Part shown: positions 1 through 64,000 of the stretch, piece after piece
How the letters are laid out: each line of letters begins with the position of its first letter
Position numbering within the stretch: the stretch's first letter is position 1
Source of the DNA: Eubacteriales bacterium
Lineage (GTDB): Bacteria; Bacillota; Clostridia; Oscillospirales; CAG-382
Assembly (NCBI GenBank): GCA_045544855.1
Contig: JAZPZV010000042.1
Span: 16,399 to 80,398, forward strand
Reading direction: 5' to 3'
Length of the DNA: 64,000 bases
Made by a program: the position numbers and the translations under genes
The notes under the pieces: model-generated
What the model was told of the DNA's origin: nothing
The model's input: the letters and a program-made list of their open reading frames with translations, nothing else
Databases searched by the model: none

Positions 1-1
1 T

Positions 2-175
2 CTGCTTTCCGGAAGCGGTCTGGAGCTTTGCACCGACGACGTAAAGGTTCGCGTGGACGCCGCACACAGCGATCTGGTGGAGACCCGCCTTTTGGACGGC
101 AAGCCCTGCATCATCATCCATGCAGAGGGCAACCTCACCGTCAATGGCATCTCCGTAAAGATCCGCAAGCAGTAA
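2..175 (+). CDS. C-terminal end of an upstream gene, product unknown (5' end off-window)
   Basis: Frame 2 is open from the window edge to TAA 173-175 (..VKVRVDAAHSDLVETRLLDGKPCIIIHAEGNLTVNGISVKIRKQ*). No motif recognised. Confidence 0.4.
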   Translation: MLSGSGLELCTDDVKVRVDAAHSDLVETRLLDGKPCIIIHAEGNLTVNGISVKIRKQ

Positions 176-208
176 AAAAAGAATTTACATAAACGAAAGG
201 GACACGTT

Positions 209-3200
209 ATGAAAAAATGGATCGCCTGGTTGCTCCTGGCAAGCACGCTGCTTTTGGCGGCTTGCGAGACCAACCCCGAAACCACCTCCGGTGACGCCTC
301 TTCCGTCACGGAACAGGAATCCTCCGAAGGAACTTCATCCGATTTGCCTATGGATAACGTAAAACACACCCTCGTCAGTGTGGGCAAGACCTACACCACC
401 TCCGCTAAGCCCGCCTCCGGGTACGAGGATCTCTTCGGTCAGCAGTTGACCGACGGCCAAAAGGCTTACGACACCGCGGTGCATTATACCGACGTGCGCT
501 TGGTAGGCTTTAGCGACGATGCCCGTATCGACATCGATCTGGGGGAGGACGGCAAGGCCTTGACCTCCGCTTCCGTCCGTGTTATCGACATCAACACCGA
601 CGGCGTCAAGCTGGCAACCCGCGTCCGCTTCTACGGCAGTAACTCCGCAGACAGCGGCTGGAAGTCTCTGGGCAAGGCAAACTTCGTTGCCACCGGAGAC
701 AGAACCATGTCCACCGCCACCGTAGAGTTTGAAGAACCCGTGGACTACCGCTACATCCGTGCCTCCGTCACCAGAGGCAGCGGCGCTCACTTCTTCTTTG
801 TAGACGAGGTGGAGGTCTTTGCCAACGTGGATGCCCCCGAAGAGGTGAACGTGGGCGACGTTGTTTACGACAGCGAAGACATCGACCGCGGTGCATGGAC
901 TTCCCTTTCCACCGGCGTGACCGCCGCACCCGTTGACAGCACCAACGTAGCCAAGGGCGTTGCATACACCTTCAACGGCTGCGTATTCGATCAGCGCGCT
1001 CCCGAAAGCAAGACTCTGCTCACCGATGGCGACCGTACCACCCGCCGCTTTGGGGACAAGGTCTGGGTGGGCTTCAAGGCGGAAGGCTCCCCTTCTATCT
1101 CCATGAGCCTTTCCAAGAGCTACGACAATCTTTACGGCTTCCGCTTCCATATGCTGGGCGCAGGGCTTGACGTTACCTATCCCGGTGCCATCGACGTTTA
1201 CGGCGGCCCGGACAAGAACAATCTGGTGCTTCTGGGCAGGATCTACGCCCCCTGCGACGTGGACAACCAGGCCTACACCCTGCTCATGCCCGAATATATC
1301 AACGCCAAGGTGTTCCGCTTTGACTTCGTAGGCGGAGCCGAGGGTCAGTACCTGTGGATCGAGGAGATCGAGATCCTGGCAGGTCACGGCACCGTGCAGG
1401 CAGAGGAGCATTTCCCGGAGCTGAACTTCCCCATCGTCACCGAGGACGAATACTGGGATGCCTCCGCCGCCGATTACACCACCTATCAGAACCTGCTGTC
1501 GGGGCTGGGTCAGCAGATCGCCGCCTCCGACTACGTTTCCTCCGTGAATCCCCACCTGTCTCACCCCTTGACTCCCTACGACACCAAGCTACTCACCGAC
1601 GGCGAGCACGGTAACCCGCAATCCTGTTACAGCGCGGGCTGGTTCTTCTTCCACGGCGGCAACGCTTTGGATTTCTTCTACGACCTGGGCAAGGTCTCCT
1701 CCGTGGATAAAGTTACCATCAGCCTTCTGGAGTACGGCTCCTGGGGCATTCAGCGTCCCAAGTTCCACTCCGTCTTCCTTTCCGACGACGGCGAGACCTG
1801 GTACAAGGTAGCGGACTATCAGCGTCCCTCCAACCAGAAGTTCGAGGAAGCCAACAACGTACAGTTTGAATATCAGCTGGATAAGGCTTACGCCGCACGG
1901 TTCGTCCGCTTCCGCATCGAATGCCAGGGCTTCCTGTTCGTAGATGAGTTTGAGGCTTACGGCACCAAGGAAGTGAAGGAGGGCACCACCCGTCTGGAAG
2001 ACACCGATCTTCGTGTTTCCGTGTTCTACACCAACCCCTCCCGCGCCCAGTTCGCCACCGCCGAGAACACCGGCGTTCACGCCGAGGAGATCGCTCTGCT
2101 GTGGGGCGGCAACGAGGGCTCTGACAATATGCTCATGGGCTTTGCCGCTTATCTGGATGAAAACGGCAACATCAAGGACACCATGATGGACGGTTTCATG
2201 TACTTCCCGGACTATCATCTGCCCACCGGCGCATTGGGTTACCAGGCCAGCGGTAAGGCAGACTGGGACTATATGTTTGACACCACCTTCGACGGCAAAA
2301 ACGGCCTTGAGAAGCTGGAGGAAGTTGTGGGCGAGATCAAATCCACACTGAACATTCCCGATTACAAGGTCTACGTTTACTTCCCCCTGCTGCGTCTTTG
2401 CGACGTTCCCGGAAGCGGTCTTGACCCCAAGAACAACGTGAAGAACTTCGGCGACGTGGACGGGGACGGTGTCACCGAGGATACCTCCAAGTCCGAGGAC
2501 CGTGTGAAGATCTTTCGCTGGTTCGTGGAGAAAGTCACCGCCGAGTTTGCCGCAAGAGGCTACGAGCATTTGGTATTGGACGGCTTCTGCTGGGTCAACG
2601 AGGACGTTGGCTATGAAATTGACGACTCCCACATCATCACCGAAGCGGGCGACGTTTGCAAGGAAGCGGGGCAGAACATGCTGTGGATCCCCTACTACAC
2701 CGCAAACCGTTACTTCTTAGGTCACGAGATGGGGGTTGGCGTCACCAATATGCAGCCCAACTATATGTTCGACCTTGAGCAGTCCACCTCCCGTCTGGAG
2801 GTAGTCGCCACCCGTCTGAAGTGGATGAAGATGTGCGTGGAGATCGAGCACAACTTCGAGGCCTTTGCAGACCCGCTGTTCTTGCGCAACTACATGATGT
2901 ATCTGTACTACGGCGCACTTTCCGGGTACATGGATTCTATCCACATCTACTACGACAACACCGAGAACATCTCCCTCATGGCTTACAGCAAGGATCCCAT
3001 GATCCGCTTCCAGTACGAGGCCACCTATCACTTCATCAAGAACGATCTGGACATCTATCCCGACGCCCGTGACGTATTGAAGTTTACCACCAAGAAGGAC
3101 ACCGTTCTGGAGGGCACTCTGAACGTGGACAACTCCTTCTCCCTGTACACCCTCACCGGCGGAACCGCCAACGGGTCTGTGACCCTCTCCACCGACGGCT

Positions 3201-3313
3201 CCTTCCGTTACTACCCCGCACCCGGCTTCACCGGCAAGGACACCTTTACCTACACCTACAACAACTACCTGGGTGAGTCCGAGACCTGCACCGTGGAGAT
3301 CACGGTAGAATAA
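209..3313 (+). CDS. Surface lipoprotein: several discoidin (F5/8 type C, CBM32-like) domains + DUF4855-like domain + C-terminal Ig-like domain
   Basis: Lipobox signal peptide MKKWIAWLLLASTLLLAAC. Repeated ~130-aa segments end FVDEVEVFA / LWIEEIEILA / LFVDEFEAYG. The C-terminal half shares the blocks LDGFCWVNE, WIPYYTA, QPNYMF and CVEIE with the paralog at 16558-19173. The tail GKDTFTYTY..CTVEITV looks Ig-like. The DUF4855 name is from memory. Confidence 0.85.
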   Translation: MKKWIAWLLLASTLLLAACETNPETTSGDASSVTEQESSEGTSSDLPMDNVKHTLVSVGKTYTTSAKPASGYEDLFGQQLTDGQKAYDTAVHYTDVRLVGFSDDARIDIDLGEDGKALTSASVRVIDINTDGVKLATRVRFYGSNSADSGWKSLGKANFVATGDRTMSTATVEFEEPVDYRYIRASVTRGSGAHFFFVDEVEVFANVDAPEEVNVGDVVYDSEDIDRGAWTSLSTGVTAAPVDSTNVAKGVAYTFNGCVFDQRAPESKTLLTDGDRTTRRFGDKVWVGFKAEGSPSISMSLSKSYDNLYGFRFHMLGAGLDVTYPGAIDVYGGPDKNNLVLLGRIYAPCDVDNQAYTLLMPEYINAKVFRFDFVGGAEGQYLWIEEIEILAGHGTVQAEEHFPELNFPIVTEDEYWDASAADYTTYQNLLSGLGQQIAASDYVSSVNPHLSHPLTPYDTKLLTDGEHGNPQSCYSAGWFFFHGGNALDFFYDLGKVSSVDKVTISLLEYGSWGIQRPKFHSVFLSDDGETWYKVADYQRPSNQKFEEANNVQFEYQLDKAYAARFVRFRIECQGFLFVDEFEAYGTKEVKEGTTRLEDTDLRVSVFYTNPSRAQFATAENTGVHAEEIALLWGGNEGSDNMLMGFAAYLDENGNIKDTMMDGFMYFPDYHLPTGALGYQASGKADWDYMFDTTFDGKNGLEKLEEVVGEIKSTLNIPDYKVYVYFPLLRLCDVPGSGLDPKNNVKNFGDVDGDGVTEDTSKSEDRVKIFRWFVEKVTAEFAARGYEHLVLDGFCWVNEDVGYEIDDSHIITEAGDVCKEAGQNMLWIPYYTANRYFLGHEMGVGVTNMQPNYMFDLEQSTSRLEVVATRLKWMKMCVEIEHNFEAFADPLFLRNYMMYLYYGALSGYMDSIHIYYDNTENISLMAYSKDPMIRFQYEATYHFIKNDLDIYPDARDVLKFTTKKDTVLEGTLNVDNSFSLYTLTGGTANGSVTLSTDGSFRYYPAPGFTGKDTFTYTYNNYLGESETCTVEITVE

Positions 3314-3328
3314 GAAAACGTTTATGTC

Positions 3329-3460
3329 AAGGGCCTTTCTTTGGAAAAAGAAAGGTCCTTGATAATCCCCAAAGAAACCGAATGCCGAAAACTGTCGTTT
3401 TCGGGGGAAGATGATATAGCATGCGGGATTCTTAAGGGACGCAGTTCCTTAAGCGGAGAT
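3329..3460. repeat. Intergenic repeat family, copy 1 (hairpin AAGGGCCTTTCTT..AAGAAAGGTCCTT, core AATGCCGAAAACTGTCGTTTTCGG at 3381-3404, CTTAAG-rich tail)
   Basis: Aligns by eye with 15105-15290. The core recurs at 15173-15196, 26370-26396, 26423-26446 (inverted) and 41566-41588. Confidence 0.7.
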
Positions 3461-3461
3461 C

Positions 3462-3489
3462 ATAAGAGGCGGCGCCTCTTATTTTTTTA
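3462..3489 (+). terminator. Rho-independent terminator candidate for 209-3313
   Basis: Hairpin AAGAGGC-GGC-GCCTCTT followed by a T7 run. Confidence 0.6.
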
Positions 3490-3577
3490 TTTAAAAAAAT
3501 GTTCCAATCATATTTTGCAGCACCTTTGCAAACAATACTCCTGCGGCAAAAATCGCAAACAGGGAAAGGAAACAGAC

Positions 3578-4582
3578 ATGATCAAACGTGTGTGCAGACC
3601 GATCTTGATTTTTTTGCTCGCAAGTATCCTATTCTTATACGGAGGCATTTCCGCCACAGCGGAAAGCCGGGTAAAAGAGGTGATCCCCGGAGGAATGGCC
3701 TTCGGGGTGAAGTATTATGCAGAGGGTGCCATCGTGATCGGTGTTTGTGACGTAGAAACCGCACAAGGGCTGGCCTCTCCCGCAGAAAGCGCAGGCTTGA
3801 TGAAGGGCGACGTCATCATCGGCGCAGGCGGGAGCAAGGTGGAAACGCTGGAGACTCTGCTGGAGACGGTAAAGGGATGCGGCGGCAGGAAGCTTGAGAT
3901 CGAATATCAACGAGAGGGAAAAACAAGCAAGGTCACCCTCACCCCGGTGAAGGATAAGACCACCGGGGAATACCGCATGGGCGTGTGGGTGCGGGACAGC
4001 ACCGCAGGCATCGGTACCGTCACCTATATTGATAAGGAGACCAAGGCCTTTGGCGGCTTGGGCCACGGGATCAACGACGCCACCACGGGGATCTTAATGC
4101 CCTTCGGCAAGGGGGTCGTGGTGGACGTGACCATCAAGGGCGTGGTGAAGGGGCTGAAAAGCGTCCCCGGGGAACTCAAGGGGGAGCTTGGGAAGACGGA
4201 AAAGGGCATCCTCACCGGCAACACCCAGGCAGGTGTGTTCGGGATCTTTCACAGATTGCCCGAACAGCTTGCCTCCCCCATCCCCATCGGGAAGGCGGTG
4301 GCGGGAAAAGCCACCGTGCGCTCTTGCGTCAGCGGTGAGGTCAGGGATTACGAAATTGAGATCAGCGAGATCTACAAAAACAGCGGACAGACGAAAAACT
4401 TCCTCATCCGCGTCACCGACGAAAAGCTCCTTGCCATCACCGGCGGCATCGTCCAGGGCATGAGCGGCTCCCCCATTATCCAGAACGGCCACCTGGTAGG
4501 TGCCGTCACCCACGTGCTGGTGAACGACCCCACCAAGGGCTACGGGATCTTCATTGAGAATATGCTGGAAGCAATGGGGTAA
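3578..4582 (+). CDS. spoIVB: SpoIVB peptidase (S55, stage IV sporulation signalling protease)
   Basis: RBS AGGGAAAGGA lies before ATG 3578. N-terminal TM segment MIKRVCRPILIFLLASILFLYGG, a PDZ-like region, GIGTVTYIDKETKAFGGLGHGI, and catalytic Ser in GMSGSPIIQNGHLVGAVTHV. The 5' extension in the ORF track (3341) overlaps the repeat and terminator and is rejected. Confidence 0.9.
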   Translation: MIKRVCRPILIFLLASILFLYGGISATAESRVKEVIPGGMAFGVKYYAEGAIVIGVCDVETAQGLASPAESAGLMKGDVIIGAGGSKVETLETLLETVKGCGGRKLEIEYQREGKTSKVTLTPVKDKTTGEYRMGVWVRDSTAGIGTVTYIDKETKAFGGLGHGINDATTGILMPFGKGVVVDVTIKGVVKGLKSVPGELKGELGKTEKGILTGNTQAGVFGIFHRLPEQLASPIPIGKAVAGKATVRSCVSGEVRDYEIEISEIYKNSGQTKNFLIRVTDEKLLAITGGIVQGMSGSPIIQNGHLVGAVTHVLVNDPTKGYGIFIENMLEAMG

Positions 4583-4587
4583 AAAAA

Positions 4588-4625
4588 GCGGTATCGTACC
4601 CAAAGAGGAACGATACCGTTTTTTC
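4588..4625 (+). terminator. Rho-independent terminator after spoIVB
   Basis: GCGGTATCGT..ACGATACCG stem followed by a T run. Confidence 0.7.
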
Positions 4626-4697
4626 TTCTTGACATTTAGGGAACAATATGGTATATTTATATCACAAAAATTCCCCAAGTCGAAAGGAAGGTGCTTT

Positions 4698-5639
4698 ATG
4701 GCTTTTACGGAGATCGACGAGTTGTTGCGGCAAAGAGCCGATCTGAACGCCAGGTTGAATCTGCTCCCCTACGAAGGAACTCCCGAGGTAAAGGAGAATT
4801 CTGGGGGGAAATATCTATACGTCCGCAAGCGGGAGGCAGGCAAGCTGAAAAGTGCCTACGTAGGTATTTATTCCGATCAGCTGTACCAATCGTTACTGCG
4901 CTACGGGAAAGAAGCCCGGGAATTACGCAAGCAGATCCGCAAGGTGGAAAAAGAGCTGGCTCTGCTGGGATACGAGGATGGAGAGCTATCTCCGGAGATT
5001 TCTCTGAACCTGGATTTTGCCCGTGCCAACATGAAGGCAAATATCTACGACCAGGCGGTGTTGGAAGGGGTCGCCACCACCTTCCCCCAAACGGAGGACA
5101 TCATCGACGGCGGGATCGTCAACGGCGTTACCTCCACAGACGTGCAGAAGATCTTGAATCTGAAGCACGCCTGGGAATTCATTTTAGATAAGGACGTTTT
5201 GCGTGCCGACTCCGACTTTTACGTTCTTTCACATATTGCCCGTCTTGTCAACGAGGGCTTCTACCGCGAAGGCGGCAGATTGAGAAGTGTGCCTGTCAAG
5301 ATCGGCGGAACGGAGTATACGCCGCCCCTTCCCATTGAAGTTGACGTCAAAGAGACACTTACAAAGCTTCTTTCCGGAGAAGGAACTCCCGAGGAGATCG
5401 CCATCTCTCTGTGCCTGTACTGCATGAAAGCCCAGCTTTTCAACGACGGTAACAAGCGTACAGCCGTGATCTTTGCCAATCACTACCTCATCGGCCATGG
5501 GGGCGGACTTCTGGTCATTCCCGAAAAGAACGTTTCGGAATTCAAAAAGCTTTTGGTTCGTTATTATGAGGATGAGGATCGCGGGGAAATCGTTACGTTT
5601 ATGAAGGACTGTTGCATCAGACGATGGAGGAACACTTAA
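4698..5639 (+). CDS. Fic/DOC-family protein with a degenerate active-site motif
   Basis: RBS GAAAGGAAGG before ATG 4698. The C-terminal core QLFNDGNKRTAVIFANHYL aligns to the Fic motif HPFxDGNGRxxR, but Gln replaces the catalytic His. Confidence 0.75.
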   Translation: MAFTEIDELLRQRADLNARLNLLPYEGTPEVKENSGGKYLYVRKREAGKLKSAYVGIYSDQLYQSLLRYGKEARELRKQIRKVEKELALLGYEDGELSPEISLNLDFARANMKANIYDQAVLEGVATTFPQTEDIIDGGIVNGVTSTDVQKILNLKHAWEFILDKDVLRADSDFYVLSHIARLVNEGFYREGGRLRSVPVKIGGTEYTPPLPIEVDVKETLTKLLSGEGTPEEIAISLCLYCMKAQLFNDGNKRTAVIFANHYLIGHGGGLLVIPEKNVSEFKKLLVRYYEDEDRGEIVTFMKDCCIRRWRNT

Positions 5640-5641
5640 AC

Positions 5642-6544
5642 ATGAGCCAATCCTATGTCAACCTGCCCAAATTGAAAAAAGGTGATACCATCGGGATCAT
5701 TTCCCCCAGTCACGTAGCCACCCGAGAACGGTACGAGGAAGCGATTCGCCAATTGGAAGCCTTAGGGTTTCGTGTAAAAACAGCAAAAAACCTATATAAA
5801 GACACCTATGGATACGTCGCGGGAGACCGGGAGCGTGCCGACGATCTGAACGAACTTGTAAGTGATCCCGAAGTAAAACTGATCTTCTTTGGCGGCGGTT
5901 ACGGAAGCGTGGATCTGCTACCATTGATCGATTACGAAAACATCCGCAAGCATCCTAAATGCTTTTTAAGCTATAGCGATGGCACCTCTATTCTCAACGC
6001 CATATACACCCGCACGGGAATCGTAACGTATTACGGTCAAACTCCGGGAGACTACTGCGCTCCTGCTCCATATACGCTTGACCAATTCAAAAGAGTCTTT
6101 TTGGAAGAATCCACCGGTGCATTTCTTCCCAATAGCGACTGGCATACTGTTACATCCGGGAGCAGCGAGGGAATTCTCATTGGAGGATATCTGCACAATG
6201 TTGCGTTAGGGCTTGGAAATCCGTTCTTCTCCTACGATTCTGCCCAAAAATATCTGTTGTTTTTGGAAGACCACGAGCGTTTCAGCTCCATCCCCGAGAT
6301 CAACTCCTTGCTTTCCTTTATCGAGCAAAGCAATTTTATGTCTTGCGTGTGCGGATTGATCTTTGGACACTATTCTGAAAGCATCTCACTTCCCTTGCTG
6401 GAACGCTTGAAAAGATTAGGCATGAAACACGGAATTCCCGTGGTCTACACAGACGATTTCGGGCATGGACAGAATCACGCCATTCTGCCCGTGGGATGCA
6501 AAGCTAACCTTGACGCCGATCTCAAAACACTGTTCTTTTATTAA
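5642..6544 (+). CDS. LD-carboxypeptidase / S66 peptidase family (MccF/LdcA-like)
   Basis: GDTIGIISPSH, SYSDGTSILNAIY (nucleophile Ser) and FGHGQNHAILPVG (His) blocks. Starts 2 nt after the fic stop, so probably co-transcribed. Confidence 0.8.
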   Translation: MSQSYVNLPKLKKGDTIGIISPSHVATRERYEEAIRQLEALGFRVKTAKNLYKDTYGYVAGDRERADDLNELVSDPEVKLIFFGGGYGSVDLLPLIDYENIRKHPKCFLSYSDGTSILNAIYTRTGIVTYYGQTPGDYCAPAPYTLDQFKRVFLEESTGAFLPNSDWHTVTSGSSEGILIGGYLHNVALGLGNPFFSYDSAQKYLLFLEDHERFSSIPEINSLLSFIEQSNFMSCVCGLIFGHYSESISLPLLERLKRLGMKHGIPVVYTDDFGHGQNHAILPVGCKANLDADLKTLFFY

Positions 6545-6560
6545 AATTTGCATTTCAAAA

Positions 6561-6602
6561 AGTGCCAAGCCTTTCGATTCAAAAAAGGTTGGCACTTTTT
6601 TT
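6561..6602 (+). terminator. Rho-independent terminator
   Basis: AGTGCCAAGCC..GGTTGGCACT stem followed by a T run. Confidence 0.7.
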
Positions 6603-6683
6603 CGTTTTTAATATTTCAGAAACATTTCCCAAACAAAGCGCAAATATGCCCGCTGTATACTATGCCCGTAAGATGAAGAAACG

Positions 6684-7079
6684 ATGGACGAAAAAATGGA
6701 GCAAAAAACTTTTCAGTACAGCTATTCCGCAAAGGAAGCAAAGGAGATCCGTGAGATCCGGAGCCGTTACCTCCCCACAGAGGAAAACAAGGTGGAGGTA
6801 CTGCGCCGCTTGGACCGCAAGGCACGGGAGGCGGGAAAGCTTTCCGCATTGGTGATCGGCGTGGTGGGCTGTCTGATCTTCGGCGTAGGGATGTGCTTCG
6901 GGCTGAAGGTATTGGGAGACAGCATGGCGGTGGCAGTGGTTCTGGGCATCTTAGGCGCAGGGGTGATGGGGTGTGCCTACCCCGTGTTCCGCTCCCGCTC
7001 CCGCAAGGCGAAGGAACAGCTCACCCCCAAGATCCTGGCGCTGGCAGACGAACTGAGCGAAAACAACAAGTCGGTTTAA
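6684..7079 (+). CDS. Small membrane protein, function unknown
   Basis: 131-aa ORF with a charged N-terminus and two hydrophobic helices (LSALVIGVVGCLIFGVGMCFGL, AVAVVLGILGAGVMGCAYPVF). Has its own terminator. The start could instead be ATG 6696. Confidence 0.6.
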   Translation: MDEKMEQKTFQYSYSAKEAKEIREIRSRYLPTEENKVEVLRRLDRKAREAGKLSALVIGVVGCLIFGVGMCFGLKVLGDSMAVAVVLGILGAGVMGCAYPVFRSRSRKAKEQLTPKILALADELSENNKSV

Positions 7080-7087
7080 AGCCGATT

Positions 7088-7121
7088 CCCCTTCTCTGTT
7101 TTGGAGAAGGGGTTCTTTTTT
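7088..7121 (+). terminator. Rho-independent terminator
   Basis: CCCCTTCTC-N7-GAGAAGGGG followed by TTCTTTTTT. Confidence 0.75.
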
Positions 7122-7241
7122 CAACCTGTGGTAGAATCAAGGCAAGAAAACGCAACAAGAATACTATTGTAAGTTGAATTCTTTTGTGCTATACTGGGGA
7201 CATGAGATAGCTATCCAAATGCAAAGACAAGGAAGAATTTT

Positions 7242-8063
7242 ATGTTTGACCAAAAAGAATTCGGCGCAAAACTGCGCAATCACAGAAAGCGGCTGGGGCT
7301 TACCCAGGAAGAGGTTGCAGAACGCATCGGCGTTTCTCCCCAAGCCATCTCCAAGTGGGAGGCGGGGGACTGCCTGCCCGATTGTATCAACCTGAAGGCC
7401 ATCAGCGACGCATATCATCTTTCCGCAGACGTATTATTGGAGACGGAGTCCGACGGGGACGTCAACGCCGTGGCGGACAGGATCGAACAGCTTGCCACAG
7501 AGTTTACCTGGGCCTCCGCCAACAATGAACGCTACGAACAGAATCTCCGCAAGGAGCTGGGGGAAGATCTTTGGAAGATGTGGAAGGGGGTCTATTTTGC
7601 CGAGGTGGGCAACCGCAAGCTCCAGCAGGAAAGCAAACAGCGGGGCACTCTGCGGATCATCGGCTCCTTTGGCACCAAAGTGTGGGACGACGACGGCATC
7701 GCCTGCGTGGTGCAATCCCGTCTGATTGCGGAAAAAGCTCCCGCCTCCCCTGCCGCGGCGGAGGTGATTCAGGCCCTTTGCACCCCGGAGGGACAGAAGC
7801 TGATCTCCGCCCTGTCCTGCGAATGCCCTACCGCCAAACAAACCATTTTAGAGCAAACGGAGATTCCCCTTCCCCGCCTGAACGAGCTGCTGTTGCTGTT
7901 CACCGAAAACAACGTCGTGGAGCATTATGCTGATCACACGGGAAAGAACGGCTACATGATCGGAGGGCATTGCGGCATTGCGGCGTATATGGTGCTGGGC
8001 GCCATGTATCTGCTGGATAAAAAGCGGAACTACGAGGTCTCCCAGTATTTCGCCTGGGATTGA
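7242..8063 (+). CDS. XRE-family HTH transcriptional regulator with an uncharacterised C-terminal domain
   Basis: N-terminal LRNHRKRLGLTQEEVAERIGVSPQAISKWEAGDCLPD is a classic Cro/C1 HTH. RBS AAGGAAG. Confidence 0.85.
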   Translation: MFDQKEFGAKLRNHRKRLGLTQEEVAERIGVSPQAISKWEAGDCLPDCINLKAISDAYHLSADVLLETESDGDVNAVADRIEQLATEFTWASANNERYEQNLRKELGEDLWKMWKGVYFAEVGNRKLQQESKQRGTLRIIGSFGTKVWDDDGIACVVQSRLIAEKAPASPAAAEVIQALCTPEGQKLISALSCECPTAKQTILEQTEIPLPRLNELLLLFTENNVVEHYADHTGKNGYMIGGHCGIAAYMVLGAMYLLDKKRNYEVSQYFAWD

Positions 8064-8141
8064 TTCTCATCATTGTGCACCCCTGCAGGTTGTCCGCGCG
8101 GAATCGAACAAAACCCAACAAAAACAGCTTGCTGTTTTTGA

Positions 8142-8200
8142 CGTCGGCGGTATGCAATAATGCCCGGTATATGGCCGTCCGCCGACTTGGTCATCCTGAG
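8142..8200 (+). repeat. Hairpin module (GTCGGCGG..CCGCCGAC), left copy of an inverted pair
   Basis: ACGTCGGCGGTAT..GCCGTCCGCCGACTTGGTCA matches the reverse complement of 9107-9158 in both arms. The ~25-nt centres differ. Confidence 0.7.
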
Positions 8201-8260
8201 GGAGCCCGCAGGGCGATTCGAAGTTTTGCGGAAGTAGTCGTCGCAATGCGACGAGGGATG

Positions 8261-8599
8261 GAGCAAAACCGCCGATAGGTGGGATCTACTGAGAGTCTGA
8301 TGTACCTTTTTGTAACGAAAGAACTGTTTTATCACAAAAGATGCAAGTTTGCCATTGTAGGGGTAGATCAGACTTTGAGGAGACCCCTTGCAGTTTTGCT
8401 TTTTAGAAATTGCTGTAAAAGGAACTGCATATCCAAAGACAATGGGCAATTTCAAAAAGCAAAACTTCGACGCGCGCGGAGACGTAGTCGTGTTTGGAGC
8501 CACTGCAGTTCGATTCCGCGCTTGCTCAGGGTGACAAACGGACACAGCGGCTCCGTTCCGCGCGAGCCAGCCCAACGGGCTGGGTTGCTCAGAGGTGAC
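8261..8599 (+). repeat. 339-nt direct repeat, copy 1
   Basis: Aligns end to end with 8769-9107 at an offset of 508 nt, roughly 90% identity by eye. Contains the T-loop-like string GCAGTTCGATTCCGCGCTTGCTCA. Confidence 0.85.
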
Positions 8600-8768
8600 G
8601 ACAAAACCCACCCCAACCGTCATCCTGAGCAAGTGCGGAATGTAGTTGTTATGGCTACAATGGAGATCTTTTTCCGCACGCGTCGAAGTTTTGCGGAGAA
8701 AACAAGGTGCACATAGCGGCATAAAAGTAGTTTGCATTTCGATTTGTATTGGCCGCGATGCACCGTTC

Positions 8769-9107
8769 GGAGCAAACCCGCCGATAGGCGGGATCTCATA
8801 AGAGTCTGATGTTCCTTTCCAAAGGCAAAGAACTGTTTTATCACAAAGGATGTAAGTTTGCCTTTGTAGGGGTAGATCAGACTTCGAGGAGATCCCTTAC
8901 GGTTTTGCTTTTCGAAATTGCTGCAAAAGGAACTGCATATCCAAAGACAATGGGCAATTTCAAAAAGTAAAACTTCGACGCGCGCGGAGACGTAGTCGTG
9001 TTTGGAGCCACTGCAGTTCGATTCCGCGCTTGCTCAGGGTGACAAACGGACACAGCGGCTCCGTTCCGCGCGAGCCAACCCGCAGGGTTGGTATGCTCAG
9101 AGGTGAC
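8769..9107 (+). repeat. 339-nt direct repeat, copy 2
   Basis: See copy 1. The stem CCGCC-GATA-GGTGG in copy 1 becomes CCCGCC-GATA-GGCGGG here. Confidence 0.85.
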
Positions 9108-9158
9108 CAAGTCGGCGGACGGCTTTCGTCCGCACATTGCCGTATACCGCCGACGTGA
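9107..9158 (-). repeat. Hairpin module, right (inverted) copy
   Basis: The reverse complement reads CACGTCGGCGGTAT..GCCGTCCGCCGACTTGGTC, matching 8142-8200. Confidence 0.7.
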
Positions 9159-9301
9159 AAAACGGCTATGGCCGGTTTTGGTGAGCATCGTTTTGTTTCC
9201 GCGCTTGCCAACCCGCAGGGTTGGTATGCTCAGAGATAACGGTTGGGACAGCGCACCTTATTCCTCTCACCCTTCGTGAAAAATTCTCTCTGTATGCGTT
9301 A

Positions 9302-9330
9302 TTGCTTTTTGGTTTTCTCCGTGGTACAAT
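9302..9330 (+). promoter_or_regulatory. Sigma-A-type promoter candidate for the second XRE gene
   Basis: TTGCTT-17 nt-TACAAT with an extended -10 TG (gTGgTACAAT). Confidence 0.5.
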
Positions 9331-9386
9331 GTGTTCGACGTCAAGAAAAACACCCCCGGGGCGCTTAAAGAAAAGGAGTAACGCAT

Positions 9387-10592
9387 ATGAAATTACACAT
9401 TGGAGAAGCCATTCGCAGGTTGCGGAAGGAAGCCGGGCTGACCCAAGAGCAGTTGGCGGACAAGCTGGGCGTGTCCTATCAATCGGTAAGCCGTTGGGAG
9501 CTGGGGGTTACCTACCCGGATATGGAGCTGCTTCCCGCTTTGACAGAATGCTTCGGGGTCTCGGCAGACGTTCTTTTAGGGATTCCCCGGGTACAGCGGG
9601 AACAGGAAGCGGAAAAAGCCCTCACCGCCCTGGCAAAGGTCTGCCGTGAGGAACCACTTGACACGGAAAAGATCTGCGCTCTCATCCGTGAGATCCGACG
9701 GGATCATCTCCACGCAAGCTGTTTTTGGAATTTTTGGTTCGGGGTCAGCACCCACGTTTACCGCCACCCCGCCATTCTCCCCGAGGTACGGCTGACGGTG
9801 GAGGCCATTCTGGAAAGCAACGCCTCCCGGGAGGAGAAGGAGGACGCGGTGGAAGCCTTTGCGGCCTTGGAGGACGACGAGCATATCGAAGACTTTCTGA
9901 ACCGCTACGCCGCCACCCGTGACCTGCAAAAGGACACCCTGCTGTTGACCCGCTACCGCAAGCGGGGCGACAAGGAAAAGGCCGATCTTCTGCGGCAGGA
10001 GGCTCTGTTCCGCACGGTGGATAAGCTGGTGGGCAATTCCGGATTGTGGCTTGTGGGAGATTACGAGCAATTGGATCTCCCCGCCCTCCACGCCAAAAAC
10101 AAACTGGGGATGGAGCTGTTGAACGCCCTTTGCCGTGAGGAAAAGGGCGTGGGGAAGCTTGATTTTTGGGTGGAACCCCGTCTGTGGATGGGCTTCCGCG
10201 AGGCAGGATATTTGGCGGCGGAGGGAAAGGAAGGGGAAGCCCTGGAAATGCTGGAGGATTCCGTTTTCCTTTTGGAGTCGGCCATGGCGATCAGAGGACA
10301 AAAGGCTCTCACCTGCAATTCCCCCTGGCTGAAGGACATGGTCTGGACGGCCACGGAGCAGATCTGCACCCCCACCGGGGAAGAAGAGGGACAGCGGGAG
10401 CTGTTCATCACCGACAGGAAAAACAATTGCTTCGTGGTCTCCCCCGCCCAATACGCCTATTATCTCACCACGGACAAGGACGACAGATGGTACACCCGTG
10501 AATGCCGTCTGCTGGATCCCATTCGGAAGCATCCCCGCTATCTCGCCTGCGTTGAGCGGGTCTGCTGCTTGACGCAAAAGGTGCATGAATAA
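9387..10592 (+). CDS. XRE-family HTH regulator with a long helical (TPR-like?) C-terminal domain
   Basis: RBS AAAGGAG. N-terminal IRRLRKEAGLTQEQLADKLGVSYQSVSRWELGVTYPD HTH. The remaining ~330 aa are helix-rich. Confidence 0.85.
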   Translation: MKLHIGEAIRRLRKEAGLTQEQLADKLGVSYQSVSRWELGVTYPDMELLPALTECFGVSADVLLGIPRVQREQEAEKALTALAKVCREEPLDTEKICALIREIRRDHLHASCFWNFWFGVSTHVYRHPAILPEVRLTVEAILESNASREEKEDAVEAFAALEDDEHIEDFLNRYAATRDLQKDTLLLTRYRKRGDKEKADLLRQEALFRTVDKLVGNSGLWLVGDYEQLDLPALHAKNKLGMELLNALCREEKGVGKLDFWVEPRLWMGFREAGYLAAEGKEGEALEMLEDSVFLLESAMAIRGQKALTCNSPWLKDMVWTATEQICTPTGEEEGQRELFITDRKNNCFVVSPAQYAYYLTTDKDDRWYTRECRLLDPIRKHPRYLACVERVCCLTQKVHE

Positions 10593-10600
10593 AAGCCGCG

Positions 10601-10642
10601 AAAAAAGCCGATACGGAAGTTTGAACCGTATCGGCTTTCTGT
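10601..10642. terminator. Bidirectional terminator between convergent genes
   Basis: A-run, then AGCCGATACGG..CCGTATCGGCT, then a T-rich tail. Confidence 0.7.
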
Positions 10643-10652
10643 TATGAAAAGC

Positions 10653-13475
10653 TTACTTTTTGCGTTTGATCACGATGATGACCACGGCGGTGATAACAGC
10701 CACAATCGCCACAATCAATACGATCAAAAGAGCAGAGCCACCCTGATCATCGGTTGCCGCAGAGGATTCTGCAGGAGCGGAAGCAGCGGGTGCAGAGGAT
10801 TCATCCTCAGAAGGCGCTGCAGGTTCCTCGGAGGAGTCCGCCGGCTCCTCGGAAGGTTCTTCGGAAGGCTCATCAGAGGGCTCGTCGGAGGGCTCATCGG
10901 GCTTGTTTGCTCCCACGGGGAAGCCGTAAACCTCCGCCTCGGAGGTCATCACGAAGGTGTTGGTATGTACGTATCTGAACTGAACGTAGCGAGCTGTAAC
11001 GGCCTCATCCAGCAGGATCGCCGTGGAAGTCATCCCCTTATCGTTGACCTCTTCGGGAGTCACGGTGCCCGTACAGCTCCAATCTGTTCCGTTGGAAGAA
11101 ACGTACACGGAGATGTTGGAGGGCTCCTGAACGCCTGCGCCCTTATTCCTTGCAGAGGAAGCGGCGTAATAGGTGGCAAACCGCCACAGCTCGTACTCCT
11201 CGCCCAGATCAAAGGTGATGTGGAAATAGCCTTTTTCCAGATAGTCGGTATTCTTTGCGTAGAAGGCCATAAATTCCGTGCTGGAATAAGAGGAGCTGTC
11301 ATCCCCCAGAATGCCGTCGGTCATGGAAAGGCCGTTTTCGTCGGGATAACGGTCTGCGCCATCTACAGTGAAGAGCGGAGATCGCTGATATTCCATGCCC
11401 TGCACCAGATTTTCGCCGTATGTAGTGGGATCTTTCTTGGGAAGCGCCTTGGTTTCCAAGGTTTCGCCGCAAACGGTACAGTATTTGCAGGCCAGACCTT
11501 CCGCTTGCTCCGTGGATTTTTTCACTTCCACCCAGTCGCCGGAGACGTGGGTATGTGCCCCCACTTCCGCTTCGTAGGCCTCTACCTCCGCAACCATCAC
11601 GAAGGATTTCAAGGCAAAGAAACGGTACTGTACGTATCTGGCACAGGGAACGGTCTCGGGATCCACGGTGATCTCCAGCATCTTGGTCTCGGTGGTATCC
11701 ACCGCCTTCGTGGTGCCGGCATGAACCCAATTTTTGTTATCCATGGAAACGTAAACAGCCACGGAAGCGGGGCCGGTAACGCCTGCACTCGCATATGCGG
11801 AAGCGGTGTAGGCCACAAATTTCTCCAAAGGACGGACGTCCTCCAGATCCACGGTGATTTGGAAATACCCCTTCGTGCCATAATCCCCGTAGGCGGTATG
11901 GAAGCCGATGAAGGCCGGGTCGTGATATGCGCCGTCCATGGCAAACTTGCCGTCGGTCATGGTGGTGCCGTTCTCATCGGGATAGCGCTCCAGACCGTCA
12001 TCCAAGAACAATCCGGTATGGGTATATTTTTTGCCCAGGGCGATATTGTCGTTGCCCTCTTCTCTTTCCAGCTTGGGGACGTATTCGTATTCATACGCCG
12101 CACCGCAGGAGGTGCAACGCTTGACTCTTACGCCGTCGAAGTGATAGGTGGGCTCGTAAACGTCGGTCCATTCCGCTTTCGTATGAACGTGGTTTTCCCG
12201 CTCCTGCTCCACCGCGTTTTTATCCTTTTTGATCTCAAAGGTATCCAGCACGGCTTTGTCGGAGACACGATAGGTGGTGATCTTAAAGGAATGGTCGTTC
12301 ACCTCTATGTTGGTGAAGGTGATGGTCTTCTGCAGCTTGAAAGCGATATGGGGCAGCTGAGCATCGCTCAACAGATTGTAATACTTAGAGCCGGAGGGAG
12401 TGCCGCCGGAAAGGTAGAGGATGCCCTTGGGGTCGGTGACGCTGGTTGCGTTGCCCTGCGCGGTATCCGGGGTGAGGCCGTCGATCATGTATGCGCGGGA
12501 GTTGACGTGCTCGTGACCCGCCAGAACCACGTCGATGTCCAGCTCCTTCATCATGGGAGCAAACTGCTCACGACGTTCCTTGATGGCTTCGTTGATATAA
12601 TAATCATTGGAGCCGAAGAAATTGTAGTGGGTCACCACCACCTTCCAGCTCACGTCGGGGTTGAGGGCGATGGCCTTTTGCATAAATTCCTTATGCTCAT
12701 CCCAGTTCACGTTGCAGGTGTTGATATGCAGGAACAGAACGCCGTTGTAGGTATACCAATAGTCGCCGCCTGCGGTGCTGTTGCCGTAGCTCTTGCCGTC
12801 GATGGTGGTATTGGGGTTGTTGAAATAATTCTTATAAAAATTGGAATCGTAGTCATGGTTACCGATGGAGGTGGCCATGGCAAGAGAGGTAAACTGCTCG
12901 GGGGCTAAGTATGCGGAGAAGAGGGAGGGATCGTTGGACTCCTCCACCTGATCTCCCGCGCAAACCAGCAGAGAGGTCTCGGGGAACATGGACATTGCCG
13001 TGGCGAGGGTATTCTTCCATTTGGCAAGGTCGTTATCCCTGGAATAAGGAACGATCTGCGGATCGCCTACGAAGATAAAATTGAAATGATCCTCGGGATC
13101 GGTGGTAAAATATCTCAGCTTGGAGACAGTGTTGCCGCTTCTGAGGCGGTAAACGTATTCGGTATCGCTTTTCAGCCCGAAAATGGTGGCACGGTGCACC
13201 AGCTTGCCGTTGAACTGACTCAGATACGTCTGCACAGAGGTATACTCCTCCGGGAAGGTATCCCCGTCTCGCACGGCGAATTCCACGTAGCCCTCGGTGC
13301 TGTTGCTGTGCCAGAGGAAATTACGCTCGCCCTCATCGGCACCTACGTTCATGCTGAAATTCTCAAACGCCTTGTCGGATACCTTGTAATCCGTATCATC
13401 TGCAAAAGCGAACGTTTGGGGAAGCAGGACGGAAAGTGCCAACACTACCGCAAGGATCAAAGAAAGTTTTTTCAT
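10653..13475 (-). CDS. Cell-surface calcineurin-like metallophosphoesterase with discoidin domains, two Cys-knuckle inserts, an acidic linker and a C-terminal TM anchor
   Basis: Signal peptide MKKLSLILAVVLALSVLLPQTFAFA. Phosphoesterase motifs FVGDPQ, CAGDQVE, GNHDYD, VVVTHY and LAGHEHVNSR. Three segments end MVAEVEAYE / VMTSEAEVYG. Also CTSCG and CKYCTVCG, (PSDE/PSEE)n, and a tail LLIVLIVAIVAVITAVVIIVIKRKK. Confidence 0.85.
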   Translation of the reverse strand: MKKLSLILAVVLALSVLLPQTFAFADDTDYKVSDKAFENFSMNVGADEGERNFLWHSNSTEGYVEFAVRDGDTFPEEYTSVQTYLSQFNGKLVHRATIFGLKSDTEYVYRLRSGNTVSKLRYFTTDPEDHFNFIFVGDPQIVPYSRDNDLAKWKNTLATAMSMFPETSLLVCAGDQVEESNDPSLFSAYLAPEQFTSLAMATSIGNHDYDSNFYKNYFNNPNTTIDGKSYGNSTAGGDYWYTYNGVLFLHINTCNVNWDEHKEFMQKAIALNPDVSWKVVVTHYNFFGSNDYYINEAIKERREQFAPMMKELDIDVVLAGHEHVNSRAYMIDGLTPDTAQGNATSVTDPKGILYLSGGTPSGSKYYNLLSDAQLPHIAFKLQKTITFTNIEVNDHSFKITTYRVSDKAVLDTFEIKKDKNAVEQERENHVHTKAEWTDVYEPTYHFDGVRVKRCTSCGAAYEYEYVPKLEREEGNDNIALGKKYTHTGLFLDDGLERYPDENGTTMTDGKFAMDGAYHDPAFIGFHTAYGDYGTKGYFQITVDLEDVRPLEKFVAYTASAYASAGVTGPASVAVYVSMDNKNWVHAGTTKAVDTTETKMLEITVDPETVPCARYVQYRFFALKSFVMVAEVEAYEAEVGAHTHVSGDWVEVKKSTEQAEGLACKYCTVCGETLETKALPKKDPTTYGENLVQGMEYQRSPLFTVDGADRYPDENGLSMTDGILGDDSSSYSSTEFMAFYAKNTDYLEKGYFHITFDLGEEYELWRFATYYAASSARNKGAGVQEPSNISVYVSSNGTDWSCTGTVTPEEVNDKGMTSTAILLDEAVTARYVQFRYVHTNTFVMTSEAEVYGFPVGANKPDEPSDEPSDEPSEEPSEEPADSSEEPAAPSEDESSAPAASAPAESSAATDDQGGSALLIVLIVAIVAVITAVVIIVIKRKK

Positions 13476-13487
13476 ATTTTATCTCCG

Positions 13488-14324
13488 TTATACCAATCTT
13501 TGTCCCAAGGCCTTGGGAGTTTCCCCTGCGAAGATGGCGTTTGCGTTCTCCACGTAATCGGCGAAGGTGAGGTCTCTGTCTCTGTGGAGGTGGCGGGGAG
13601 GCTTTTGCCCCAGCTCGTACATCCACACGCCTTCATAACCCACAGCAAGCAAGCCTTGGTACAGCTCCTGCCAGTTGATATCCCCTTCCCCGGGGAGCCA
13701 ATGCTTTTCGTCCTTGAAATCGTAGTCGGAGATATGCACCGTGAGAATGCGGTGTCCCACCGTTTTCAAAAAGTCGCTATGCGTTCCCTGCAACAGGTGG
13801 TTCACGTCAAAGCAGACACGGAGTCTTTCATCGGCGGCAATCAGCTCTGCCAGCTCCTCTGCGGTGTTCCCCAAGCAGGAGCGGGGCAGGTCCTCCACGG
13901 CAATGACGGCACCGTAGCTTTCTGCGATCTCCGCAAGCTTTGCAAGGGACTCCTTGGCGCAGGCAAGCTTTGCCGGGCGTTCCTCCTCTGCAATGGGTTC
14001 TCCGCTGGGGTGTACCACGAAGCGCTTCACACCGATGGCGGTAAAGGCGGCGATCTTCCGGGTAAAGTACGCCAGAACGTTTTTACGCACCTCCTCGTCG
14101 GTGGAGGAAACGTCCGCAAAGGTAAAGGGATAGTAGGGCAGGTGGCAGGACCAAAGCTCCACGCCGTATGCGTCCGCATTGGCCTTCAACTCCTCCGGAT
14201 CCAAGGCATCCAGATAGCCCTTCTCCATAGAGATCTCCACGGCCTCGACGCCCGCCGCAGCAAGGTTTTTAAAGGCTTCCTCATCGGGAGTGAAGCCGCA
14301 GGTAGAAAGTCCGATCTTCAACAT
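13488..14324 (-). CDS. Sugar-phosphate isomerase/epimerase (xylose-isomerase-like TIM barrel)
   Basis: RBS GGAGG 6 nt before ATG 14324 (MLKIGLSTCGF..). Family blocks GVEAVEIS, RFVVHPSG, AVEDLPR, CFDVNH and VHISDYD. Lies 12 nt upstream of the phosphoesterase gene. Confidence 0.8.
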   Translation of the reverse strand: MLKIGLSTCGFTPDEEAFKNLAAAGVEAVEISMEKGYLDALDPEELKANADAYGVELWSCHLPYYPFTFADVSSTDEEVRKNVLAYFTRKIAAFTAIGVKRFVVHPSGEPIAEEERPAKLACAKESLAKLAEIAESYGAVIAVEDLPRSCLGNTAEELAELIAADERLRVCFDVNHLLQGTHSDFLKTVGHRILTVHISDYDFKDEKHWLPGEGDINWQELYQGLLAVGYEGVWMYELGQKPPRHLHRDRDLTFADYVENANAIFAGETPKALGQRLV

Positions 14325-14325
14325 A

Positions 14326-14736
14326 TCAGTCCTCCAGTTTTTCACAAAGATCCTTCAGCCCTTCCGGGTTGAGGATGGGGTTGGCGAAGGGCTTCATGGC
14401 CAAGGCCAACAGTCTCATAGGGTTGTCGTCGGCGGCTACGCGGTTGGAATCCAGCTTGCCGCAGACGGTACAGCGGTGGATCAACGCCCACTCCCCGTTC
14501 TTCCGCACCCAAACGCCGATGGGCTCCATTTTGCCGTGGCAATCGGAGGCGCGGTCACCCGGTTCCTCGTCCAGATGGACGCTGGTGAGGCAGTAGGGGC
14601 AATGGTTACGGTGGTCGCTGCCCGCCCCCTCGGGAACCACCGTCTGCCCGCAATTCTTGCAGGTGAAGGGGTCGATACAGGGGTGGGTGCGGTAAAAATT
14701 CTTGTCGTATTTCTTACGCTTATTCTCGCGGTTCAT
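14326..14736 (-). CDS. RNHCP-domain zinc-ribbon protein
   Basis: CKNCG..DHRNHCPYCLTSVH..CHG..CTVCG. RBS GGAGGTG before ATG 14736. The stop abuts the TIM-barrel start. Confidence 0.75.
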   Translation of the reverse strand: MNRENKRKKYDKNFYRTHPCIDPFTCKNCGQTVVPEGAGSDHRNHCPYCLTSVHLDEEPGDRASDCHGKMEPIGVWVRKNGEWALIHRCTVCGKLDSNRVAADDNPMRLLALAMKPFANPILNPEGLKDLCEKLED

Positions 14737-15085
14737 AAGCACCTCCGAAATCTCCCGTGCTACCCGTTGCACCGGTCATTTTGGCGATCTCCTCCAGCCG
14801 CTCGATGGGGAACGGCGGGTTGGCCAAAGGCTTGGAGGCCACGGACAGCAGCTTCATGGGGTTGTCCCCGCACATGACGGGGCGGGTCTCCATCTCCCCG
14901 CAGGATTTACAGCGCAAGATCAAGTCCCAGTTTCCGTCGGGCTTTACCCACACGCTCACAGGCTCCATCACGCCCCCGCATTCGTACGCAGGGTCTTCGT
15001 CGGTATGAACGGCGGACAGGCAGCCCGGGCAATGGTCGCCTGAATATTCTGTGCCGCAGGTGCGGCAGTGAAGGGTCTCTTCCAT
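14720..15085 (-). CDS. RNHCP-domain zinc-ribbon protein (paralog, motif GDHCPGCLSAVH)
   Basis: CRTCG..GDHCPGCLSAVH..CKSCG. Aligns along its length with the downstream paralog and overlaps it by 17 nt. Confidence 0.75.
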   Translation of the reverse strand: MEETLHCRTCGTEYSGDHCPGCLSAVHTDEDPAYECGGVMEPVSVWVKPDGNWDLILRCKSCGEMETRPVMCGDNPMKLLSVASKPLANPPFPIERLEEIAKMTGATGSTGDFGGAYEPRE

Positions 15086-15104
15086 AAAAAGGCTCCTTTT
15101 GGGT

Positions 15105-15290
15105 GTAATTAAGGGGACGCTTAAGAACCTTTCTTTTTGAAGAAAGGTTCTTAAGAATCTCCAAAGAAACTCAATGCCGAAAACTGTCGTTTTCGGAAAA
15201 TGATTATTTTTTTCTTCACAATGTGCAGGGTTCTTAGGGGGATCATCCCCCTAAGCAGGGTTTCTTAAGGGGCGGCGCCCCTTAAGCGTA
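15105..15290. repeat. Intergenic repeat family, copy 2
   Basis: AAGAACCTTTCTT..AAGAAAGGTTCTT hairpin, core 15173-15196, and CTTAGGGGGATCATCCCCCTAAG and CTTAAGGGGCGGCGCCCCTTAAG palindromes. Confidence 0.7.
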
Positions 15291-15295
15291 CTCCG

Positions 15296-16060
15296 TTATT
15301 CTCCGTCCTTGACGCTGGCGCCGGTGGAATAGTTGATGGTGATCCCGGGCTGGACGTTGTAGATAAACACGTTGAAGCAAACGCCGTCCCCCTCGTCCTC
15401 CACGGAGTAGGCCTCCATCTGTACCCCCCTGCAAAGCAGGTCGTTGCCTACAAAAAGAGGGGTTACACGGTAGGCCACGTGATTTCCGGTCTCCTTGATG
15501 TAGTCCGCCACCATGTTCTCAAAGGGAAGCATCCCGTCCACGTTAAAATAGCGGGTTCCTGTGATGAGATTGCTCTTGTTGGCGTTTTCCGCAGACAACT
15601 GCCAGCCGATAAGGTGACAGCGGTTGTATAAGTACTTTTGGGGGATGTTATCGTACTTCGCCTGGATCCACCCGGAGGGATACACACTGCTGATGCTTCC
15701 CCGCTCCTCGTCCTTGGCGGGCATGGTCTCAAGCCCCAGGGAGGCGATCACCACGCCGCATCTGCCCAGAGCGTCCAAAGGTGCATAGGATTCGTAGGCA
15801 ACGGGGGTCAGCTCTTCCTCCGTAAAGTTTGGCACGTTCCCCTCGATGGTGACGTAGGGCGATCCCTTGTACGGCGGGATCGCCGTTAGCGTTCCTGCGT
15901 CCTCAACGCTGACTTCCGATTGGGTAGCACTGCTTTCGCTTAACGGATCGGAAAACAGATCGGTGATCTGCTCCAATTCCTCGATGCACCCTGTGAAGGC
16001 CAGCAGAATGGCCAGCAAAAGGGCGGGTAAGAAAAGTCGTTTGGTATACTTCACGTTCAT
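15296..16060 (-). CDS. Secreted lipoprotein DNA/RNA non-specific endonuclease
   Basis: Lipobox LLAFTGC. The block NRCHLIGWQLSAENANKSNLITGTRYFNVDGMLPFE is typical of the EndA/NucM-type family. RBS GGAGG. Confidence 0.8.
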   Translation of the reverse strand: MNVKYTKRLFLPALLLAILLAFTGCIEELEQITDLFSDPLSESSATQSEVSVEDAGTLTAIPPYKGSPYVTIEGNVPNFTEEELTPVAYESYAPLDALGRCGVVIASLGLETMPAKDEERGSISSVYPSGWIQAKYDNIPQKYLYNRCHLIGWQLSAENANKSNLITGTRYFNVDGMLPFENMVADYIKETGNHVAYRVTPLFVGNDLLCRGVQMEAYSVEDEGDGVCFNVFIYNVQPGITINYSTGASVKDGE

Positions 16061-16440
16061 TTCCTCCTATAAGTCTCTACGGTGATCTTCTCGTGGGAAG
16101 AGCCTGCAAGCTCCTCCGTCTTTTCTTTGCGGAAGGCGGCCTTTATCGCAGAAAGGTCCAAAAAGACGTCCCCGGGGTAACGGCGGTTCCAATGGCAGAG
16201 AATGATCGCCTCCGCCGTCTCAAGATCATAAGCGCCGTCCTCCACCAAGTAGTAGCCTGCGCCGTTGCAGTGGGAGAGCGGCTTCCCCCAAGGGAACAGC
16301 TTTGCGGTGTAGGGAGTGACCCACAAGGGGGATTCCCCCACCAGGGTTTGGATATAGTCGTTCAGAATGCGGTCACGGCTCTGGCGTTTGCCGCAAAAGA
16401 GCATACCGCCGCTTTCGTCCACACAAAAGATCAAGGTCAT
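16057..16440 (-). CDS. Small cytoplasmic protein, function unknown (N-terminus reminiscent of DHFR/RibD-C fold)
   Basis: 127 aa, RBS GGAGG, no signal peptide. Its stop overlaps the nuclease start (ATGA). MTLIFCVDESGGMLFCGKRQSRD resembles the first strand-loop of DHFR-like proteins; this is a weak call. Confidence 0.55.
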   Translation of the reverse strand: MTLIFCVDESGGMLFCGKRQSRDRILNDYIQTLVGESPLWVTPYTAKLFPWGKPLSHCNGAGYYLVEDGAYDLETAEAIILCHWNRRYPGDVFLDLSAIKAAFRKEKTEELAGSSHEKITVETYRRK

Positions 16441-16557
16441 AGTGAAGGCCTCCTTATGTGAATATGATACCTTGTCGGAGGGAATTTGTCAAGAGTTCTT
16501 GCTTTTTTCCTGTTTTTATTGTATGATATAAAGGAAAAAGAAAGGAACGTGATTTTT

Positions 16558-19173
16558 TTGAAAAGATTTTTCTGTCTGATCTTGACCTTAACGCTGTTAC
16601 TCTGCGCCTGCGGAGAAACTGCAGAAAACACCTCCTCCCTTCCCGGTGCGGAAAGCGTGGAGGAATCCTCCAAGGAAGAAAGTGAGGTCAGCAAGGTGTT
16701 TGAAGAGAACGAGCTGATCGGTGAGATCGATGCTTGTCTGACGGGGAAAGCTCCCGACCGTACCATGCTTGCCAAAAATCTGTTTGCCGATGCAAGCTAC
16801 ACCTTTAACACCAACACCAACGAAAGCTATACCGACCCCGATATGAAGAAGCTGAACGACGGCAACAAGCGGGATCTGTTTGACAAATACAGCTGGGTAG
16901 GCTTTACGGGAGGGGTACATCCCTCCGTCACCTTTGATCTGGGTGAGGGGGAGCACGCGTTGGCAGACGTGGAGATCAATATGCTCCGCCAGGTGGCTTA
17001 CGGCATTGAGCTTCCCGACAGCGTGATCCTTTCCGTTTCCGAGGACGGAAAGACCTACGTGAACATCTCTACCCTGAAATCCCCCGCCGACGTGGGGGAA
17101 GGCAACGTGTTCGTTTACCGCTTCGCTCTGCCGAAAACCGTTTCCGCAAGATACGTCCGTGTCACCTTCCGCAGAAAGGCCCAAAACTTCCTGTTCTTGG
17201 ACGAGATCACCGGGTACGAGTACTGCGAAGACGGTACCATTGATCCCTCCACGGGAAACTCCACCGCAGACGTGGAGAAGGTGTTTGATTACTACAAATA
17301 CGATCTGAGTAAGGACGAATACGTGGTGATCAGCCCCTCCGACAGCGATTACAACACCCGTCAGAACCTGGCTCTTTTGGAGTGGGCTAAGGTGGATGCC
17401 ACCCATTTCGATCCTTTTGATCCGTCTCACACCGCCTCCAACACTGACATGGCAGGCCTTGCCAAACTAATCGACGGGAAGAGGGCTTCCAAGGCGACCT
17501 ATTCCGACCCCGCCTTCGCTCATTTCTACCGCGGGTGCGGACGGCACGTAGTGGTGGATCTTGGCAACGAGATGGCCGTTGACTCCGTAGAAGCGGAGTT
17601 CTTGAACGAAGTGAGCGTTGGCGTGGCAGTGCCACCCGCGGTGATGGTCAGCGTCAGCAATGACGGCGAGAATTGGATCACCACCTACGGCGGGTATACC
17701 CTGGAGTACGGCAGCAATGAAAAATGCCTGTACAACGTTGACGCTACCTTCAAGGAGGCCTACCGTGCACGGTATATCCGTGTATCCTTCGTCACCGTGC
17801 CGGAAAACACCGTTTCCTCCAACGTATATCTTTCCGAGATCGAAGTCTGGGGTAAGAAGAACGCGGAAAACGTGCCCGAGGCAAAGGACGATCCCTCCAT
17901 CATCATGGGACGTTACCCCGATATTGGGAGGATCGGCTGTAACAACGTGCTTTTGGCCGCGGTGAACGGCAACGTCAAAGAGAATCCCACCCGCAATCTG
18001 GACGTTGCAGGGGCCTTGAAGCATCAAGCCTATCTGGACGAGCAGGGCAACATTCAGGATACCTTCTACGACTCCGTGCTGTTCTGTCCCTCCAACAGCT
18101 TCCCCTTTACCGGCAACGTGAAGGCCAACGCAGACCTTTACCGTGCCGATATGTTTACCGAAGGCTTTAACCTTTACGCCTGGGATGAGGCGGCAAGACA
18201 AGTACAGGAAGCTATTCCCGGTACGGCAAACGCCACCGTGTGGCTGAACCTGATGTGCCCCGACAACGACGACACCTGCCCCGACGTGGACGGTGACGGC
18301 AAGGCCGAAGATCTTTCCACTCCGGAAGGACGGCTGAGCTATCTGAAGTATCAGGTGGACGAATATCTGAAGGCCTGGGAGGAAGCGGGTTTTGAGCATA
18401 TCACCCTGTTGGGCTTCTATTGGAACAACGAGACCATTCACAGAAACGATCTTGCCCTGGAAAAGGCTGTGATCGGCGGGATCAACGCCTATATTCACGA
18501 AAAAGGCTACAAGAGCTTCTGGTGCCCCTACTACTCCGCTTACGGCATTTGGATGTGGCAGGAGCTGGGCTTTGACGTGGCTTGCCTCCAGCCCAACTAT
18601 ATGTTCTACGTCACCGATCCCACCCGTCTGAAGGCTACTGCGGACATAGCAAAGATCTACGGGATGTGCGTGGAGATCGAGATCGAGGTGGTCAGCGGTG
18701 AAGGCTCCGTGGGCAAATACCGTGAATACCTCCGTGAGGGCTTCGACAGCGGCTATATGCACTCCGTGAAGCTGTACTACGTCAGCGGCACGCCCAGCGC
18801 CATCGCCTCCGCATACGATTCCGAGGATCCTTTGGCACATTCCGTTTACGAGGATACCTACCTGTATGCCAAGGAAAAGCTGGATGAATCGTACAACAAG
18901 GGAGCCTCCGTTTCCATGGACGGCGTGAAGGATCTTACCTTGCAGGTGGTCCACGGGAAAAAGGTGGACTTTGACCTGGCTTTGCCCGAGGGGGTGAAGG
19001 CGAGGATCATGGAAAGCACGGTATACGGCACCTTCCGACTGGATCTTTCCGGAGAGGGTCAATACCGTGCCATGAAGGGCTTCCGCGGGGAGGATCGGAT
19101 TATGCTGGAGATCTACGACCCCGTAGGAAACAGGAAAACCGTCACCATTGCGGTGACGGTTACGGAAGAATAA
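16558..19173 (+). CDS. Surface lipoprotein: discoidin domains + DUF4855-like domain (paralog of 209-3313)
   Basis: Lipobox LTLLLCAC. Segments end FLFLDEITGYE and VYLSEIEVWG. Shared blocks LLGFYWNNE, WCPYYSAYG, QPNYMF and CVEIEIE. Start taken as TTG 16558 (GAAAGGAA about 10 nt upstream). GTG 16549 or TTG 16486 are possible alternatives. Confidence 0.8.
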   Translation: MKRFFCLILTLTLLLCACGETAENTSSLPGAESVEESSKEESEVSKVFEENELIGEIDACLTGKAPDRTMLAKNLFADASYTFNTNTNESYTDPDMKKLNDGNKRDLFDKYSWVGFTGGVHPSVTFDLGEGEHALADVEINMLRQVAYGIELPDSVILSVSEDGKTYVNISTLKSPADVGEGNVFVYRFALPKTVSARYVRVTFRRKAQNFLFLDEITGYEYCEDGTIDPSTGNSTADVEKVFDYYKYDLSKDEYVVISPSDSDYNTRQNLALLEWAKVDATHFDPFDPSHTASNTDMAGLAKLIDGKRASKATYSDPAFAHFYRGCGRHVVVDLGNEMAVDSVEAEFLNEVSVGVAVPPAVMVSVSNDGENWITTYGGYTLEYGSNEKCLYNVDATFKEAYRARYIRVSFVTVPENTVSSNVYLSEIEVWGKKNAENVPEAKDDPSIIMGRYPDIGRIGCNNVLLAAVNGNVKENPTRNLDVAGALKHQAYLDEQGNIQDTFYDSVLFCPSNSFPFTGNVKANADLYRADMFTEGFNLYAWDEAARQVQEAIPGTANATVWLNLMCPDNDDTCPDVDGDGKAEDLSTPEGRLSYLKYQVDEYLKAWEEAGFEHITLLGFYWNNETIHRNDLALEKAVIGGINAYIHEKGYKSFWCPYYSAYGIWMWQELGFDVACLQPNYMFYVTDPTRLKATADIAKIYGMCVEIEIEVVSGEGSVGKYREYLREGFDSGYMHSVKLYYVSGTPSAIASAYDSEDPLAHSVYEDTYLYAKEKLDESYNKGASVSMDGVKDLTLQVVHGKKVDFDLALPEGVKARIMESTVYGTFRLDLSGEGQYRAMKGFRGEDRIMLEIYDPVGNRKTVTIAVTVTEE

Positions 19174-19174
19174 G

Positions 19175-20056
19175 TTATCCGTGTATAGAAACGCCTTGCG
19201 AAAGCAGGGCGTTTTTTCCTTGCAACAGTGTTTCTGCGGAGGGGATCCATTCTGCCTGTGAACAGTCGTCCATCCCCGCCGCCTTTGCCTTGGCACCGCC
19301 GTAAGGGTGATAGGGCAACAGCTCCACACCTTCACAGTTTTGCAGGCTGTGATACAGCTTGGCAACAGCGGTATAGTGGGCACCATTGGCGTTTACACCG
19401 TTTACCAGAATACAGCGTAAACGGGACTTGCCGCCCAGAGAATCCACCATACGGAGATTTTCCAAAATATGCTTGTTGGAGACCCCCGTATACGCCAAAT
19501 GCCTTGCGTCGTCGGTGTCCTTCACGTCCCAAAGGAACAGATCCACCAAGGGGATGGCTTTTTGTAGCAGGGCGGAGGAAACGTACCCACAGGTCTCCAC
19601 GGCTGTGGAAATGCCGTTTTCCTTGCAAAGCTTCAAAAGCTCCAAGACCTCTTCCCCCTGCAAAAAGGGCTCGCCCCCGGAAAGGGTGACCCCGCCTCCG
19701 TTTTGGTAGAAGGGCGCATCCCGTTGGATCACCTCCAAAAGCTGTGCAGGGGTCATGTCCTTACCGCACAGGGACAGCGCCCCGGTGGGACAAAGAGAGG
19801 TGCAACTCCCGCAGGCAACACAGCTTTCCCGCCGCAGGGTATGCATCTCTTCAAAGCTATGTACCCCTTGGGGGCATTCTTCGCAGGCACGGCAGGAAAT
19901 ACATTTTTTCGTTTCAAACAAAAGCTGTGAAGCGGGACTTTGGGTCTCGGGGTTATGGCACCACGGGCAATGCAAGGGACAGCCCTTGAAGAAGATCACC
20001 GTCCGCACCCCGGGCCCGTCGTGCATACAAAACCTTTGGATCTCCGCTACCTTCAT
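19175..20056 (-). CDS. Glycyl-radical enzyme activating protein (radical SAM, with two auxiliary ferredoxin-type clusters)
   Basis: CPLHCPWCHNPE (CxxxCxxC) plus CISCRACEEC and CVACGSCTSLCP. The start overlaps the GRE stop (ATGA). Confidence 0.9.
   Translation of the reverse strand: MKVAEIQRFCMHDGPGVRTVIFFKGCPLHCPWCHNPETQSPASQLLFETKKCISCRACEECPQGVHSFEEMHTLRRESCVACGSCTSLCPTGALSLCGKDMTPAQLLEVIQRDAPFYQNGGGVTLSGGEPFLQGEEVLELLKLCKENGISTAVETCGYVSSALLQKAIPLVDLFLWDVKDTDDARHLAYTGVSNKHILENLRMVDSLGGKSRLRCILVNGVNANGAHYTAVAKLYHSLQNCEGVELLPYHPYGGAKAKAAGMDDCSQAEWIPSAETLLQGKNALLSQGVSIHG
19191..19220 (+). terminator. Terminator for 16558-19173, embedded in the 3' end of the convergent activase gene
   Basis: AACGCCTTGC-GAAA-GCAGGGCGTT followed by TTTTT. 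Confidence 0.6.
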
Positions 20057-22167
20057 GAATGCTCCTCCGTTTGGGCGATGATCATATCCTGCCAGCCCCG
20101 ATCCAGGGTCACGAAACGGGCGTTCCAGCCGGAGACCCGCACAGAAAGGGTGGAATAGTCCTCGGGACGCGCCTGTGCCGCTCTCAGAATGGCCCCATCC
20201 GCCACGTCAAGTTGGAGGAAGAAGCCGCCCAAAGTCATAAAGCCCTGCATCAGCGCGGTGATGGCGGAAAGACCGTCCTCCCCCTTTACGGCGGAGGGCA
20301 ACAGCTTGAGATCCAAGGCCGCTCCGGTGGTCATTTCCGTAAGGTCTATTTTGCAATAAGAGCGGATCACGGCGGTGGCACCCTCCCTGTCCGTCCCGGG
20401 AGTGGGAGAGCAGTTTCCTGCCAGCACCTCCCCCGCCCTTCTGCCGTAGGAGGTGGCCATGCGGTGGGGCGCCCATTCCAACTGTCTGCCGAAGGTGCTG
20501 ATCCCGGGAGGGATACCGTAGCCGCATCTCCCCTCCTGCCCGCGGCAGATGGCGGCAAAGGACTTTGCCAGGGAGACGGCGATCTCATCACATTCGTCGT
20601 TATCGTTGCCGAAATAGGCGTAGCGGCTTTGCACGTACCGCCGTAACACCTCTTCCCCCTCCCAGTCCTTTGCCAGAATGGCAAGAAGCTGCGGCAGGGT
20701 GCATTTTTGCTCTTCAAAAACCAGCGTGCGGATGGCGTACAAGCTGTTCACCGTGTCCGCAAAGCCCCCGAAGTGAGGGGATCGGATGTTGTAAACGGCA
20801 CCGCCGCGGAAATAAGGAAGCCCTGCGGAAATGCAACCGCCCTCAAACAGGGAGATCACCGTAGAGGGTGTCCAATCGCACCAGCGCCATCTGCCGTGGT
20901 CGTCCTTCTCCGGCGTTTCACAGCAATGACGCTCCACGATCCCCGCCACGGCGGTCTCCAGATCCGTCACATACGCTTGATAGAGCTCTTCGTAAGAGGC
21001 AAGATCTGCCCCCGATCCCAAAGTCTGCTGTAATATCTGTAACCCGTCGAAGGGGTCGTACCCGAAATTGGTCTTTCCGGGGATCTGCACCTCCCAACAG
21101 CCATCGTTGGCAAACTTCCAGATTTCCTCCTTTGGATAGCCGTAGGCCAAAAGGCTTTGATAGATCAGCTCCTCGTTGTACACCGCCAGAACGCCGCCCC
21201 CGTAGCGGATGACCTCTGCCATGCGGCGAAGAAGCTTTTGAGGCGTGCCCTTGTGCAACCGCAAGGTGGTGGGGAAATCTCCGATCCCCAATTCCTCGAT
21301 GATATCCAGCACCAGATAGGTGACGTGGTTGGTGATGTCCTTCCCTTCCCCGTCCCTGCCACCGATGACAAGATTCTGATAATGCTGGGCATCGCCGCTA
21401 CCGTAGTTGCCCCCGCAGATCCATTCGCACCCCTTGATGAAGAAGTGGGCAAGAAGCTCCCTTGCTTCCTCTAAGGTAAGTCTGCCCTCTGCCAGGTCGC
21501 GGTCCAAAAAGTCTCCCAAAAGCCAGTCAATCCTGCCAATGCCCGGCCAATTGCCGCAAAGCCGCTGGAAGGCGAAGGCAAACCATATACTCTGCAAGGC
21601 CTCCCGAAAGGTTGCGGGCACGCCGAAGGGCACCTTGGAAAGGACTTGACGGTTCTCTTCGTATCCCGCCTCCCTAAGGGCCTCCAGATATCTGCCGTGC
21701 CAAATGGCAAAGCTATCCAGGCAGGAAAGACAGCTTTGCAAAAAGGGCTCTCTGTCCGTGCCTCTGTAAGCCTCCAGAGACGCCAGAACGTCCAAACGGA
21801 TGCCGCCCATTCCACGTTTTACCACCGTCTCAAAATCCGCGGTAAGGTGGCTGACGGCGTAAAACACCGACTTGCCGCCAAAGGAAGCGGGGACGTGGTG
21901 GTGAATGGCTTCTCCCAGGGTGGCACTGCCGTTGAGCTTTTCCCCCTCGCAGATCCGCAAGGGCGCGTGAAGGCAGATCTCACGGATGGCGAGATCGTAC
22001 TTTTCAAGGTCGTTCAGCTCCGCAAAGCCTTCAATATGATCCAAAGAAACGGCAGGAACTGCCGCCGTCTCCCTGCCGTAACGGCAATGAAGGGAATCGT
22101 ATGCGAACTTGCGGGTAGATTCCGACAGGCGAACAGGGCGTTTGCCGAAGGCAGAATAGAATTCCAT
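20053..22167 (-). CDS. Glycyl-radical enzyme, PFL2/dehydratase-like, substrate unknown (short, 704 aa)
   Basis: C-terminal glycyl loop LSVRVSGWNARFVTL (RVxG). Mid-protein Cys loop NDGCWEVQIPG (Cys-x-Glu). Confidence 0.85.
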   Translation of the reverse strand: MEFYSAFGKRPVRLSESTRKFAYDSLHCRYGRETAAVPAVSLDHIEGFAELNDLEKYDLAIREICLHAPLRICEGEKLNGSATLGEAIHHHVPASFGGKSVFYAVSHLTADFETVVKRGMGGIRLDVLASLEAYRGTDREPFLQSCLSCLDSFAIWHGRYLEALREAGYEENRQVLSKVPFGVPATFREALQSIWFAFAFQRLCGNWPGIGRIDWLLGDFLDRDLAEGRLTLEEARELLAHFFIKGCEWICGGNYGSGDAQHYQNLVIGGRDGEGKDITNHVTYLVLDIIEELGIGDFPTTLRLHKGTPQKLLRRMAEVIRYGGGVLAVYNEELIYQSLLAYGYPKEEIWKFANDGCWEVQIPGKTNFGYDPFDGLQILQQTLGSGADLASYEELYQAYVTDLETAVAGIVERHCCETPEKDDHGRWRWCDWTPSTVISLFEGGCISAGLPYFRGGAVYNIRSPHFGGFADTVNSLYAIRTLVFEEQKCTLPQLLAILAKDWEGEEVLRRYVQSRYAYFGNDNDECDEIAVSLAKSFAAICRGQEGRCGYGIPPGISTFGRQLEWAPHRMATSYGRRAGEVLAGNCSPTPGTDREGATAVIRSYCKIDLTEMTTGAALDLKLLPSAVKGEDGLSAITALMQGFMTLGGFFLQLDVADGAILRAAQARPEDYSTLSVRVSGWNARFVTLDRGWQDMIIAQTEEHS

Positions 22168-22230
22168 AAAAGAACCTCAAAATAAGCAAAGGGCCATCCC
22201 GCAGGACAGCCCTCTTTACAGACGATAAAA

Positions 22231-23295
22231 TTAACCCAGGATAACTTCCTTGCCGGACTCGGAGGAATCGTACATAGCCTGCATCATCTCTGCCGTCTTG
22301 ATAACGGTGTCGATGTGAGAAGGAAGCTTCTCGCCGGTCTTGATGCAGTTGATAAAGCCGTCGATCTCTTTCTGGAACATGGGCTCATCCTTGTACTTGG
22401 GCTTGAAGTTCACCAAGCTGCCGCAGGAGGTGGTGTAAACGGTGAAGTCGCCGCCGTAGTTCAGTCTTGCGCCGCCCTTGGTGCCCAGGAAGTCGATATA
22501 GCTCTCGTTAATGCCCAGGTTCTGTGCCCAAGCGCCGTTGAAGGTGATTGTGGGGCCGTCGGTGCGAACGAAGCCGGTTACAAAGTCGTCAACGTCGTAG
22601 GTACCGTTCAGATCCTTGGTATCCTCAGCCCACATGCCTTCGTATACGTAGTTGGGCATATCCACGCCCAGCTTGCTGTATGCCTTTGCGGAAACGGAGG
22701 TAGCCTTGGGGTCGCCGGTGCAGTACATAACGATATCCAGATAGTGAACGCCCCAGTCGATGAGAACGCCGCCGCCGGAGATCTCCTTGGTGGTGAACGC
22801 ACCGCCGAGACCGGGGATGGAACGCTGAGAACGGAAGCAAACGTAAACGTGGTAGATCTCGCCCAGGTCGCCGGACTGAATGATCTCACGGAGACGGTTG
22901 ACAGCGGAGTTGAAGCGGTTGACCACGCCGATGTTCAGAACCTTGCCGGACTCGTGCTGAGCCTGCTGCATTGCCAGAGCCTCGGAATAAACGCGGGCCG
23001 CGGGCTTTTCGCAAAGAACGTTCTTGCCTGCCTTCAGAGCGTCGATGGTGATGAAAGCGTGCATCTTGTTGGGAGTACAAACGGAAACTGCCTCGATCTC
23101 GGGATCGTTCAGAACAACGTGGTAATCCTCAACTGCGGTGCCGCAACCGTACTTCTCTACGCACTTCTCTGCCTTGTGGAGCAGGATGTCGCAGAAATAC
23201 TTGATCTCAACCTCCTCGTTCTTCATATAAGCGGGGATGTGAGCACTGTTGGCGATCGTACCGCAACCGATGATCGCAATCTTCATTTTTGCCAT
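22231..23295 (-). CDS. Gfo/Idh/MocA-family NAD(P)-dependent oxidoreductase
   Basis: RBS GGAGG before ATG 23295. MKIAIIGCGTIANSAHIPAY Rossmann start and the CEKPAA motif. First gene of the oxidoreductase-GRE-activase operon. Confidence 0.85.
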   Translation of the reverse strand: MAKMKIAIIGCGTIANSAHIPAYMKNEEVEIKYFCDILLHKAEKCVEKYGCGTAVEDYHVVLNDPEIEAVSVCTPNKMHAFITIDALKAGKNVLCEKPAARVYSEALAMQQAQHESGKVLNIGVVNRFNSAVNRLREIIQSGDLGEIYHVYVCFRSQRSIPGLGGAFTTKEISGGGVLIDWGVHYLDIVMYCTGDPKATSVSAKAYSKLGVDMPNYVYEGMWAEDTKDLNGTYDVDDFVTGFVRTDGPTITFNGAWAQNLGINESYIDFLGTKGGARLNYGGDFTVYTTSCGSLVNFKPKYKDEPMFQKEIDGFINCIKTGEKLPSHIDTVIKTAEMMQAMYDSSESGKEVILG

Positions 23296-23356
23296 AGTGG
23301 GTAACCTCCGAAAATAATTGAATTTCATGATTTTTATTGGTTTTCACCTTATTTGC

Positions 23357-23385
23357 ATATTACCATATTCTATCCCGTTTTGCAA
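23357..23385 (-). promoter_or_regulatory. Sigma-A-type promoter candidate for the oxidoreductase-GRE-activase operon
   Basis: The minus strand reads TTGCAA-17 nt-TAATAT. Confidence 0.55.
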
Positions 23386-23417
23386 GAGATTTTGAAAAAA
23401 ATTTCAAAAAGCTCTTG
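23383..23417. promoter_or_regulatory. Imperfect 35-bp palindrome spanning both divergent -35 boxes (candidate operator)
   Basis: CAAGAGATTTTGAAA-AAAA-TTTCAAAAAGCTCTTG. Confidence 0.4.
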
Positions 23418-23443
23418 ACAAATTTACCATGCTCTGCTATAAT
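23415..23443 (+). promoter_or_regulatory. Consensus sigma-A promoter
   Basis: TTGACA-17 nt-TATAAT. Confidence 0.7.
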
Positions 23444-23454
23444 CCCTAACATCA

Positions 23455-23650
23455 AAAGCATGGAAGTGGAACAAGCGTCCGTTTTCCCTTTTCAGAGAGC
23501 CGTCGGTTGGTGCGAGGCGGTATGGGGTCGGAATGCGAACTCACCACAGAGCTTTCCTTTCGAACGGGGACGTTTGTCCTTCAGTAGGGAGTGAACGGGT
23601 TTCTCACCGTGATCAGGAGAACCGATTGCTGGATCGGTGTTGCATTTTTT
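23455..23650 (+). promoter_or_regulatory. T-box leader; Stem I at 23455-23555 with a Leu (CUC) specifier; expression platform atypical
   Basis: Hand fold: AAAGC/GCUUU base helix, AUGGAA/AGA K-turn-like, GUGG/CCAC helix, specifier loop GAA-CUC-A (23537-23543), AG bay AGAGAG (23494-23499), distal loop GGUUGGUGCGA closed by GCCGUC/GGCGGU. AGUA at 23583. Hairpin ACCGAU..AUCGGU (23621-23638) carries UGGA (23630-23633), with a U6 run at 23645-23650. The canonical GGGUGGNACCGCG box was not found. Confidence 0.6.
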
Positions 23651-23772
23651 GCAATTTTCATAGGTTACGTGTTTTCCCTCGGTAGCTCTGTCGGTGTATC
23701 TGTGCCCGATAGGGTTATTTTTGTTTTCTTTGCTTTTTGCTTCACATTTCTCCGGGAAAGGAACAGCCAACC

Positions 23773-26304
23773 ATGAAAACAGCATTTTCCACCCTCGCTT
23801 GCCCCGGCTTTGATTTTAAAGACATTACCACCATGGCCGCCGACCTGGGTTTTGACGGCATTGAGGTGCGTGGTCTGGGCATCGATCTCATCGACCGTCA
23901 TTCCAAGCCCTTTGCGGCGGAAAACATCCCCGCCACTGCGGCGAAGCTGCGTTCTTTGCGTTTGAAGATCTCCTGCTTCTCCTCCGGCGTGGTACTCAGC
24001 GACGGGACGAGAAGAGAGCAGAACCTGGAAGAGGCCAAGGAATACATCCGTGCCGCAAAGGCGCTGGGTACCAAATATATCCGCGTGCTGGGTGAAGCCA
24101 CCCCCGCTCCCGAAAGGGAGATCGACGACGAAGAAGTGTTCGCACAGCTTTCCGCCATTCTTCCCTTTGCCGAGGAGGCAGGAGTCACCGTGTTGGTGGA
24201 GACCAACGGTGCTTACTGCGACACTGCCCGCCTTGCTTCCGTATTAAACCGCTGTCACAGCGAGTCCGTGGGCGCTTTGTGGGACATTCACCATCCCTAC
24301 CGCCATCTGGGTGAATCCCCCGAGAAGACGGTACAAAATCTGGGCAGATACATCCGCTACGTCCACGTGAAGGATTCTGTGAAGGAAGAGGGCAAGGTCT
24401 CCTACCGTATGATGGGAGACGGCGATATGCCTCTGGACGACATTATGAACGCTCTGCGTTCCATCAATTTCGAGGGTTACCTCTCTTTGGAGTGGGTGAA
24501 GACCTGGATGCCCGAGCTGTTCGATGCGGGCATCGTGTTCCCTCAGTATATGCACTTCATGTCCCGCTATCTGGGCAAGACCCCCACGGGTCACGCTCTC
24601 CAGGTGGACAAGCGGGGTGCAGGTCAGTATCCCTGGCCCAAGGAGACCTTGATCGATCTCACCTTCCCCCAGCTTCTTGACCACATTTGTGATTGCTTCC
24701 CCGATCAGTACGCCTTCCGCTACACCACCCACGATTACACCCGCACCTATCCCCAGTTCCGCGAGGACGTGGACAGATTTGCCCGTGCTTTGATGGCCTT
24801 GGGAGTGCGCAAGGGCGACCACGTGGCGGTGTGGGCCACCAACGTGCCCGCATGGTATCTCACCTTCTGGGCGGCTACCAAGATCGGCGCTGTTTTGGTG
24901 ACGGTGAACACCGCTTACAAGATCTACGAGGCGGAGTATTTGCTCCGTCAGTCCGACACCCACACCTTGGTGATGGTGGACGGCTACAAGGGCACGGACT
25001 ACAAGGAGATCGTGAACAAGCTGGTTCCCGAGCTTGCCACCCACGAACCGGGCAAGCCCTTGTACAGCCAACGTCTCCCCTTCTTGCGCAACGTGATCAC
25101 CTGCGAGTCCTCCATGCCCGGTGCCCTCACCATGGAGCAGGCCATGGAGTACGCAGACAAGACTCCCGTGGAGGAGCTGTACCGCCGTGCCTCCCGCATT
25201 GACAAGCACGACGTTTGCAATATGCAGTACACCTCCGGCACCACCGGATTCCCCAAGGGCGTTATGCTCACCCACTACAACGTGATCAACAACGGCAAGG
25301 CCATCGGCGACTGTATGGATCTTTCCACCGCGGACCGCATGATGATCCAGGTGCCTATGTTCCATTGCTTCGGCATGGTATTGGCCATGACCGCCTCCGT
25401 GACCCACGGGGTGACCATGTCCCCCATTCCCGCCTTCTCTCCCAGAAGAGGCTTGGATTGCATCAACCGCGAAAAGATCACCTGCTTCCACGGCGTGCCC
25501 ACCATGTTCATCGCCATGCTGGGGCACGAGGATTTTGACAAAACCGACTTCTCCCATATGCGTACCGGCATCATGGCGGGCTCACCCTGCCCTGTGAAGG
25601 TGATGGAAGAGGTCATCAATAAGATGCACATGAGCGAGATCTGCATCACCTACGGGCAGACGGAGGCTTCTCCTGCCACCACCATGTCCAAGACCACGGA
25701 TTCCATTGAGACACGTGTGAACACGGTGGGAAGCGCCATCTTCGGTGTGGAGTGCAAGATCATCGATCCCGAAACGGGAGAAGAAGTACCCGACGGCGTG
25801 GACGGTGAGTTCTGCGCCCGTGGCTACAACATCATGAAGGGGTACTACAAGATGCCCCAGGCAACTGCCGCTGCCATTGACAGCGAGGGTTGGCTTCACT
25901 CCGGGGATCTGCTTCGCAAGCTGCCCGACGGCAACTTCAAGGTGACGGGGCGTATCAAAGATATGATCATCCGCGGGGGTGAGAATCTTTACCCCAAGGA
26001 GATCGAGGACTTTATCTACACCCATCCCAAGGTGAGCGACGTGCAGGTCATCGGCGTGCCCGACAAGCAGTACGGCGAGGAGGCCATGGCTTGCATCATC
26101 ATCAAGCCCGGCGAGACACTCACCGAGGAGGAGATCCGCACCTACTGCATGGAGAACATGGCCAAGCACAAGGTGCCGAAGTATTTTGATTTCGTGGATT
26201 CCTTCCCCATGAATGCGGCGGGAAAGATCTTGAAGTACAAGATGCGGGAGGCGGCTGTGGAGAAGCTTGGCTTACAGGCCGCCGCCAAGATCGAGACGGC
26301 TTAA
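23773..26304 (+). CDS. Fusion protein: xylose-isomerase-like TIM barrel (N-terminal, ~290 aa) + ANL-superfamily acyl/aryl-CoA (AMP-forming) ligase (C-terminal, ~550 aa)
   Basis: N-terminal blocks GFDGIEVRG, YIRVLGE, VLVETN, WDIHH, VHVKD and LSLEW. C-terminal blocks YTSGTTGFPKGVMLTH, GEFCARGYNIMKGYY, WLHSGD and GRIKDMIIRGGENLYPKEIE. One uninterrupted frame. Confidence 0.85.
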   Translation: MKTAFSTLACPGFDFKDITTMAADLGFDGIEVRGLGIDLIDRHSKPFAAENIPATAAKLRSLRLKISCFSSGVVLSDGTRREQNLEEAKEYIRAAKALGTKYIRVLGEATPAPEREIDDEEVFAQLSAILPFAEEAGVTVLVETNGAYCDTARLASVLNRCHSESVGALWDIHHPYRHLGESPEKTVQNLGRYIRYVHVKDSVKEEGKVSYRMMGDGDMPLDDIMNALRSINFEGYLSLEWVKTWMPELFDAGIVFPQYMHFMSRYLGKTPTGHALQVDKRGAGQYPWPKETLIDLTFPQLLDHICDCFPDQYAFRYTTHDYTRTYPQFREDVDRFARALMALGVRKGDHVAVWATNVPAWYLTFWAATKIGAVLVTVNTAYKIYEAEYLLRQSDTHTLVMVDGYKGTDYKEIVNKLVPELATHEPGKPLYSQRLPFLRNVITCESSMPGALTMEQAMEYADKTPVEELYRRASRIDKHDVCNMQYTSGTTGFPKGVMLTHYNVINNGKAIGDCMDLSTADRMMIQVPMFHCFGMVLAMTASVTHGVTMSPIPAFSPRRGLDCINREKITCFHGVPTMFIAMLGHEDFDKTDFSHMRTGIMAGSPCPVKVMEEVINKMHMSEICITYGQTEASPATTMSKTTDSIETRVNTVGSAIFGVECKIIDPETGEEVPDGVDGEFCARGYNIMKGYYKMPQATAAAIDSEGWLHSGDLLRKLPDGNFKVTGRIKDMIIRGGENLYPKEIEDFIYTHPKVSDVQVIGVPDKQYGEEAMACIIIKPGETLTEEEIRTYCMENMAKHKVPKYFDFVDSFPMNAAGKILKYKMREAAVEKLGLQAAAKIETA

Positions 26305-26323
26305 TAGGAAATACGCAATAAAA

Positions 26324-26354
26324 GGGGGACTTTTCGGAAAAAGTCCCCCTTTTT
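26324..26354 (+). terminator. Rho-independent terminator
   Basis: GGGGGACTTTT-CGG-AAAAGTCCCCC followed by TTTTT. Confidence 0.8.
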
Positions 26355-26357
26355 ATC

Positions 26358-26500
26358 CCCTCAAAACCCAATGCCGAAACGCAAATTGCGTTTCGGGAGT
26401 CATGAAGATATTCTTTTTTCTCCCGAAAACGACAGTTTTCGGCAATACGGTTTTCGGGGTTTTTAAGGGGTGCTTTTTCCCAAAAGCACCCCTTAAATCA
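26358..26500. repeat. Intergenic repeat family, copy 3 (two cores in inverted orientation)
   Basis: AATGCCGAAACGCAAATTGCGTTTCGG (26370-26396), CCGAAAACGACAGTTTTCGGCAAT (26423-26446), and the TTAAGGGGTGC..GCACCCCTTAA palindrome. Confidence 0.7.
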
Positions 26501-26513
26501 TTTATAAGCCCCT

Positions 26514-27866
26514 TCATACACGCTTTTTCTCCCAAACGCGCATCTTGTAGAAGGCGAAGGCCATAAGGCAGGCCACGGTCCAGCCAACCGCCCAGGCGGT
26601 GGGAATGGCGTAGATCCCCATACCGACGGCGGCAAGGAGATAGCACAGTGCCACGCGGATGATGAGGTCGGCAATGGTGCTGGCGGAGAAATACTTCATA
26701 GCGCCGTACCCGCGAAGAATGCCGTCGATGGCGATCTTCACGGCGATGACGGCGTAGAAGGGAGCAACGCACCGCAGGAAGGTGCTTCCCGCTTGCAAGG
26801 CCTCCTCGGTGATGGCGGGATCGTCGGTATTCAAGAACAGCTTTACGAAGAAGGGCGCAAAGATAAAGAAAGCGACGGCGATGGGCAGGATGAGGAGGTA
26901 CAGCATCTTCACCCCTGCGGAGAAGCCCTGTTTCACGCGGGGCTCCTGCTTGGCACCCAGGTTCTGGGCGGTGTAAGCGGCAATGGCGGCGGACACGGTG
27001 ACGAAGCAGGCCGTGGCGAAGCCGTTCACCTTCAAGGCGGTGGAGAAGCCCGCAATGGTCGCTTCCGAACCAAGACCGTCAATGACACGCTGAATGAAGA
27101 AATTCCCCACGGCGATGAAAGACTGCTGTAAAACCGTGGGAATAGAAAGAGAGACCAGCTCTTTTAAGATGGGGGTCTGTACCCAAGGGGCGTCGCGCCC
27201 CTCCAAACGGTTCACACGGCGCAACAGCACGGCGAACAGCAGGCAGGCGGAAAGCACCTGGGCAATGAGGGTCGCCCATGCCGCACCCTGCACGTCCCAG
27301 CCCAACACGGCTACGAACAGCAGATCCAAGGCAACGTTCCCAAAGGAAGAGCCTGCCAGAAAGTACAAGGGGGTGGCAGAATCTCCCAATGCGGTGCAGA
27401 TGCCCGTGGAGATGTTGTAAAGGAACACGAACAGCAGAGAGGCCGTGTAGATGTAAAGGTATTCCACCGCAGTTTCCATGGCGGCGGCGGGGGTATCGAT
27501 GAGAGTCAGCAAAGGTCTGCAGAAGACAAAGCCCAGCAGGGTGAGGACCACTGCGATGAGGGAAGCTCCCAGCCAAGCGGTTCGCATGGCGGTGTGAAGA
27601 TCTCTGTACTGCTTGCCGCCGAAAAAGCGGGCGATGAGCACGGAGCAGCCCGTGTTAAAGCCCACCGCTACGGCGGTGTAGATGGCTGTCACGGAAGAAG
27701 CCGCCGCTACGGCGGCAACCGCCGTTTCGGGAGTGGCGGTAAAGTTCCCCACCACGAAAAGATCCACCAAAACGTACAGCTGTTGCAGCAGCACGCTGAC
27801 GATCATGGGCAAAGAGAAGCGCAACAGAACGGCTGAAGGCTTCCCTTTCGTAAGGTCAACGGTCAT
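26514..27866 (-). CDS. MATE-family efflux transporter
   Basis: 450 aa with about 12 hydrophobic helices and a typical MATE N-terminus (GKPSAVLLRFSLPMIVSVLLQQLY). The start overlaps the LysR stop (ATGA). Confidence 0.85.
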   Translation of the reverse strand: MTVDLTKGKPSAVLLRFSLPMIVSVLLQQLYVLVDLFVVGNFTATPETAVAAVAAASSVTAIYTAVAVGFNTGCSVLIARFFGGKQYRDLHTAMRTAWLGASLIAVVLTLLGFVFCRPLLTLIDTPAAAMETAVEYLYIYTASLLFVFLYNISTGICTALGDSATPLYFLAGSSFGNVALDLLFVAVLGWDVQGAAWATLIAQVLSACLLFAVLLRRVNRLEGRDAPWVQTPILKELVSLSIPTVLQQSFIAVGNFFIQRVIDGLGSEATIAGFSTALKVNGFATACFVTVSAAIAAYTAQNLGAKQEPRVKQGFSAGVKMLYLLILPIAVAFFIFAPFFVKLFLNTDDPAITEEALQAGSTFLRCVAPFYAVIAVKIAIDGILRGYGAMKYFSASTIADLIIRVALCYLLAAVGMGIYAIPTAWAVGWTVACLMAFAFYKMRVWEKKRV

Positions 27867-28765
27867 TTCAGCACGCTTTCTCTTTGGTTGGGATCGAAGG
27901 ACATGATCCTCTTTGCGATGGGGTTGGTGTTATCGGAAAGCATCATCAGGTTATACTGCACGATCTTGTTGCCGGGGATGGGGAATTTTACAAACTCCTC
28001 CCCTGCGATCTCGGGCATAAAGCCGGGAACGATGGCAACGCCGTGACGGGAACGGACCATCAAAAGCTGAGCGCCAATGCTGTTGGTCTGGGAGATCTTT
28101 TCCGGCACGAAGCCGAAGGCATCCCACAGAAGGCGGCGCAGCATCTCCATGGAGGAGGGGCCGGAGTTCTCGCAGTTGGTAATGAGGTATTCCCCTTTCA
28201 ACAGCTCCACGGGAGAGCCGCCTGCGTACTTCTTGGCCAGATCGCAGTGAGCCACCAGATAGTTGGGGGATTCAAACAGAGTGCGGGAGCAGTACTCCTC
28301 CTTGAGCAGCGCCTGCTCGCAGATGCTGTCCGCCACGATCACGTCCAGCTCCCCTGTTTTCAGCTTGGCGGTAAGCTCCCCGTAGGGATACTGGAAGAAA
28401 TCCACCTTCACCGCAGGGAACTGCTTTAAGAAGGCACCGAAAAACTCCTCGGTATTGCAATACTCGTACACCCCGAAGCCAACCTTCACGTAGCCGCTGT
28501 ATTCCGCATCGATGGCGCGGACACGCTTTTCCGTATCCTCGTAATACTTCCGCAAAAACTTCACACGCTCGTAGTAGAACGCCCCCGCCTCGGTGAGAGA
28601 AACAGAGTGGGAGCTGCGCTTGAACAGACGGATGCCCAGCTTCTCCTCCAATGCGGCAATGTACTGGCTGATGGCGGTCTGGGAAACGGAATGCTTCGCC
28701 GCCGCCTGGGTAAAATTCAAACACTCGGCAAGAGTGAGAAAATAATCGATTTTCTTGTTGATCAT
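27863..28765 (-). CDS. LysR-family transcriptional regulator
   Basis: N-terminal wHTH YFLTLAECLNFTQAAAKHSVSQTAISQYIAALEEKLG. 300 aa. Confidence 0.9.
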   Translation of the reverse strand: MINKKIDYFLTLAECLNFTQAAAKHSVSQTAISQYIAALEEKLGIRLFKRSSHSVSLTEAGAFYYERVKFLRKYYEDTEKRVRAIDAEYSGYVKVGFGVYEYCNTEEFFGAFLKQFPAVKVDFFQYPYGELTAKLKTGELDVIVADSICEQALLKEEYCSRTLFESPNYLVAHCDLAKKYAGGSPVELLKGEYLITNCENSGPSSMEMLRRLLWDAFGFVPEKISQTNSIGAQLLMVRSRHGVAIVPGFMPEIAGEEFVKFPIPGNKIVQYNLMMLSDNTNPIAKRIMSFDPNQRESVLK

Positions 28766-28808
28766 AAGTAAAGCCTCGCTATTATGATGTCATCATCACG
28801 TTTACCTT

Positions 28809-28837
28809 ATCATAGCACATCCTTCACCAAAAGTCAA
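28809..28837 (-). promoter_or_regulatory. Promoter candidate for lysR-MATE
   Basis: The minus strand reads TTGACT-17 nt-TATGAT with an extended -10 TG. Confidence 0.55.
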
Positions 28838-28847
28838 CACAAAAAAG

Positions 28848-29061
28848 GACCGTTTTGGGCGACCTGCTGTAAAGCAGGTCGCCCAACGAAATTTGCCCAT
28901 TGGGGCAAGTGAAATCGCTTCGCGGTGAAATATTTGCTTCGCAAATGTGAAATGTTCGCTTCGCGAACACGGGCAAATTTCATTTCACATCGAACGAAGT
29001 GAGATATTTCACAATGTGCGTTAGCACATTATTTCACGTTTTGCCCGGCAAAACATTTCAC
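28848..29061. repeat. 12-bp-stem hairpin followed by an array of mini-hairpins punctuated by GTGAAAT (x3) and then ATTTCAC (x4)
   Basis: GGGCGACCTGCT-GTAA-AGCAGGTCGCCC. GTGAAAT at 28909, 28925 and 28947. ATTTCAC at 28982, 29006, 29031 and 29055. Small palindromes lie between them (ATTTGC-TTC-GCAAAT, GTTCGC-TTC-GCGAAC, AATGTGC-GTTA-GCACATT, GTTTTGCC-CG-GGCAAAAC). Confidence 0.7.
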
Positions 29062-29130
29062 TTATATTTACCGCCTGACAATACGCTTTTATAAGTGTAA
29101 CACACTATACCTTGCAGGGCAAGACGTGTG

Positions 29131-29167
29131 AAAAGGAGTACGAACAAAATGCTCGTACTCCTTTTTT
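29131..29167. terminator. Bidirectional terminator-like hairpin downstream of 29235-29984
   Basis: AAAA-GGAGTACG..CGTACTCC-TTTTTT. Confidence 0.5.
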
Positions 29168-29234
29168 CTTTTTCGGGAGGTAAAACCTGCTCTATGGAAG
29201 GCACCCCTTCGCAGTCCTTTTATTGTTCTCGTGA

Positions 29235-29984
29235 TTACTTCGCGGTGAATTCGGAAACGAATGCCCAACCGGGAGTCTGCATAACCACCTTCACGTAACG
29301 ACCGGTAACGTCGCACTCGATGGTTGCGGGAGCGTTTGCAACGGTCTCATCGGTGGTGGGAACCACGGAGCCTACGGAATACCAGTTCTCGCCGTCCTCG
29401 GAAACCAGGAACTCAACATTGGTGGGAGCGGCGATACCACTGCCAAGGAACACGCTGCCGGTGTAAAGGGTCAGTTCGGAGAGCTGGTAGCTCTGCTCCA
29501 GGTCAACAATGAACCAACCGCCGTTGTTCTCAGCGTAGTCAGGGCAGTTCAGGTGGAAGCCCATCCAAGCGGCGTCGGAGTATGCGGCGTCGTCAGCGGC
29601 GATCACACCATCGGTAAGATCGTTTGCATCATCGGGGTAAGCGATGTTCGCATTTTCATCCCAACCGTAATTTGCCTCCTTACCGCCCTGGCGGTACAGG
29701 AGAGAACGGGTGTAGGTCTTGCCCTCAGCAACGTTAGCGCCCTCGGTGGGGATAGCGTCGGGGTTCTTTTCGAACTCGGGCTCAGCGGGCTCTTCGGAGG
29801 ATTCAGCCTCGGGCTCGGAGGACTCGGGTTCAGCCTCGGAAGAGGTAGCGGGAGCTTCGGAAGAAGTAGCGGGCGCTTCGGAGGAAGCTTCGGGAGCGGA
29901 GGAGGTCTCTTCCTCACCGCAGGAAGCCAGCAGGCAGCAGGTAGCTACCAGCAGAAGGGCCAGCAAAAGGGAAATCTTTTTCAT
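29235..29984 (-). CDS. Small lipoprotein: acidic S/E/P linker + single discoidin-like domain (paralog 1 of 3)
   Basis: MKKISLLLALLLVATCCLLASCGEEETSS lipobox, then KNPDAIPTEGANVAEGKTYT, LTDGV, and RYVKVV..VSEFTAK. Confidence 0.8.
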   Translation of the reverse strand: MKKISLLLALLLVATCCLLASCGEEETSSAPEASSEAPATSSEAPATSSEAEPESSEPEAESSEEPAEPEFEKNPDAIPTEGANVAEGKTYTRSLLYRQGGKEANYGWDENANIAYPDDANDLTDGVIAADDAAYSDAAWMGFHLNCPDYAENNGGWFIVDLEQSYQLSELTLYTGSVFLGSGIAAPTNVEFLVSEDGENWYSVGSVVPTTDETVANAPATIECDVTGRYVKVVMQTPGWAFVSEFTAK

Positions 29985-30026
29985 GATCATCTTTCCTTTT
30001 CTTTTGTTTTTTGTTTTGTTTAACCC

Positions 30027-30055
30027 ATTTTATCACACTTTTGCGCCTTTTTCAA
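30027..30055 (-). promoter_or_regulatory. Promoter candidate for paralog 1
   Basis: The minus strand reads TTGAAA-17 nt-TAAAAT. Confidence 0.5.
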
Positions 30056-30065
30056 GAGGTTCTTG

Positions 30066-30098
30066 CAAAAAAACAAGAGACCTCGAAAGATCTCTTGT
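30066..30098 (-). terminator. Terminator of paralog 2
   Basis: The minus strand reads ACAAGAGA..TCTCTTGT followed by T7. Confidence 0.7.
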
Positions 30099-30112
30099 TC
30101 TCGGCACAAAAA

Positions 30113-30859
30113 TTACTTAATTTCGATCTCGCCCATGAAGCACCAACCGTAGGAGATCACGCGGATCTCAACGTAACGGCCGGTCACGTCCATCTCGGAA
30201 ACCAGAGTGTGGGTAACGTTGTCTTCCAGCTCGTCAACCTTGGTGGTGAGCACGGAAGCGGAATACCAGGTCTCGCCATCCTCGGAAACCAGAACCTCTA
30301 CGGTGTGGGGAGCGTTGATACCGCTGGCACCGTCTCTCAGAGAAACGATAGTAACTTCGCTGATCTCATAGCTCTGGCCCAGGTCGAACTGAACGTAGCC
30401 GTAGCCGCGCTCGGCCTGAATGGGAGTCAGCTGGTTGAGTGCCATCCAGCACGCAGCGCTGTACTTATCTTCGTTGGTGGGGATCACACCGTCGGTGAGC
30501 TCAAAGTTATCGTCGGGGTAGGATACGGGATAGCTCTCGTCGTAGCCCCAGGTCTCGGTGCTCATGTGGAACTGCTCGGAGATGGTGTACTCCTTGCCTG
30601 CGGCAACGTTAGCGCCTTCGGTGGGAATAGCGTCGGGGTTCTTTTCGTACTCGGGCTCAGCGGGCTCTTCGGAGGACTCAGCCTCGGGCTCGGAGGACTC
30701 GGGTTCAGCCTCGGAGGAGGCAGCGGGAGCTTCGGAAGAAGCAGCGGGTGCCTGGGAGGAAGCTTCGGGAGCGGAAGAGGTCTCTTCTTCGCCGCAGGAA
30801 GCCAGCATGCAGCAGGTAGCTACCATCAGCAGGGCCAGCAGAAATGCGATCTTTTTCAT
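30113..30859 (-). CDS. Small lipoprotein: acidic linker + discoidin-like domain (paralog 2 of 3)
   Basis: MKKIAFLLALLMVATCCMLASCGEEETSS. The first ~95 aa are nearly identical to paralog 3. Ends RYVEIRV..FMGEIEIK. Confidence 0.8.
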   Translation of the reverse strand: MKKIAFLLALLMVATCCMLASCGEEETSSAPEASSQAPAASSEAPAASSEAEPESSEPEAESSEEPAEPEYEKNPDAIPTEGANVAAGKEYTISEQFHMSTETWGYDESYPVSYPDDNFELTDGVIPTNEDKYSAACWMALNQLTPIQAERGYGYVQFDLGQSYEISEVTIVSLRDGASGINAPHTVEVLVSEDGETWYSASVLTTKVDELEDNVTHTLVSEMDVTGRYVEIRVISYGWCFMGEIEIK

Positions 30860-30899
30860 GTTTGTTTTTCCTTTTCTTGTTTTTATTTTTGTTTAGCCT

Positions 30900-30928
30900 A
30901 TTCTATCACACTTTTTTTCTTTTTGCAA
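30900..30928 (-). promoter_or_regulatory. Promoter candidate for paralog 2
   Basis: The minus strand reads TTGCAA-17 nt-TAGAAT. Confidence 0.5.
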
Positions 30929-30940
30929 GGGTTTCTTGAC

Positions 30941-30970
30941 AAAAAACAAGAGACCGATGAAGGTCTCTTG
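30941..30970 (-). terminator. Terminator of paralog 3
   Basis: The minus strand reads CAAGAGACC..GGTCTCTTG followed by T6. Confidence 0.7.
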
Positions 30971-30999
30971 TCCTTTGTGTGTTTTTTTGGAATCGGAAA

Positions 31000-31758
31000 T
31001 TACTTAATTTCGATCTCGCCCATGAAGCCCCAGGTGTGGGAGGTCACGCGGATCTCAACGTAACGGCCGGTAACGTCCATCTCTGCAACCAGAGCGTGAA
31101 CGGCGTTGTCCTCCAGACCTTCCAGCTCGTTCATCAGGGACAGAGTAGCAGCGGAGTACCAGGTCTCGTTATCCTCGGAAACCAGGATCTCAATGGTGTG
31201 AGGGCAGGTGATACCGGGGCCGGTTTCTTTCAGGGAGTGAATGGTCACTTCGCTGATCTCATAACTCTGGCCCAGGTCGAACTGAACGTATGCATAGCCG
31301 CGCTCGGTCTGAGCGGGAGTGCCCTGGTTGAATGCCATCCAGCCTGCTTCTCTGTAATCATTCAAGGGGATCTGACCATCGGTCAGCTCAAAGCCCTCAT
31401 CGGGGTAAGAAGGAGCGGCATTCTCGTCCCAGCCCCAGCCTACGTCAGCACCGCCCATGCGGAACTGCTCGGAGATGGTGTACTCCTTGCCTGCGGCAAC
31501 GTTAGCGCCTTCGGTGGGAATAGCATCGGGGTTCTTCTCGTACTCGGGCTCGGTGGAAACTTCTTCCTCGGAAGACTCGGGAGCTTCCTCAGAGGATTCA
31601 GCCTCGGGCTCGGAGGAGGCAGCGGGAGCTTCGGAGGAAGTAGCGGGAGCTTCGGAAGATACTTCGGGAGCGGAAGAGGTCTCTTCCTCGCCGCAGGAAG
31701 CCAGCATGCAGCAGGTAGCTACCATCAGCAGGGCCAGCAGAAATGCGATCTTTTTCAT
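31000..31758 (-). CDS. Small lipoprotein: acidic linker + discoidin-like domain (paralog 3 of 3)
   Basis: Start taken at MKKIAFLL (ATG 31758). Same leader and linker as paralog 2. Ends RYVEIRV..FMGEIEIK. Confidence 0.8.
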   Translation of the reverse strand: MKKIAFLLALLMVATCCMLASCGEEETSSAPEVSSEAPATSSEAPAASSEPEAESSEEAPESSEEEVSTEPEYEKNPDAIPTEGANVAAGKEYTISEQFRMGGADVGWGWDENAAPSYPDEGFELTDGQIPLNDYREAGWMAFNQGTPAQTERGYAYVQFDLGQSYEISEVTIHSLKETGPGITCPHTIEILVSEDNETWYSAATLSLMNELEGLEDNAVHALVAEMDVTGRYVEIRVTSHTWGFMGEIEIK

Positions 31759-31809
31759 GTTTTCTTTCCTTTTCTTGTTTTTATTTTCGTGCATTTATAC
31801 ACAAGCGGT

Positions 31810-31838
31810 ATTATACCACACCGGATGCGGAAAAGCAA
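31810..31838 (-). promoter_or_regulatory. Promoter candidate for paralog 3
   Basis: The minus strand reads TTGCTT-17 nt-TATAAT with an extended -10 TG. Confidence 0.55.
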
Positions 31839-31866
31839 GCCTTTTTTATAATTTTACAGTTTGGTC

Positions 31867-32817
31867 TTAGGGAAACAATATTTCGATCAGTTCCTCGATC
31901 TCTTCCCTTGTGGAGACGGCATTGATCTTTTCCCTGAGTTTTGCGCTCCCCACGCCGCCGCGACAATATTTGGAAAGGTGCTTCCGCATTTCCAGCAAGG
32001 CCTTGGTGCCCCTATCTGCCTCCAAAAGGCGGATCTGACGGCGGATCACCTCACGGATCTCGGCGTTGTCCGGGGGCGTATAGGGCAAGCCCTCGAAGTG
32101 GCAGATCAGCTCACGGAAAAGCCAGGGTCTGCCGTAGCACCCTCTCCCCACCATGATGCCGTCGCACCCGGTGGTTTCCAGCATATCCAAAGCGCTTGAC
32201 ACGGAATCGATATCCCCGTTGCCGATAACGGGAATGGAAAGGGCCTGCTTCACCTTGGCGATATACCCTCTGTCCGCGATTCCGCTGTAAAGCTGTTCCC
32301 TGGTCCTGCCGTGGACGAACACCGCGGAAGCGCCTCCGGCCTCGCAGGCCTTGGCCACCTCTATCCCGTTGATATGGGTGTCGTCCAGCCCCTTGCGGAT
32401 CTTGGCGGTGACGGGCACGGACACGGCCTTGGAAACGGCTTTTACAATAGCCTCGCACAGGGCGGGATCCTTCATTACCCCGCTGCCGTCCCCGTTGTTG
32501 TAGATTTTGGGCATGGGACAGCCGAAGTTGATGTCGATGAAGGCGGGGGAAAATTTCTGCAATTTGTAGGCCGCTTCCGCCATGGTCTCCGGCTCGTGGC
32601 CGAAGATCTGGATGGCGGCGGGACGCTCGTCCTCATGAAGCATGGCAAGGTTGTCCGTTTTACGGTCGCCGTACACCACCCCCTTGGAGGAGATCAGCTC
32701 GGTACACACGCATTCCGCTCCGTAGGACACGCAGATGGAGCGGTAGGCGTAGTCGGTGATATTGGCCATGGGGGCAAGAAATATGCCGTGCTTGACTTCA
32801 AAGTTTCCGATATTCAT
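31867..32817 (-). CDS. dusB: tRNA-dihydrouridine synthase
   Basis: FLAPMANITDYAYR, INFGCPMPKI (catalytic Cys), VTAKIRKG and HGRTREQ blocks. Starts 2 nt after the recG stop. Confidence 0.85.
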   Translation of the reverse strand: MNIGNFEVKHGIFLAPMANITDYAYRSICVSYGAECVCTELISSKGVVYGDRKTDNLAMLHEDERPAAIQIFGHEPETMAEAAYKLQKFSPAFIDINFGCPMPKIYNNGDGSGVMKDPALCEAIVKAVSKAVSVPVTAKIRKGLDDTHINGIEVAKACEAGGASAVFVHGRTREQLYSGIADRGYIAKVKQALSIPVIGNGDIDSVSSALDMLETTGCDGIMVGRGCYGRPWLFRELICHFEGLPYTPPDNAEIREVIRRQIRLLEADRGTKALLEMRKHLSKYCRGGVGSAKLREKINAVSTREEIEELIEILFP

Positions 32818-32819
32818 GA

Positions 32820-34874
32820 TCAGTTTAAGGTCTTTCCGCTCCCCGCCTGCTTCACCATGCGGATCGCTTGCTTGTTCAGTGCCATATATTTTTCGTGGCC
32901 GATCTCGGGCAGGATGCGCTCCATGGCCTTCCCCGTTTCCTCGATGAGGGGCATATCCGTCAGGGAGGCGGTGCGAAGCACCAATTCCCCGCTTTGTTTT
33001 TCCCCGAAGAAATCACCCGGGCCACGCTGTTCCAGGTCTGCCTTGGCGATGAAGAAGCCGTCGGAGGATTCCTTCATCACGTTCAGCCGCTCACAGGGCT
33101 TGCCGCTTCCGTTTACCAGCACGCAGAAGGATTTCCGCGTGCCTCTGCCCACTCGTCCTCTCAGCTGATGGAGCTGGGAAAGGCCGAAGCATTCCGCATT
33201 CTCAATGAGCATCACGTTGGCGTTGGGTACGTCCACGCCCACCTCGATGACGGTGGTGGACACCAGCACCTTGGTGCGCCCTGCGGCAAAGTCCTCCATG
33301 GCACACGCCTTTTGTGCGGGGGACTGCTTGCCGTGGATCAGCCCCATGGGGACCCCCGCAAAGGGACCGCATTGAAGCTCACGGAAGTAGGTCTCCGCCG
33401 CCTTTTTGGGGGATTTTTCTTCCGCCAGGGCGTTTTCCTCCACCAAGGGACAGATGATATAGGCCTGCCCCCCCTGAGAGATCTGCCGCAGGATGGAGCC
33501 GTAGATCCCCTTGCGGTCCTTGGGGGTGAGGACTAAGGTATCGATGGTCTGTCTGCCGGGGGGCAATTCGTCCAGCACGGTCACGTCCAGGTCACCGTAC
33601 AGGATGAGAGACAGAGATCTGGGGATGGGGGTGGCGGACATGACCAGCATATGGGCGCGCTTCCCTGCCCCGAGTTCGCTTTTTTCCAGAAGGGCGGAGC
33701 GTTGCCGCACCCCGAAGCGGTGCTGTTCGTCGGTGACCACCAAGCCCAGCTTTGCAAAGGAAACGTCCTCCTGCAAAACGGCGTGGGTGCCTACCAACAC
33801 TTGTATTTCTCCCGTGGCAAGGCGTTCCTTGACCATGTTTTTTTGTTTCTTCGTCATCCCGCCTGTCAGCAAGGCGGTGGTGATGCCCAGGGGCTCCAGA
33901 TAGGAGGCCAGCTTTTCCCCGTGCTGGGTGGCAAGGATCTCCGTGGGGGCTAACAGCACCCCCTGCATACCGTTCTCGGCGCAAAGCTCCAAGGCCGCCG
34001 CGGCCACAATGGTCTTACCGCTACCCACGTCCCCCTGGACCAGGCGGGTCATGGGGATGGGCTTTGCAAGATCCTCGGTGATCTGACGGATGGCCTTTGC
34101 CTGAGCGCCCGTGGGCTTAAAGGGCAAATTGGGAAGCAGCTTGCTTTCCATAGGAACCATGGGAACGGCGGTGGCGTCCTCCTTGGCGTGGCGCATTTTC
34201 CGCAGAGCCAAGCGGAAGATCAACAGCTCCCGAAAAGCGGCACTGCGCTTGGCCTGTGCCAGCTCCTCCATGCTCACGGGGCGGTGGATCTTATAGATGG
34301 TCTCCCCGTAGGGCAGGAGACGGTAGGCCTGCCGCAGATCCTCGGGGAGGCATTCCTCCAGCTCCTTCAGCGCAGGCAGAGCGCTTTCCACCGCAGAGCG
34401 GAAAAGGTTCTGGTTCAGCCCCTCTCCCAAGGGATAAACGGGCAGCACGTCCGGCAAGGGAGTCCCGGGTAAAATGGGCTCGATATCGGGGGAGGTAGCC
34501 TCCGCCCCAAAAAGACCCATTTGGATACGTCCGTACAGGCGGTAGTACCTGCCGGGCTTGATCTTCTGCGCCAAAAAGCGCTTGCCGAAAAAGGTGACGG
34601 TAATGGGAGCGGTGTCATCCTCTGCGTTCATCCGCAAAAGCTCGATACCGGTGTAAGTCTTCCCCACGGTGGGAAGCTTGGTGCATTTCACCACCACGGA
34701 ATACACTTCCCCATCGGTACACTCCCGCAAAGGGGTAATATCCCCGCGGTTCTGGTAGGACCTGGGGAAGGTCATCAGCAGATCCTCCACCGTATGGATG
34801 CCCTTGGCGGCAAACAGCTTCGCCTTGGCTTCTCCAATGCCTTTCAAGGCCGTAAGGGGGGCGTGCAGTTCCAT
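32820..34874 (-). CDS. recG: ATP-dependent DNA helicase RecG
   Basis: RBS AAAGGAG before ATG 34874. GDVGSGKT Walker A, DEQHRFG, and the N-terminal wedge region LKGIGEAKAKLFAAKGIHTVEDLL. Confidence 0.9.
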   Translation of the reverse strand: MELHAPLTALKGIGEAKAKLFAAKGIHTVEDLLMTFPRSYQNRGDITPLRECTDGEVYSVVVKCTKLPTVGKTYTGIELLRMNAEDDTAPITVTFFGKRFLAQKIKPGRYYRLYGRIQMGLFGAEATSPDIEPILPGTPLPDVLPVYPLGEGLNQNLFRSAVESALPALKELEECLPEDLRQAYRLLPYGETIYKIHRPVSMEELAQAKRSAAFRELLIFRLALRKMRHAKEDATAVPMVPMESKLLPNLPFKPTGAQAKAIRQITEDLAKPIPMTRLVQGDVGSGKTIVAAAALELCAENGMQGVLLAPTEILATQHGEKLASYLEPLGITTALLTGGMTKKQKNMVKERLATGEIQVLVGTHAVLQEDVSFAKLGLVVTDEQHRFGVRQRSALLEKSELGAGKRAHMLVMSATPIPRSLSLILYGDLDVTVLDELPPGRQTIDTLVLTPKDRKGIYGSILRQISQGGQAYIICPLVEENALAEEKSPKKAAETYFRELQCGPFAGVPMGLIHGKQSPAQKACAMEDFAAGRTKVLVSTTVIEVGVDVPNANVMLIENAECFGLSQLHQLRGRVGRGTRKSFCVLVNGSGKPCERLNVMKESSDGFFIAKADLEQRGPGDFFGEKQSGELVLRTASLTDMPLIEETGKAMERILPEIGHEKYMALNKQAIRMVKQAGSGKTLN

Positions 34875-35042
34875 AAGACCGTTCTCCTTTCTCGTTTTTC
34901 TTAGTATATCACACTTTTTTCTATTTGTAAAGCGAAAAAACATGAAGCATTCAACGCTTCACCGTTGCCTACGCAGTGAGGAGTTGCGATCTTGAAACAA
35001 AAACAAGGCACCCTCTCGGATGCCTTGCCTTAAAAATCAAGA

Positions 35043-36593
35043 TTAGTCGTTCAGCTCGTAAGCTTCTACGTACTCGTCGATCTGATCCTGGATCGCGCCC
35101 TCAATACCCTGCAGGTGAGAAGTCACTGCATTGGAGTTGGAGCCCATCAGGGTGGTGAACATGGAGTTGATGCCGCCGAAGTTATAAAGAATACCCAGGT
35201 CGTAAACTACGTTGTTGAAGATGTAGTTGTCCAGCATATCCTCGGAGTCGTTATCCTTGGCGTCTCTGCTCTTCAGGGTGACGTCGTAGTATGCGGGAGT
35301 GACATGGTTCTTACCGCCTGCTGCCATGAGCTCGATCATGTAAGCGGAGAACTCAGCGTCTTCAACGTTGGTGGGGATACAGATACCGTATGCGTAGAAG
35401 ATGTTTGCGGAGGTGTAGTAGGTATCCTGCTCCTCGGAAGCCTTGGGAGAAGGAATGATGCCCATGTGACCGGATACGTTGTAGTTACGCAGCTTCTTAA
35501 CTGCGGAGAATGCGGAGGGGTAGAACAGGGTACGCTCGTTACCGAAAGCACCCATTGCGCCTTCCCAAACGTTGGGTTCGGGCCAGGTGGGATCCAGCTT
35601 CTGGGTGTTGGCGAACCAAGTGCTGTCCTGGAAGGTTTCCAGAACCTTTTCTGCGTAACGGACGGAAGCCTCGGAGCCGAATTCCAGGTAAGGAATATCG
35701 TTCTGATCCTTTGCGATGAGCTTGTTACCGGAAGCGATGAAGAAGCCTGCGATACCGTTGGTACCGATCATGCCCCAATGATCCTCAAAGTTCATGCCGG
35801 GGATATCATCGGATTCGTAGGTCACTTCTCTGCCCATCTCAACCATCAGATCCAGAGTCCACTTGCCTTCGCGAACGATGTCGTACAGAGAGCCGTACCT
35901 TTCCGCAAAGACTTCTTCATAAATGTTCTTGTTGAACAGGATGGCGGAAGAAACGATCTTCTGCATGATGGAGATATCGCCGGTGGTGAAGTACAGCTTG
36001 CCTGCGATGGACAGGTTTTCGTTAGCGTCCTGATCCCACCAGGGAGCATCCAGATGGATGTAATCCGCAAAATCGTTCAGGTCGTACAGCATATTCTGCT
36101 GTGCCAAAGAAGCCGCCTGACCCATGAAGGGCATAGCCGCATCGTAAGCAGCGGTGCCTGCGGTAGAGTCCTGGGTAACGGTAGAGGCAACGTTGTTTAC
36201 CTGATAAGCGATGATCTCAACGCCGTATTTCTCGGTGATCAGGTCGTTACGGGCGCCAACGGCCTTGCTCAGAACGTCGTCGGTGGTGTCGTACAGATCG
36301 GGTGCGATCTCCTCGGAGAAGTAAGTACCGTCACCCTCCTTGCTGGTAACGCAAACGGAGAAGGTGTTCTTGTTGAAGTTAAACTCGGGCATGCCCAGGT
36401 TTTCAACGGTGTACTGCTTGTTTTCATCCAGATAAATGGAGTTGCCGCCTTCATCGGGGCCGGAGGTGGTACCGGAAGTGGTGCCGCCGGAGGTTTCGGG
36501 AGTGCTGGTGGTGCCGCCGTTACCGCCGCAAGCTACCAGCAGAGGGCAGAGCAACAGCAGACCCAGCATAAGAGCAAAAAGTCTTTTCGTCAT
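35043..36593 (-). CDS. Large extracellular solute-binding lipoprotein (ABC-type sugar SBP family); no permease genes adjacent
   Basis: Lipobox LLVACGGNGG (start ATG 36593, RBS AAAGGA). YDAAMPFMGQAASLAQQNMLYDLN and APWWDQ blocks. Paralogous to 36748-38535. Confidence 0.75.
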   Translation of the reverse strand: MTKRLFALMLGLLLLCPLLVACGGNGGTTSTPETSGGTTSGTTSGPDEGGNSIYLDENKQYTVENLGMPEFNFNKNTFSVCVTSKEGDGTYFSEEIAPDLYDTTDDVLSKAVGARNDLITEKYGVEIIAYQVNNVASTVTQDSTAGTAAYDAAMPFMGQAASLAQQNMLYDLNDFADYIHLDAPWWDQDANENLSIAGKLYFTTGDISIMQKIVSSAILFNKNIYEEVFAERYGSLYDIVREGKWTLDLMVEMGREVTYESDDIPGMNFEDHWGMIGTNGIAGFFIASGNKLIAKDQNDIPYLEFGSEASVRYAEKVLETFQDSTWFANTQKLDPTWPEPNVWEGAMGAFGNERTLFYPSAFSAVKKLRNYNVSGHMGIIPSPKASEEQDTYYTSANIFYAYGICIPTNVEDAEFSAYMIELMAAGGKNHVTPAYYDVTLKSRDAKDNDSEDMLDNYIFNNVVYDLGILYNFGGINSMFTTLMGSNSNAVTSHLQGIEGAIQDQIDEYVEAYELND

Positions 36594-36747
36594 GATAGAA
36601 TCCTTTCTGACATTTATAGTTATCCTTATCATATCACTTTCCATGTTTTCTGTCAATCTACGAATAAGCCAAAATACCGCTCTGATTTTTGACAAAAATC
36701 ACAAAGGAAAACGCACCCCAAAATACGGGATGCGTTTTGTGAAAAGC

Positions 36748-38535
36748 TTACGTTCTGTACTGCTTCTGATACTCCGTAATGGCCGCTTCGATATCGGGGA
36801 TCCTGCCATAGATACGGGAAGCCACTGCGGTGGTATTGTCTTTGAACATATCGGGGAGCAACGTCCCTGCCCCGCCCATGCCGTGGGTCACGCCCAGGTC
36901 ATAGGTCATGGAGGAGAAGATGATCTCCAGCATTTCTCTGGAATCCCAGTCTACGGTGTGGGCACTGCGGAGCAGACCCTCCTCGTATTCGGGAGTCACG
37001 ATGTTCTTGGAGTAGCAGGCCAAGACTTCCATCATGTATGCGGAGAAATGTGCGTTCGCCACGTTTCTGGGAATGCAGAAGCCGTAGGCGTACTGCCCCA
37101 TCACGGGAGTGCTGTAGGATTGCTGCTTGGAGGAATGCAAGGGCATGGGAAGGATACCGAACTCCACGTCTTCCCCTGCACGGAGACCGTCCACGGAAGC
37201 CAGGGTATCCACGTAGAACAGAGCGCGGCCGGAGGTGAACACACTGCGCCCCAGATCCCAATTTGCGGTGCCGTCTCCGCTGAGCGTTTCCACCACCAGA
37301 AGTGCGTCGGTGTTCTGCAGGGTCTGGATCACCTTCACGGTAGTGGTCAACCCTGTGGCATCCCCGATGGTCACCTTGGGAACGCCGGAGGTATTGGTGG
37401 TCAGGAGCTGCTTGCCGGAGGCTAAGTAATGGTAAAGGGCGATGTTGTAAGAGCTCACCACGCCCCAAGTGTCGGGGAAGCCCATACCGGGAGTGCCGTC
37501 AATATCTGCGGTAAGCAGTTTACCGGCCTCGTACAGAGCATCCAAGGTCCAGGTCTTATTCCGCACCATGGCGTAGAAATCAATGGAAAGGTCGTCTGCC
37601 AGGGTCTTGTTGAACAGCACTGCGGCGGAAGCCTTCTTGTTGGAGAAGCTGGCATCCCCCACTGCGAAGTACAATTTGCCCTCGAAAGTCAGGGGATCGT
37701 TGGCGGTCTGATCCCACCAGGGTGCCTGCAGGTGGATGATATCGCCGAAGTTTCTCAGATTGTAAAGCAGTTGATCCTGCCCCAGGCCGATGGCGTCCCG
37801 CAGGAAGGGCATGGCCGCATCGTAATCCACGGTGTCTGCCAAAGAGTCGTTGCGCAGGGTCTCCGCCACGTCGTCCACGCGGTAAGCACCGATCTCCACG
37901 CCGTAGTCCGCAAGAATATCCCGGTTGCGGAGCTTGACGAAGTTTTCGATACGGGTGCCGTAGATCCCGGCGGCGATCTCTTCGGAATAGTAGGTCTTTT
38001 GCAGGTTGTCGCCGTACACCAGGACGGTAAACAGATCGTCCGCAAACTCAAAGGGAGGCATCTGCAGCTCGTTCAGGGTGAAGTTGCCCTCGTTGTCCCG
38101 ATACGGATCGGTATCGGGAGATACCTCGGAGGAGGTGTCCTCGGAGCTTTCCTCTTCGGAGGAGGTATCCTCGGAGCTTTCCTCAGACGTGTCCTCGGAG
38201 CTTTCTTCGCTCTCGTCACTTTCGTTGCTTGCTTCGGAGGATTCAGCCTCGGAGCTTTCTTCCTCTGAAGATTCCGCCTCTGAAGATTCCGCCTCGGAGG
38301 ATTCCTCTTCGGAGCTGTCCTCGGGAAGGACGATGCTGCTGACGGTCCCCTTGGAGGATTCTTCCTCGGAGGACTCTGCCCCCAAGGATTCCGTTTCGGA
38401 GGATTCTGCCTCGGAGCTTTCTTCCGCAGAGGATCCCGCTTCGGAAGAGGTCTCCTCCTCTCCGCAAGCGGAAAGGGCAAGACAGGCAAGCAGCAGGCAG
38501 GAAAGCAACAGTATTAAGAGTCGTTTTATTGACAT
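36748..38535 (-). CDS. Large extracellular solute-binding lipoprotein with a ~130-aa S/E-rich acidic linker (paralog)
   Basis: Lipobox LALSACGEEETSSE. A long (ESSE/SEES)n tract, then YDAAMPFLRDAIGLGQDQLLYNL and APWWDQ. Confidence 0.75.
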   Translation of the reverse strand: MSIKRLLILLLSCLLLACLALSACGEEETSSEAGSSAEESSEAESSETESLGAESSEEESSKGTVSSIVLPEDSSEEESSEAESSEAESSEEESSEAESSEASNESDESEESSEDTSEESSEDTSSEEESSEDTSSEVSPDTDPYRDNEGNFTLNELQMPPFEFADDLFTVLVYGDNLQKTYYSEEIAAGIYGTRIENFVKLRNRDILADYGVEIGAYRVDDVAETLRNDSLADTVDYDAAMPFLRDAIGLGQDQLLYNLRNFGDIIHLQAPWWDQTANDPLTFEGKLYFAVGDASFSNKKASAAVLFNKTLADDLSIDFYAMVRNKTWTLDALYEAGKLLTADIDGTPGMGFPDTWGVVSSYNIALYHYLASGKQLLTTNTSGVPKVTIGDATGLTTTVKVIQTLQNTDALLVVETLSGDGTANWDLGRSVFTSGRALFYVDTLASVDGLRAGEDVEFGILPMPLHSSKQQSYSTPVMGQYAYGFCIPRNVANAHFSAYMMEVLACYSKNIVTPEYEEGLLRSAHTVDWDSREMLEIIFSSMTYDLGVTHGMGGAGTLLPDMFKDNTTAVASRIYGRIPDIEAAITEYQKQYRT

Positions 38536-38563
38536 GAAAAATCCCTCTTCTCTGCTTAAAGGT

Positions 38564-39751
38564 TTATGATTCGCTCTGCAATGCAGTGGCGATGGTTTCC
38601 GCATCCTCGCCGCCGATCCAACGAACGGTCAGCTCCTCGGTCTGCGTATTTTCGGCAAAAAAGGCGTTGCGCACCACGTTGTAGGCACTCTTATCGCACT
38701 TGACCAGAACGCCGTCGATCCGTGCGTTGTACTCCCCGTCGGTCTTGCGGCATAAGACGGGAGAGATGATGGGCTTCCCTTCCGCAGAAGCGGTCAGCTC
38801 ATCCATGGCGTAGGCGATGGTTCCGTCCTTCAGGTTCTGGGTATAAGACACCAGGATAAAACGACTGCCGTCCTGGCGTTGCCATACCGCCCATTCCTCG
38901 TCCACACCGGTCTTGAAGGAATAAGCTTCCTCACCGGTAACGGCGTCCATCACGTAGATCACAGGCAAGCCGTCCTCCCCGTGGGTACGGGCAAGCAGCT
39001 CTGCAGTGCCGTCCAGATCCACGTCCTGCAGGGCGAATACCCAGCCGGAGAAGGCGCCTTGCGTCTTATTCTGCAGTAAGGCAGCCAGCGGTGACAAGGG
39101 GATCTCCTCCACCACCTCTACGATACAGGTGGCTTTGTTCCCCTTGGGGGTGGTGGCAGTGATAGTAGCTTTGCCCAAGGCGACGGCGGTCAGACTGCCG
39201 TCTTCCTCCACACGGACCACCAAAGGATCGGAGCTTTCCCAGATCAGAGTACGGTTGGTGGTGCCCACGGGAGTGAACTCGTAGGGAACCTCCACCTTAC
39301 TGCCCGGCAGGGCAAGCATTTCGGTCTTTTTGAACATGAACTCTTTCTCTTCGATGGGAGAGATCACGATCTCCTCCAGCTTGGGCTCGCTTTCGTCCCG
39401 ATAGATCTGATCGTCCACAGAGCTTTCGGGTGCGGAGCTTTCTTCCTCGGAGCTTTCGGGAGGGAGAGATTCGGGATCACTTTCATCCTCGGAGCTTTCT
39501 TCCTCAGAGCTTTCCGTGGGAGTAGACGCGGGATCGCTTTCATCCTCGGAGGGCCAGTCTACACTGATCTCCCCGGGATCGGAGCTTTCCGGTGCGGAGC
39601 TTTCGGGAGCGGAGCTTTCCTCGGAGGAGGTCTGTTGCACAGAGCTTTCCCCGAAAGAAGGTTCCGAGCTTGTATTCCCTTGCTGTTCCGTGCATCCTGC
39701 CGCCAACAGCACCAGAAGCAACGCAACGATTACAAACAAGTATTTCTTCAT
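38564..39751 (-). CDS. Lipoprotein with an acidic linker and a bacterial Ig-like (Big_2-type) domain
   Basis: Lipobox LLAAGCTEQQ (ATG 39751). LIWESSDPLVVRVEEDGSLTAVALGKATITATTPKGNKATCIVEVV is Big_2-like. The C-terminal ~190 aa are unknown. Confidence 0.7.
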   Translation of the reverse strand: MKKYLFVIVALLLVLLAAGCTEQQGNTSSEPSFGESSVQQTSSEESSAPESSAPESSDPGEISVDWPSEDESDPASTPTESSEEESSEDESDPESLPPESSEEESSAPESSVDDQIYRDESEPKLEEIVISPIEEKEFMFKKTEMLALPGSKVEVPYEFTPVGTTNRTLIWESSDPLVVRVEEDGSLTAVALGKATITATTPKGNKATCIVEVVEEIPLSPLAALLQNKTQGAFSGWVFALQDVDLDGTAELLARTHGEDGLPVIYVMDAVTGEEAYSFKTGVDEEWAVWQRQDGSRFILVSYTQNLKDGTIAYAMDELTASAEGKPIISPVLCRKTDGEYNARIDGVLVKCDKSAYNVVRNAFFAENTQTEELTVRWIGGEDAETIATALQSES

Positions 39752-40044
39752 GAATTGCAAACCTTTCCATTCATGGTTTGACGAGTGCCGCAAAAACGGC
39801 TTTTCCCTTTTTGCAGCGGTTTTCTCCCAAAAGAGTTCACCGCCATTCTAATCATCAAATATCATACCACACTTTTCATCCTCCGTCAATGTGGTTTTTT
39901 GTAAATTTTCTGTCATCTCTTCGTGAAAAGATAGCTTTTTTCGACAAAGGAGGGGGATATTTTGCCATTTTCTCCCTGCCGTCTTGACTTTTCTTGCGAT
40001 CCTGCTATAATAAAAACAAGCAAAAAAGAAAGGGGCTTTACGCC

Positions 40045-41460
40045 ATGAAAAAAACATTGCTGTTCGTTCTCGCCGCCTCCCTGCTGCTTTCCTTCGTAGG
40101 GTGCAGTACCCCTGCTCCCGAGACTTCTCAGCCTGCTGTCAGCCAAGAAGCAAGCTCTGAAGCCGAAAGCTCTGTGGCAGAGCCTTCCGAGGACGTTTCC
40201 GAAACCGTTTCCCAAGAGGAGGAAAGACCCATGATCTCCATCAAAGGCGATCCCAATTACGCCAACGTAGCCCTGAACAAGAGCTACACCCACACCACCC
40301 TTCATCCCGGCAACGACAACGCTTCCTACCCCGATGAGGGCGGCATCTCCATGACCGACGGCGTCATTGCCCCTGCAGACGGAAAGTATTCCGATCCCTC
40401 CTTCATGGGCTTTAACAAGAACCACAACGATTACACCGCAAAGGGCTATTCCGCCGTCACCGTGGATCTGGGCGGCTTGCATTATCTGGATAAGTTCGTG
40501 GCTCACGTGGCCTCCAAGAAGCATCTCAGCGTGGGCATCAACGCTCCCGAGATCGTGTTCATTTACGTTTCCCACGATGGGGAGACCTGGCACAAGGTGG
40601 GCTACACCTCCCACGAGGACAGCGATACCGTTGCCTCCATCCCCAGCACTCTGGAGCTGGAGTACGCCGTTTCCGCCCGTTACGTGCAGTACCGTTTCCT
40701 GGGAGACAGCAACTGGATCTTCGTTTGCGAGGTAGAGGCCTTCGGCATCACCGCAGAGGAAGAGATCCCCTTCCCCGGTGAGGATGAGATCATTTCCTTC
40801 CTGTTCGTGGGCAACAGCTCCACCTACTACTTCAACATCCCCGTGAAGCTTATGCATTTGGCCGCCTCCGCAGGTGTTGAGATCGAAGTGGACAACAGCT
40901 GTGTGGGCAGTGCTTACCTCAGCTATTTTGCAGACGCCACCAACGAACGCCACGGCATTCCCCTCCGTGAGCATCTGGCGGCCAAGAAGTACGATTACGT
41001 GGTGTTGCAGGACAACAGCGGTGCTTCCTACGAGGACTCCAAGCCTGCCATTGACATCCTGCTCCCCCTCATCAAGGAAAACGGTGCGGAGATGCTGTTG
41101 TACAAGCGCTACTCCTCCAACGACGATCCCGCTCAGCGTTTGGACAGCGCTTACCGTCACGAGGTGAACTACTCCAAGCTGGCCGAGACCTTCGGTGTTG
41201 ACCGTGTGGCTCCCGGGGCAGACGCCTTCCTGATCTGCACCGAGAAGTATCCCGAGATCAATCTGTATCACACCGACAACTCCCACCACGGTGCGGGTGA
41301 GGGTGCGTACCTGCTGGCTTGCGTCATGGCCATTGAGTTCCTGGATCTGGATCTGGACAAGTGCACCTACACCGCAGGTCTGGACGAGGCCACCGTTGCC
41401 AAGCTGAAGGAATGTGCCAAGATCGCCTGTGCAGAAGGCTACGATTACCCCCAGAAGTAA
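40045..41460 (+). CDS. Lipoprotein: discoidin-like domain + SGNH/DUF4886-like hydrolase domain
   Basis: Lipobox LLSFVGCS. MTDGV.., RYVQYRF..IFVCEVEAFG. Then FLFVGNSSTYYFNIP (GxS nucleophile block), YDYVVLQDNSG, and HTDNSHHGAGEGAYL (D..H). Confidence 0.75.
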   Translation: MKKTLLFVLAASLLLSFVGCSTPAPETSQPAVSQEASSEAESSVAEPSEDVSETVSQEEERPMISIKGDPNYANVALNKSYTHTTLHPGNDNASYPDEGGISMTDGVIAPADGKYSDPSFMGFNKNHNDYTAKGYSAVTVDLGGLHYLDKFVAHVASKKHLSVGINAPEIVFIYVSHDGETWHKVGYTSHEDSDTVASIPSTLELEYAVSARYVQYRFLGDSNWIFVCEVEAFGITAEEEIPFPGEDEIISFLFVGNSSTYYFNIPVKLMHLAASAGVEIEVDNSCVGSAYLSYFADATNERHGIPLREHLAAKKYDYVVLQDNSGASYEDSKPAIDILLPLIKENGAEMLLYKRYSSNDDPAQRLDSAYRHEVNYSKLAETFGVDRVAPGADAFLICTEKYPEINLYHTDNSHHGAGEGAYLLACVMAIEFLDLDLDKCTYTAGLDEATVAKLKECAKIACAEGYDYPQK

Positions 41461-41474
41461 GATAGAGCGATAAA

Positions 41475-41509
41475 AAGAAGACGGTTTCAGCCGTCTTCTT
41501 TTGTTTTTT
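41475..41509 (+). terminator. Rho-independent terminator
   Basis: AAGAAGACGG..CCGTCTTCTT followed by TTGTTTTTT. Confidence 0.8.
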
Positions 41510-41514
41510 GTGAA

Positions 41515-41590
41515 GGGTACGTTCCGCCCCTTCCCCCTAAAAAGGGGCGGCCCCCAAAAACTTTCAATGCCGAAAACTGTTGTTTCCGCG
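41515..41590. repeat. Intergenic repeat family, copy 4 (degenerate)
   Basis: CCGCCCCTT..AAGGGGCGG palindrome plus the core AATGCCGAAAACTGTTGTTTCCG (41566-41588). Confidence 0.6.
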
Positions 41591-41652
41591 TAAAAATACT
41601 TGATATCTCAAAAAAACCATGATACAATAAAAGAAAAAAGGGAGAAAACGCT

Positions 41653-42600
41653 ATGAAGAGAAAAATCGCATTCTTGACAGCCGCATTGCTGACGGTTTGC
41701 CTGCTTTTGTCTTCCTGCGGCAACACGCCGAAGGATCTTAAGATCGTGGGAGAATGGCGCGGGGTGGATCACCGGGACCTTTTGATCTTCCACGAGGACG
41801 GCACCTGTGAATACGTGCACGAGGGTTGGGAAAACGAAGTGATGGCCTGGCGGTACGATCCGGAGGAAGGCTGTCTTTACGTGGATACATACACCAACGT
41901 AGTCATTTCCACGCCCCCGGAAGGGTATTCCCTCTCCCCCGACGAGTCCTATTGCGAAAACAGCCGCGCCGTTGAGACCCACCGCTTTGAGTTGGATGGG
42001 GATTCCTTCTACGTGGAATTGTACCGTTACGGCAAGCAACGCTTCTACCATCCCGACAGCTATGAAGAAGCCCGCCGTGAATACGGGGAAGCGTTACGGG
42101 ATGAACTAAAGGAAGCAACGCGCAAGGCGGAAAAAATATCCGCGGGAGACGAATACGTACTACGGTACGACCGCTGGGATGCGGAGATCACCCTCAAGCT
42201 TTTGAACGTAACCTGTGAGGATCAAAACGTAACCTTGGAGTATGAATGCAGGAACACCGGAAAAGAACGGTTTGACCAATCCATTCTGATCACTCCCAGC
42301 CTCGTCGCACCGTGTCCGTACAGCGGGCTTTCTCAAGTGGGCGGCATGGGCTTGTGGCTGGATGAAGAAGGGAACGAGCTGATGGTCCCTGCGGGAGAAA
42401 CGAAAAAAGGGTTCTACCGGATCGACCTCAGCAAAGCCGACTTTTCCTTCGAGGAAGCACGAAGCTTTTACGGAAGCGTCTTCGGGCTCATCGGCTGGGG
42501 TGCAGAGATCGAGGATTTGGCGGACGTCCCCGGTTATGGCTCTATCCCCATTTATGGCAACTATAAGTACTACATCGACTTGGAAGAATTTCTCTCATAA
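41653..42600 (+). CDS. Lipoprotein, function unknown
   Basis: Lipobox LLLSSCGNTP. 315 aa. No motif recognised. Confidence 0.65.
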   Translation: MKRKIAFLTAALLTVCLLLSSCGNTPKDLKIVGEWRGVDHRDLLIFHEDGTCEYVHEGWENEVMAWRYDPEEGCLYVDTYTNVVISTPPEGYSLSPDESYCENSRAVETHRFELDGDSFYVELYRYGKQRFYHPDSYEEARREYGEALRDELKEATRKAEKISAGDEYVLRYDRWDAEITLKLLNVTCEDQNVTLEYECRNTGKERFDQSILITPSLVAPCPYSGLSQVGGMGLWLDEEGNELMVPAGETKKGFYRIDLSKADFSFEEARSFYGSVFGLIGWGAEIEDLADVPGYGSIPIYGNYKYYIDLEEFLS

Positions 42601-42608
42601 AACGCAAA

Positions 42609-42641
42609 AAGAAGACGGCACACGCCGTCTTCTTCGTTTTG
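42609..42641. terminator. Terminator (bidirectional stem)
   Basis: AAGAAGACGGC-ACA-CGCCGTCTTCTT followed by CGTTTT. The stem sequence resembles the one at 41475. Confidence 0.7.
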
Positions 42642-42647
42642 TATGGA

Positions 42648-42764
42648 TCAATCGTCCCAGTCCAGCTCTTGCTTTAAGATCTTACCGTCGGAAGTACGGA
42701 TGGCACATTCATACTCCGTACGGTCTACACGGCACTCAATCTCATATACCAACGTGCTGTCGCC
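42648..42764 (-). pseudogene. PepSY-domain gene remnant (last 38 codons only, no start)
   Basis: The minus strand translates to ARGDSTLVYEIECRVDRTEYECAIRTSDGKILKQELDWDD*, preceded by an in-frame stop. It matches the C-termini of 55496-56083 (DGKILKQELDWDD*) and 56158-56451 (TLVYEIEF..RTEYEY). Confidence 0.75.
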
Positions 42765-42827
42765 GCGGGCTTACTGCTTCTACATAACAAAAGCCCACCT
42801 TGAGATAGGCAGGCTTTGCTTTGGGAA

Positions 42828-45800
42828 TTATTGGATTTGCTGCATGAGAAGTACGCCGTCGTAAATGGTGAGTTCGCCATCAAAGTCGAAATCGAACACC
42901 ACGTCCGTCTCGGCATTGCCAACAAGAATTGACATCAAAAGCGTCAGGTCGGCTTCTTCCACCGTACCGTTGCCATCCACGTCGAAGTCGGGGGTCTTGT
43001 CACGACTTTCCGTCTCACCGCAGGTCTCGCAGGAGCGTTCCTCCACGCCCGGTGCTACGTCGTACCAGTCGCTCCAGGTGTGGCCTGCAGGCTCTACGTA
43101 ATCGCTTACGTAGCTGTCACCGCATTCACAAGTGTAGGTGGTGTAGCCTTCTTCGGTGCAAGTGGGTTTCGTCACAAATGCATTGTAACTATGACCCGTT
43201 GCAGAGATTGTGTTGGTCTCAAAGTGGTCACAGTTCTTGCAGTCTCTGCGTTCCAAACCGTCTACGGTGCAGGTTGCTTCCGTTACGGTGTACCACTCGT
43301 CAAAAGCATGATCCTTAGCGTTTACGCGGTCTGCAACGTAGCTGTCTCCGCAGCGGCAGGTGTAGGTCGTGTATCCTTGCTCTGTACAAGTGGGTTCGGT
43401 GACGACACCTTCGTACTTATGAACGTGATCCAATCTGGGCAGGGTTTCCGTTTCGGTCTCGCCACAGGTGGTGCAGGTGAAGACCTTTGTGCCCGTGGTC
43501 TCCTCCGTGGGTTCTACGGTCACCTCGCCGCTATCCCAGTTGTGCCCGACGGCGGGGGTGTAGTCTCCGATGTAGAAGTCTCCGCAGTGGCAGGTGTGAG
43601 TGGAATAGCCCTTTTCCGTGCAGGTGGGCGGGGTTACGGTTGCGTGGTAATCGTGCCCGGTTGCAGAAACCTTGTCGGAAACATAGCTATCGCCACAGTG
43701 GCAGGTGTATGTGGTGTAGCCGCCTTCTGTGCAAGTGGGCTTGGTGACAATCGACTCATAAACATGAGGAATCTGTGAAATCGACTGGGTATAGTAATAA
43801 TCACAACGGCTACAATCAATGCGTTCTTGTCCCTGCTCGGTACAAGTGGGCTCTTTTTCTACATACCCAGCACCCATATCGTGTCCAAGAGCACCTATAT
43901 AGTATGCAATATATTGATCGCCGCAATGACAAATATTGGTTACATAGCCCTCCTCCGTACATGTGGGCGGGGTTTCTACGGACGAATATGCATGGCCGGT
44001 GCTCCAAACGTAATCTGCATAGTAAGAATCACCACAATGGCATTCATATACGTTGTATCCGTTTTCGGTACAAGTGGGCGCAACCGTATCCACTATTTCA
44101 TAGGTATGACCGGTGGGAGGAATTTCAATATAGGTGCTGTAATTGCAACGACTGCATTCCTCGTATTCCTGCCAGCCAATATCCAAGCAAGTGGGAGCTT
44201 TTGCACCATGTTTTGTAAGATCGTGACCCAGTTTTGGAATCTCGACATAGGTAGAATATTCACAGTAACGACATTTCTGATACTCCTCCCATCCGTTTGC
44301 CGTGCAAGTTGCTTCTCTCTTGGGAACGGTGACCAATTCGTGTTGATGCCAAACGGCGATCAATTCCAAATCTCCGGTTACCGTCATGTTCTCAACATAG
44401 TTCTGCCATTCCACAAAAACGTAGTCCAGCAAAACAGGGTCGGCAGGTAGCTCGACAGTAGCACCGTAAGGCAGTGTCTGCACCAAATAAATTTCATCGG
44501 TGACGGAGTCGCGGAACGTGACGGTATAGTTCTTTACTGTCTTTTGGATTACCGCAACAGCATCAAGGGGTACCGCTGTTGTTGCCGGAATCGGATCCGG
44601 CAAACCGTCTCCATCAAGATCCCAACCGATCAATTCGGCTGTGTACTGCGCATCCGAAAGCGGTTCGTATACCGGTCTGCGTACGATCGCAGAGTTGAGT
44701 CGAGGCTCGCAGTAAAGGACGTTTCCGTTCTCGTCGTAGAAGTATACCCACGACCATTGATCGGCATAATATACCCTATTTCCATTGTTCCATCCGGGGA
44801 AATTGTCGTCCCAACGCAAGTCCTCCTCAAGGAATTCCACAAAGATCGTAATGCCTGAAACGCCATTAAAAATGTAAAGATTTTCTCTCAATGCCATCGG
44901 ATCAACGCGATCTGTAATGACAACGTTTTTCAATACGCTCGTATTTGAGTTAAGCACTCCGCGAATGAATTTGGTAAGAATCAAGGTCTCTACATTAGAT
45001 GTACCATCCAAGGTATTGATGGCGTTTTTTAACAAGTGACGTCCGTAGAATACACTGTCTGCAACCAAACGAATCGATTTTATGTTGGGAAGATATTTTG
45101 TGTGTTGATCTACGTCTAACAGGCAGCCATCGATCAGCAAGCAGCCATTTTTGTAGTACAAGGGGTTGTTGTATAGTTCGTCACAGCCGGAGAAGGCATC
45201 ATCACCAATCGAGGTCACGCTGTCCGGAATGACCACGCTGGTCAAACTGTTACAACCTTCGAAGGCAGAAAAACCAATCGAGGTCACGCCCTTCGAAATG
45301 ACCACGCTGGTCAAGCTGCTGCAGTTGCAGAAGGCAACATTACCAATCTCAGTCACGCTGCCCGGAATTACTACGTCAGTCAAGCCGCTGCAGTTGAAGA
45401 AGGCAGAAGAACCAATCGAGGTCACACTGTCAGGAATGACAATGCTTGTCAAGTTGCTGCAACCGCGGAAGGCATTACTATCAATTGAAGTGAAGCCCTC
45501 TGGAATGACTACGTGCGTTGCACCACGGAAATTTCTTATCGTATAAACAAATCCATTGATTGTCAGCGGCAAGGTAACCGTGCTTTCTTCTCCCAAATAT
45601 GCTCTCAATACATAGATATCGTTGCCTTCGTAATCTTTCTCGATGGCAAATAGGAATTTTTCCTCTGTTACAAGGTATTCATTTCCATCGTCACGACACA
45701 ATACATTTCCGGTAGCATCTACAATTATCAATGCGTTATATGCAATACCACCATATTCTTCGCCAAAACCAATCGGAAGACTGCTGTTGTTGTATACAAG

Positions 45801-48800
45801 CAGAATGTTACAACGGGAGAAGGCATAAGAACCAATCTCCGTTACGCCCTCCGGGATGACTACGCTAGTCAAACTGCTGCAGTTCTGGAAGGCACCAAAA
45901 CCAATCGAGGTCACGCTGTCACGGATGACTACGCTGGTCAAACTGCTACCGCCGTCGAAGGCATAAGAACCAATCTCAGTCACGCCTTCCGGAATCACTA
46001 CGCTGGTCAAACTGCTGCAGTTGTAGAAGGCAGAAGAACCAATCTCAGTCACGCTGTCCGGGATAACAACGCTGGTCAAACTGCTGCAGTTGTAGAAGGC
46101 AGAAGAACCAATCTCAGTCACGCTGTCCGGAATGACCACGCTGGTCAAACTGCTGCAGTTATAGAAGGCCCAGTCCCCAATCGAGGTCACGCTGTCCGGG
46201 ATAACAACGCCGGTCAAACTGCTGCATCCATAGAAGGCATCATCACCAATCGAGGTCACGCTGTCAGGGATGACAATGCTGGTCAAACTGCTGCAGTTAT
46301 AGAAGGCCCCGTCCCCAATCGAGGTCACGCCGTTTGGAATCGAAACTGTAGTAATATTGGGAGAAACATATAAAATACACGTCAGATCCGAATCGTACAC
46401 AACCCCATCAATGACATGATACTTGTCCAATTGTGCAAAGGTTATTGTTGTGCAGCTAGGGAACACATTTCTCTCCATTCGGGGAATTCCCCCCTTGAAA
46501 ATCACTTCGCGTAAGTTTTCACAACCCGCGAAGGCCCCCCCTCCGATGTAACTCACACTGTCGGGGATGACAACGCTAGTCAAACTGCTGCAGTTCTGGA
46601 AGCCGCCATAAATCTCAGTCACACCGTTTGGGATGACCACGCTGGTCAAGCTGCTACAACCTTCGAAGGCAGAATAACCAATCGAAGTAACACTGTCCGG
46701 GATGACTACACCGGTCAAACTGCTGCAACCGCGGAAGGCATCTTGCCCAATCGAGGTCACACTATCCGGGATTACAACACTCGTCAAACTGCTGCAACCA
46801 CAGAAGGCAGAATAACCAATCGAGATCACGCCCTCCGGGATGACTACACCGGTCAAACTGCTGCAACCGTCAAAGGCCCAATCTCCAATTGAGGTCACAC
46901 TGTCCGGGATTACTATGCCGGTCAAACTGCTGCAACCTTTGAAGGCAGAATAACCAATCGAGGTCACGCCCTCCGGGATGACAATGCTTGTCAAACTGCT
47001 GCAACCGCCAAAGGCCCAATCTCCAATTGAGGTCACACTGTCCGGGATTACTATGCCGGTCAAACTGCTACAGCCGTAGAAGGCAGAAGAACCAATGGAG
47101 GTCACACTGTCCGGGATGACAATGCTGGTCAAACTGCTACAGCCGTAGAAGGCAGAATAACCAATCGAGGTCACACCGTCAGGAATGATAACGCTGGTCA
47201 AACTGCTACAGCTGGAGAAAGCAGAATTTCCAATGAGAGTCACACTGTCAGGGATGACAATGCTGGCCAAACTGCTGCATCCGGAGAAGGCATAGGATCT
47301 AATCGAAGTCACACCTTGCGGAATAGAAACAGTAGTAACATTGGGAGCAACGTATAAGATATTTGACAAGTCTAAGCTGTACACGATTCCATCAATGACA
47401 CGATACTTGTCCAACTGCGTAAAGGATATAGTTGTATGGATTGGAAATACATCCCCTCCCATTTGAGGAATATCTCCGGTGATAATCAACTCGCGCAATT
47501 GTTCACATCCGTCAAAGGCAGAATCACCAATTGAGGTCACGCCCTCCGGGATGACTACGCTAGTCAAACTGCTGCAGTTCTGGAAGGCACCAAAACCAAT
47601 CGAGGTCACGCTGTCAGGGATGACTACGTCGGTCAAACTGCTGCAACCGCGGAAGGCCCAATCACCAATCGAGGTCACGCTGTTCGGGATGACTACGCTA
47701 GTCAAAGCACTGCAACCTTTGAAGGCAGAATAACCAATCGAGGTCACGCTGTCCGGGATAACTACGCTGGTCAAACTGCTGCAACCGTCAAAGGCCCAAT
47801 CTCCAATTGAGGTCACGCTGTTCGGGATAACTACGCCGGTCAAACTGCTGCAACCAGAGAAGGCATCATCACCAATCGAGGTCACGCTGTCCGGAATGAC
47901 CACGCTGGTCAAACTGCTGCAACCAGAGAAGGCATCATCACCAATCGAGGTCACGCCTTCTGGAATCACCATATGCGTTGCGCCACGGAAATTTATTATC
48001 GTATAAACGAACCCATTGATTGTCAGCGGTAAGGTAACCGTGCTTTCGTCACCAAAATACCCAACTAACATATAAAAATCTTTGCCCTCATAGTCTTTCG
48101 AAACGGCAAAAAGAAATTGATCATCCGTCAAAAAGTATTCGTTTCCATCGGCACGATAAAAAGCATTTCCGGCAGCGTCTACAATCATCAATGCCTTATC
48201 TGCAATGTTGCCATACCCACCGCTGAAATCAATCGGAAGACTACTGTTATTATATATACTCAGAATGTTACAGCCGGAAAATGCACCAGAACCAATCGAA
48301 GTCACGCTGTCCGGGATGACAATGCTGGTCAAACTGCTACATCCGGCGAAGGCACCATTCCCAATCGAGGTCACGCCCTCTGGGATAACAACGCTGGTCA
48401 AACTTCTGCAGTAGGAGAAGGCATATTCCCCAATCGAGGTCACGCCCTCTGGGATAACAACGCTGGTCAAACTTCTGCAGTTGGAGAAGGCACCAAAATC
48501 AATCGAGGTCACGCTGTCAGGGATGACTACGTCGGTCAAACTGCTGCAACCAGAGAAGGCACCATCACCAATCGAGGTCACGCTGCCCGGAATTACTACG
48601 TCAGTCAAACTGCTGCAACCGCGGAAGGCATCTCGCCCAATCGAGGTCACACTATCCGGGATTACTACGCTGGTCAAACTGCTACAGCCGTCGAAGGCAT
48701 AAGAACCAATCTCAGTCACGCCTTCCGGAATCACTACGCTGGTCAAGCTGCTACAACCGGAGAAGGCATTATTACCAATCGAGGTCACGCTGTCAGGGAT

Positions 48801-51800
48801 GACTACGTCGGTCAAACTGCTGCAACCAGAGAAGGCACCATCACCAATCGAGGTCACGCTGTCGGGGAGTACAATGCTTGTCAAACTGCTGCAGTTATAG
48901 AATGCGTAATGTCCAATGGAGGTCACGCCCTCTTGGATGACTACGCTCGTCAAACTGCTGCAGTAGGAGAAGGCATATTCCCCAATCGAGGTCACGCCCT
49001 CTTGGATAACAACGCTCGTCAAACTGCTGCAGTAGGAGAAGGCATATTCCCCAATCGAGGTCACGCCCTCTGGGATAACAACGCTGGTCAAACTGCTGCA
49101 GTTCTGGAAGGCATGTTCCCCAATCGAGGTCACGCTGTCAGGGATGACTACGTCGGTCAAACTGCTGCAACCAGAGAAGGCACCATCACCAATCGAGGTC
49201 ACGCTGTTCGGGATGACCGCGCTCGTCAAACTGCTACAGCCGGAGAAGACATACCCACCAATTTCAGTCACGCCCTCCGGGATGACAATGCCGGTCAAGC
49301 TGCTGCAGTTATAGAAGGCCCAGTCCCCAATCGAGGTCACGCCGTTTGGAATTAAAATGCTGGTCAAACTGCTACAGCCGTAGAAGGCAGAATAACCAAT
49401 GGAGGTCACACTGTCCGGGATGACAATGCTGGTCAAACTGCTACAGCCGTAGAAGGCAGAATAACCAATCGAGGTAACGCCCTCCGGGATAACAACGTTT
49501 GTCAAACTGCTACAGCCGGAGAAGACAGACCAACCAATTTCAGTCACGCTGCCGGAGATGACAACGCCGGTCAAGCTGCTGCAGCCCGAGAAGGCGCCAT
49601 CAATCGAGGTAACCCCATCTGCAAAGACGACTGAGCCGGTAATTCCGACACCAAAATGTCCAGATCTGGCCTCCGGATAGACGAAATATCCCGATTGCCA
49701 ATACGTAGTAATGGTATTGGTAAGTTCATATTTTGCGGTTGTGCCTTTAAACGCATCATTCCACAATGCACTCACACTATGAGGAACATTGATCGTCTCC
49801 AGCGTAGAGCAGTTATAGAAACCGTAAAGCCCTACAAAAGTGATGCCATCGGTAATGGTTACCGTTTTCAGAGAAGTGGGCACATAAGTCTGATTGGCTA
49901 CATACGAACCCGCGCCGAAGATATAGCCGAACCAGGAGAGTTCCTCATCCTCGTAGGAGGCGCCAATGAAGGGAAGGGTAACTTCCGTGAGCCGGTTGCA
50001 TTCTTCAAAGGCGCCGATGCCGATGATCAGATCCCACTGATTGGTATCTGGGATGGTCAGCTTGGTGATCTTGGTACCAAGGAAAGCATACGGGCCAATA
50101 TCGATCAGCGTTTCGGGGGTAGTAAATTCGCCGCCAATGGAGGTATATGCAAAGGCGTAGTCGTAGATACCCTTGACTGCGTTGTTTTCGCTTAGGGGGA
50201 GCTTGTTAATCTTTGTGCATCCATAGAAGGCAAAATCGGAGATCTCCACGATAGCATCGGGGATAACGAGATTCTCCAAATTGATATCGCCGCAGAAGGC
50301 GCCTTCGTAGATGCCCTTCAGCTTGTTGCCCTCTGCAAAGGTGACGGTTTGGAGCTTTTCGCAGTAGGCGAATGCGTAGTAGTCAATGGAAACAACGCTT
50401 GCGGGGACGTGGATGGCCGTGAGGTTTTTCGCGCCAAAGAAAGCGCGGTAGCCAAAGGTCAGAATATTAGCATTGGGATCAAAGAGAACCTCGTCCAGTG
50501 CCGTGTTTTCGAAGGCACCGAATCCGATCTCTTCCACAGAAATCGGCACGGTCAAAGAACCCGTTCTGCCCGCCGGTACAGTGACCAGCTTTCTGCCGGA
50601 TTTGGTAAGAAGGAGCCCATCAACAGATTTGTAATTGGGGTTGTTTTCATCCACGGTAATGGAAGAAAGCTTTTCCAAGCCCACGAAGCAGTATTCACCG
50701 ATGTAGGTGACATTTGCGGGGATATGAAGGCTTTCCAGTCCTGTGTTGTAGAACACGTTGCTCAGCAGACGGATGCCACCGCTGTTGCCGAAGGAAACGG
50801 TCTTCAAGGTGAGAATATCCCGGAATGCATTGTGATTCACCGTTTTCATGCCGTCGGGCAGAGTGACTGTAGTCAACTTAGTGCCCATAAAGGCGTTCCG
50901 GGGGATCTCTTCCAATGCGATACCCTTCTCGAAGGTCACGGAGGAGATACTGCTCTTTTGGAATACGCCTGTGCCGAGGGTGGTGACAGAGGCAGGAATT
51001 GCGACGGAAGTCAGCTTGTCCGTTCTCTCGAAAGCGTACTGCTCAATGGTGGCAAGGGAAGCATTCTCTGCAAAGGTGAGGCTTTCGATAGCGGAGTAGG
51101 CAAAGGCTTCTCGACCAATGAAGGTAACGGATGCGGGGATGGCAATGCTCTTCAGAGGTGCGTATTGGAAGGCCTCCGCCTGGATGGAGGTCAGTGTTTC
51201 GGGCAAGACGATGGTCTCCACCGTACTGTCCTCAAAAGCACTGCCGCCGATGACGGAAATGGGCGCACCAAGGTTGACGGTAGTCAGATCCACCGTCTTA
51301 TCGGTTCCCAAGTATTCAATGATGGCGATGTTGCCGGAGGTGAGGGTGGCGTACTTGTAGTCGCCTACGGTCTCTACGTTGGTCACACCGGTGTAATAGC
51401 CGCGGATGCCGTGATCCCAGTTCTCGTCCAGATAGGCGGGCATGGTTTCGGAAGCTAAGTAAAGATCAAGGTCATTGGTGCCCAAGAAAGCATAGCTTCC
51501 GATATGTTCAAGAGATTCGGGGAGAGAAAGTTCGGACAAAGACTTGCAACCGTAGAAGGCGTAGCGGCCTACGTTCTTAACGGTAGAGGGCAAATTCAGA
51601 GTCCTTAAGCGATAGCAGAAACGGAATGCGAAGTTATCGATATTTTCCAGTTTGGCATCGCCGAAATCAACGGAAGTAAGATTATCCATACCTTCCAGAC
51701 CGTGCGCCTGGATAGAAGTCAATTTACTTCCGGGCATAAAGGTGATGGACTGCAGGTTGGTACAACCGTCGAACATATAGGCGGAGATGCTCTCCAGCTT

Positions 51801-54800
51801 GCTGTTTTCGGCAAAGGTAACGGATGATAACCAAGGACAGCCTACAAACACGCCCTGTGCCATAGTGGAAACGTTGGCAGGCACGGTAAAGGACCGCAAG
51901 CCGGTATATGCGAATGCGCCATAGCTCAGACGAGGGATTTTCGCGTTTTCGCCAAAGGTGATGGATCCAAGATTCCAATCTTCTGCAAAGGCATATCTTC
52001 CGATCTGCAGAACGTTATCGGGAATATGTACATACGGTAAACTACTGCATCGATAGAAAGCATACTCGGCAATTTGCACCAAGGCTTCCGGAAATTGAAT
52101 GGAGGATAGATTACGGTTTTGGCAAAAAGCGCCTTCCATAATATTCGTCAGCGTAGAAGGCAACGTATAGGTAGACGCACCACAATCAATAAAGGCGTAC
52201 TCATTGATGATGGAAAGCCCCTCCGGAATGTTCACGTGGCGAAGATATACCGTTCCGGCAAAGGAATAGGATTGAATGGTGCGAACAGTAGATTCCAAAG
52301 AATAGGTGTCGATATTCTTGCCTGCCGGGAAGGCGCAAATGGTAACGTTATCCAACGTGTAGACAATACCGTCAAGGTCGTGGTATACGGTATTGCCCGC
52401 CTCAATGATAATGTCCGTTAAAGAAGAGCAATATGCAAATACGCCATCGCCGAGATATGTAACGCTCGCAGGAATGCTCACAGTTTCCAATCCCGTTGCT
52501 GCAAACGCCATATCCCCTATTGAATTCAATTTTTGCGGCAACGTGATTGCAGGGAGATAACAACCAAAGAAGGCAGAATCTCCGATTGTGAATAGCTCAC
52601 TGTTTTCGGGGAAGGTTACCCGGCTAAGCGGATTGTTTTCAAAAGCGCCGTCGTCGATCAAAACAACCGAAGCCGGAATACTGATTTCGCGAATAGAACA
52701 ACTGGAAAATGCCGTTTCTCCAATAGACTGCAACCTACTGTCGGAAGCAAAAGTCACAGAAACGAGTCCGCTCTTCTCAAAAGCACCACTGCCAATAGAC
52801 ACAACCTGTGCCGGGATTTCAATTTTATGCAACGAGGAACAACCGGAGAAAGCATCATCCGCTATTTCAGTCAAGCCGCTGCCGATATGCACAGAAGAAA
52901 GCTCGACATTGCCGACGAAAGATCCCCCGCCCATTTCTACCACCGAGTCGGGCAAGAACAAAGTTTCCAGAGTTGAGCCCTCAAAAGCGGATCCACCAAT
53001 GGTCTGCACTTGGTTCAGATCTACTTCGTCGATCCGCGCGTACGCAAAGGCACAGTCGGCAATGGAAATCGTCTGCTCGGGCAAGGCGTAAGTTCTTCCC
53101 CTTGCGGCGGGATACGCAACCAGTGTGCTTTGGGTAGCATTGTAAAGCACACCATCGGGGGCAGTAAAATAGGCATTCCCTGCTTGCACCTTAATTTCAT
53201 ATAGGGAAATGTCTCCCAAAAACGCAGTGGCGTTAATGCTTTCCAAAGCGGCAGGCAGTTCAATGGTCCTCAGTTTTCCGCACCCGCTGAAAGCATAGTT
53301 CCCAACAGTTTTCAACTTGCTGACGCCTGTAAACGCAATGGTAGAAAGACGGATATTATCTACAAACGCATATTCCCCGATAGAAGTAACGTTCTCCGGA
53401 ATATACATACTCACAAGGTTGGAACACCCTTGGAAAGCATACCACTTGATGGTGGTCAGACCGGAAGGCAAGCCCACCTCACGCAGTCTGGTCTGTCCCG
53501 CAAACGCAAACTCACCGATGGAGGAAACGATTTTCCCGTTGATCTTTTCAGGGATCGTAATAAAGCGGCGTCTGCCGGTATAAGAACGGATCTCGATAGT
53601 ACCGTCTTCCAACTCTACGTAAGTAAAAGGAACTCCATCATCTTCGTTGACCCACTTGGCATAAAGGGTAATGTCGTCGTAGAACTTATCTTCGTAGTAG
53701 ACGTATTCCTGGGTAAAGGTATCGTCATAGTACCAGCCATCGAATACTGCATAAAGCCTTTCCGGCTCGGGAAGCTCTTGCAGAGTATGGCCCTTGATAA
53801 ATAACGCCTCGTCGTTCTCCAGCTCGTCGGTGAGCATATCGAAGGTAATGATGCGTCTCTCTTCCAGCAAAAAAGCATTCATATCCAACGCACCGAAGCC
53901 GTAGGTCCAATCTCGACCCAAGTCTCCCAAATCGAAAGAGGAAGCGTACAGAACCTCGGTAACATCCTCAACCATGATATAGGGATTGTTTTGCATAAAC
54001 AAGGAAACAGCACCGGCAACCACGGGAGAAGACAGCGAAGTGCCGTTCATGGTACCGTAATCGCCGCCCATTTGTGCGGTGTAGATAGTACCGGGGGCAA
54101 CCACGTCAACATTCTCACCGTAGTTGGAATAATCAGCCAGTTCCCAGCTATCAGCAGCCAATGCACCTACACCGATAACGTTAGGATCCGCCGCAGGATA
54201 CATTAAAGAAGAGGTTCCATCATTACCCGCTGCCGCCACGCACACGATATCGCTGTCAACAGCAAGCTGCGTTGCTGCCGCAAAGGGATTGGATGCTTCA
54301 TACGTGCCGAAGGACATATTGATGACTTGCACGTCTCGCTCAATGGCGTAGTAAAGACCGAAGACCAAGTCGGAGCTACGCTTGAAAGTACCGTTTTCGT
54401 CACACTCCGCCTTGATAACGATGATGTTCACGTTGGGCGCAATACCGACGATACCATCTCCGTTCATAGACGCGGCAAGAACACCGGTCACGGCGGTACC
54501 GTGGCCTTGCTCATCTTCGATCAAAGACCAGTCATAATTACCGTTTTCGTCCGTCCAGTCCTTAACGATCTTATCCTCCGTGGCGTTGTAAGAATACTCA
54601 CTGATACGCCCGGCAAACTCGGGATGATCCGTATCAATACCCGTGTCGATGACCGCTACCGTAACACCCCAACCGGTGTAGGAACTCCAAACGTCCTTCA
54701 TGTTGAGATAATCCAGGTAAGTTTGGAGTTCATAGTCTGTATCGGAAACGGAGTACGTAGGACGAGTAGGCAGTCTCTCCCCTGTCGTCTCCTCCTCTGT

Positions 54801-55181
54801 CTCTAAATCGCTGATACGCACCTGATAGTCCGCAGCCATCTTTTCGATGTGCTCCAGATTGGCATCGTTAGCATATACGTCACGGATGGTAGTTCCCTCA
54901 GGCAAGGTCAGCTTGGCAAACCGCCCATCCTTGGTGATGCGCAGCTCTGCCCCCAAAAGGGTAGCAAGCTCCTCAGCATTGGCCTTTGAGGTCTGGTTCA
55001 GCACAATACTCTGCTCGTCGTACGTGCCAAGATCGCGCTCCAATTCCTCCAAAGCTTCATTCCGCAACTCCTCAAGCCGAGAAGTCTGCACCACTTGATG
55101 AATCAACACAGCCGTAATAGCCGTGGTAATCAGTACAAGGGCCAGTATGATCGCAAGAACGATCCTTCCTTTGCGTGTCAT
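42828..55181 (-). CDS. Giant (4117 aa) surface protein: signal anchor + subtilisin-like S8 protease + Listeria/Bacteroides-type repeat + >100 BspA-type LRRs + ~13 Cys/His modules + C-terminal dockerin
   Basis: One uninterrupted 12,354-nt frame. RBS GGAGG. Domain evidence is given in the sub-features. Confidence 0.85.
42831..42995 (-). other. Type-I dockerin-like module (two Ca-binding repeats)
   Basis: [22 protein letters not shown] and [21 protein letters not shown]. Confidence 0.7.
43020..44345 (-). other. About 13 tandem ~35-40-aa Cys/His modules (GH-x-PTCTE-x-GY-x3-C-x-CGD-x-Y)
   Basis: Examples: [32 protein letters not shown] and [27 protein letters not shown]. Confidence 0.7.
45170..49640 (-). 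repeat. Near-identical 69-nt (23-aa) coding repeats of the LRR array, interrupted by two pairs of paralogous non-LRR inserts
   Basis: Unit [23 protein letters not shown]. The 69-nt period is visible, for example GTCAAACTGCTGC at 45868 and 45937. Inserts: X at 45508-45810 and 47968-48270, Y at 46338-46535 and 47318-47510. Confidence 0.85.
49640..53564 (-). other. Divergent BspA-type LRR region
   Basis: Degenerate units such as [24 protein letters not shown] and [22 protein letters not shown]. Confidence 0.75.
53877..54689 (-). other. Peptidase S8 catalytic domain
   Basis: Asp in VAVIDTGID (codon 54645-54647), His in [10 protein letters not shown] (54501-54503), Ser in [11 protein letters not shown] (54036-54038). 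Confidence 0.85.
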
Positions 55182-55232
55182 AGAACACCTCCGAAATAAA
55201 AAAATCCCTCAGGACGTTATCGTAGCATAATG

Positions 55233-55261
55233 ATTTTATCATGTTGTTAACATTCTGTCAA
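55233..55261 (-). promoter_or_regulatory. Promoter candidate for the giant gene
   Basis: The minus strand reads TTGACA-17 nt-TAAAAT, about 50 nt upstream of the start. A second TTGACA lies at 55301-55306. Confidence 0.6.
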
Positions 55262-55457
55262 CACTTTTACGTACAAATAGTGAAATGTAACAAAAACATT
55301 GTCAATTTACTTGCCCACTCTCCCTGTTCATATTCGCGAGGAGGTTGCTTTTCGTCATACAGAGCGCTCCCGTAAAACTTCCACTTCCCCGACTTCCATT
55401 TTTGAAACCTTTGCAGCGTCCGGAAAGTCAAAAGTTCCATAAAACTGCCACGCAAGC

Positions 55458-55483
55458 GAAAAAAAGAAGCCGCTCCCGGCTTC
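55458..55483 (-). terminator. Terminator after the PepSY gene
   Basis: The minus strand reads GAAGCCG-GGAG-CGGCTTC followed by T8. Confidence 0.75.
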
Positions 55484-55495
55484 TCTTTGATGTGT

Positions 55496-56083
55496 TTAGT
55501 CGTCCCAGTCCAGCTCCTGCTTTAAGATCTTACCGTCGGAAACGCGGATCTCGTATTCATACTCGTATCCGCCGTGGTCAAAGTCGATCTCGTAGAGGGT
55601 GACGCCACGGTCGATATCCTTTTCCACCCGCAGGCGAGTGACCTGCTCTGCGGTGAGCCCTGCGTGAGCGAGGGCGATGGCAACCGCTTCCTCCTCCGTC
55701 AGCTCCCCGGTCTCCTCCTTGGGAGGCTCTGCGGGAGGCTCGGGGACGGCGGGGGTCTCCGGCTGCTTGGCGGGCTTTTCCTGCTCGCTCTTCTGCTTTA
55801 AGATCTCTCCCGTGGTGGCATCGATCTCAAAGTCGTACTCCGTGGTTTCGTGTCGGAGCTCCACCTCCCAGACCTGCACGCCACGCTCGTAGTCAAGCTC
55901 CGAACGCTCAAAGCGCACTTGGTCACGGGTGAGTCCCAGGGATTCCAGAGCGATGGTCTCGGCTTGCTCTGCTGTCAGTGCTGCGGAAGAGACTTCCCAG
56001 CTTTCCAAGGCGAGTGCCGCAAGGGCAACGCCGCCAAGGCACAGGATCACAGTCAGCAAAGCGGCAAAAAGTTTTTTCATCAT
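55496..56083 (-). CDS. Secreted/anchored protein with two PepSY domains
   Basis: Signal/TM segment MMKKLFAALLTVILCLGGVALAALA. Two units (..VQVWEVELRHETTEYDFEIDATTGEILK and ..VTLYEIDFDHGGYEYEYEIRVSDGKILK) are separated by a P/E linker. Confidence 0.8.
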   Translation of the reverse strand: MMKKLFAALLTVILCLGGVALAALALESWEVSSAALTAEQAETIALESLGLTRDQVRFERSELDYERGVQVWEVELRHETTEYDFEIDATTGEILKQKSEQEKPAKQPETPAVPEPPAEPPKEETGELTEEEAVAIALAHAGLTAEQVTRLRVEKDIDRGVTLYEIDFDHGGYEYEYEIRVSDGKILKQELDWDD

Positions 56084-56157
56084 GTTTCCTCCATTTTTGT
56101 CGGGTCGTTGGCTGTTTGGTGCTTACGTAAAACCGCAAGCATACTTATAAAAAGGAA

Positions 56158-56451
56158 TCAATCGTCCCAATCGGCATCCAGGATTTTACCGTCGGAAGCG
56201 CGGACGGTGTACTCATACTCGGTGCGACCTTCGCGGAACTCGATCTCGTATACCAACGTGCCGTCGTCGTGATCCAAATGGGCGTTCACGTAGGAAACCT
56301 GCTCGTTGGTCAGTCCTGCGTCCCCCAAGGCGATGGCGATGGCTTGCTCTTCCGTCAGCTCGGGGGTGAAAACTTGATAAAGCACAATGCCCACGGCGGC
56401 TACGATCAAACAGATGGCGACGATAGAGATGATCAGTATTTTTTTGGACAT
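56158..56451 (-). CDS. Membrane-anchored single-PepSY-domain protein
   Basis: TM segment ILIISIVAICLIVAAVGIVLY, then LTEEQAIAIALGDAG..GTLVYEIEFREGRTEYEYTVRASDGKIL. Confidence 0.8.
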   Translation of the reverse strand: MSKKILIISIVAICLIVAAVGIVLYQVFTPELTEEQAIAIALGDAGLTNEQVSYVNAHLDHDDGTLVYEIEFREGRTEYEYTVRASDGKILDADWDD

Positions 56452-56479
56452 GGTCGACTTCCTTTCTTTTGCTTGATAG

Positions 56480-56521
56480 AAAAAGGCAGGAACAGCTCAT
56501 AGCCGCTCCTGCCGTTTTTTT
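56480..56521. terminator. Bidirectional terminator between rubredoxin and the PepSY gene
   Basis: A5-GGCAGGA-N15-TCCTGCC-G-T7. Confidence 0.65.
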
Positions 56522-56586
56522 GAATGTACACTCGGCAGGGTCGAAAATCGTTTTCTAATCGATGTCGGGTGTATAGAATTGTGTGT

Positions 56587-56739
56587 TTACGCTTCTTCGA
56601 ATACGCTCTTGTCCAAACCGCAGACGGGGCAAACCCAATCCTCGGGAACCTCTTCCCAGGGGGTGCCGGGGGCAATGCCGTTATCCGGGTCGCCTACAGC
56701 GGGGTCGTATTCATAGCCGCAGGGGCAAATGTATTTCAT
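56587..56739 (-). CDS. Rubredoxin (50 aa; below the ORF-track size cutoff) with an atypical first knuckle C-P-C
   Basis: The minus strand translates to [59 protein letters not shown]. Aligns with classical rubredoxins except CxxCGY is replaced by CPCGY. Confidence 0.8.
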
Positions 56740-56760
56740 AGTCGTTTCTCCTATGTTGAA

Positions 56761-57306
56761 TTAGTTGAAGTATCTCTTCAGCAGACCCTCGAATGCCTTG
56801 CCGTGTCTTGCCTCGTCGCGAGCCATTTCGTGAACGGTGTCGTGGATAGCGTCCAGACCCAGCTCCTTAGCCATCTTAGCCAGCTCGAACTTACCTGCGG
56901 TAGCGCCGTTCTCGGCCTCTACACGGAGCTCCAGGTTCTTCTTGGTGCTGTCGGTGATCACCTCGCCCAGAAGCTCTGCAAACTTAGCAGCGTGCTCAGC
57001 CTCTTCCAGAGCGGCCTTCTCCCAGTACAGACCGATCTCGGGGTAGCCCTCGCGATGAGCAACTCTTGCCATAGCCAGGTACATACCAACCTCGGTGCAT
57101 TCGCCTACGAAGTTCTCGCGCAGGCCGTCGATGATCTCCTGGGGAGCGCCGTTGGCAACGCCTACGATATGCTCTGCGGCCCAGGTCATTTCGTTGGCAA
57201 CCTGCTCAACGAATCTCTCGCCGGGAACCTTACAGATGGGGCACTTTTCGGGGGCGGAATCGCCTTCGTGAACATAACCGCAAACGGGACATACAAATTT
57301 CTTCAT
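56761..57306 (-). CDS. rbr: Reverse rubrerythrin (N-terminal rubredoxin-like domain + ferritin-like diiron domain)
   Basis: RBS GGAGG before ATG 57306. [17 protein letters not shown] at the N-terminus, then [16 protein letters not shown] and ARDEARH-type diiron helices. Confidence 0.85.
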
Positions 57307-57365
57307 AAATAGATCCTCCAAATTGTTTTTTAAAGTGTTAAGTGGTATCTCTTATTGACACGTTC

Positions 57366-57394
57366 ATTTTAGCAAGAAATTTCCCCATTGTCAA
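57366..57394 (-). promoter_or_regulatory. Promoter candidate for rbr-rubredoxin
   Basis: The minus strand reads TTGACA-17 nt-TAAAAT. Confidence 0.6.
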
Positions 57395-57496
57395 TAGGAT
57401 TCTTAAAAGTTTTTAAAATTAAGAATTATTCTTATTTTTGATTGCGTACAAAATGAACAAAACCTATTCGAAAGCAACAATTGTGGTAGTTTAGGG

Positions 57497-57525
57497 TTTA
57501 CAAACGGAAAACTATGTGTTATACT
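57497..57525 (+). promoter_or_regulatory. Promoter candidate for 57564-60296
   Basis: TTTACA-17 nt-TATACT with an extended -10 TG. Confidence 0.55.
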
Positions 57526-57563
57526 GCAATTGCTTAGAAATACAAAGAAAGCGGGAAAGCAGT

Positions 57564-60296
57564 ATGAAAGCAAGAAAATTTCTACTTGTATTGTTGACTG
57601 TGGTGATGTTATCTGCCGGGCTGATCATTTCAGCTAGCGCCATGCTCGGCGACGTCGACAACAACGGTAAAATCGACGCCAGAGACTATGCGATGGTCAA
57701 GCGTTACGTTCTCCATACCTTTTCGTTGACCGATGAGCAGCTCGCCGCCGCCGATATAGACGGTAACGGAAAGGTTCAGGCCATAGACTACGCAAAGATC
57801 AAGCGCCACATTTTGGGTACGTATAAAATCGTACAGCCTGAGGAACCCCACGTTCATTCTTTCAGTGAATGGGCTACCGTGAAAGAAGCAACTTGTACCG
57901 AGAATGGTTTGCAAGAACGTTCTTGTGTTTGCGATTTAAAAGAGACTCGTTCCTTTGGATATCATGGCAATTACGGTTATACTAGCCTTGCTGCAATATC
58001 CAATGGCAGCAAGATGCAGGCGCTTTATGATGAAATCGATAGAGTTGCGGTTGAATTTCACAGCAATACCAACCTGAATGCTGAAAACAACATAGTTGGA
58101 AAATTCAATTATAGTGCTTTCGGATTGACAGGCGAGGAGGCTATTGCCGTATGGAAAATATACAAAAATGATCATCCTCTGTATTACTGGATATCAGCAA
58201 CCGCAAATTATGATAGTACCGACTTAGTGTTGTTAACAGATGACATTTATGCTCAAGGTTCAGATCGCTTAGTATATAACGAAATTGTATACAATGGCAT
58301 TAAAGAATATGCCGAAGAAGTATCAAAAAAGGAAGATTCACCTTATCTTATAGCTTTAGCTTTCCATGATAAAATAATCCTTTCTATGGAATACGCCTAC
58401 GAATCTGACGGTTCGACTCCAGAAAACGATGCTTGGGCTCACAACATTCTTGGCGTATTTGAAAAGAAAACCGGCGTATGCGAAGCCTATGCAAAAACCT
58501 TCCAGTTGTTACTTAATTATTGTGGTGTTGATAACATATATGTTACGGGATATGCAACCGAGCCACATGCTTGGAATCTCGCAAAAATGGATGACGGCAG
58601 CTGGTATTGGTTTGATCTCACATGGGACGATAAATCCGACACCAACAGCAATACCCTTGATTGGACATGGGGTATTTGGTATAATTATTTCTGTGTAAAC
58701 GATACCAAAGATGTAGCGTCATATTACTGTTGGTCTTTGCCATATACTAATTTTTTGGACAATCATACACCCGAAACTCCTTTGGGTACAGGAATTGATT
58801 TCCTCTATTCACTTCCATCAAGAAGTAAAAACGAAACCATAACTAAACAGCACTATGCTTTGTCACAAATGGTCTTGCCTGATGAACAGGGGTTTACCGT
58901 TGACGGCATACTTTACAATGTCGCCGGATATAATACAGCGTTAGTAGCGAGCATAAATAGCTCGGGAAAAGTTGAAATCCCTGAAACAGTTACATATAAT
59001 GGCAGGACATATGAAGTTATCGCTGTTTATAATCTAGGCAACGGTATTACTTCTATCACTATTCCTAAAACAGTAAAATTTATTCCCGGTCCCTTGAACG
59101 GTAAACATTTAACAGATTTTATCGTGGATAAGGACAATCCGTATTTCACTGCAAAAGACGGCGTTTTATTTACCAAAAATCTATACACATTAATTGCCTA
59201 TCCTTTTGACAATCCGAGAACGGAGTACACTATACCTGATGAAGTGCACGATATTGCATATCCAGCGTTTGGGCTTTCACAATCTTCAGACGGCGGTGAC
59301 ACCTGTCATTATCTCTCTACCTTGATTTTGGGGGCCAATGTAAGTGGCGTTGGAAGAGATAACGCTGGTTGGGGTTACCGTGATAAAGAAATCGTCCTGG
59401 AAGATGACGAAGTATTTTTTGATCAGGCCGGATACATCACTGGATACTGGCCATATATATATAAGTCCTTAAAAGGCGAGCAAAAAACAATTGTTTCAGG
59501 AAATAATCCATATTATAACATAGAGGGGGGAGTATTATATTCAGATAATTGGATACTATGTGTTTTAGATCAATCCATAACAAAACTGCATATTACAGAA
59601 AACATTTCGGAGATTCCCTCTAACGTTTTTGAAGAGGCTCCCTTCCTAGAAGCAATAACAGTTGATCCCAATAATAAATGGTTTTTCGTATATGACAATG
59701 TCTTATACCGAGGATCAATTGGTAACCCAGAAGAACTTGTAGGAGTTCCCAGAGCGATAAAGGGAAGTATTGCAATCATCAATGGGCTATCGCAAATCCC
59801 TTCATGGTCTTTTAGCAACTGTACCAATCTGGTTAGCGTTACTATTCCAGCCAGCGTTAATAGTATTGGTTATTCTGCATTCACAAGTTGCACTTCTCTC
59901 CAAAGCGTAGTTATTCCTAACTCTGTGACTTTTATTGATAGTAATGCATTCCATAGTTGTTCTTCACTTGAGAGTATAACTTTGCCGGATGGTATTACAA
60001 GCATCCCGGTAGCGGCATTCTTAGGTTGTACATCGCTAAAAAGTATAACACTCCCTTCCTCTTTGATAAGTATAGGTGATGCTGCTTTTTGGGAGTGTAC
60101 TTCGCTAAGTAACATAGCAATTCCGGTTTCAGTTACACATATTGGGGAGCACGCAATTTTCAATTGCGTCCTATTAACAAGAATAAATTTCGAAGGAACA
60201 ATTGAACAGTGGAACGCAATTAACAAAGTCAGTTCTTGGGACGATGCAACCGGTAGTTACACCATCTACTGCACCGATGGCAACATCGCAAAATAA
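57564..60296 (+). CDS. Secreted protein: N-terminal dockerin + Cys module + transglutaminase-like cysteine-protease core + BspA-type LRRs
   Basis: Signal peptide MKARKFLLVLLTVVMLSAGLIISASA. Dockerin GDVDNNGKIDARDYAMVKRYVL..ADIDGNGKVQAIDYAKIKRHILG. ATCTENGLQERSCVCD. TGase core GVCEAYAKTF..EPHAWNL..WFDLTWDD. C-terminal [33 protein letters not shown] repeats. Confidence 0.8.
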   Translation: MKARKFLLVLLTVVMLSAGLIISASAMLGDVDNNGKIDARDYAMVKRYVLHTFSLTDEQLAAADIDGNGKVQAIDYAKIKRHILGTYKIVQPEEPHVHSFSEWATVKEATCTENGLQERSCVCDLKETRSFGYHGNYGYTSLAAISNGSKMQALYDEIDRVAVEFHSNTNLNAENNIVGKFNYSAFGLTGEEAIAVWKIYKNDHPLYYWISATANYDSTDLVLLTDDIYAQGSDRLVYNEIVYNGIKEYAEEVSKKEDSPYLIALAFHDKIILSMEYAYESDGSTPENDAWAHNILGVFEKKTGVCEAYAKTFQLLLNYCGVDNIYVTGYATEPHAWNLAKMDDGSWYWFDLTWDDKSDTNSNTLDWTWGIWYNYFCVNDTKDVASYYCWSLPYTNFLDNHTPETPLGTGIDFLYSLPSRSKNETITKQHYALSQMVLPDEQGFTVDGILYNVAGYNTALVASINSSGKVEIPETVTYNGRTYEVIAVYNLGNGITSITIPKTVKFIPGPLNGKHLTDFIVDKDNPYFTAKDGVLFTKNLYTLIAYPFDNPRTEYTIPDEVHDIAYPAFGLSQSSDGGDTCHYLSTLILGANVSGVGRDNAGWGYRDKEIVLEDDEVFFDQAGYITGYWPYIYKSLKGEQKTIVSGNNPYYNIEGGVLYSDNWILCVLDQSITKLHITENISEIPSNVFEEAPFLEAITVDPNNKWFFVYDNVLYRGSIGNPEELVGVPRAIKGSIAIINGLSQIPSWSFSNCTNLVSVTIPASVNSIGYSAFTSCTSLQSVVIPNSVTFIDSNAFHSCSSLESITLPDGITSIPVAAFLGCTSLKSITLPSSLISIGDAAFWECTSLSNIAIPVSVTHIGEHAIFNCVLLTRINFEGTIEQWNAINKVSSWDDATGSYTIYCTDGNIAK

Positions 60297-60371
60297 CGAA
60301 ATCAATAACCGCCGCACCCAACAAAGGGTGCGGCGGTTCTTTTCGCTCTATGTACTTATTATATCGATTGC

Positions 60372-62099
60372 TTATTGCTTGAACTGATGGTTATACAGGG
60401 TTGCGTACATACCGTTTTTGGCAAGAAGCTCCTCGTGGGTACCCCGTTCCTCCACGCCGTCGGCGGTAAGCACCACGATCTCGTCGGCGTTCTTCACGGT
60501 GGAAAGGCGGTGGGCGACCACCACAACGGTTCTGCCCTTGGAAAGCTCTTCCAGAGACTGCTGGAGCAGCATTTCCGTCACGTTGTCCAAAGCGGAGGTG
60601 GCCTCGTCCAGGATCAGGATGGGCGGGTTCTTCAAGAACACACGGGCGATGGAGATCCGCTGTTTCTGACCGCCGGAAAGCTTAATGCCACGTTCACCCA
60701 CGTTGGTGTCGTAGCCCTGCTCCAGGGTCATGATGTAATCGTGGATATTTGCCTTCTTGGCGGCCTCCATGATCTCTTCGTCGGTGGCGTCGGGGTTGCC
60801 GTAGGCGATGTTCTCGCGGATGGAGCAATTGAACAGGAACACGTCCTGAGCCACGATACCGATGGCGCGGCGGAGATCCTCACGCTTGAAGTCGCGGATA
60901 TCCACCCCGTCGATGGAGATGGTACCCTTTTCCAGCTCGTAGAAGCGGGGGATCAGATGGCACAGGGTGGTCTTACCGCCGCCGGAGGGACCTACCAAGG
61001 CAACGGTCTTGCCGCTTTCCAGCTCCAGAGACAGATCGTCGATGACGTACTTGTCCCCCTTCATCCCTTCCCCGTCGTAGCGGAAGGAGACGTGGTCGAA
61101 GGTGATGCGGCCGTCCACCTTGTCCTTTTTCACGGGGTTTTCCGGCTCGGTTTCCTGGGCCACCTCCATGATCTCACGGAAGCGGTGGAAGCCGGTCATG
61201 CCGTTTTGCATCTGCTCGATAAGAGCCACCAGGCTGTTGATGGGCTTAAGCACCATGGAGATATACAGCACGAAGGCGGCGAAGGAGCCGCTGTCGATCC
61301 AGCCGTTGTAGAAGAAGATACCACCTGCCGCCAAGGCGATGAGGTACAGCAGGTCGGACAAAAAGCCCATGCCGGAATGGAACTGCCCCATGGCCTTGTA
61401 GGAGTTACTGCGGACGTTGACGTATCTGCCGTTTTCCAGGTCGAACCGCTGATTTTCATGATCTGCGGAGACGTAGGCACGGGAGACGCGGATGCCAGCG
61501 ATGGAGGTCTCCACCTCGGCGTTCACCTCTGCGATCTGCTCACGGGATTCCTTGAAGGCCTTGTGCATTCTGCCCCGCATTTTCAGGGAGAACAGCACGA
61601 TCACGGGAACCATGGCGAAGATGATCAGCGCCAGAATGGGATTGATGGAGCCCATGATGGTAAAGGAACCGATGAACATCACCACGCACAGGAACAGGTT
61701 CTCCGGGCCGTGGTGGGCAAGCTCGGACACGTCAAACAGGTCGTTGATGATACGGGACATGATGTTGCCCGTTTTGTTCTCGTCAAAGAAGGAAAGGGGA
61801 AGCTTCTGCAGGTGGCGGAACATATCACGGCGCATATCCCCCTGCATACGGGTGCCCATCACGTGACCCATATACTGCACGAAGTAGTTCAGCAGCATTT
61901 TGGAAAGGTAGATCAGTAGCAGTGCCCCCAGCCAGATGATCAGCAGGCGTAGGTTGCGGTTGGGCACGTAGTCGTTGATGATGTTCCTGGCGATCATGGG
62001 GTAGAACAGGTCTGCCGCCGCAATCAGCAAAGAAGCCAGCATATCCAGGGCAAACAGCCCCTTATACGGCTTATAATAGGAAATAAAATGGCGAAGCAT
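60372..62099 (-). CDS. ABC exporter, fused permease/ATPase (MsbA/LmrA-like half transporter)
   Basis: RBS AAGGAGG before ATG 62099. Six N-terminal TM helices. GPSGGGKTT Walker A, LSGGQKQRISIAR signature, ILILDEATSALD Walker B. Confidence 0.9.
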   Translation of the reverse strand: MLRHFISYYKPYKGLFALDMLASLLIAAADLFYPMIARNIINDYVPNRNLRLLIIWLGALLLIYLSKMLLNYFVQYMGHVMGTRMQGDMRRDMFRHLQKLPLSFFDENKTGNIMSRIINDLFDVSELAHHGPENLFLCVVMFIGSFTIMGSINPILALIIFAMVPVIVLFSLKMRGRMHKAFKESREQIAEVNAEVETSIAGIRVSRAYVSADHENQRFDLENGRYVNVRSNSYKAMGQFHSGMGFLSDLLYLIALAAGGIFFYNGWIDSGSFAAFVLYISMVLKPINSLVALIEQMQNGMTGFHRFREIMEVAQETEPENPVKKDKVDGRITFDHVSFRYDGEGMKGDKYVIDDLSLELESGKTVALVGPSGGGKTTLCHLIPRFYELEKGTISIDGVDIRDFKREDLRRAIGIVAQDVFLFNCSIRENIAYGNPDATDEEIMEAAKKANIHDYIMTLEQGYDTNVGERGIKLSGGQKQRISIARVFLKNPPILILDEATSALDNVTEMLLQQSLEELSKGRTVVVVAHRLSTVKNADEIVVLTADGVEERGTHEELLAKNGMYATLYNHQFKQ

Positions 62100-62201
62100 G
62101 AAAAAGCCTCCTTTTTTGACACTTTCTTGCAGTATAGCAGATAATGTATCTTTTTGCAAGAGAAAAGGGCGCGTTTCCGCACCCTTTTTTCTAAAAATCG
62201 G

Positions 62202-64000
62202 TTACACCAAGTTCCCGTTGATCCCGCTGACGTAAAACGTTCCGTCGCTCTTGGCGGTAAATCGTAGCATCAGCCACAAATCATATTCGCCGCATCTGAA
62301 CTCCAGAGAGGCAATGGTAGAGCCTCCCCATGTCACACAAGCGGCATCCCACTCTTCCACGTACCAGGAATCGGAAAGATAATGGCTGTATTTCAATAGC
62401 CAGCGTAACATCTCGTAGCCCCGCAGATCCAAGGGATGCTCGTAGGACGGGATCTCCGTAGCAGGCAACATCTCTTCTGCGTACATAGGCAGGTAAGGCA
62501 GCAACGCTTCATAGTCATCTTCACTGCAGGAACGCAGGCTTTGGTAGAAGCCGTCTATAAACGCTTCAAACTTCTCTTGATACCGATCCATGACCTCCCA
62601 ATAGGGCATACCGGTTTCAACCGTCTCGTACTTCCCCAACAGCAACGTACCTTCCGTACTGGAAAACTGCGCAACACCGTTACAATAGGTATCAAAATGA
62701 TACCACCTTGTGAAGGATCGGTGTTTCTCCTTCCATTCCCCCTCTTGCAAGCGGTAGATAACGGAACCTCCTTCCGGAAGCTTTCCTGTCAGCCACTCTC
62801 CGGTGAACTCAATAAAGCCGTACATACCCAAAGGGAAGATCTCTTCTCCCTGCAAGGTCAATAAAGCATTGCTTCCGTTTCCCAACACCCGCAGATAACC
62901 GTATTCTTCGCGGATCTGCATTCTTTGTTCAGAGTCGTACAAAATCTCACCGTCAACTGCCACGGCGTATTCTGTGTATCTGTACAACGCACCTTCGGAA
63001 TATTCCACCACTTCGCGGGAGAGCAGCTCCACACCGTCACCGTAGACACCCTCCACGGTGTAGCTTTCCTCGTCCTCGGAGGATTCCGAAGAGCTATCCT
63101 GTGAGGTTTCCTCCGATCCCTCTTGCGAGGGAACGGAAAGTGTACTATCCACCCACGTGGCTCGAAGCAACTCTACTGCAAAGGGGAACTCGCCGAAGGA
63201 TTCCTCCGGCAGATACGTCCAGCCGTCTTTCGTTTTGCGGAAGACAGCACGGCGGTTTTCATCTTCGGCGAGCAATTCCAGACGATCGTCTTGCAATTTC
63301 CAACGTCCTTTGATCTGCTCTGTTTCGTCGTCCTCGGAGAAGAACCAGCCGAAAAGCTTTTCCTCTTGCTTTTGCACCATATACAGGGCGGAGACTCTGC
63401 CCGACTCATATTCGCTTGTATACATCCCCATGAGGCGGTACTGCTTCTGATAGGTGAGCCCATCTCCCTCTCTTGTAACGGGACCGAAATAGTGCGCATC
63501 TCCCTCGATGGTTTGCAGCCAGAGGAACTGTTCCGAATCGGCAAAACACCAGCCGGAAAAAGCTTCTACCCCTTTGATCTCCAAATATACATCGTTGGCA
63601 TAGTCGTAAACAAATCCGCAGGCTTTTTCTCGGGCTTCGTCTTGATATCCACTGACACAAACGTCCGCTAAGCCGTCTCCCGATGCATCCGCCAAGGCAA
63701 AGAAGAAAATCTCCCGTAATACGTCCAGCGTTTTCGTTTCGCCGGCAGATTGGATCTCCAATCGGTGGTTCTTGGTAACGCGGAAGATCACGCCCGGAAA
63801 GTCCTCCGTGGTCAGTTCCACAGGCAAATAATCGTCCAACGGAATGATGTGGGAGTTTTGCAAAATGGGAATTCCGTTCTCCTCCCCCACAGGATCGGTC
63901 AAGAAGAACACGCCAACGGCGACGCAAGCCAAGATAGCGATCAGTAGCACCCAGAAGGCGGGCTTTTTGTAATGCAAAACGGACTTGATGCGGGTCTTCA
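62202..64000 (-). CDS. Membrane-anchored protein with a large uncharacterised extracytoplasmic domain; 5' end probably off-window
   Basis: The frame stays open upstream of the track start (..KTRIKSVLHYKKPAFWVLLIAILACVAVGV). This junction resembles the last TM of BlaR1/M56-type or anti-sigma sensor proteins, a resemblance recalled from memory only. Confidence 0.55.
   Translation of the reverse strand, partial: KTRIKSVLHYKKPAFWVLLIAILACVAVGVFFLTDPVGEENGIPILQNSHIIPLDDYLPVELTTEDFPGVIFRVTKNHRLEIQSAGETKTLDVLREIFFFALADASGDGLADVCVSGYQDEAREKACGFVYDYANDVYLEIKGVEAFSGWCFADSEQFLWLQTIEGDAHYFGPVTREGDGLTYQKQYRLMGMYTSEYESGRVSALYMVQKQEEKLFGWFFSEDDETEQIKGRWKLQDDRLELLAEDENRRAVFRKTKDGWTYLPEESFGEFPFAVELLRATWVDSTLSVPSQEGSEETSQDSSSESSEDEESYTVEGVYGDGVELLSREVVEYSEGALYRYTEYAVAVDGEILYDSEQRMQIREEYGYLRVLGNGSNALLTLQGEEIFPLGMYGFIEFTGEWLTGKLPEGGSVIYRLQEGEWKEKHRSFTRWYHFDTYCNGVAQFSSTEGTLLLGKYETVETGMPYWEVMDRYQEKFEAFIDGFYQSLRSCSEDDYEALLPYLPMYAEEMLPATEIPSYEHPLDLRGYEMLRWLLKYSHYLSDSWYVEEWDAACVTWGGSTIASLEFRCGEYDLWLMLRFTAKSDGTFYVSGINGNLV

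Follow-up and report, generated by a model that had tools for sequence, protein, structure and literature searches.

Introduction

The described enzymes closest to the glycyl-radical enzyme (GRE) analyzed here are the glycerol dehydratase of C. butyricum (GDH; 1r8w) and the propanediol dehydratase of R. inulinivorans (PD; 5i2a/5i2g, and the 9rco series), its top matches by sequence, profile, and fold. They have in common with it the GRE barrel fold (TM 0.83-0.85), a Cys-X-Glu loop, an RVxG glycyl loop, a general-acid histidine (H164 in GDH, H166 in PD, His107 here), a tyrosine (Tyr339, here Tyr263), and an activase with a two-cluster ferredoxin insert. HypD (6vxc) and CutC (5fau) come next among the Foldseek and profile matches; all are gut-anaerobe enzymes with the same fold and CXE motif, and HypD has an equivalent of the histidine (His160). 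YbiW and PflD are GRE sugar isomerases acting on 1,5-anhydrohexitol phosphates (PMC13450708). These PFL2-type CXE enzymes (8id7, 8id0; 1,5-anhydrohexitol-6-phosphate C-O lyases) prove that GREs active on carbohydrate-derived substrates exist, and PflD is also relatively short (765-776 aa). Among oxidoreductases the relevant system is DgpA (7xr9), a C-glycoside 3''-oxidoreductase from the gut strain PUE.

The window, a 64,000-nucleotide stretch of DNA from a Eubacteriales bacterium, contains an intact oxygen-sensitive GRE and its activating enzyme, both of a large unstudied gut-anaerobe family. An earlier note had joined them to a neighboring oxidoreductase gene in a three-gene operon. The features of the locus are:

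13488-14345, minus: xylose-isomerase-like TIM barrel, flanking the locus
19137-19161, minus: terminator-like hairpin right after the activase stop, ending the GRE-activase unit
19175-20056, minus: radical-SAM GRE-activating enzyme, 293 aa; CX3CX2C (CPLHCPWC) at residues 26-33, ferredoxin-like di-cluster insert
20053-22167, minus: GRE of a compact uncharacterised clade, 704 aa; His107, Cys357-Trp-Glu359, Gly680 in RVSGW
22188-22215, minus: terminator-like hairpin in the gap between oxidoreductase stop and GRE start; 12 bp GC-rich stem, then T-rich GCTTATTTTG
22231-23295, minus: Gfo/Idh/MocA oxidoreductase, 354 aa, DgpA-like (glycoside 3-oxidoreductase type); possible extension to 23328
23357-23396, minus: promoter-like region upstream of the oxidoreductase; TTCAAA-18-TAGAAT (by scan) and TTGCAA-17-TAATAT (by eye), both consensus matches only
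23773-26304, plus: divergent TIM-barrel/acyl-CoA-ligase fusion, 843 aa, with an N-terminal xylose-isomerase-like domain

A compact GRE outside the clusters of known function

Pfam assigned PFL-like and Gly_radical domains to the GRE, and the glycyl and Cys loops claimed for it earlier (RVSGW and GCWE) were both found, within LSVRVSGWNARF and NDGCWEV, respectively. The short length is genuine and the start was not mis-called, as the earlier note had held: an in-frame TGA lies four codons 5' of ATG 22167, a GAGG ribosome-binding site precedes this ATG, and the N-terminus is common to 120 homologues, mostly of 704-711 aa (with a few fragments and longer calls). GDH and PD differ by ~60 additional residues between the N-terminal ELIVG-like and GH motifs, and shorter loops are deleted in the GRE as well. 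The clade ranges from ~684 to 741 aa and has members in hundreds of uncultured gut and anaerobe genomes. Compact GREs are not rare as such; many further uncharacterised clades fall at 690-750 aa.

The GRE lies outside all clusters of known function. Its identity to every solved GRE is about 22-25% (~25% for GDH and PD; 21-23% for YbiW and PflD, which ranked under the dehydratases in every search). All NCBIfam equivalogs scored 155-253 bits against cut-offs of 1000-1150 (HypD 253 vs. 1100, CutC 213 vs. 1050, PRK09983 222 vs. 1109), and the PFL2 subfamily model reached 273 bits against a cut-off of 678. The clade was not mentioned in the 2026 GRE review or the other papers searched. The AlphaFold model of the GRE had a pLDDT of 87.5 and a pTM of 0.90. 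Judged by dN/dS values of 0.11-0.15 the GRE is functional, and the large, uncharacterised clade looks isofunctional.

The GRE and its activase form a recurrent cassette

The activase passes TIGR02494 (307.8 bits, cut-off 174). As claimed earlier, its start codon overlaps the GRE stop codon in an ATGA (TCATGAAGG), and a GGAGGAG Shine-Dalgarno sequence is located within the 3' end of the GRE gene. The two would make up one translationally coupled unit. This unit faces a convergent DUF4855 gene.

The neighborhoods of ~160 related GRE loci (81 from genomes and 80 from metagenomes) were surveyed. An activase directly 3' of the GRE (+1) was present in 56-65 of the 81 genome loci and 40 of the 80 metagenome loci, and an AraC regulator at -1 in 42-50 and 11-15, respectively. 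No other neighbor exceeded 8/81 genome or 10/80 metagenome loci, so that only the activase and the divergent AraC regulator were recurrent. We propose that the clade's usual arrangement is divergent AraC regulator, GRE, activase, with no further fixed partner. The absence of a microcompartment was upheld: tblastn of the window with a PduA query yielded no shell homologue (best E 0.57), and the Pfam-annotated syntenic locus L085 contained no shell genes.

The active site points to eliminase-type chemistry on a different substrate

Pocket residues were assigned by sequence alignment to solved enzymes and not from model coordinates; residue roles in GDH and HypD follow published work (PMC7077986, PMC13450708). 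The GRE eliminase catalytic set is present (Cys357, Glu359, His107, and Gly680), and His107, C-W-E, and RVSGW are invariant across clade members down to 38% identity. The CXE motif, which the earlier note had tied to eliminases and decarboxylases, and the conserved histidine argue for eliminase-type chemistry, and from the motifs we infer a GRE of this type. CXE is also present in decarboxylases and isomerases, which counts against this assignment.

The residues by which glycerol/propanediol dehydratase, HypD, and CutC contact their substrates are not retained. GDH H281, S282, F333, Y640, and S642 correspond to Pro208, Gly209, Ser257, Ser557, and Phe559, and the D447 position is variable within the clade. 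Trp277 and Ser334 of HypD align with Trp207 and Ser257, whereas its essential Asp278 and Asp339 are replaced by Pro208 and His262, and T645 by Phe559. The trimethylamine-binding Asp216 of CutC would presumably fall at the Asp278-equivalent β1 position, that is, at Pro208, a placement we assume rather than take from the alignment. The clade has its own invariant pocket set: Trp207-Pro-Gly, Ser257, Asp259, His262, Tyr263, Trp358, Ser557, Phe559, and Arg561. Because this set replaces the contacts for glycerol, propanediol, hydroxyproline, and choline, the substrate of the GRE should differ from these.

By analogy with GRE 1,2-eliminases and isomerases, the activase would generate a radical at Gly680, which would move to Cys357. 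The resulting thiyl radical would take a hydrogen from a carbinol carbon of the substrate, which would be a small, polar, hydroxylated molecule, and Glu359 would remove the hydroxyl proton, leaving a ketyl radical. The group in the beta position, most likely released by C-O cleavage, would then be lost with assistance from His107, and Cys357 would give the hydrogen back.

It is improbable that the GRE is a diverged B12-independent dehydratase of glycerol, 1,2-propanediol, or another small diol, working outside a microcompartment. The best matches are indeed GDH and PD, the equivalents of His164, Cys433, Glu435, and Tyr339 are conserved, and Fe-ADH, GDPD, and GH95 fucosidase genes are occasional neighbors. 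However, HypD, CutC, and PflD score almost as high at these low identities, the replaced GDH contacts H281, S282, Y640, and F333 have clade-invariant substitutes, and neither an aldehyde- or alcohol-dehydrogenase partner nor a microcompartment accompanies the GRE. We consider another CXE reaction class, such as a decarboxylase with an excreted product, very improbable. It would suit a stand-alone regulator-GRE-activase module, Arg561 and Arg569, both invariant in the clade, could bind a carboxylate, and in 8-9 of the 81 loci MATE genes are found no more than three genes away from the GRE. These MATE proteins are 27-30% identical to that of the window and thus not orthologous, the dehydratase-type histidine is conserved, and decarboxylases gave the weakest PFL2-type matches (NCBIfam 155-173 bits, the lowest profile score, Foldseek E 1e-30).

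The oxidoreductase and the GRE cassette are probably separate units

The three minus-strand genes are co-directional. The oxidoreductase retains the Gfo/Idh/MocA fold and the EKP and GGGxLID motifs of DgpA (43% identity over 276 aligned residues, E 1e-54). The earlier note had taken it for a sugar/cyclitol-type dehydrogenase; it resembles DgpA and not the inositol dehydrogenase IolG. In contrast to DgpA it has no DgpB/DgpC-type partner. As reported, the locus is flanked by xylose-isomerase-like TIM barrels, but these are without a match to DgpB/C and show a weak likeness to MJ1311 and tagatose epimerase. The divergent fusion gene, with a perfect TTGACA-17-TATAAT at 23415-23443(+), is context outside the GRE unit because it recurs beside the oxidoreductase in other genomes (two of four GRE-free lineages).

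Several observations speak against the proposed three-gene operon and against the oxidoreductase as pathway partner. The two are adjacent in only five loci besides the window, of ~160, all within its own narrow clade (GRE identity at least 91% in four, 73% in L002). Orthologues in four other lineages (76-86% identity) occur without a GRE, each with a terminator of its own. The hairpin at 22188-22215 (-23.7 kcal/mol) separates the two genes; it is retained in L001-L003 and L085/86, with an L002 stem one nucleotide stronger, and such a hairpin follows all oxidoreductase orthologues, whether or not a GRE is present. Compared over the same pairs of genomes, dS was 0.41-0.53 for GRE and activase vs. 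0.12 for the oxidoreductase, and for L002 1.24-1.42 vs. 0.32, a ~4-fold discordance. Part of the low oxidoreductase dS could come from codon bias, if the gene is highly expressed, rather than from a history of its own.

We therefore lean towards two separate units side by side. The oxidoreductase is probably an independent monocistronic gene with its own promoter and terminator, acting as a sugar/glycoside 3-oxidoreductase whose recurrent neighbor in other Clostridia is the divergent fusion; the hairpin is probably its own terminator, and possibly leaky. Of the promoter claimed for all three genes, promoter-like sites were found upstream of the oxidoreductase; the scan upstream of the GRE gave none.

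That all three genes serve one lineage-specific pathway, with the DgpA-like enzyme performing redox at C3 of a sugar, anhydro-sugar, or cyclitol, the GRE dehydrating or ring-opening the same molecule, and the hairpin acting as a leaky terminator or attenuator that fixes stoichiometry, seems unlikely to us. The 63-nt gap and the missing GRE promoter would fit it, as would the precedent of YbiW and PflD and a polar, aromatic-rich pocket that might accommodate carbohydrate. Their loci differ, though: those of the GRE have no PTS, kinase, or aldolase context, save for one distant clade that has a FruK-like kinase. The adjacency outlived a swap to the 73%-identical cassette of L002, so the position could be selected, and in a relative (L081) genes of the Gfo/Idh/MocA and TIM-barrel types again lie less than 3 kb from the GRE. 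Against it, besides the hairpin, the discordant dS, and the GRE-free orthologues, stand the ~155 family loci in which the pair is not adjacent, and an active-site signature invariant in lineages with and without the oxidoreductase, which implies the same substrate everywhere and no need for the oxidoreductase. Since the oxidoreductase is unsupported as GRE partner, the suggested "sugar- or cyclitol-derived diol" draws on a lineage-specific neighbor and is no more than a possibility.

Discussion

In the window's lineage the cassette lies behind the oxidoreductase without its usual AraC regulator, and on the two-unit reading its transcription probably reads through the hairpin. Because no GRE promoter was found and efficient termination would silence the cassette, some co-transcription with the oxidoreductase is expected. 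Such co-transcription could reflect a genuine functional tie between the two in this lineage. The GRE cassette is a worthwhile, though not extraordinary, target.

Gene organization of the locus

Open reading frame coordinates and Pfam domains agreed with an earlier note that had described three co-directional genes with characteristic motifs, flanked by xylose-isomerase-like TIM barrels. The genes concerned are:

13488-14345: second TIM barrel
16486-19173, plus strand: DUF4855/F5-F8-type-C protein, convergent flank
19175-20056, minus strand: radical-SAM activase, 293 aa; Radical_SAM/Fer4_12 with a ferredoxin-like insert (Pfam)
20053-22167, minus strand: PFL-like glycyl-radical enzyme (GRE), 704 aa; PFL-like and Gly_radical domains (Pfam)
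22231-23295, minus strand: Gfo/Idh/MocA oxidoreductase, 354 aa, with a possible start at 23328; three Gfo/Idh/MocA domains (Pfam)
23773-26304, plus strand: TIM-ligase fusion, divergent flank; xylose-isomerase-like TIM barrel plus acyl-CoA ligase

A MATE exporter and a LysR regulator are also among the flanking genes (Pfam). Microcompartment genes had been reported absent, and a search for homologues indeed detected no BMC shell gene in the window or in the syntenic locus L085. Aldehyde/alcohol dehydrogenases were likewise found in neither, and neither kind of gene was recurrent in 160 related loci; the pathway context of glycerol dehydratase (GD) and propanediol dehydratase (PD) is thus missing around this GRE. 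A candidate second GRE and activase at 32820-34943 (707 aa) and 31867-32817 was rejected, as these genes are RecG and Dus.

Other features of the window were recorded on their own account. Its largest gene is a single ORF of 4117 aa (42828-55181, minus strand). Three tandem paralogues of about 250 aa with F5/8-type-C (discoidin) domains lie at 29235-31794 (minus strand), a trio that is syntenic in L085 and L171, and two large DUF4855 plus F5/8-type-C proteins are encoded at 209-3313 and 16486-19173 (both plus strand). The proteins of this F5/8-type-C set are probably secreted and either bind carbohydrates or act on glycans. A small cluster at about 14290-16440 (syntenic with L085 15739-17850), flanked by the DUF4855 gene and the second TIM barrel, comprises a DNA/RNA non-specific endonuclease (15296-16060), a 127-aa ORF and two RNHCP-domain proteins. 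An Rfam scan found no RNA before the GRE; its sole match was a Gut-1 RNA (RF01706, 65 bits against a gathering score of 50) at 28884-28958 (plus strand), which is intergenic, just upstream of the LysR gene 5' end and before the F5/8-type-C genes.

The GRE and activase form an intact cassette

The GRE matched PF02901 at 2e-81 and PF01228 at 3e-20, and the Gly and Cys loops reported earlier (RVSGW and GCWE) were both present, as SVRVSGWNARF, with RVSGW at residues 677-681, and NDGCWEV. The activase scored 307.8 bits on TIGR02494 (cut-off 174) and carries CPLHCPWC (CX3CX2C). The described ATGA coupling was recovered: the activase start overlaps the stop codon of the GRE, and a GGAGGAG ribosome-binding site falls within the GRE 3' end. 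A mis-called GRE start was ruled out by an in-frame TGA four codons upstream, by GAGG before the ATG, and by the N-terminus shared with homologues: the 120 closest are mostly 704-711 aa (with a few fragments and longer calls) and conserve it. The length of 704 aa is therefore genuine, as had been claimed. For both genes dN/dS was 0.11-0.15, indicating purifying selection, and this together with the intact motifs ruled out a pseudogene. Cys357 is invariant in the clade and the cognate activase adjoins the GRE. Judged by its sequence, the cassette is real, intact and selectively maintained.

In a profile alignment, GRE residues ~45-84 (…PLRICEGEKLNGSATL) align to glycerol dehydratase residues 38-77 (…PITIRDQELIVGSLT), and GRE residue 98-99 pairs with GD 154-156; the same pattern was obtained with the propanediol dehydratase 9rco. 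The main loss thus amounts to some 60 residues from within the N-terminal helical region, accompanied by small loop deletions, and the N-terminus itself is not truncated. The conserved dimer interface of GREs has been placed in these N-terminal helices (PMC13450708), and dimerisation may be affected.

The conserved module is regulator-GRE-activase

ORFs were called and clustered in 81 genome loci and in 80 metagenome loci, the latter representing more distant members. In the genome loci the gene immediately after the GRE is the activase in 56/81 (present in 65/81), and a divergent AraC-family regulator directly precedes the GRE in 42/81 (present in 50/81), while no other recurrent partner occurred in more than 8/81. 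Among the 80 metagenome loci, an activase followed the GRE in 40 and an AraC regulator preceded it in 11-15; the other neighbours were unrelated. A conserved pathway partner besides these two was rejected, as MATE, GDPD, Fe-ADH, 2-hydroxyacid dehydrogenase, GH95/GH127/GH28 and sulfatase genes were sporadic. The module kept across the clade is regulator-GRE-activase, not oxidoreductase-GRE-activase.

A different gene order was seen in P0128, a distant clade (loci L179-L182, 5895-11043): a YlbJ-like Gate membrane protein, the activase, the GRE and a FruK-like PfkB kinase. Upstream lie nucleoside ABC permeases, a pyrimidine-nucleoside phosphorylase and a uridine-kinase-like gene. This clade member belongs to an abundant gut organism, its GRE being listed in 124 blocks of a public-assembly index. 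This context was rejected as a clue to the substrate, since the kinase and the YlbJ-like protein were found in no other locus. In two further loci, a second, different short GRE (665-680 aa) lies beside the family GRE (L062 3953-5992 and L081 4315-6312). It has a TACC Cys loop (an adjacent Cys pair as in PFL) and an RLYGF Gly loop, is likewise uncharacterised, and is accompanied by its own activase, a D-2-hydroxyacid dehydrogenase, a GDPD phosphodiesterase and a DeoR regulator. The sporadic genes, the P0128 context and this second GRE do not converge on a substrate.

The oxidoreductase is probably independent of the GRE cassette

The earlier note had read the three genes as one operon and the oxidoreductase as the partner of the GRE, and from this had proposed a sugar- or cyclitol-derived diol as substrate. 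An oxidoreductase gene ahead of the GRE is confined to the window and its closest relatives (L001-L003 and L085/L086); the GREs of these relatives are at least 91% identical to that of the window, except in L002 (73%). Between the oxidoreductase stop and the GRE start lies a 12-bp GC-rich hairpin followed by GCTTATTTTG (22215-22188), which persists in each of the five related loci, with a stronger stem and a T-run of TTTTTT in L002. Oxidoreductase orthologues are very widespread, at 71-90% identity in many Clostridia, and in the four lineages inspected (76-86% identity) no GRE was found near them. In L171/172 a LysR-oxidoreductase pair is followed by an unrelated convergent gene, in L173/174 the oxidoreductase stands alone, and in L175/176 and L177 it is divergent from the same TIM-ligase fusion as in the window. 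A strong hairpin and T-run (-22 to -26 kcal/mol) lies directly 3' of the gene in every lineage inspected, and the oxidoreductase is therefore normally monocistronic.

Synonymous divergence from the window separated the genes further:

Synonymous divergence (dS) from the window
L003/L085: GRE 0.41; activase 0.49-0.53; oxidoreductase 0.12
L002: GRE 1.24; activase 1.42; oxidoreductase 0.32

In L002 conservation is mosaic, with a roughly 4-fold higher dS for the GRE and activase and with identities of 97% for the oxidoreductase, 94% for the TIM-ligase fusion, 91% for LysR, 84% for MATE, 73% for the GRE and 70% for the activase. The GRE-activase cassette has a history separate from that of its neighbours, and the L002 mosaic looks as though recombination at a fixed site had exchanged the cassette.

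By far the closest solved structures to the oxidoreductase were the C-glycoside 3''-oxidoreductase DgpA (7xr9; E 1.1e-54, 43% identity over 276 columns) and DgpA1 (9m3d); the next, non-DgpA, structure gave E 2e-24, and inositol dehydrogenases were far weaker. The enzyme is thus of the glycoside or sugar 3-oxidoreductase type and is not inositol-dehydrogenase-like. The DgpA system has C-C-cleaving TIM-barrel partners, DgpB and DgpC; the flanking TIM barrels were rejected as such partners, since neither matched DgpB/C among solved structures. The divergent 843-aa fusion joins an AP_endonuc_2 barrel to a complete acyl-CoA ligase (AMP-binding and AMP-binding_C) and has a perfect TTGACA-17-TATAAT promoter at 23415-23443. 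It was found in the window, L002, L003, L085, L024/L040/L051 and L175-L177, is conserved in many Clostridia, and is repeatedly divergent from a DgpA-like oxidoreductase, with which it may form a pair.

The oxidoreductase is probably a gene independent of the GRE cassette. The orthologues that lack a GRE, the hairpin, the discordant dS values and the DgpA-like identity all count against the proposed partnership and the diol substrate drawn from it, and the conserved hairpin and T tract, with an adjacency limited to the window clade, count against the three-gene operon.

Transcription of the GRE in the window lineage

The AraC regulator is absent in the window clade, and a promoter scan found no promoter-like site on the minus strand between 22168 and 23328. 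As purifying selection acts on both the GRE and the activase, they are presumably expressed, and the simplest reading would be partial read-through of the hairpin, the T-tract of which is interrupted in the window. Such read-through would leave room for a lineage-specific functional link between the oxidoreductase and the GRE cassette, which we consider unlikely.

A widespread clade apart from characterised GREs

The GRE scored 272.8 bits on the PFL2 subfamily model TIGR01774 (cut-off 678.2) and 155-253 bits on all function-specific NCBIfam models, the cut-offs of which are 1000-1150. It is unlike the YbiW/PflD sugar-phosphate isomerases (222 bits on PRK09983, cut-off 1109), choline TMA-lyase CutC (213 bits on TIGR04394, cut-off 1050) and the trans-4-hydroxy-L-proline dehydratase HypD (253 bits on NF043068, cut-off 1100). 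The best solved-structure match was glycerol dehydratase 1r8w (E 1.5e-67), next the propanediol dehydratase 5i2a, with HypD, CutC and PflD ranking after these and little difference in score among them all. A confident AlphaFold model, for which 50 family sequences were used (pLDDT 87.5, pTM 0.90), superposed on PD, GD, HypD and CutC with TM 0.83-0.85 at 22-25% identity (Foldseek). These scores and identities bear out the expectation that the protein would not cluster with a GRE of known function. A 2026 superfamily review lists all characterised GREs, none of them a counterpart of this clade, and describes entire clades as still without validation (PMC13450708). Our literature searches on the clade, on DgpA together with GREs and on recent GRE discoveries returned nothing relevant.

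In the protein database, relatives with about 60% identity and a length of about 709 aa form a dense plateau; they are annotated as hypothetical and originate from uncultured Clostridia, Oscillospiraceae and Ruminococcaceae MAGs. Relatives are encoded in 381 stretches of GTDB species genomes, from ruminant, human and bird gut MAGs, and more distant members on more than 517 metagenome contigs. In a 50%-identity representative library the clade proper comprises about 19 clusters (38-53% identity, 684-741 aa), a Planctomycetaceae MAG among them, and beyond it similarity falls to 36% or less. For one sub-cluster, the public-assembly index lists 124 blocks. Since the same library shows many further uncharacterised GRE clades in the 690-750 aa range, shortness alone is not the unusual feature it had been taken for.

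A distinctive conserved active site

Conserved positions were judged across clade members down to 38% identity. Those kept are S/N-His107-x-Thr; Gly-Asn-Trp207-Pro/Ser-Gly; Arg212; Asp214; Ser257-Gly-Asp259-Ala-Gln-His262-Tyr263-Gln-Asn; Asp-Gly-Cys357-Trp-Glu359; Thr366, Phe368, Tyr370 and Asp374; Gly-x-Ser557-Thr-Phe559-Gly-Arg561; Arg569; and Arg-Val-Ser-Gly680-Trp. The eliminase-type Glu two residues after the Cys was correctly noted before: C357-W-E359 is kept in all clade members, and this CXE motif is common to GRE eliminases and isomerases (PMC13450708). Invariant His107 aligns to GD His164 and PD His166, and corresponds to HypD His160 by the family G/S-H motif, the HypD pairwise alignment beginning only at GRE residue 124. 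For the equivalent His, a role in protonating the leaving hydroxyl or in tuning the Glu has been put forward (PMC13450708, PMC7077986).

Positions in solved enzymes and their equivalents in the clade
GD His281 / HypD Asp278: Pro208
GD Ser282: Gly209
GD Phe333 / HypD Ser334: Ser257
HypD Asp339: His262
GD Tyr640: Ser557
GD Ser642 / HypD Thr645: Phe559
GD Asp447: variable

Whereas the general-acid His of GD/PD is kept as His107, the diol-pocket contacts, which we take to be GD H281, S282, D447, Y640 and F333, are replaced. The beta1 position that presumably corresponds to the trimethylammonium-binding Asp216 of CutC is Pro208, and the essential Asp278 and Asp339 of HypD (PMC7077986) are Pro208 and His262. 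The predicted pocket is polar and aromatic-rich, with an invariant Arg two residues further on the same face of strand beta8.

On this alignment the substrate-contact positions are unlike those of every solved enzyme, and the clade is a widespread, uncharacterised group with a distinctive conserved pocket, predicted to be eliminase-like. We infer that its chemistry would be a ketyl-radical 1,2-elimination, or an isomerase variant of it, on a small polar hydroxylated molecule outside the known GRE substrates. The strict conservation of the active site suggests a single substrate for the whole clade.

Implications

GREs in the anoxic gut underlie the formation of TMA, H2S, p-cresol and skatole and the use of hydroxyproline and anhydro-sugars. 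We know of no oxygen-free alternative to this chemistry, and to our knowledge each newly assigned GRE clade has so far led to a new metabolic route. The present clade occurs chiefly in uncultured Clostridia of the ruminant and human gut; its large size, this distribution and its tightly conserved, distinctive active site mean that it probably marks one abundant unknown substrate.

A more specific joint reading, which strikes us as quite unlikely as a whole, is that the clade catalyses an undescribed reaction on an unphosphorylated carbohydrate-derived molecule, for example radical dehydration or ring-opening of a sugar, anhydro-sugar, polyol or 3-keto-glycoside, and that terminator read-through has wired it in the window lineage to the DgpA-like 3-oxidoreductase and the TIM-ligase fusion. 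If true, oxidoreductase, fusion and GRE together would constitute a new anaerobic route by which Oscillospirales of the ruminant and human gut break down plant glycosides or sugars.

Function should not be read from the neighbouring dehydrogenase. The AraC regulator, the constant companion of the clade, offers a practical handle, since its inducer could reveal the GRE substrate. The GRE cassette is a well-defined target, of moderate interest, for substrate discovery in gut Oscillospirales.

Follow-up and report, generated by a model that had tools for sequence, protein, structure and literature searches.

A leucine T-box-derived leader without a discriminator precedes a TIM-barrel::ANL-ligase fusion gene in an Eubacteriales bacterium

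Results

A 64,000-nt stretch of DNA from an Eubacteriales bacterium (GCA_045544855.1, JAZPZV010000042.1:16399-80398; hereafter the window) was analyzed around a gene for a fused TIM barrel and ANL ligase. The favored explanation, to which we assign a probability of about 0.55, is that the leader of this gene is a derivative of a leucine T-box. Its decoding half would have stayed under selection, its discriminator would have been lost, any coupling to the gene would be non-canonical, and the gene would encode an enzyme of leucine supply.

The gene is preceded by a sigma-70 promoter (23415–23443; all features given here lie on the + strand) that matches the consensus at 12 of 12 positions: TTGACA (23415-20) and TATAAT (23438-43) lie 17 nt apart, and the -10 element is extended by a TG at 23435-36. 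Transcription would start at ~23450, giving a leader of ~323 nt (23450–23772) up to the ATG at 23773. The consensus promoter and ~320-nt leader described in an earlier reading of the DNA (the sequence-only reading) are thus borne out. A ribosome-binding site read from the sequence (GAAAGGAA, 23756–23763) ends 9 nt 5' of the ATG, and orthologs start with an identical M-K-x-A-F-S-T-L, which agrees with the ATG in the window. The gene is monocistronic in the window, where its own terminator (26462–26497, a 16-bp stem found by terminator scan) is followed by a convergent MATE gene, and it is monocistronic at every ortholog locus examined.

The 5' half of the leader (23454–23638) is a T-box decoding module. 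Rfam model RF00230 matches the leader with 66.3 bits (E value 2.3e-14) in an alignment that spans Stem I to Stem IIA/B. The gathering score of the model is 93 bits and a gathering search does not report the leader, which falls short because the 3' discriminator is missing. Stem I (23454–23553) is placed by the RF00230 alignment, by HMM alignment to 38 other leaders, and by compensatory changes among variant leaders alone. Within it, the RF00230 alignment identifies a K-turn region (23457-69 with 23548-53), the AG bay AGAGAG (23494-99), and a distal stem-loop (23500-22) with the loop GUUGGUGCGAG at 23506-16. The specifier loop reads GAA-CUC-A (23537-43), and the aligned column places the leucine codon CUC at 23540–23542, followed by the conserved purine A23543. 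Bases flanking the specifier in the loop vary, while the aligned codon column stays Leu. The Stem I that had been folded by hand, with its K-turn, specifier loop, AG bay, and distal loop, therefore aligns to RF00230 in every element; the search against this family that had been proposed as a check gives a match, but one under the gathering score. CUC is the specifier in 74% of Leu T-boxes in TBDB (PMC7778990).

Stem II (23554–23594) contains an AGUA S-turn-type motif at 23583-86 and is identified by the RF00230 alignment and by covarying pairs in variant leaders (alignment columns 111–118 with 156–163). The Stem IIA/B pseudoknot and F-box follow at 23596–23621, on the evidence of the RF00230 alignment, variant-leader covariation, and complementarity read from the sequence. 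In Stem IIA, CGG (23596-98) pairs with CCG (23607-09), and the loop UUCUC (23601-05) is complementary to GAGAA (23617-21) to form the pseudoknot. This complementarity covaries in relatives (UCCC/GGGA at locus L005, CCCU/AGGG at L010). Positions 23607-15 (CCGUGAUCA) make up the F-box region. By nhmmer, the leader is homologous to the leaders at 38 other loci. The decoding half (Stem I with CUC, Stem II, IIA/B, and the hairpin H1 described below) is intact and homologous to that of canonical relatives. Descent of the leader from a Leu T-box is virtually certain, and the decoding half quite probably still binds tRNA-Leu.

Orthologous leaders were surveyed at 98 loci, which, with an ascertainment bias from the choice of metagenome loci by leader motif, comprise 40 with a complete canonical T-box, 15 with a variant (including the window), and 43 with no T-box leader. 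A variant is defined as a T-box leader without a UGGN bulge or antiterminator. Among 58 leaders, the specifier is readable in 57, as CUC in 54 and CUG in three, and is thus Leu in 57 of 57. A survey of this kind had been proposed in the sequence-only reading, and its outcome, with canonical T-boxes at 40 of 98 loci and only CUC or CUG as specifier, favors that reading. The discriminator base of tRNA-Leu is A73, which UGGU matches. The bulge is UGGU in 42 of 42 canonical leaders and is present in none of the 15 variants. Canonical orthologous leaders that were tested score 102–127 bits against RF00230, above gathering, and variants score below it. A canonical Leu T-box precedes the fusion gene in the cultured species Yeguia hominis and Ligaoa zhengdingensis, and a sequence-related CUC T-box with an identical IIA/B sequence lies upstream of a bona fide leuA (NF002086, 732 bits). 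In many Oscillospiraceae and other Clostridia, a predicted Leu (CUC) transcriptional T-box precedes a monocistronic TIM-barrel::ANL-ligase gene. In orthologs with the canonical T-box, the gene would be turned on by uncharged tRNA-Leu.

The claim that a Leu T-box controls this atypical target is supported for the association, which is conserved at 40 of the 98 loci, but not for canonical charge sensing by the window copy, which has no UGGN bulge or antiterminator and scores below gathering. The RF00230 3' part is deleted in the window alignment, and Stem III, T-box sequence, antiterminator, and UGGN bulge are all absent from the window leader. The canonical GGGUGGNACCGCG box, already noted as lacking, is found neither by the RF00230 alignment nor by motif scan. 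The motif [ACGT]GGNACC is absent from the window and the 14 other variant leaders, and no conserved UGGN occurs elsewhere in variant leaders. Since there is nothing to pair with the NCCA end of the tRNA, the leader has probably lost its ability to sense charging, or retains little of it.

The sequence-only reading had modeled the leader as a working charge-sensing T-box, with a UGGA in the loop of hairpin 23621-38 as the acceptor site and termination at a U6 that follows it. This hairpin, H1 (ACCGAU-UGCUGG-AUCGGU; 23621–23638), is listed as terminator-like by the terminator scan, and UGGA is present in its loop in the window and at loci L003, L092, and L089. Comparison with relatives makes the model very improbable. 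H1 also occurs in canonical leaders that have a true UGGU bulge (L086 and L005), in L086 together with UGGA, and UGGA gives way to UUGA in L081 and L088 and to CGGA in L095. An A at the N position would also mismatch A73 of tRNA-Leu, against the UGGU of all canonical leaders. H1 is best read as an accessory hairpin conserved in this T-box subfamily and not as an acceptor-binding site. As for the U6 (23645-50), it forms the loop of H2 (UUGCA-UUUUU-UGCAA; 23640–23654), a small hairpin that occupies the position of the canonical Stem III and is not kept even in L003, where the protein is 94% identical to that in the window.

The actual terminator is far stronger and lies downstream (23681–23739). 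Its hairpin (23681–23719) has 17 bp and a stability of ~-19 kcal/mol, is formed by GGUAGCUCUGUCGG (23681-94) and CCGAUAGGGUUAUU (23706-19), and is followed by the U-run UUUGUUUUCUUUGCUUUUUG (23720-39). Hairpin and U-run are kept across all variant lineages despite sequence drift at a neutral rate, and compensatory changes separate the window from L001. A linker (23655–23680) stands in place of the T-box sequence. The discriminator (Stem III, UGGU bulge, and antiterminator) is thus replaced by a fast-evolving linker and a strong terminator; in a canonical T-box, the terminator is mutually exclusive with an antiterminator, which the window leader lacks. Expression of the gene would be set by read-through of the terminator.

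Because the variants have no antiterminator or UGGN, any coupling of tRNA binding to termination must be non-canonical. In the favored explanation, the leader RNA would bind tRNA-Leu(GAG) by anticodon-specifier pairing and through the elbow platform. Whether binding modulates termination in window-type leaders is, in our estimate, a matter of even odds. The sole recurrent candidate for such coupling would be competition between the IIA/B pseudoknot and a variant-specific helix, P-x. This helix could form between GGUUACGUG (23663-71), in the linker just 5' of the terminator, and CACCGUGAUC (23605-14), the 3' strand of the F-box/IIA. Variants show an enrichment of P-x (Fisher P value ~0.006, exploratory), and canonical leaders lack it, but it is weak (individual P values 0.02–0.11) and absent from L089 and L095.

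Other couplings were considered and set aside. Nascent-transcript folds and duplex searches for a conserved antiterminator gave differing, lineage-specific partners, and no conserved alternative partner for the terminator 5' strand was found in variants; AUAGGUUAC (23660-68) can pair weakly with that strand. Only the window and L002 could plausibly form a local antiterminator from the linker, and a weak one, at -8 versus -19 kcal/mol. Significant complementarity between GCUCUG of the terminator 5' strand and either the base of Stem I or the AG bay occurs in the window group and L099, but there is none in L088, L094, and L095; a leftover from the 3' strand of canonical helix A1 is the likelier explanation. 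Leader-peptide attenuation, by an ORF that begins with GUG, contains a CUC codon, and runs across the terminator, fails in L001, where a stop breaks the frame, and in L002, which has no Leu codon. A hairpin that could sequester the SD sequence for translational control is not kept in L003.

Sequence identities were compared between the two halves of the variant leaders. Between the window and L003, identity is 59% at fourfold sites, 93% in the decoding half, and 64% in the 3' platform. Between the window and L081, these values are 36% (saturated), 78%, and 33%. Compensatory double changes occur in 17 of 33 Stem I/II/IIA pairs among variant leaders alone, and CUC, the AG bay, and the distal loop are kept in variant lineages with proteins that are just 68%–72% identical. 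Within the variant lineages, the decoding half is therefore subject to strong selection, both purifying and compensatory, and the 3' platform drifts neutrally.

These patterns bear on whether the leader is a non-regulatory relic, that is, a constitutive leaky attenuator in which a strong promoter and partial read-through give fixed expression and tRNA is irrelevant. The loss of the antiterminator and acceptor-binding site from all variants and the neutral rate of the 3' platform are as expected of a relic. So is the loss of the leader elsewhere: at L083 and L084, the whole leader is deleted and the same promoter retained, which, together with the 43 of 98 loci that have none, indicates that the regulation is dispensable. 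A scan of the T-box-less orthologs for another known RNA found none. A useless Stem I, however, would be expected to decay like the 3' platform, and the conservation of the decoding half at saturated fourfold distance, the compensatory changes, and the retention of its tRNA-contacting motifs in diverged lineages count against a relic, which we consider unlikely.

The ORF at 23773-26304 is a single gene of 843 aa. An intact fusion of ~843 aa occurs in at least 597 species genomes, which rules out a sequencing artifact, and the fusion claimed earlier is confirmed by matches to PF01261, PF00501, and PF13193. The first domain (aa 1–272; 23773–24588) is a xylose-isomerase-like TIM barrel (PF01261, 115 bits, cutoff 31.1). 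The model of this domain has a pLDDT of 89, and its fold matches (TM 0.73–0.76) are IolI, ketose 3-epimerases, AsbF, and UlaE. Its nearest NCBIfam is FrlC (48 bits versus a cutoff of 305), the closest named families being those of fructoselysine 3-epimerase and 5-keto-L-gluconate epimerase. Residues E143, D171, H174, H198, D201, and E240 are invariant in orthologs and are candidate metal-site residues by analogy with related barrels. A stand-alone TIM barrel in the window (13488-14345) was considered as a close paralog and rejected at 26% identity.

The second domain (aa 290–843 plus stop; 24640–26304) is an ANL acyl/aryl-CoA ligase (PF00501, 313 bits; PF13193, 66 bits; both above the Pfam cutoffs). 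It carries YTSGTTGFPKG (aa 486–496), YGQTE (aa 627–631), GRIKDMIIRGGEN (aa 726–738), and K818 in PMNAAGKILK; the full set of ANL core motifs noted earlier (A3 P-loop, A5, A8 hinge, and A10 Lys) is invariant in 41 orthologs. All top matches of this domain are fatty or short-acyl-CoA ligases. For the whole protein, the best NCBIfam is PRK12583 (691 bits, below the cutoff of 832), and in the NCBIfam search, the ANL domain scored below every equivalog cutoff. Mean column identity in the ortholog alignment is 82%. Sequence and structure searches gave generic matches only, with no close characterized homolog. The full-length AF2 model (pLDDT 75) is too uncertain for conclusions on the domain interface. 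No conserved neighborhood was found, the largest neighbor family occurring at six of ~85 loci, and the neighborhoods of the orthologs yielded no gene that could be an operon partner, for example one for a 2-oxoacid:ferredoxin oxidoreductase or an aminotransferase. Literature searches on T-boxes with acyl-CoA or AMP-binding genes, isovalerate ligases, and yngI returned nothing relevant.

A function in leucine supply is proposed because the T-box specifiers of the orthologs are exclusively Leu, and there is a good chance that the enzyme increases leucine supply. The most economical route would be ATP-dependent conversion of isovalerate to isovaleryl-CoA, followed by reductive carboxylation to 2-ketoisocaproate, with the TIM barrel and its conserved metal site carrying a second activity. 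Ruminococci and their relatives reportedly incorporate isovalerate into leucine, an established trait attributed to work by Allison and Bryant in the 1960s, and the enzyme family is present in Ruminococcus MAGs. Isovalerate incorporation into leucine is also mentioned in PMC7356843. Isovalerate is nevertheless named only tentatively as the substrate. The absence of an operon partner and of a close characterized homolog counts against it, as does the barrel, whose nearest families are sugar or ketoacid epimerases and for which the isovalerate model has no use.

Leucine could also be supplied without isovalerate. A FrlC/IolO-like barrel could isomerize or epimerize a keto or hydroxy compound or a sugar-amino-acid conjugate, or the ANL domain could activate 2-hydroxyisocaproate, isocaproate, or ketoisocaproate, or make an amide or ester and not a CoA thioester. 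The invariance of the metal-site residues suggests that the barrel is probably catalytic, its nearest named families are epimerases, and the ANL domain lies under every equivalog cutoff. The fusion is obligatory across the species in which it was found, which suggests two coupled chemical steps that simple isovalerate activation would not need. The uniform acyl-CoA ligase matches of the ANL domain and the ruminococcal isovalerate trait speak against these alternatives, and we regard them as rather unlikely.

Discussion

The window leader shares Stem I, Stem II, IIA/B with the F-box, and a downstream terminator with canonical transcriptional T-boxes that have Stem II and IIA/B (RF00230; B. subtilis tyrS; the Leu T-boxes of leuS and leuA/ilv-leu), and CUC is the specifier in most canonical Leu T-boxes, as it is here. 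It differs from them in having no Stem III, UGGN bulge, or antiterminator (66 versus 93 bits), and the gene it precedes does not encode a synthetase, a transporter, or a classical biosynthetic enzyme. Modules have been lost or swapped in other atypical T-boxes, with function kept: glyQS-type leaders have no Stem II, and actinobacterial ileS leaders are translational, with a truncated Stem I and a sequestrator for the terminator. Those T-boxes keep the discriminator with UGGN, the amino-acid sensor, whereas the window leader loses the discriminator and keeps a full-length decoding module. Selection on the decoding half after loss of the charge-sensing half runs counter to the view of the discriminator as indispensable. 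It would imply either a new coupling mechanism or Stem I modules that function independently of antitermination.

The enzyme shares PF00501 and PF13193, the adenylation and thioester motifs, and the catalytic Lys with medium- and short-chain acyl-CoA ligases of the ANL family (NCBIfam PRK12583, "fatty acid CoA ligase family"; PDB 8weu/8wev, FadD13 3r44, MatB 4fuq). It differs from them in its N-terminal TIM barrel, its Leu T-box-derived leader, and its sub-cutoff scores. The barrel has the fold of PF01261 proteins (ketose 3-epimerases, FrlC, IolO/IolI, UlaE, and AsbF) and E/D/H/E-type residues resembling their metal site, but it is at most 20% identical to any solved structure and is fused to a CoA ligase. 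For such an orphan family, the T-box specifier serves as an inbuilt functional label, and a Leu specifier that never varies across dozens of species links this large, uncharacterized family to leucine homeostasis. An old question of rumen and gut microbiology, the identity of the enzymes with which ruminococci and related bacteria make leucine from branched-chain volatile fatty acids, becomes directly testable, and the culturable Y. hominis and L. zhengdingensis carry the canonical switch.

A bolder version, which we offer as a long shot, is that the window represents an undescribed "discriminator-less" class of T-box, with a complete tRNA-Leu decoding module under selection and no sensor of the acceptor end, that would control its terminator by tRNA occupancy alone, for example through an IIA/B pseudoknot stabilized against P-x. 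The gene would then encode the long-sought enzyme with which gut and rumen Oscillospirales channel isovalerate, or a branched acid related to it, into leucine synthesis, and the metal-dependent TIM barrel would perform a coupled second step. In databases, thousands of members of the enzyme family are annotated merely as "AMP-binding protein."

Fusion gene and its leader

An 843-aa ORF on the forward strand (ATG at 23773, end at 26304) joins a xylose-isomerase-like TIM barrel (PF01261, aa 22–242) to a complete ANL ligase (PF00501 and PF13193, aa 304–818) according to its Pfam domains. It is preceded on the same strand by a perfect sigma-70 promoter at 23415–23443 (TTGACA, 17-nt spacer, TATAAT, extended -10 TG), a leader of ~323 nt between promoter and ATG, and an RBS (GAAAGGAA, 23756–63). 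Both flanking genes, a Gfo/Idh/MocA oxidoreductase on the 5' side and a MATE transporter on the 3' side, are antisense, and a sequence scan placed a terminator behind the fusion gene at 26462–97 (+). The gene is therefore monocistronic. A database search returned thousands of relatives of ~843 aa, and genomes of at least 597 species, chiefly Oscillospiraceae and other Clostridia, carry the fusion intact, so the single fused ORF described previously is no sequencing artefact.

An Rfam search of the whole window at gathering thresholds returned no T-box. A permissive Rfam search of the leader did yield the proposed RF00230 match, at 23452–23627 (66.3 bits, E 2.3e-14). The alignment takes in Stems I, II, and IIA/B, with only gaps at the Stem III, T-box, and antiterminator positions of the model. 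All Stem I features previously read by eye were recovered on the forward strand and aligned to RF00230: the K-turn region (within 23452–23627), the AG bay AGAGAG (23494–99), the distal loop GUUGGUGCGAG (23506–16), and the specifier loop GAA-CUC-A (23537–43). The leader of the fusion gene in the window is a variant form of T-box that lacks the discriminator.

Leader classes among orthologous loci

Loci encoding the fusion (n = 98) were sorted into classes using a Stem I HMM and the T-box motif; 80 species-genome loci were retrieved among the at least 597 with the fusion. Canonical T-box leaders, with UGGN bulge and antiterminator, precede 40 of the 98; 15, including that of the window, have Stem I without UGGNACC (variant leaders), and 43 have no T-box. 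Canonical leaders from six loci (L005, L010, L013, L082, L100 from Yeguia hominis, and L101 from Ligaoa zhengdingensis) scored 102–109 bits, above the Rfam curated threshold, and all seven variant leaders tested fell below it. This threshold is an independent separation of the two classes, except for L087, a motif-canonical leader with a long insertion in hairpin H1 that also falls below. Canonical leaders are ordinary T-boxes with an unusual target; a literature search gave no publication that connects a T-box with the TIM-barrel::ANL-ligase family.

Canonical leaders are scattered throughout a neighbor-joining (NJ) protein tree, which suggests that the T-box is probably ancestral and was lost many times, on a tree that is crude and with a picture of spread biased by metagenome loci picked by leader motif. 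Variants sit in several deep lineages of this tree, with proteins 68%–72% identical to that of the window. In the window, three genes lie upstream of and divergent from the T-box gene (19175–23328, reverse strand), coding for a radical-SAM activase (19175–20056), its glycyl-radical enzyme of the PFL2/HypD-like family (20053–22167), and, directly upstream, the Gfo/Idh/MocA oxidoreductase (22231–23328). The divergent Gfo/Idh/MocA gene recurs at four variant-leader loci, namely the window, L007, and a further two, an indication that their leaders share an ancestor.

Several loci depart from these arrangements. In L083 (4441–5003) and L084, a 74%-identical ortholog has lost the whole T-box leader and keeps the promoter of its canonical sisters L082 and L085 (CTTTACAA.TCGAATTATATATGGTATAATCAA); this looks like a clean, recent leader deletion that would give constitutive expression. 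On the reverse strand of L094, a contig of only 1.7 kb, an L007-type variant leader with CUC specifier and terminator has no fusion behind it and is followed from position 704 by a 224-aa ORF (MNAEKRIELV...) with no NCBIfam match. Either another gene has acquired the leader or a gene has been inserted. At four T-box-less loci, a second AMP-binding protein is encoded on the strand of the fusion and 32–56 nt ahead of it, in an apparent operon, so that an AMP-binding gene sometimes directly precedes the fusion where the T-box is missing. Its cluster representative (L047, ~730 aa) reads by eye as HTH, cupin, and ANL.

Specifier, bulge, and the Leu assignment

The specifier column was compared across 58 Stem I-bearing leaders. 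It reads CUC in 54 and CUG in three, and the alignment is incomplete in one; the loop bases beside it vary freely. The survey of orthologs proposed earlier therefore returned a CUC or CUG specifier wherever the alignment is complete. The bulge is UGGU in 42 of the 58, CGGU in one, and absent in 15. By an established T-box rule, the variable base of the bulge pairs with the tRNA discriminator base, which is A73 in tRNA-Leu and calls for a UGGU bulge. As a positive control, the leuA-linked leader L086 carries a CUC specifier and the same Stem IIA/B sequence (127 bits), and precedes a bona fide 2-isopropylmalate synthase gene (NF002086, 732 bits; cutoff 532). CUC is the specifier of 74% of Leu T-boxes in TBDB (PMC7778990). 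Taken together, leader classes, specifier and bulge counts, and the L086 control make both the predicted Leu assignment and the predicted association of T-box and fusion solid. One otherwise canonical leader (L040, ~2673–3003) has AGAGCGGUACCACGG, that is CGGU in place of UGGU, and so loses the base pair to A76 of the tRNA; this could reflect an initial stage of discriminator loss or an assembly error.

Expression platform and terminator

The sequence-only reading of a T-box(Leu) before the fusion gene is largely right as an observation, with Stem I and a Leu specifier present, but the discriminator is absent and the proposed expression platform is wrong; its interpretation is partly supported. 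That platform consisted of a UGGA in hairpin 23621–38 (H1) and a following U6. Alignment with canonical relatives identifies H1 as an accessory hairpin with loop UGNN(G/U)G, and it also occurs in L086 and L005, both of which have a true UGGU bulge further downstream, which argues against it as the acceptor site. The UGGA is replaced by UUGA in the variants L081 (85% protein identity) and L088, and by CGGA in L095. The U6 makes up the loop of hairpin 23640–54, a small structure that even L003 (94% protein identity) does not keep. For these reasons the platform was rejected.

An intrinsic terminator was identified instead on the forward strand, a 17-bp hairpin in which 23681–94 pairs with 23706–19 (~-19 kcal/mol), followed after 23719 by UUUGUUUUCUUUGCUUUUUG. 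A terminator hairpin with U-run is found in every variant lineage, and differences between the window and L001 terminators are compensatory. The L089/L098 variant leader has two tandem hairpin and U-run elements, the first GCCGGCUCUGCCC...GGGGGGCGGC then GUUUUCGG, the second CCGGUCUUUACC...GGUAAAGACCGG then U8.

Selection on variant leaders and candidate coupling to termination

Within a set of ten variant leaders only, compensatory double substitutions occur at 17 of the 33 pairs predicted for Stems I, II, and IIA. Between the window and L003, identity is 59% at fourfold coding sites, 93% in the decoding half (Stem I, Stem II, Stem IIA/B, and H1), and 64% in the 3' platform; between the window and L081 it is 36% (saturated), 78%, and 33%. 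The decoding half of the variants is thus under strong purifying selection, and their 3' platform is constrained only to stay a terminator, which argues that the variants still bind tRNA-Leu.

Searches of the variant leaders yielded neither a conserved UGGN nor a conserved pairing partner of the terminator 5' strand. GCUCUG, which is frequent in that strand, has complementarity either to the base of Stem I (ACAGAGCU in the window; shuffle P < 0.002) or to the AG bay. It was rejected as a general partner after no match was found in L088, L094, and L095, and may be left over from the 3' strand of canonical helix A1 (GUCUCU). In the window, a putative weak pairing joins linker positions 23660–68 to 23682–91 in the terminator 5' strand. 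One feature specific to the variants does recur, a helix (P-x) in which the F-box/IIA 3' strand (23605–14) can pair with the linker just 5' of the terminator (23663–71). Its sequences differ by lineage, CGUGAUC with GGUUACG or GAUUAUG versus GUUAUCA with UGAUAAU. Shuffle P values are 0.02–0.11 in seven of nine variants (Fisher's P ~0.006 over six lineages), and none of 32 canonical leaders has P < 0.05. The putative P-x and the Stem IIA/B pseudoknot would be in competition, so the helix could report tRNA occupancy. The variants most likely bind tRNA-Leu without discriminating its charge.

The enzyme

Among NCBIfam models the ORF best matches PRK12583 (fatty-acid CoA ligase subfamily), scoring 691 bits, short of the cutoff of 832. 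Across orthologs the ANL domain is extremely conserved, with every catalytic motif invariant, and the TIM barrel keeps E143, D171, H174, H198, D201, and E240. A model of the TIM domain only (pLDDT 89) matches IolI, ketose 3-epimerases, AsbF, UlaE, and Art22 with TM 0.73–0.76 and identity of 20% or less. Of the named families, FrlC and IolO come closest, with scores far under their cutoffs. Solved and curated relatives gave no substrate hint, no gene neighborhood is conserved among the fusion loci compared, and no branched-chain metabolism genes were found in the 64-kb window.

A gene switched on by uncharged tRNA-Leu would, by T-box logic, be expected to raise leucine supply, a reasonable functional hypothesis for the fusion enzyme. 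Neither Ile nor Val specifiers occur in these leaders, an argument for a leucine-specific precursor. A route to leucine by reductive carboxylation of isovalerate is physiologically known in ruminococci. Activation of isovalerate for this route is the simplest proposal, but it does not account for the TIM barrel, which is obligatory and apparently catalytic. The route in ruminococci is mentioned in PMC7356843.

Other features of the window

A stand-alone xylose-isomerase-like TIM barrel is encoded at 13488–14345 on the reverse strand (PF01261, 127 bits) and has only 26% identity to the fused TIM domain. It adjoins a purple-acid-phosphatase-like protein (10653–13475), and DUF4855/F5-F8-type-C surface proteins (209–3313, 16486–19173) abound in the region. 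A single ORF of 4117 aa occupies 42828–55181 (reverse strand), and several large ORFs near it, at 35043–38604, had no Pfam match. A match to Gut-1 RNA (RF01706), an orphan sRNA motif known from metagenomes of the gut, was identified at 28884–28958 on the forward strand, with 65 bits against a gathering score of 50, adjoining and upstream of a divergent LysR-family gene (27863–28765, reverse strand).

Follow-up and report, generated by a model that had tools for sequence, protein, structure and literature searches.

The 4117-residue open reading frame in this window (the whole stretch of DNA that was analysed, 64,000 nucleotides) encodes a real protein, secreted by an uncultured member of the Oscillospiraceae from the gut. 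Its parts follow in the order anchor, predicted prodomain, S8 protease domain, Flg_new repeat, LRR_5 repeats, Cys/His array and divergent dockerin. On balance, and with a little over even confidence, we read it as a pre-pro-subtilase joined to a huge BspA-type LRR binding platform, 12 Cys3-His modules acting as a stalk and a divergent dockerin, a build that would serve non-cellulosomal cohesin-dockerin surface display rather than a fibre-degrading cellulosome. An earlier sequence-only reading had proposed a protease/adhesin rather than a carbohydrate-active enzyme, and our results support this. The protein is a variation on a known design, the dockerin-displayed protease/adhesin, and represents no new kind of system.

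The gene is complete (42828..55181, minus strand, as are all of its features given below), with an ATG start and 4117 codons before the stop, and the reading frame stays open over 12.35 kb. It is collinear with a 3704-aa orthologue in the metagenome-assembled genome (MAG) SIG690 (L003:10001-21115). A promoter-like TTGACA-17 nt-TAAAAT (55233..55261) and a Shine-Dalgarno GGAGG 6 nt 5′ of the start (55188..55192) can be read from the sequence, and a terminator-like hairpin lies directly 3′ of the stop codon (42790..42817); the promoter-like and terminator-like sites are consensus matches only. With these signals of its own, the multidomain frame described in the earlier reading is confirmed. Exact-sequence look-ups of the giant protein and of its neighbour protein gave no match. 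In the Pfam comparison that the earlier reading had suggested, S8 and LRR_5 score strongly, and Dockerin_1 passes narrowly on the isolated tail. Chance origin is no concern because all domains, the dockerin excepted, lie far over threshold.

At the N-terminus, MTRKGR is followed by a 21-residue hydrophobic segment (residues 7-27; 55101..55163) which lacks an Ala-X-Ala site and is conserved among orthologues in the same layout. In the AF2 model, a helix beginning at residue 3 runs unbroken to residue 49. From its sequence, this segment is predicted to be a signal anchor or an uncleaved signal, in line with the signal anchor claimed before. Between it and the protease, residues 54-119 (54825..55022) are modelled at pLDDT >90 as beta-alpha-beta-beta-alpha-beta, a predicted subtilisin-type prodomain, and a disordered acidic linker (residues ~123-150) then leads to the catalytic domain. 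Compared with Foldseek alignments to mature subtilisins, those to unprocessed pro-subtilisin E, pro-Tk-subtilisin and fervidolysin extend over ~125-175 more columns, and the profile alignment to fervidolysin (1r6v) begins at position 52. The modelled prodomain is oriented unlike those of crystal pro-subtilisins (rmsd 23-24 Å over long alignments). The Pfam I9 propeptide model has no match in this region, and the putative prodomain, compared as a single sequence with the PDB, returned chance matches only; fold prediction was needed. Characterised subtilases remove their prodomain autocatalytically, and the propeptide is cleaved in the cell-envelope proteinases too. On maturation, the giant protein would probably be severed from its membrane anchor.

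The catalytic domain itself (residues 172-430; 53892..54668) scores 170.6 bits against a Pfam cut-off of 21.8 bits for Peptidase_S8 (PF00082). The catalytic triad reported earlier is intact: D179 (codon 54645-54647), H227 (54501-54503) and S382 (54036-54038), together with the oxyanion residue N320 (54222-54224), are unchanged in 35 of 35 homologues. PDB profile comparisons to subtilisins give E-values of 1e-69 to 1e-74, and the predicted structure superposes on theirs with a TM-score of 0.86 and an rmsd of 2.2 Å; Asp-His-Ser order, oxyanion Asn and subtilisin fold are all those of PF00082 subtilases. Several narrower assignments were rejected. The match to type VII secretion mycosin (TIGR03921; 166.6 bits, cut-off 278.75) reflects generic S8 similarity only; the LPXTG cell-envelope proteinase model (NF040553, SGO_0316 family) reaches 32.8 of the 1400 bits required, and the C-terminus has no LPXTG; dentilisin and CspBA memberships are ruled out by score.

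Downstream of the protease lies the Listeria-Bacteroides repeat noted before (Flg_new, TIGR02543; residues 460-509, 53655..53804), at 45.6 bits in Pfam. The LRR region follows (residues ~520-3333; 2813 aa, 8.4 kb), with 2094.8 bits of LRR_5 (PF13306) summed by Pfam over 23 stretches of the whole protein; its tandem ~23-aa units match the profile, as is characteristic of BspA-type LRRs. About 50 irregular units (residues ~520-1850; 49632..53624) precede ~50 regular ones (residues 1857-3333; 45183..49613), so both the 8.4 kb and the "about 100" repeats of the earlier reading are correct. The regular units, 44 of them complete 23-aa units alongside partial and irregular ones, have a DNA period of 69 nt and the consensus V-T-S-I-G-x-x-A-F-x-x-C-S-S-L-T-x-V-V-I-P-x-x. 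They fall into five blocks parted by two types of spacer in the order S1, S2, S2, S1. Variability within the units is concentrated at three positions. The LRR C-terminal region (residues 3334-3611; 44349..45182) includes a weak second Flg_new-like repeat (23.6 bits, under the cut-off).

The array that separates the LRRs from the tail comprises 12 Cys/His units of ~38 aa each (residues 3612-4065; 42987..44348), rather than the approximately 13 counted previously, with the pattern H-x10-C-x3-G-x5-C-x1-2-C. This unit matches 63,861 cluster representatives, and arrays reach dozens of units in uncultured gut Clostridia. In an alignment of 5454 units, built from same-type unit triples, Cys1 is conserved in 94%, Cys2 in 100%, Cys3 in at least 80% (a figure limited by the alignment) and Gly in 99%; the His at the start of the unit is likewise conserved, and in a minority type Glu, Asp or Tyr stands in place of Cys1. 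On the strength of this conservation, the Cys3-His modules are probably metal-stabilised. Each unit is modelled as a three-stranded sheet (pLDDT 95), and the array as a whole is predicted to form a stalk. Against Pfam, NCBIfam and PDB sequences the array had no real match, one CueR fragment being spurious, and the libraries' matches nearby were at calmodulin level only, to the dockerin loops. Units from relatives gave only fragment matches of ~14 residues to Zn-ribbon knuckle models. A Foldseek search of the PDB with a three-unit model found nothing significant (best E 0.26, TM 0.24), probably because Foldseek is ill suited to so small a unit and so elongated a rod. Literature searches found no relevant description of a Cys-rich, zinc or dockerin-linked repeat like this unit. 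We tentatively propose, while considering it somewhat less probable than its converse, that the Cys/His unit is an undescribed, widespread, metal-stabilised stalk domain that sets reach in non-cellulosomal cohesin-dockerin/CWB2 display, and that the S8-LRR giants are variable ends evolving by cassette exchange and by diversification at the three LRR positions.

The protein ends in a divergent two-loop dockerin (residues 4066-4117; 42831..42986). Here the two-repeat dockerin of the earlier reading holds by a narrow margin: with the last 59 aa alone, Dockerin_1 (PF00404) scores 23.8 bits over a gathering cut-off of 22.9 (E 5e-5), and the whole-protein Pfam scan does not report it at E<=0.01. Both loops, of 12 residues each, fit the Ca-loop pattern, keeping D-x-D/N-x-D/N-G...D, and, as dockerin loops do, each leads into a hydrophobic helix; generic EF-hand models also match the tail. 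Across orthologues, Dockerin_1 scores of the tail range from 22.7 bits (SIG690, just under the cut-off) to 56.6 bits, and the Faecousia orthologues L006 (56.6 bits) and L011 (53.5 bits) have canonical dockerins at the corresponding place. In P0092, a transglutaminase-like protein, this tail recurs in a form that scores 34.4 bits. A homologue search with the tail recovered only six close relatives, all short fragments and carrying a precomputed PF00404 label, so the tail is not shown to be a widely shared tag. As stated before, the window yields no cohesin gene: none was found in a Pfam scan of 30 of its larger ORFs (>=195 aa), in a comparison of two cohesin sequences with its six-frame ORFs of at least 50 aa, or with a small home-made cohesin profile against ORFs of at least 60 aa. 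The two sequences and the home-made profile, of limited sensitivity, likewise found none in ~310 kb of related loci. The cellulosome-like scaffold invoked earlier is not borne out within the window, which holds neither a cohesin nor a dockerin-bearing CAZyme.

A second dockerin protein is encoded two genes from the giant ORF on the plus strand (57516..60296, likely start 57564). It consists of a signal peptide, a canonical dockerin of 63.8 bits, one Cys/His unit, a transglutaminase-like core and LRR_5 repeats. The gene is low in GC, and is missing at the syntenic site in SIG690. It is a separate gene and probably part of the same display system. Both dockerin proteins of the window thus carry a protease with LRRs or a transglutaminase-like core with LRRs, and not CAZymes. 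The PepSY protein encoded upstream was weighed as a possible conserved inhibitor partner and set aside, since its conservation extends to the closest MAG alone and fails in more distant orthologous loci.

Relatives of the protein share the order of head, LRR_5, Cys/His array and dockerin. One combines Transglut_core, LRR_5, SASA, array and dockerin (P0243); others have cohesin, array and dockerin (P0018), LRR, array, cohesin and dockerin (P0352), or array and cohesin, with Big_3 and a dockerin in the next gene (P0028). In P0248, a cohesin and LRR_5 repeats are followed by 29 Cys/His units and three CWB2 wall-binding domains. The P0248 gene lies, in the metagenomic locus L022, 12 nt downstream of a gene on the same strand for a 2309-aa S8/Ig-like/dockerin protein, and the S8-dockerin and cohesin genes form a cognate-looking pair. 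In these relatives the array adjoins an anchoring module, be it dockerin, cohesin or CWB2, which implies that the C-terminus is the cell-proximal end.

The comparison with SIG690, the closest MAG, bears on whether the central part of the protein represents one natural allele. Identity is 94% to residue 1806 (from residue 520 in the irregular LRRs), 39-46% over residues 1850-3611, the regular LRR region included, and 88-93% over the last ~120 aa, so that a central 6.5 kb stands out as a divergent cassette. These sharp breaks, the greater similarity of the regular LRR units to those of another MAG (L005, 70-73%) and the presence of exact repeats of 80-99 nt could indicate that residues ~1850-3990 are a chimeric or mis-joined assembly of LRR genes from different strains, in which case no single natural allele would combine the 4117-aa length with 50 regular LRR and 12 Cys/His units. 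We regard this as improbable. The frame is open throughout, the first break falls at an LRR domain boundary and not within repeats, and the block and spacer order recurs in the independently assembled SIG690. Moreover, orthologues in Oscillospiraceae, Faecousia and other Clostridia MAGs are equally giant (3300-3850+ aa), and surface proteins commonly have mosaic alleles. The 69-nt DNA repeats are only 61-84% identical (mean 77%) and exact repeats all stay below 100 nt, so there is no sign of a gross collapse in the assembly; the repeat copy number is approximate. The array itself has 12 units here and 2 in the SIG690 orthologue, two alleles being compared. Since the units are not near-identical DNA repeats, this difference looks like cassette exchange, not slippage.

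A second set of alternatives concerns the two ends of the protein. The earlier reading had the membrane anchor and the dockerin bridging the cell to a scaffoldin or to another cell. In its fullest form, the anchor is left uncleaved and the prodomain kept, and the protein reaches outward with a free dockerin that captures scaffoldins, secreted proteins or other cells. The hydrophobic segment without an obvious signal-peptidase site, its conservation in orthologues and its modelling as a single helix to residue 49 are in keeping with this, as is orthologue L013, whose C-terminal TM segment indicates that the family uses membrane tethering. The bridge overlooks, however, the predicted prodomain and disordered linker that lie between anchor and catalytic domain. 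Subtilase propeptides are cleaved, and removal of this one would detach the mature protein from its N-terminal anchor, which weakens the idea; the position of the array in relatives, next to the anchoring module, also places the C-terminus and not the N-terminus toward the cell. We therefore consider a bridge quite unlikely. Slightly less unlikely, but still doubtful, is that the C-terminal module, a small pair of Ca-binding EF-hands, serves as a structural cap and binds no cohesin; the protease/adhesin would then either be shed into the medium and act in soluble form or stay on the membrane through its N-terminal anchor. The marginal Dockerin_1 score, the generic EF-hand matches, the rarity of the tail subtype, the lack of a cohesin in the window or related loci, and the use of other C-termini by the S8-LRR family (besides L013, L001 and L002 have Big_2-like or basic tails) are compatible with a cap. 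Most of these same points, namely the cohesin searches, the scores of 23.8 bits here and 22.7 in SIG690 with only six close tail relatives, and the orthologues that do not end in dockerins, count against cohesin display. Yet both loops keep the dockerin pattern and hydrophobic helix, the Faecousia orthologues have canonical dockerins in the same place, and P0092 joins this tail to another kind of head domain, as expected of a targeting module. Cohesins, furthermore, occur in array-bearing relatives and adjoin an S8-dockerin gene. Display on the cell surface through a cohesin partner is, in our analysis, most likely.

In such a display, the N-terminal hydrophobic segment would direct the protein to the Sec pathway and may hold it transiently in the membrane. 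The predicted prodomain would aid folding and then be removed autocatalytically, freeing a mature protein of ~3950 residues from the anchor. The C-terminal dockerin would bind, in a Ca2+-dependent manner, a cohesin on a wall-anchored protein encoded elsewhere in the genome. Stalk and LRR solenoids would project the protease head far from the wall, where it may bind and cleave proteins of the host, the diet or other microbes. If this is true, uncultured Oscillospiraceae and related gut Clostridia arm their surface with protease/LRR giants via cohesin-dockerin pairing, and not with fibre-degrading cellulosomes, which would extend the known non-cellulosomal uses of this pairing; the function suggested would be the cleavage and binding of proteins where microbes meet the host or one another. 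The mosaic centre and the concentrated LRR variability suggest strain-level variation of the binding surface, which would be relevant to colonisation specificity. The Cys/His unit could also enter domain databases, where it would help to annotate surface proteins now listed as "hypothetical", which number in the tens of thousands.

The concept of joining dockerins to LRRs and peptidases is not new, because it has already been catalogued in Ruminococcus flavefaciens FD-1, where dockerins occur on 28 LRR, 16 peptidase and 10 transglutaminase-like modules (Rincon et al. 2010, PMC2930009). As in that cellulosome, also of a gut Clostridia member, the dockerins here sit on secreted proteins with LRR, peptidase or transglutaminase-like modules instead of CAZymes, and the window has both kinds, S8 with LRRs and dockerin, and dockerin with transglutaminase-like core and LRRs. 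By contrast, an S8 domain and ~100 LRRs are here combined in one 4117-aa chain with a Cys/His array before the dockerin, in an uncultured Oscillospiraceae MAG lineage and with no scaffoldin or dockerin-bearing CAZyme within the window. Giant proteins of gut Clostridia with List-Bact repeats, LRRs and dockerin repeats have been read as adhesins, and it has been proposed that N-terminal S8 domains may self-process giant proteins (West-Roberts et al., bioRxiv 10.1101/2023.11.21.568195). Our protein belongs with these very large surface proteins, rich in repeats and predicted to be adhesive; the genes in that work are far larger (Omnitrophota, >=30,000 aa), and neither the S8-LRR family nor the Cys/His module is described there.

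The cell-envelope proteinases of lactic acid bacteria and streptococci, such as lactocepin PrtP and C5a peptidase ScpA, have a pre-pro-S8 head, a prodomain that is removed, a long binding or spacer region and C-terminal surface attachment. The design logic, from S8 head to C-terminal attachment, is the same here, whereas the giant protein has no PA-domain insert, Fn-like A/B domain or LPXTG, its spacer consists of LRR_5 solenoids and Cys/His modules, and its attachment would be by dockerin rather than sortase. With BspA-type proteins such as Tannerella forsythia BspA it shares the LRR_5 repeat type and a presumed role in binding proteins or cells, but it greatly exceeds them in size, has a protease in the same chain and would be anchored differently. 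Like periscope proteins and fibrillar adhesins (PMC8201768, PMC9210967), in which repeat number varies between close strains, it has a predicted repetitive stalk by the anchoring end that would project a head. Its Cys/His units, however, are ~55-75% identical to each other, with no near-identical DNA repeats, and are Cys3-His three-stranded units instead of Ig, SHIRT, Rib or G5-E domains. Finally, the uncharacterised L022 gene pair (ENA ERZ27317341 k141_402011) comes from a different organism, its S8 domain is only 35% identical, its protease bears a lipoprotein-type signal, and it is the cohesin (anchor) protein, rather than the protease, that carries its LRRs and Cys/His units; the parts list is nonetheless the same as that of the giant protein, split over two genes.

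The giant protein is encoded by an uninterrupted ORF of 4117 residues (42828..55181, minus strand), with GGAGG 6 nt ahead of its ATG. A promoter-like TTGACA-17-TAAAAT sequence lies 5′ of the gene (55261..55233, minus strand), past a terminator-like hairpin that follows the PepSY gene upstream, and another such hairpin lies 3′ of the stop codon (42817..42790, minus strand). Judging by these signals, the gene looks like a self-contained transcription unit. The product of this directly upstream gene (55496..56083, minus strand) is secreted, has two PepSY domains, and is conserved (94%) in the closest MAG, SIG690, and not at more distant orthologous loci. Run on the whole giant protein, Pfam reports Peptidase_S8 at residues 172–430 (170.6 bits), Flg_new at residues 460–509 (45.6 bits) and LRR_5 in 23 stretches (2094.8 bits), with LRR_8 and FNIP matches falling on the same repeats. 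Alignment with 34 homologues shows no variation at D179, H227, N320 or S382, and a profile of this S8 alignment finds subtilisins in the PDB at E values of 1e-69 to 1e-74. Given these invariant residues and profile matches, the protease is expected to be active. The protein and its domains, as first described from the sequence, hold with small corrections.

The LRR region extends from about residue 520 to 3333, and its 2813 aa bear out the earlier estimate of about 8.4 kb of repeats. Units in the first half are irregular; those in the second, about 50 in number, are very regular, 23 aa long and grouped in five blocks, with non-repeat spacers of two types between them (order S1, S2, S2, S1). 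The DNA of the regular part has a 69-nt period with copies 61–84% identical, and no exact repeats of at least 100 nt were found in the LRR DNA. The 44 complete units (45183..49613, minus strand) share the scaffold V-T-S-I-G-x-x-A-F-x-x-C-S-S-L-T-x-V-V-I-P-x-x. At the conserved positions the units also strongly share their codons, Leu15 being TTG in 44 of 44, and variability clusters at positions 6, 7 and 10 (x-x-A-F-x), with entropies of 2.5–2.9 bits. By a crude Nei-Gojobori count, dN/dS is 1.6 at these three positions versus 0.06 on the scaffold, values that are descriptive only, because the positions were picked after the data were seen and the units compared are paralogous.

Relatives of the giant gene bear on whether so long an ORF is real. 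The first 516 residues of its product find a 97% match on a 207-kb contig of SIG690 ('Oscillospiraceae bacterium SIG690', SVTH01), and the orthologue in this MAG is complete, collinear and 3704 aa long. The window also encodes SpoIVB, which fits a spore-forming member of the Clostridia. Faecousia, 'Eubacteriales' and Clostridia MAGs from animal guts carry further orthologues and paralogues of 3300–3850+ aa, which end in dockerins and, in a single instance, in a TM segment. In two Logan assemblies, S8-LRR genes precede genes for LRR/Big_2 giants that lack a dockerin. One of these S8-LRR genes (L001, 4313..14802) is split into ORFs of 758 and 2737 aa by an apparent frameshift at an A-rich run, which may be an assembly error or mark a pseudogene. 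Recurrence of the architecture across orthologues argues against a gross assembly artefact; the architecture is real and recurrent. At finer scale the window gene is a mosaic. Identity to the SIG690 orthologue is 94% over residues 520–1806, only 39–46% over residues 1850–3611, and 88–93% over the last ~120 residues; there are 2 Cys/His units in SIG690 versus 12 in the window, and the regular LRR units of the window are closest to those of another MAG, L005 (70–73%). The mosaic segment (42987..49613) reflects either replacement of a cassette by recombination or a chimeric join.

Dockerin_1 was not reported by Pfam on the whole giant protein. Scored by themselves, the last 59 residues reach 23.8 bits, where the gathering score is 22.9. 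Within them, [12 protein letters not shown] and [12 protein letters not shown] form a pair of loops with the Ca-loop pattern, each with a hydrophobic helix after it. Tails of related proteins score 22.7 bits (SIG690 orthologue), 26.0 bits (L007), 34.4 bits (P0092, a transglutaminase-like protein whose tail is almost identical to that of the giant protein), and 56.6 and 53.5 bits (Faecousia orthologues L006 and L011). The C-terminal module is accepted, at threshold level only, as the dockerin that the sequence-only reading had named, and as a divergent one.

If the giant protein is displayed through this module, a cohesin partner is called for. Pfam on thirty of the larger ORFs, together with sequence and profile searches, found no cohesin in the window, as had been noted earlier, and none was found in ~310 kb of related loci. 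The cellulosome-like scaffold that had been proposed is, on this count, not supported. Cohesins are present in some other proteins that bear the Cys/His array. P0018 combines a cohesin, the array and a dockerin; P0352 has LRR_5, the array, a cohesin and a dockerin; and P0028 has the array and a cohesin, and is followed by a gene for a 920-aa product with Big_3 and Dockerin_1 (both genes within L021, 2215..7489). P0248 (2227 aa) has a cohesin, LRR_5, 29 Cys/His units and three CWB2 wall-binding domains, and 12 nt upstream of its gene lies one for a 2309-aa lipoprotein-type protein with S8, Ig-like domains and a dockerin (both genes within L022, 75..13699; ENA ERZ27317341, k141_402011). The two look cognate: the cohesin protein, anchored in the wall, would display the dockerin-tailed subtilase. 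Although it comes from another organism, this pair is the best available support for the proposed display mechanism. Of the original interpretation, a dockerin-displayed protease/adhesin remains likely, while the cellulosome and the two-ended bridge are not supported.

The bridge had been drawn from a membrane anchor at one end and a dockerin at the other. Residues 7–27, after MTRKGR, are indeed hydrophobic, a layout common to the orthologues, and this segment has no Ala-X-Ala site. In an AlphaFold2 model of residues 1–450 (pLDDT 91.7), a long single helix (residues 3–49) is followed by a beta-alpha-beta-beta-alpha-beta domain (residues 54–119) and a disordered acidic linker, with residues 123–129 below pLDDT 50, that leads to the catalytic domain. 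Foldseek aligns 404–453 columns to unprocessed pro-subtilisin E, pro-Tk-subtilisin and fervidolysin, and ~279 to mature subtilisins; the fervidolysin profile alignment begins at position 52. The longer alignments to pro-forms and this starting point make a subtilisin-type prodomain between anchor and catalytic domain likely. Propeptides of characterised subtilases are removed once folded. Removal of the predicted prodomain would leave a mature form without the N-terminal anchor, and this is the main objection to the bridge.

The most useful by-product of this work is the delineation of a very large family of Cys/His modules without a Pfam model. The array itself stands as first described, with the count revised from about 13 units to 12 by profile (residues 3612–4065), plus a single unit encoded by a neighbouring gene (57516..60296). 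Sequence searches of Pfam, NCBIfam and the PDB found no match for the array. The region retrieves >7400 proteins at E≤1e-5, nearly all unnamed or 'hypothetical' and from Clostridia MAGs. Of 1.84 billion cluster representatives, a three-unit profile matches 63,861 at E≤1e-3 and still 39,033 when the limit is E≤1e-10, with matches up to 7583 aa long; Pfam gives only ~14-residue fragment matches to zinc-ribbon knuckle models on relatives that bear the units. These wide matches, with only fragments recognised by Pfam, establish the unit as a very common module without a Pfam model. When triples of units of one type are cleanly aligned, every ~38-residue unit has an invariant His, Pro-Thr-Cys, Gly, Cys and Cys, and across 5454 units from 266 proteins Cys1, Gly and Cys2 are conserved at 94%, 99% and 100%. 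A minority type has Glu, Asp or Tyr in place of Cys1; we infer that Glu or Asp would be more compatible with metal coordination than with a disulfide bond. AlphaFold2 predicts a three-stranded antiparallel sheet for each of three units, without helices (pLDDT 95.2), and Foldseek found no PDB match for this model (best E 0.26). Because the units adjoin an anchoring module in both window proteins and in relatives, we read the array as a putative stalk.

The second of these window proteins is encoded two genes upstream of the giant gene (57516..60296, plus strand). It has a signal peptide, a canonical N-terminal dockerin (63.8 bits), one Cys/His unit, a transglutaminase-like core and LRR_5, in that order. 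Its gene lies in a stretch of low GC (38.7%), is absent at the syntenic SIG690 site, and is probably a strain-specific insertion; the protein appears to be an addition to the same display system as the giant protein. Other secreted products are encoded in the window. Three consecutive lipoprotein genes (35043..39793, minus strand) encode long Ser/Glu-rich linkers behind the lipobox, two products (550 and 618 aa) being without a Pfam match and one having Big_2. F5/8 type C (discoidin) domains occur together with DUF4855 in two large secreted proteins (209..3313 and 16486..19173, plus strand), and a third discoidin protein has a calcineurin-like phosphoesterase domain (10653..13475, minus strand). 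A glycyl-radical enzyme (PFL-like and Gly_radical) and its radical-SAM activase (19175..22167, minus strand) adjoin a GFO/IDH/MocA oxidoreductase.

These combinations have counterparts in known systems. In Ruminococcus flavefaciens FD-1, dockerins occur on LRR (28), peptidase (16) and transglutaminase-like (10) modules (PMC2930009). Very large proteins of gut Clostridia that combine List-Bact repeats, LRR and dockerin repeats have been described as probable adhesins, in a paper that also raises the possibility of giant proteins being self-processed by N-terminal S8 domains (10.1101/2023.11.21.568195). The array recalls the variable stalk of Periscope proteins (PMC8201768), although its units are not near-identical. 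In design logic the giant protein resembles the cell-envelope proteinases, with their pre-pro-S8 head, spacer and C-terminal anchor, although it falls below their family models.
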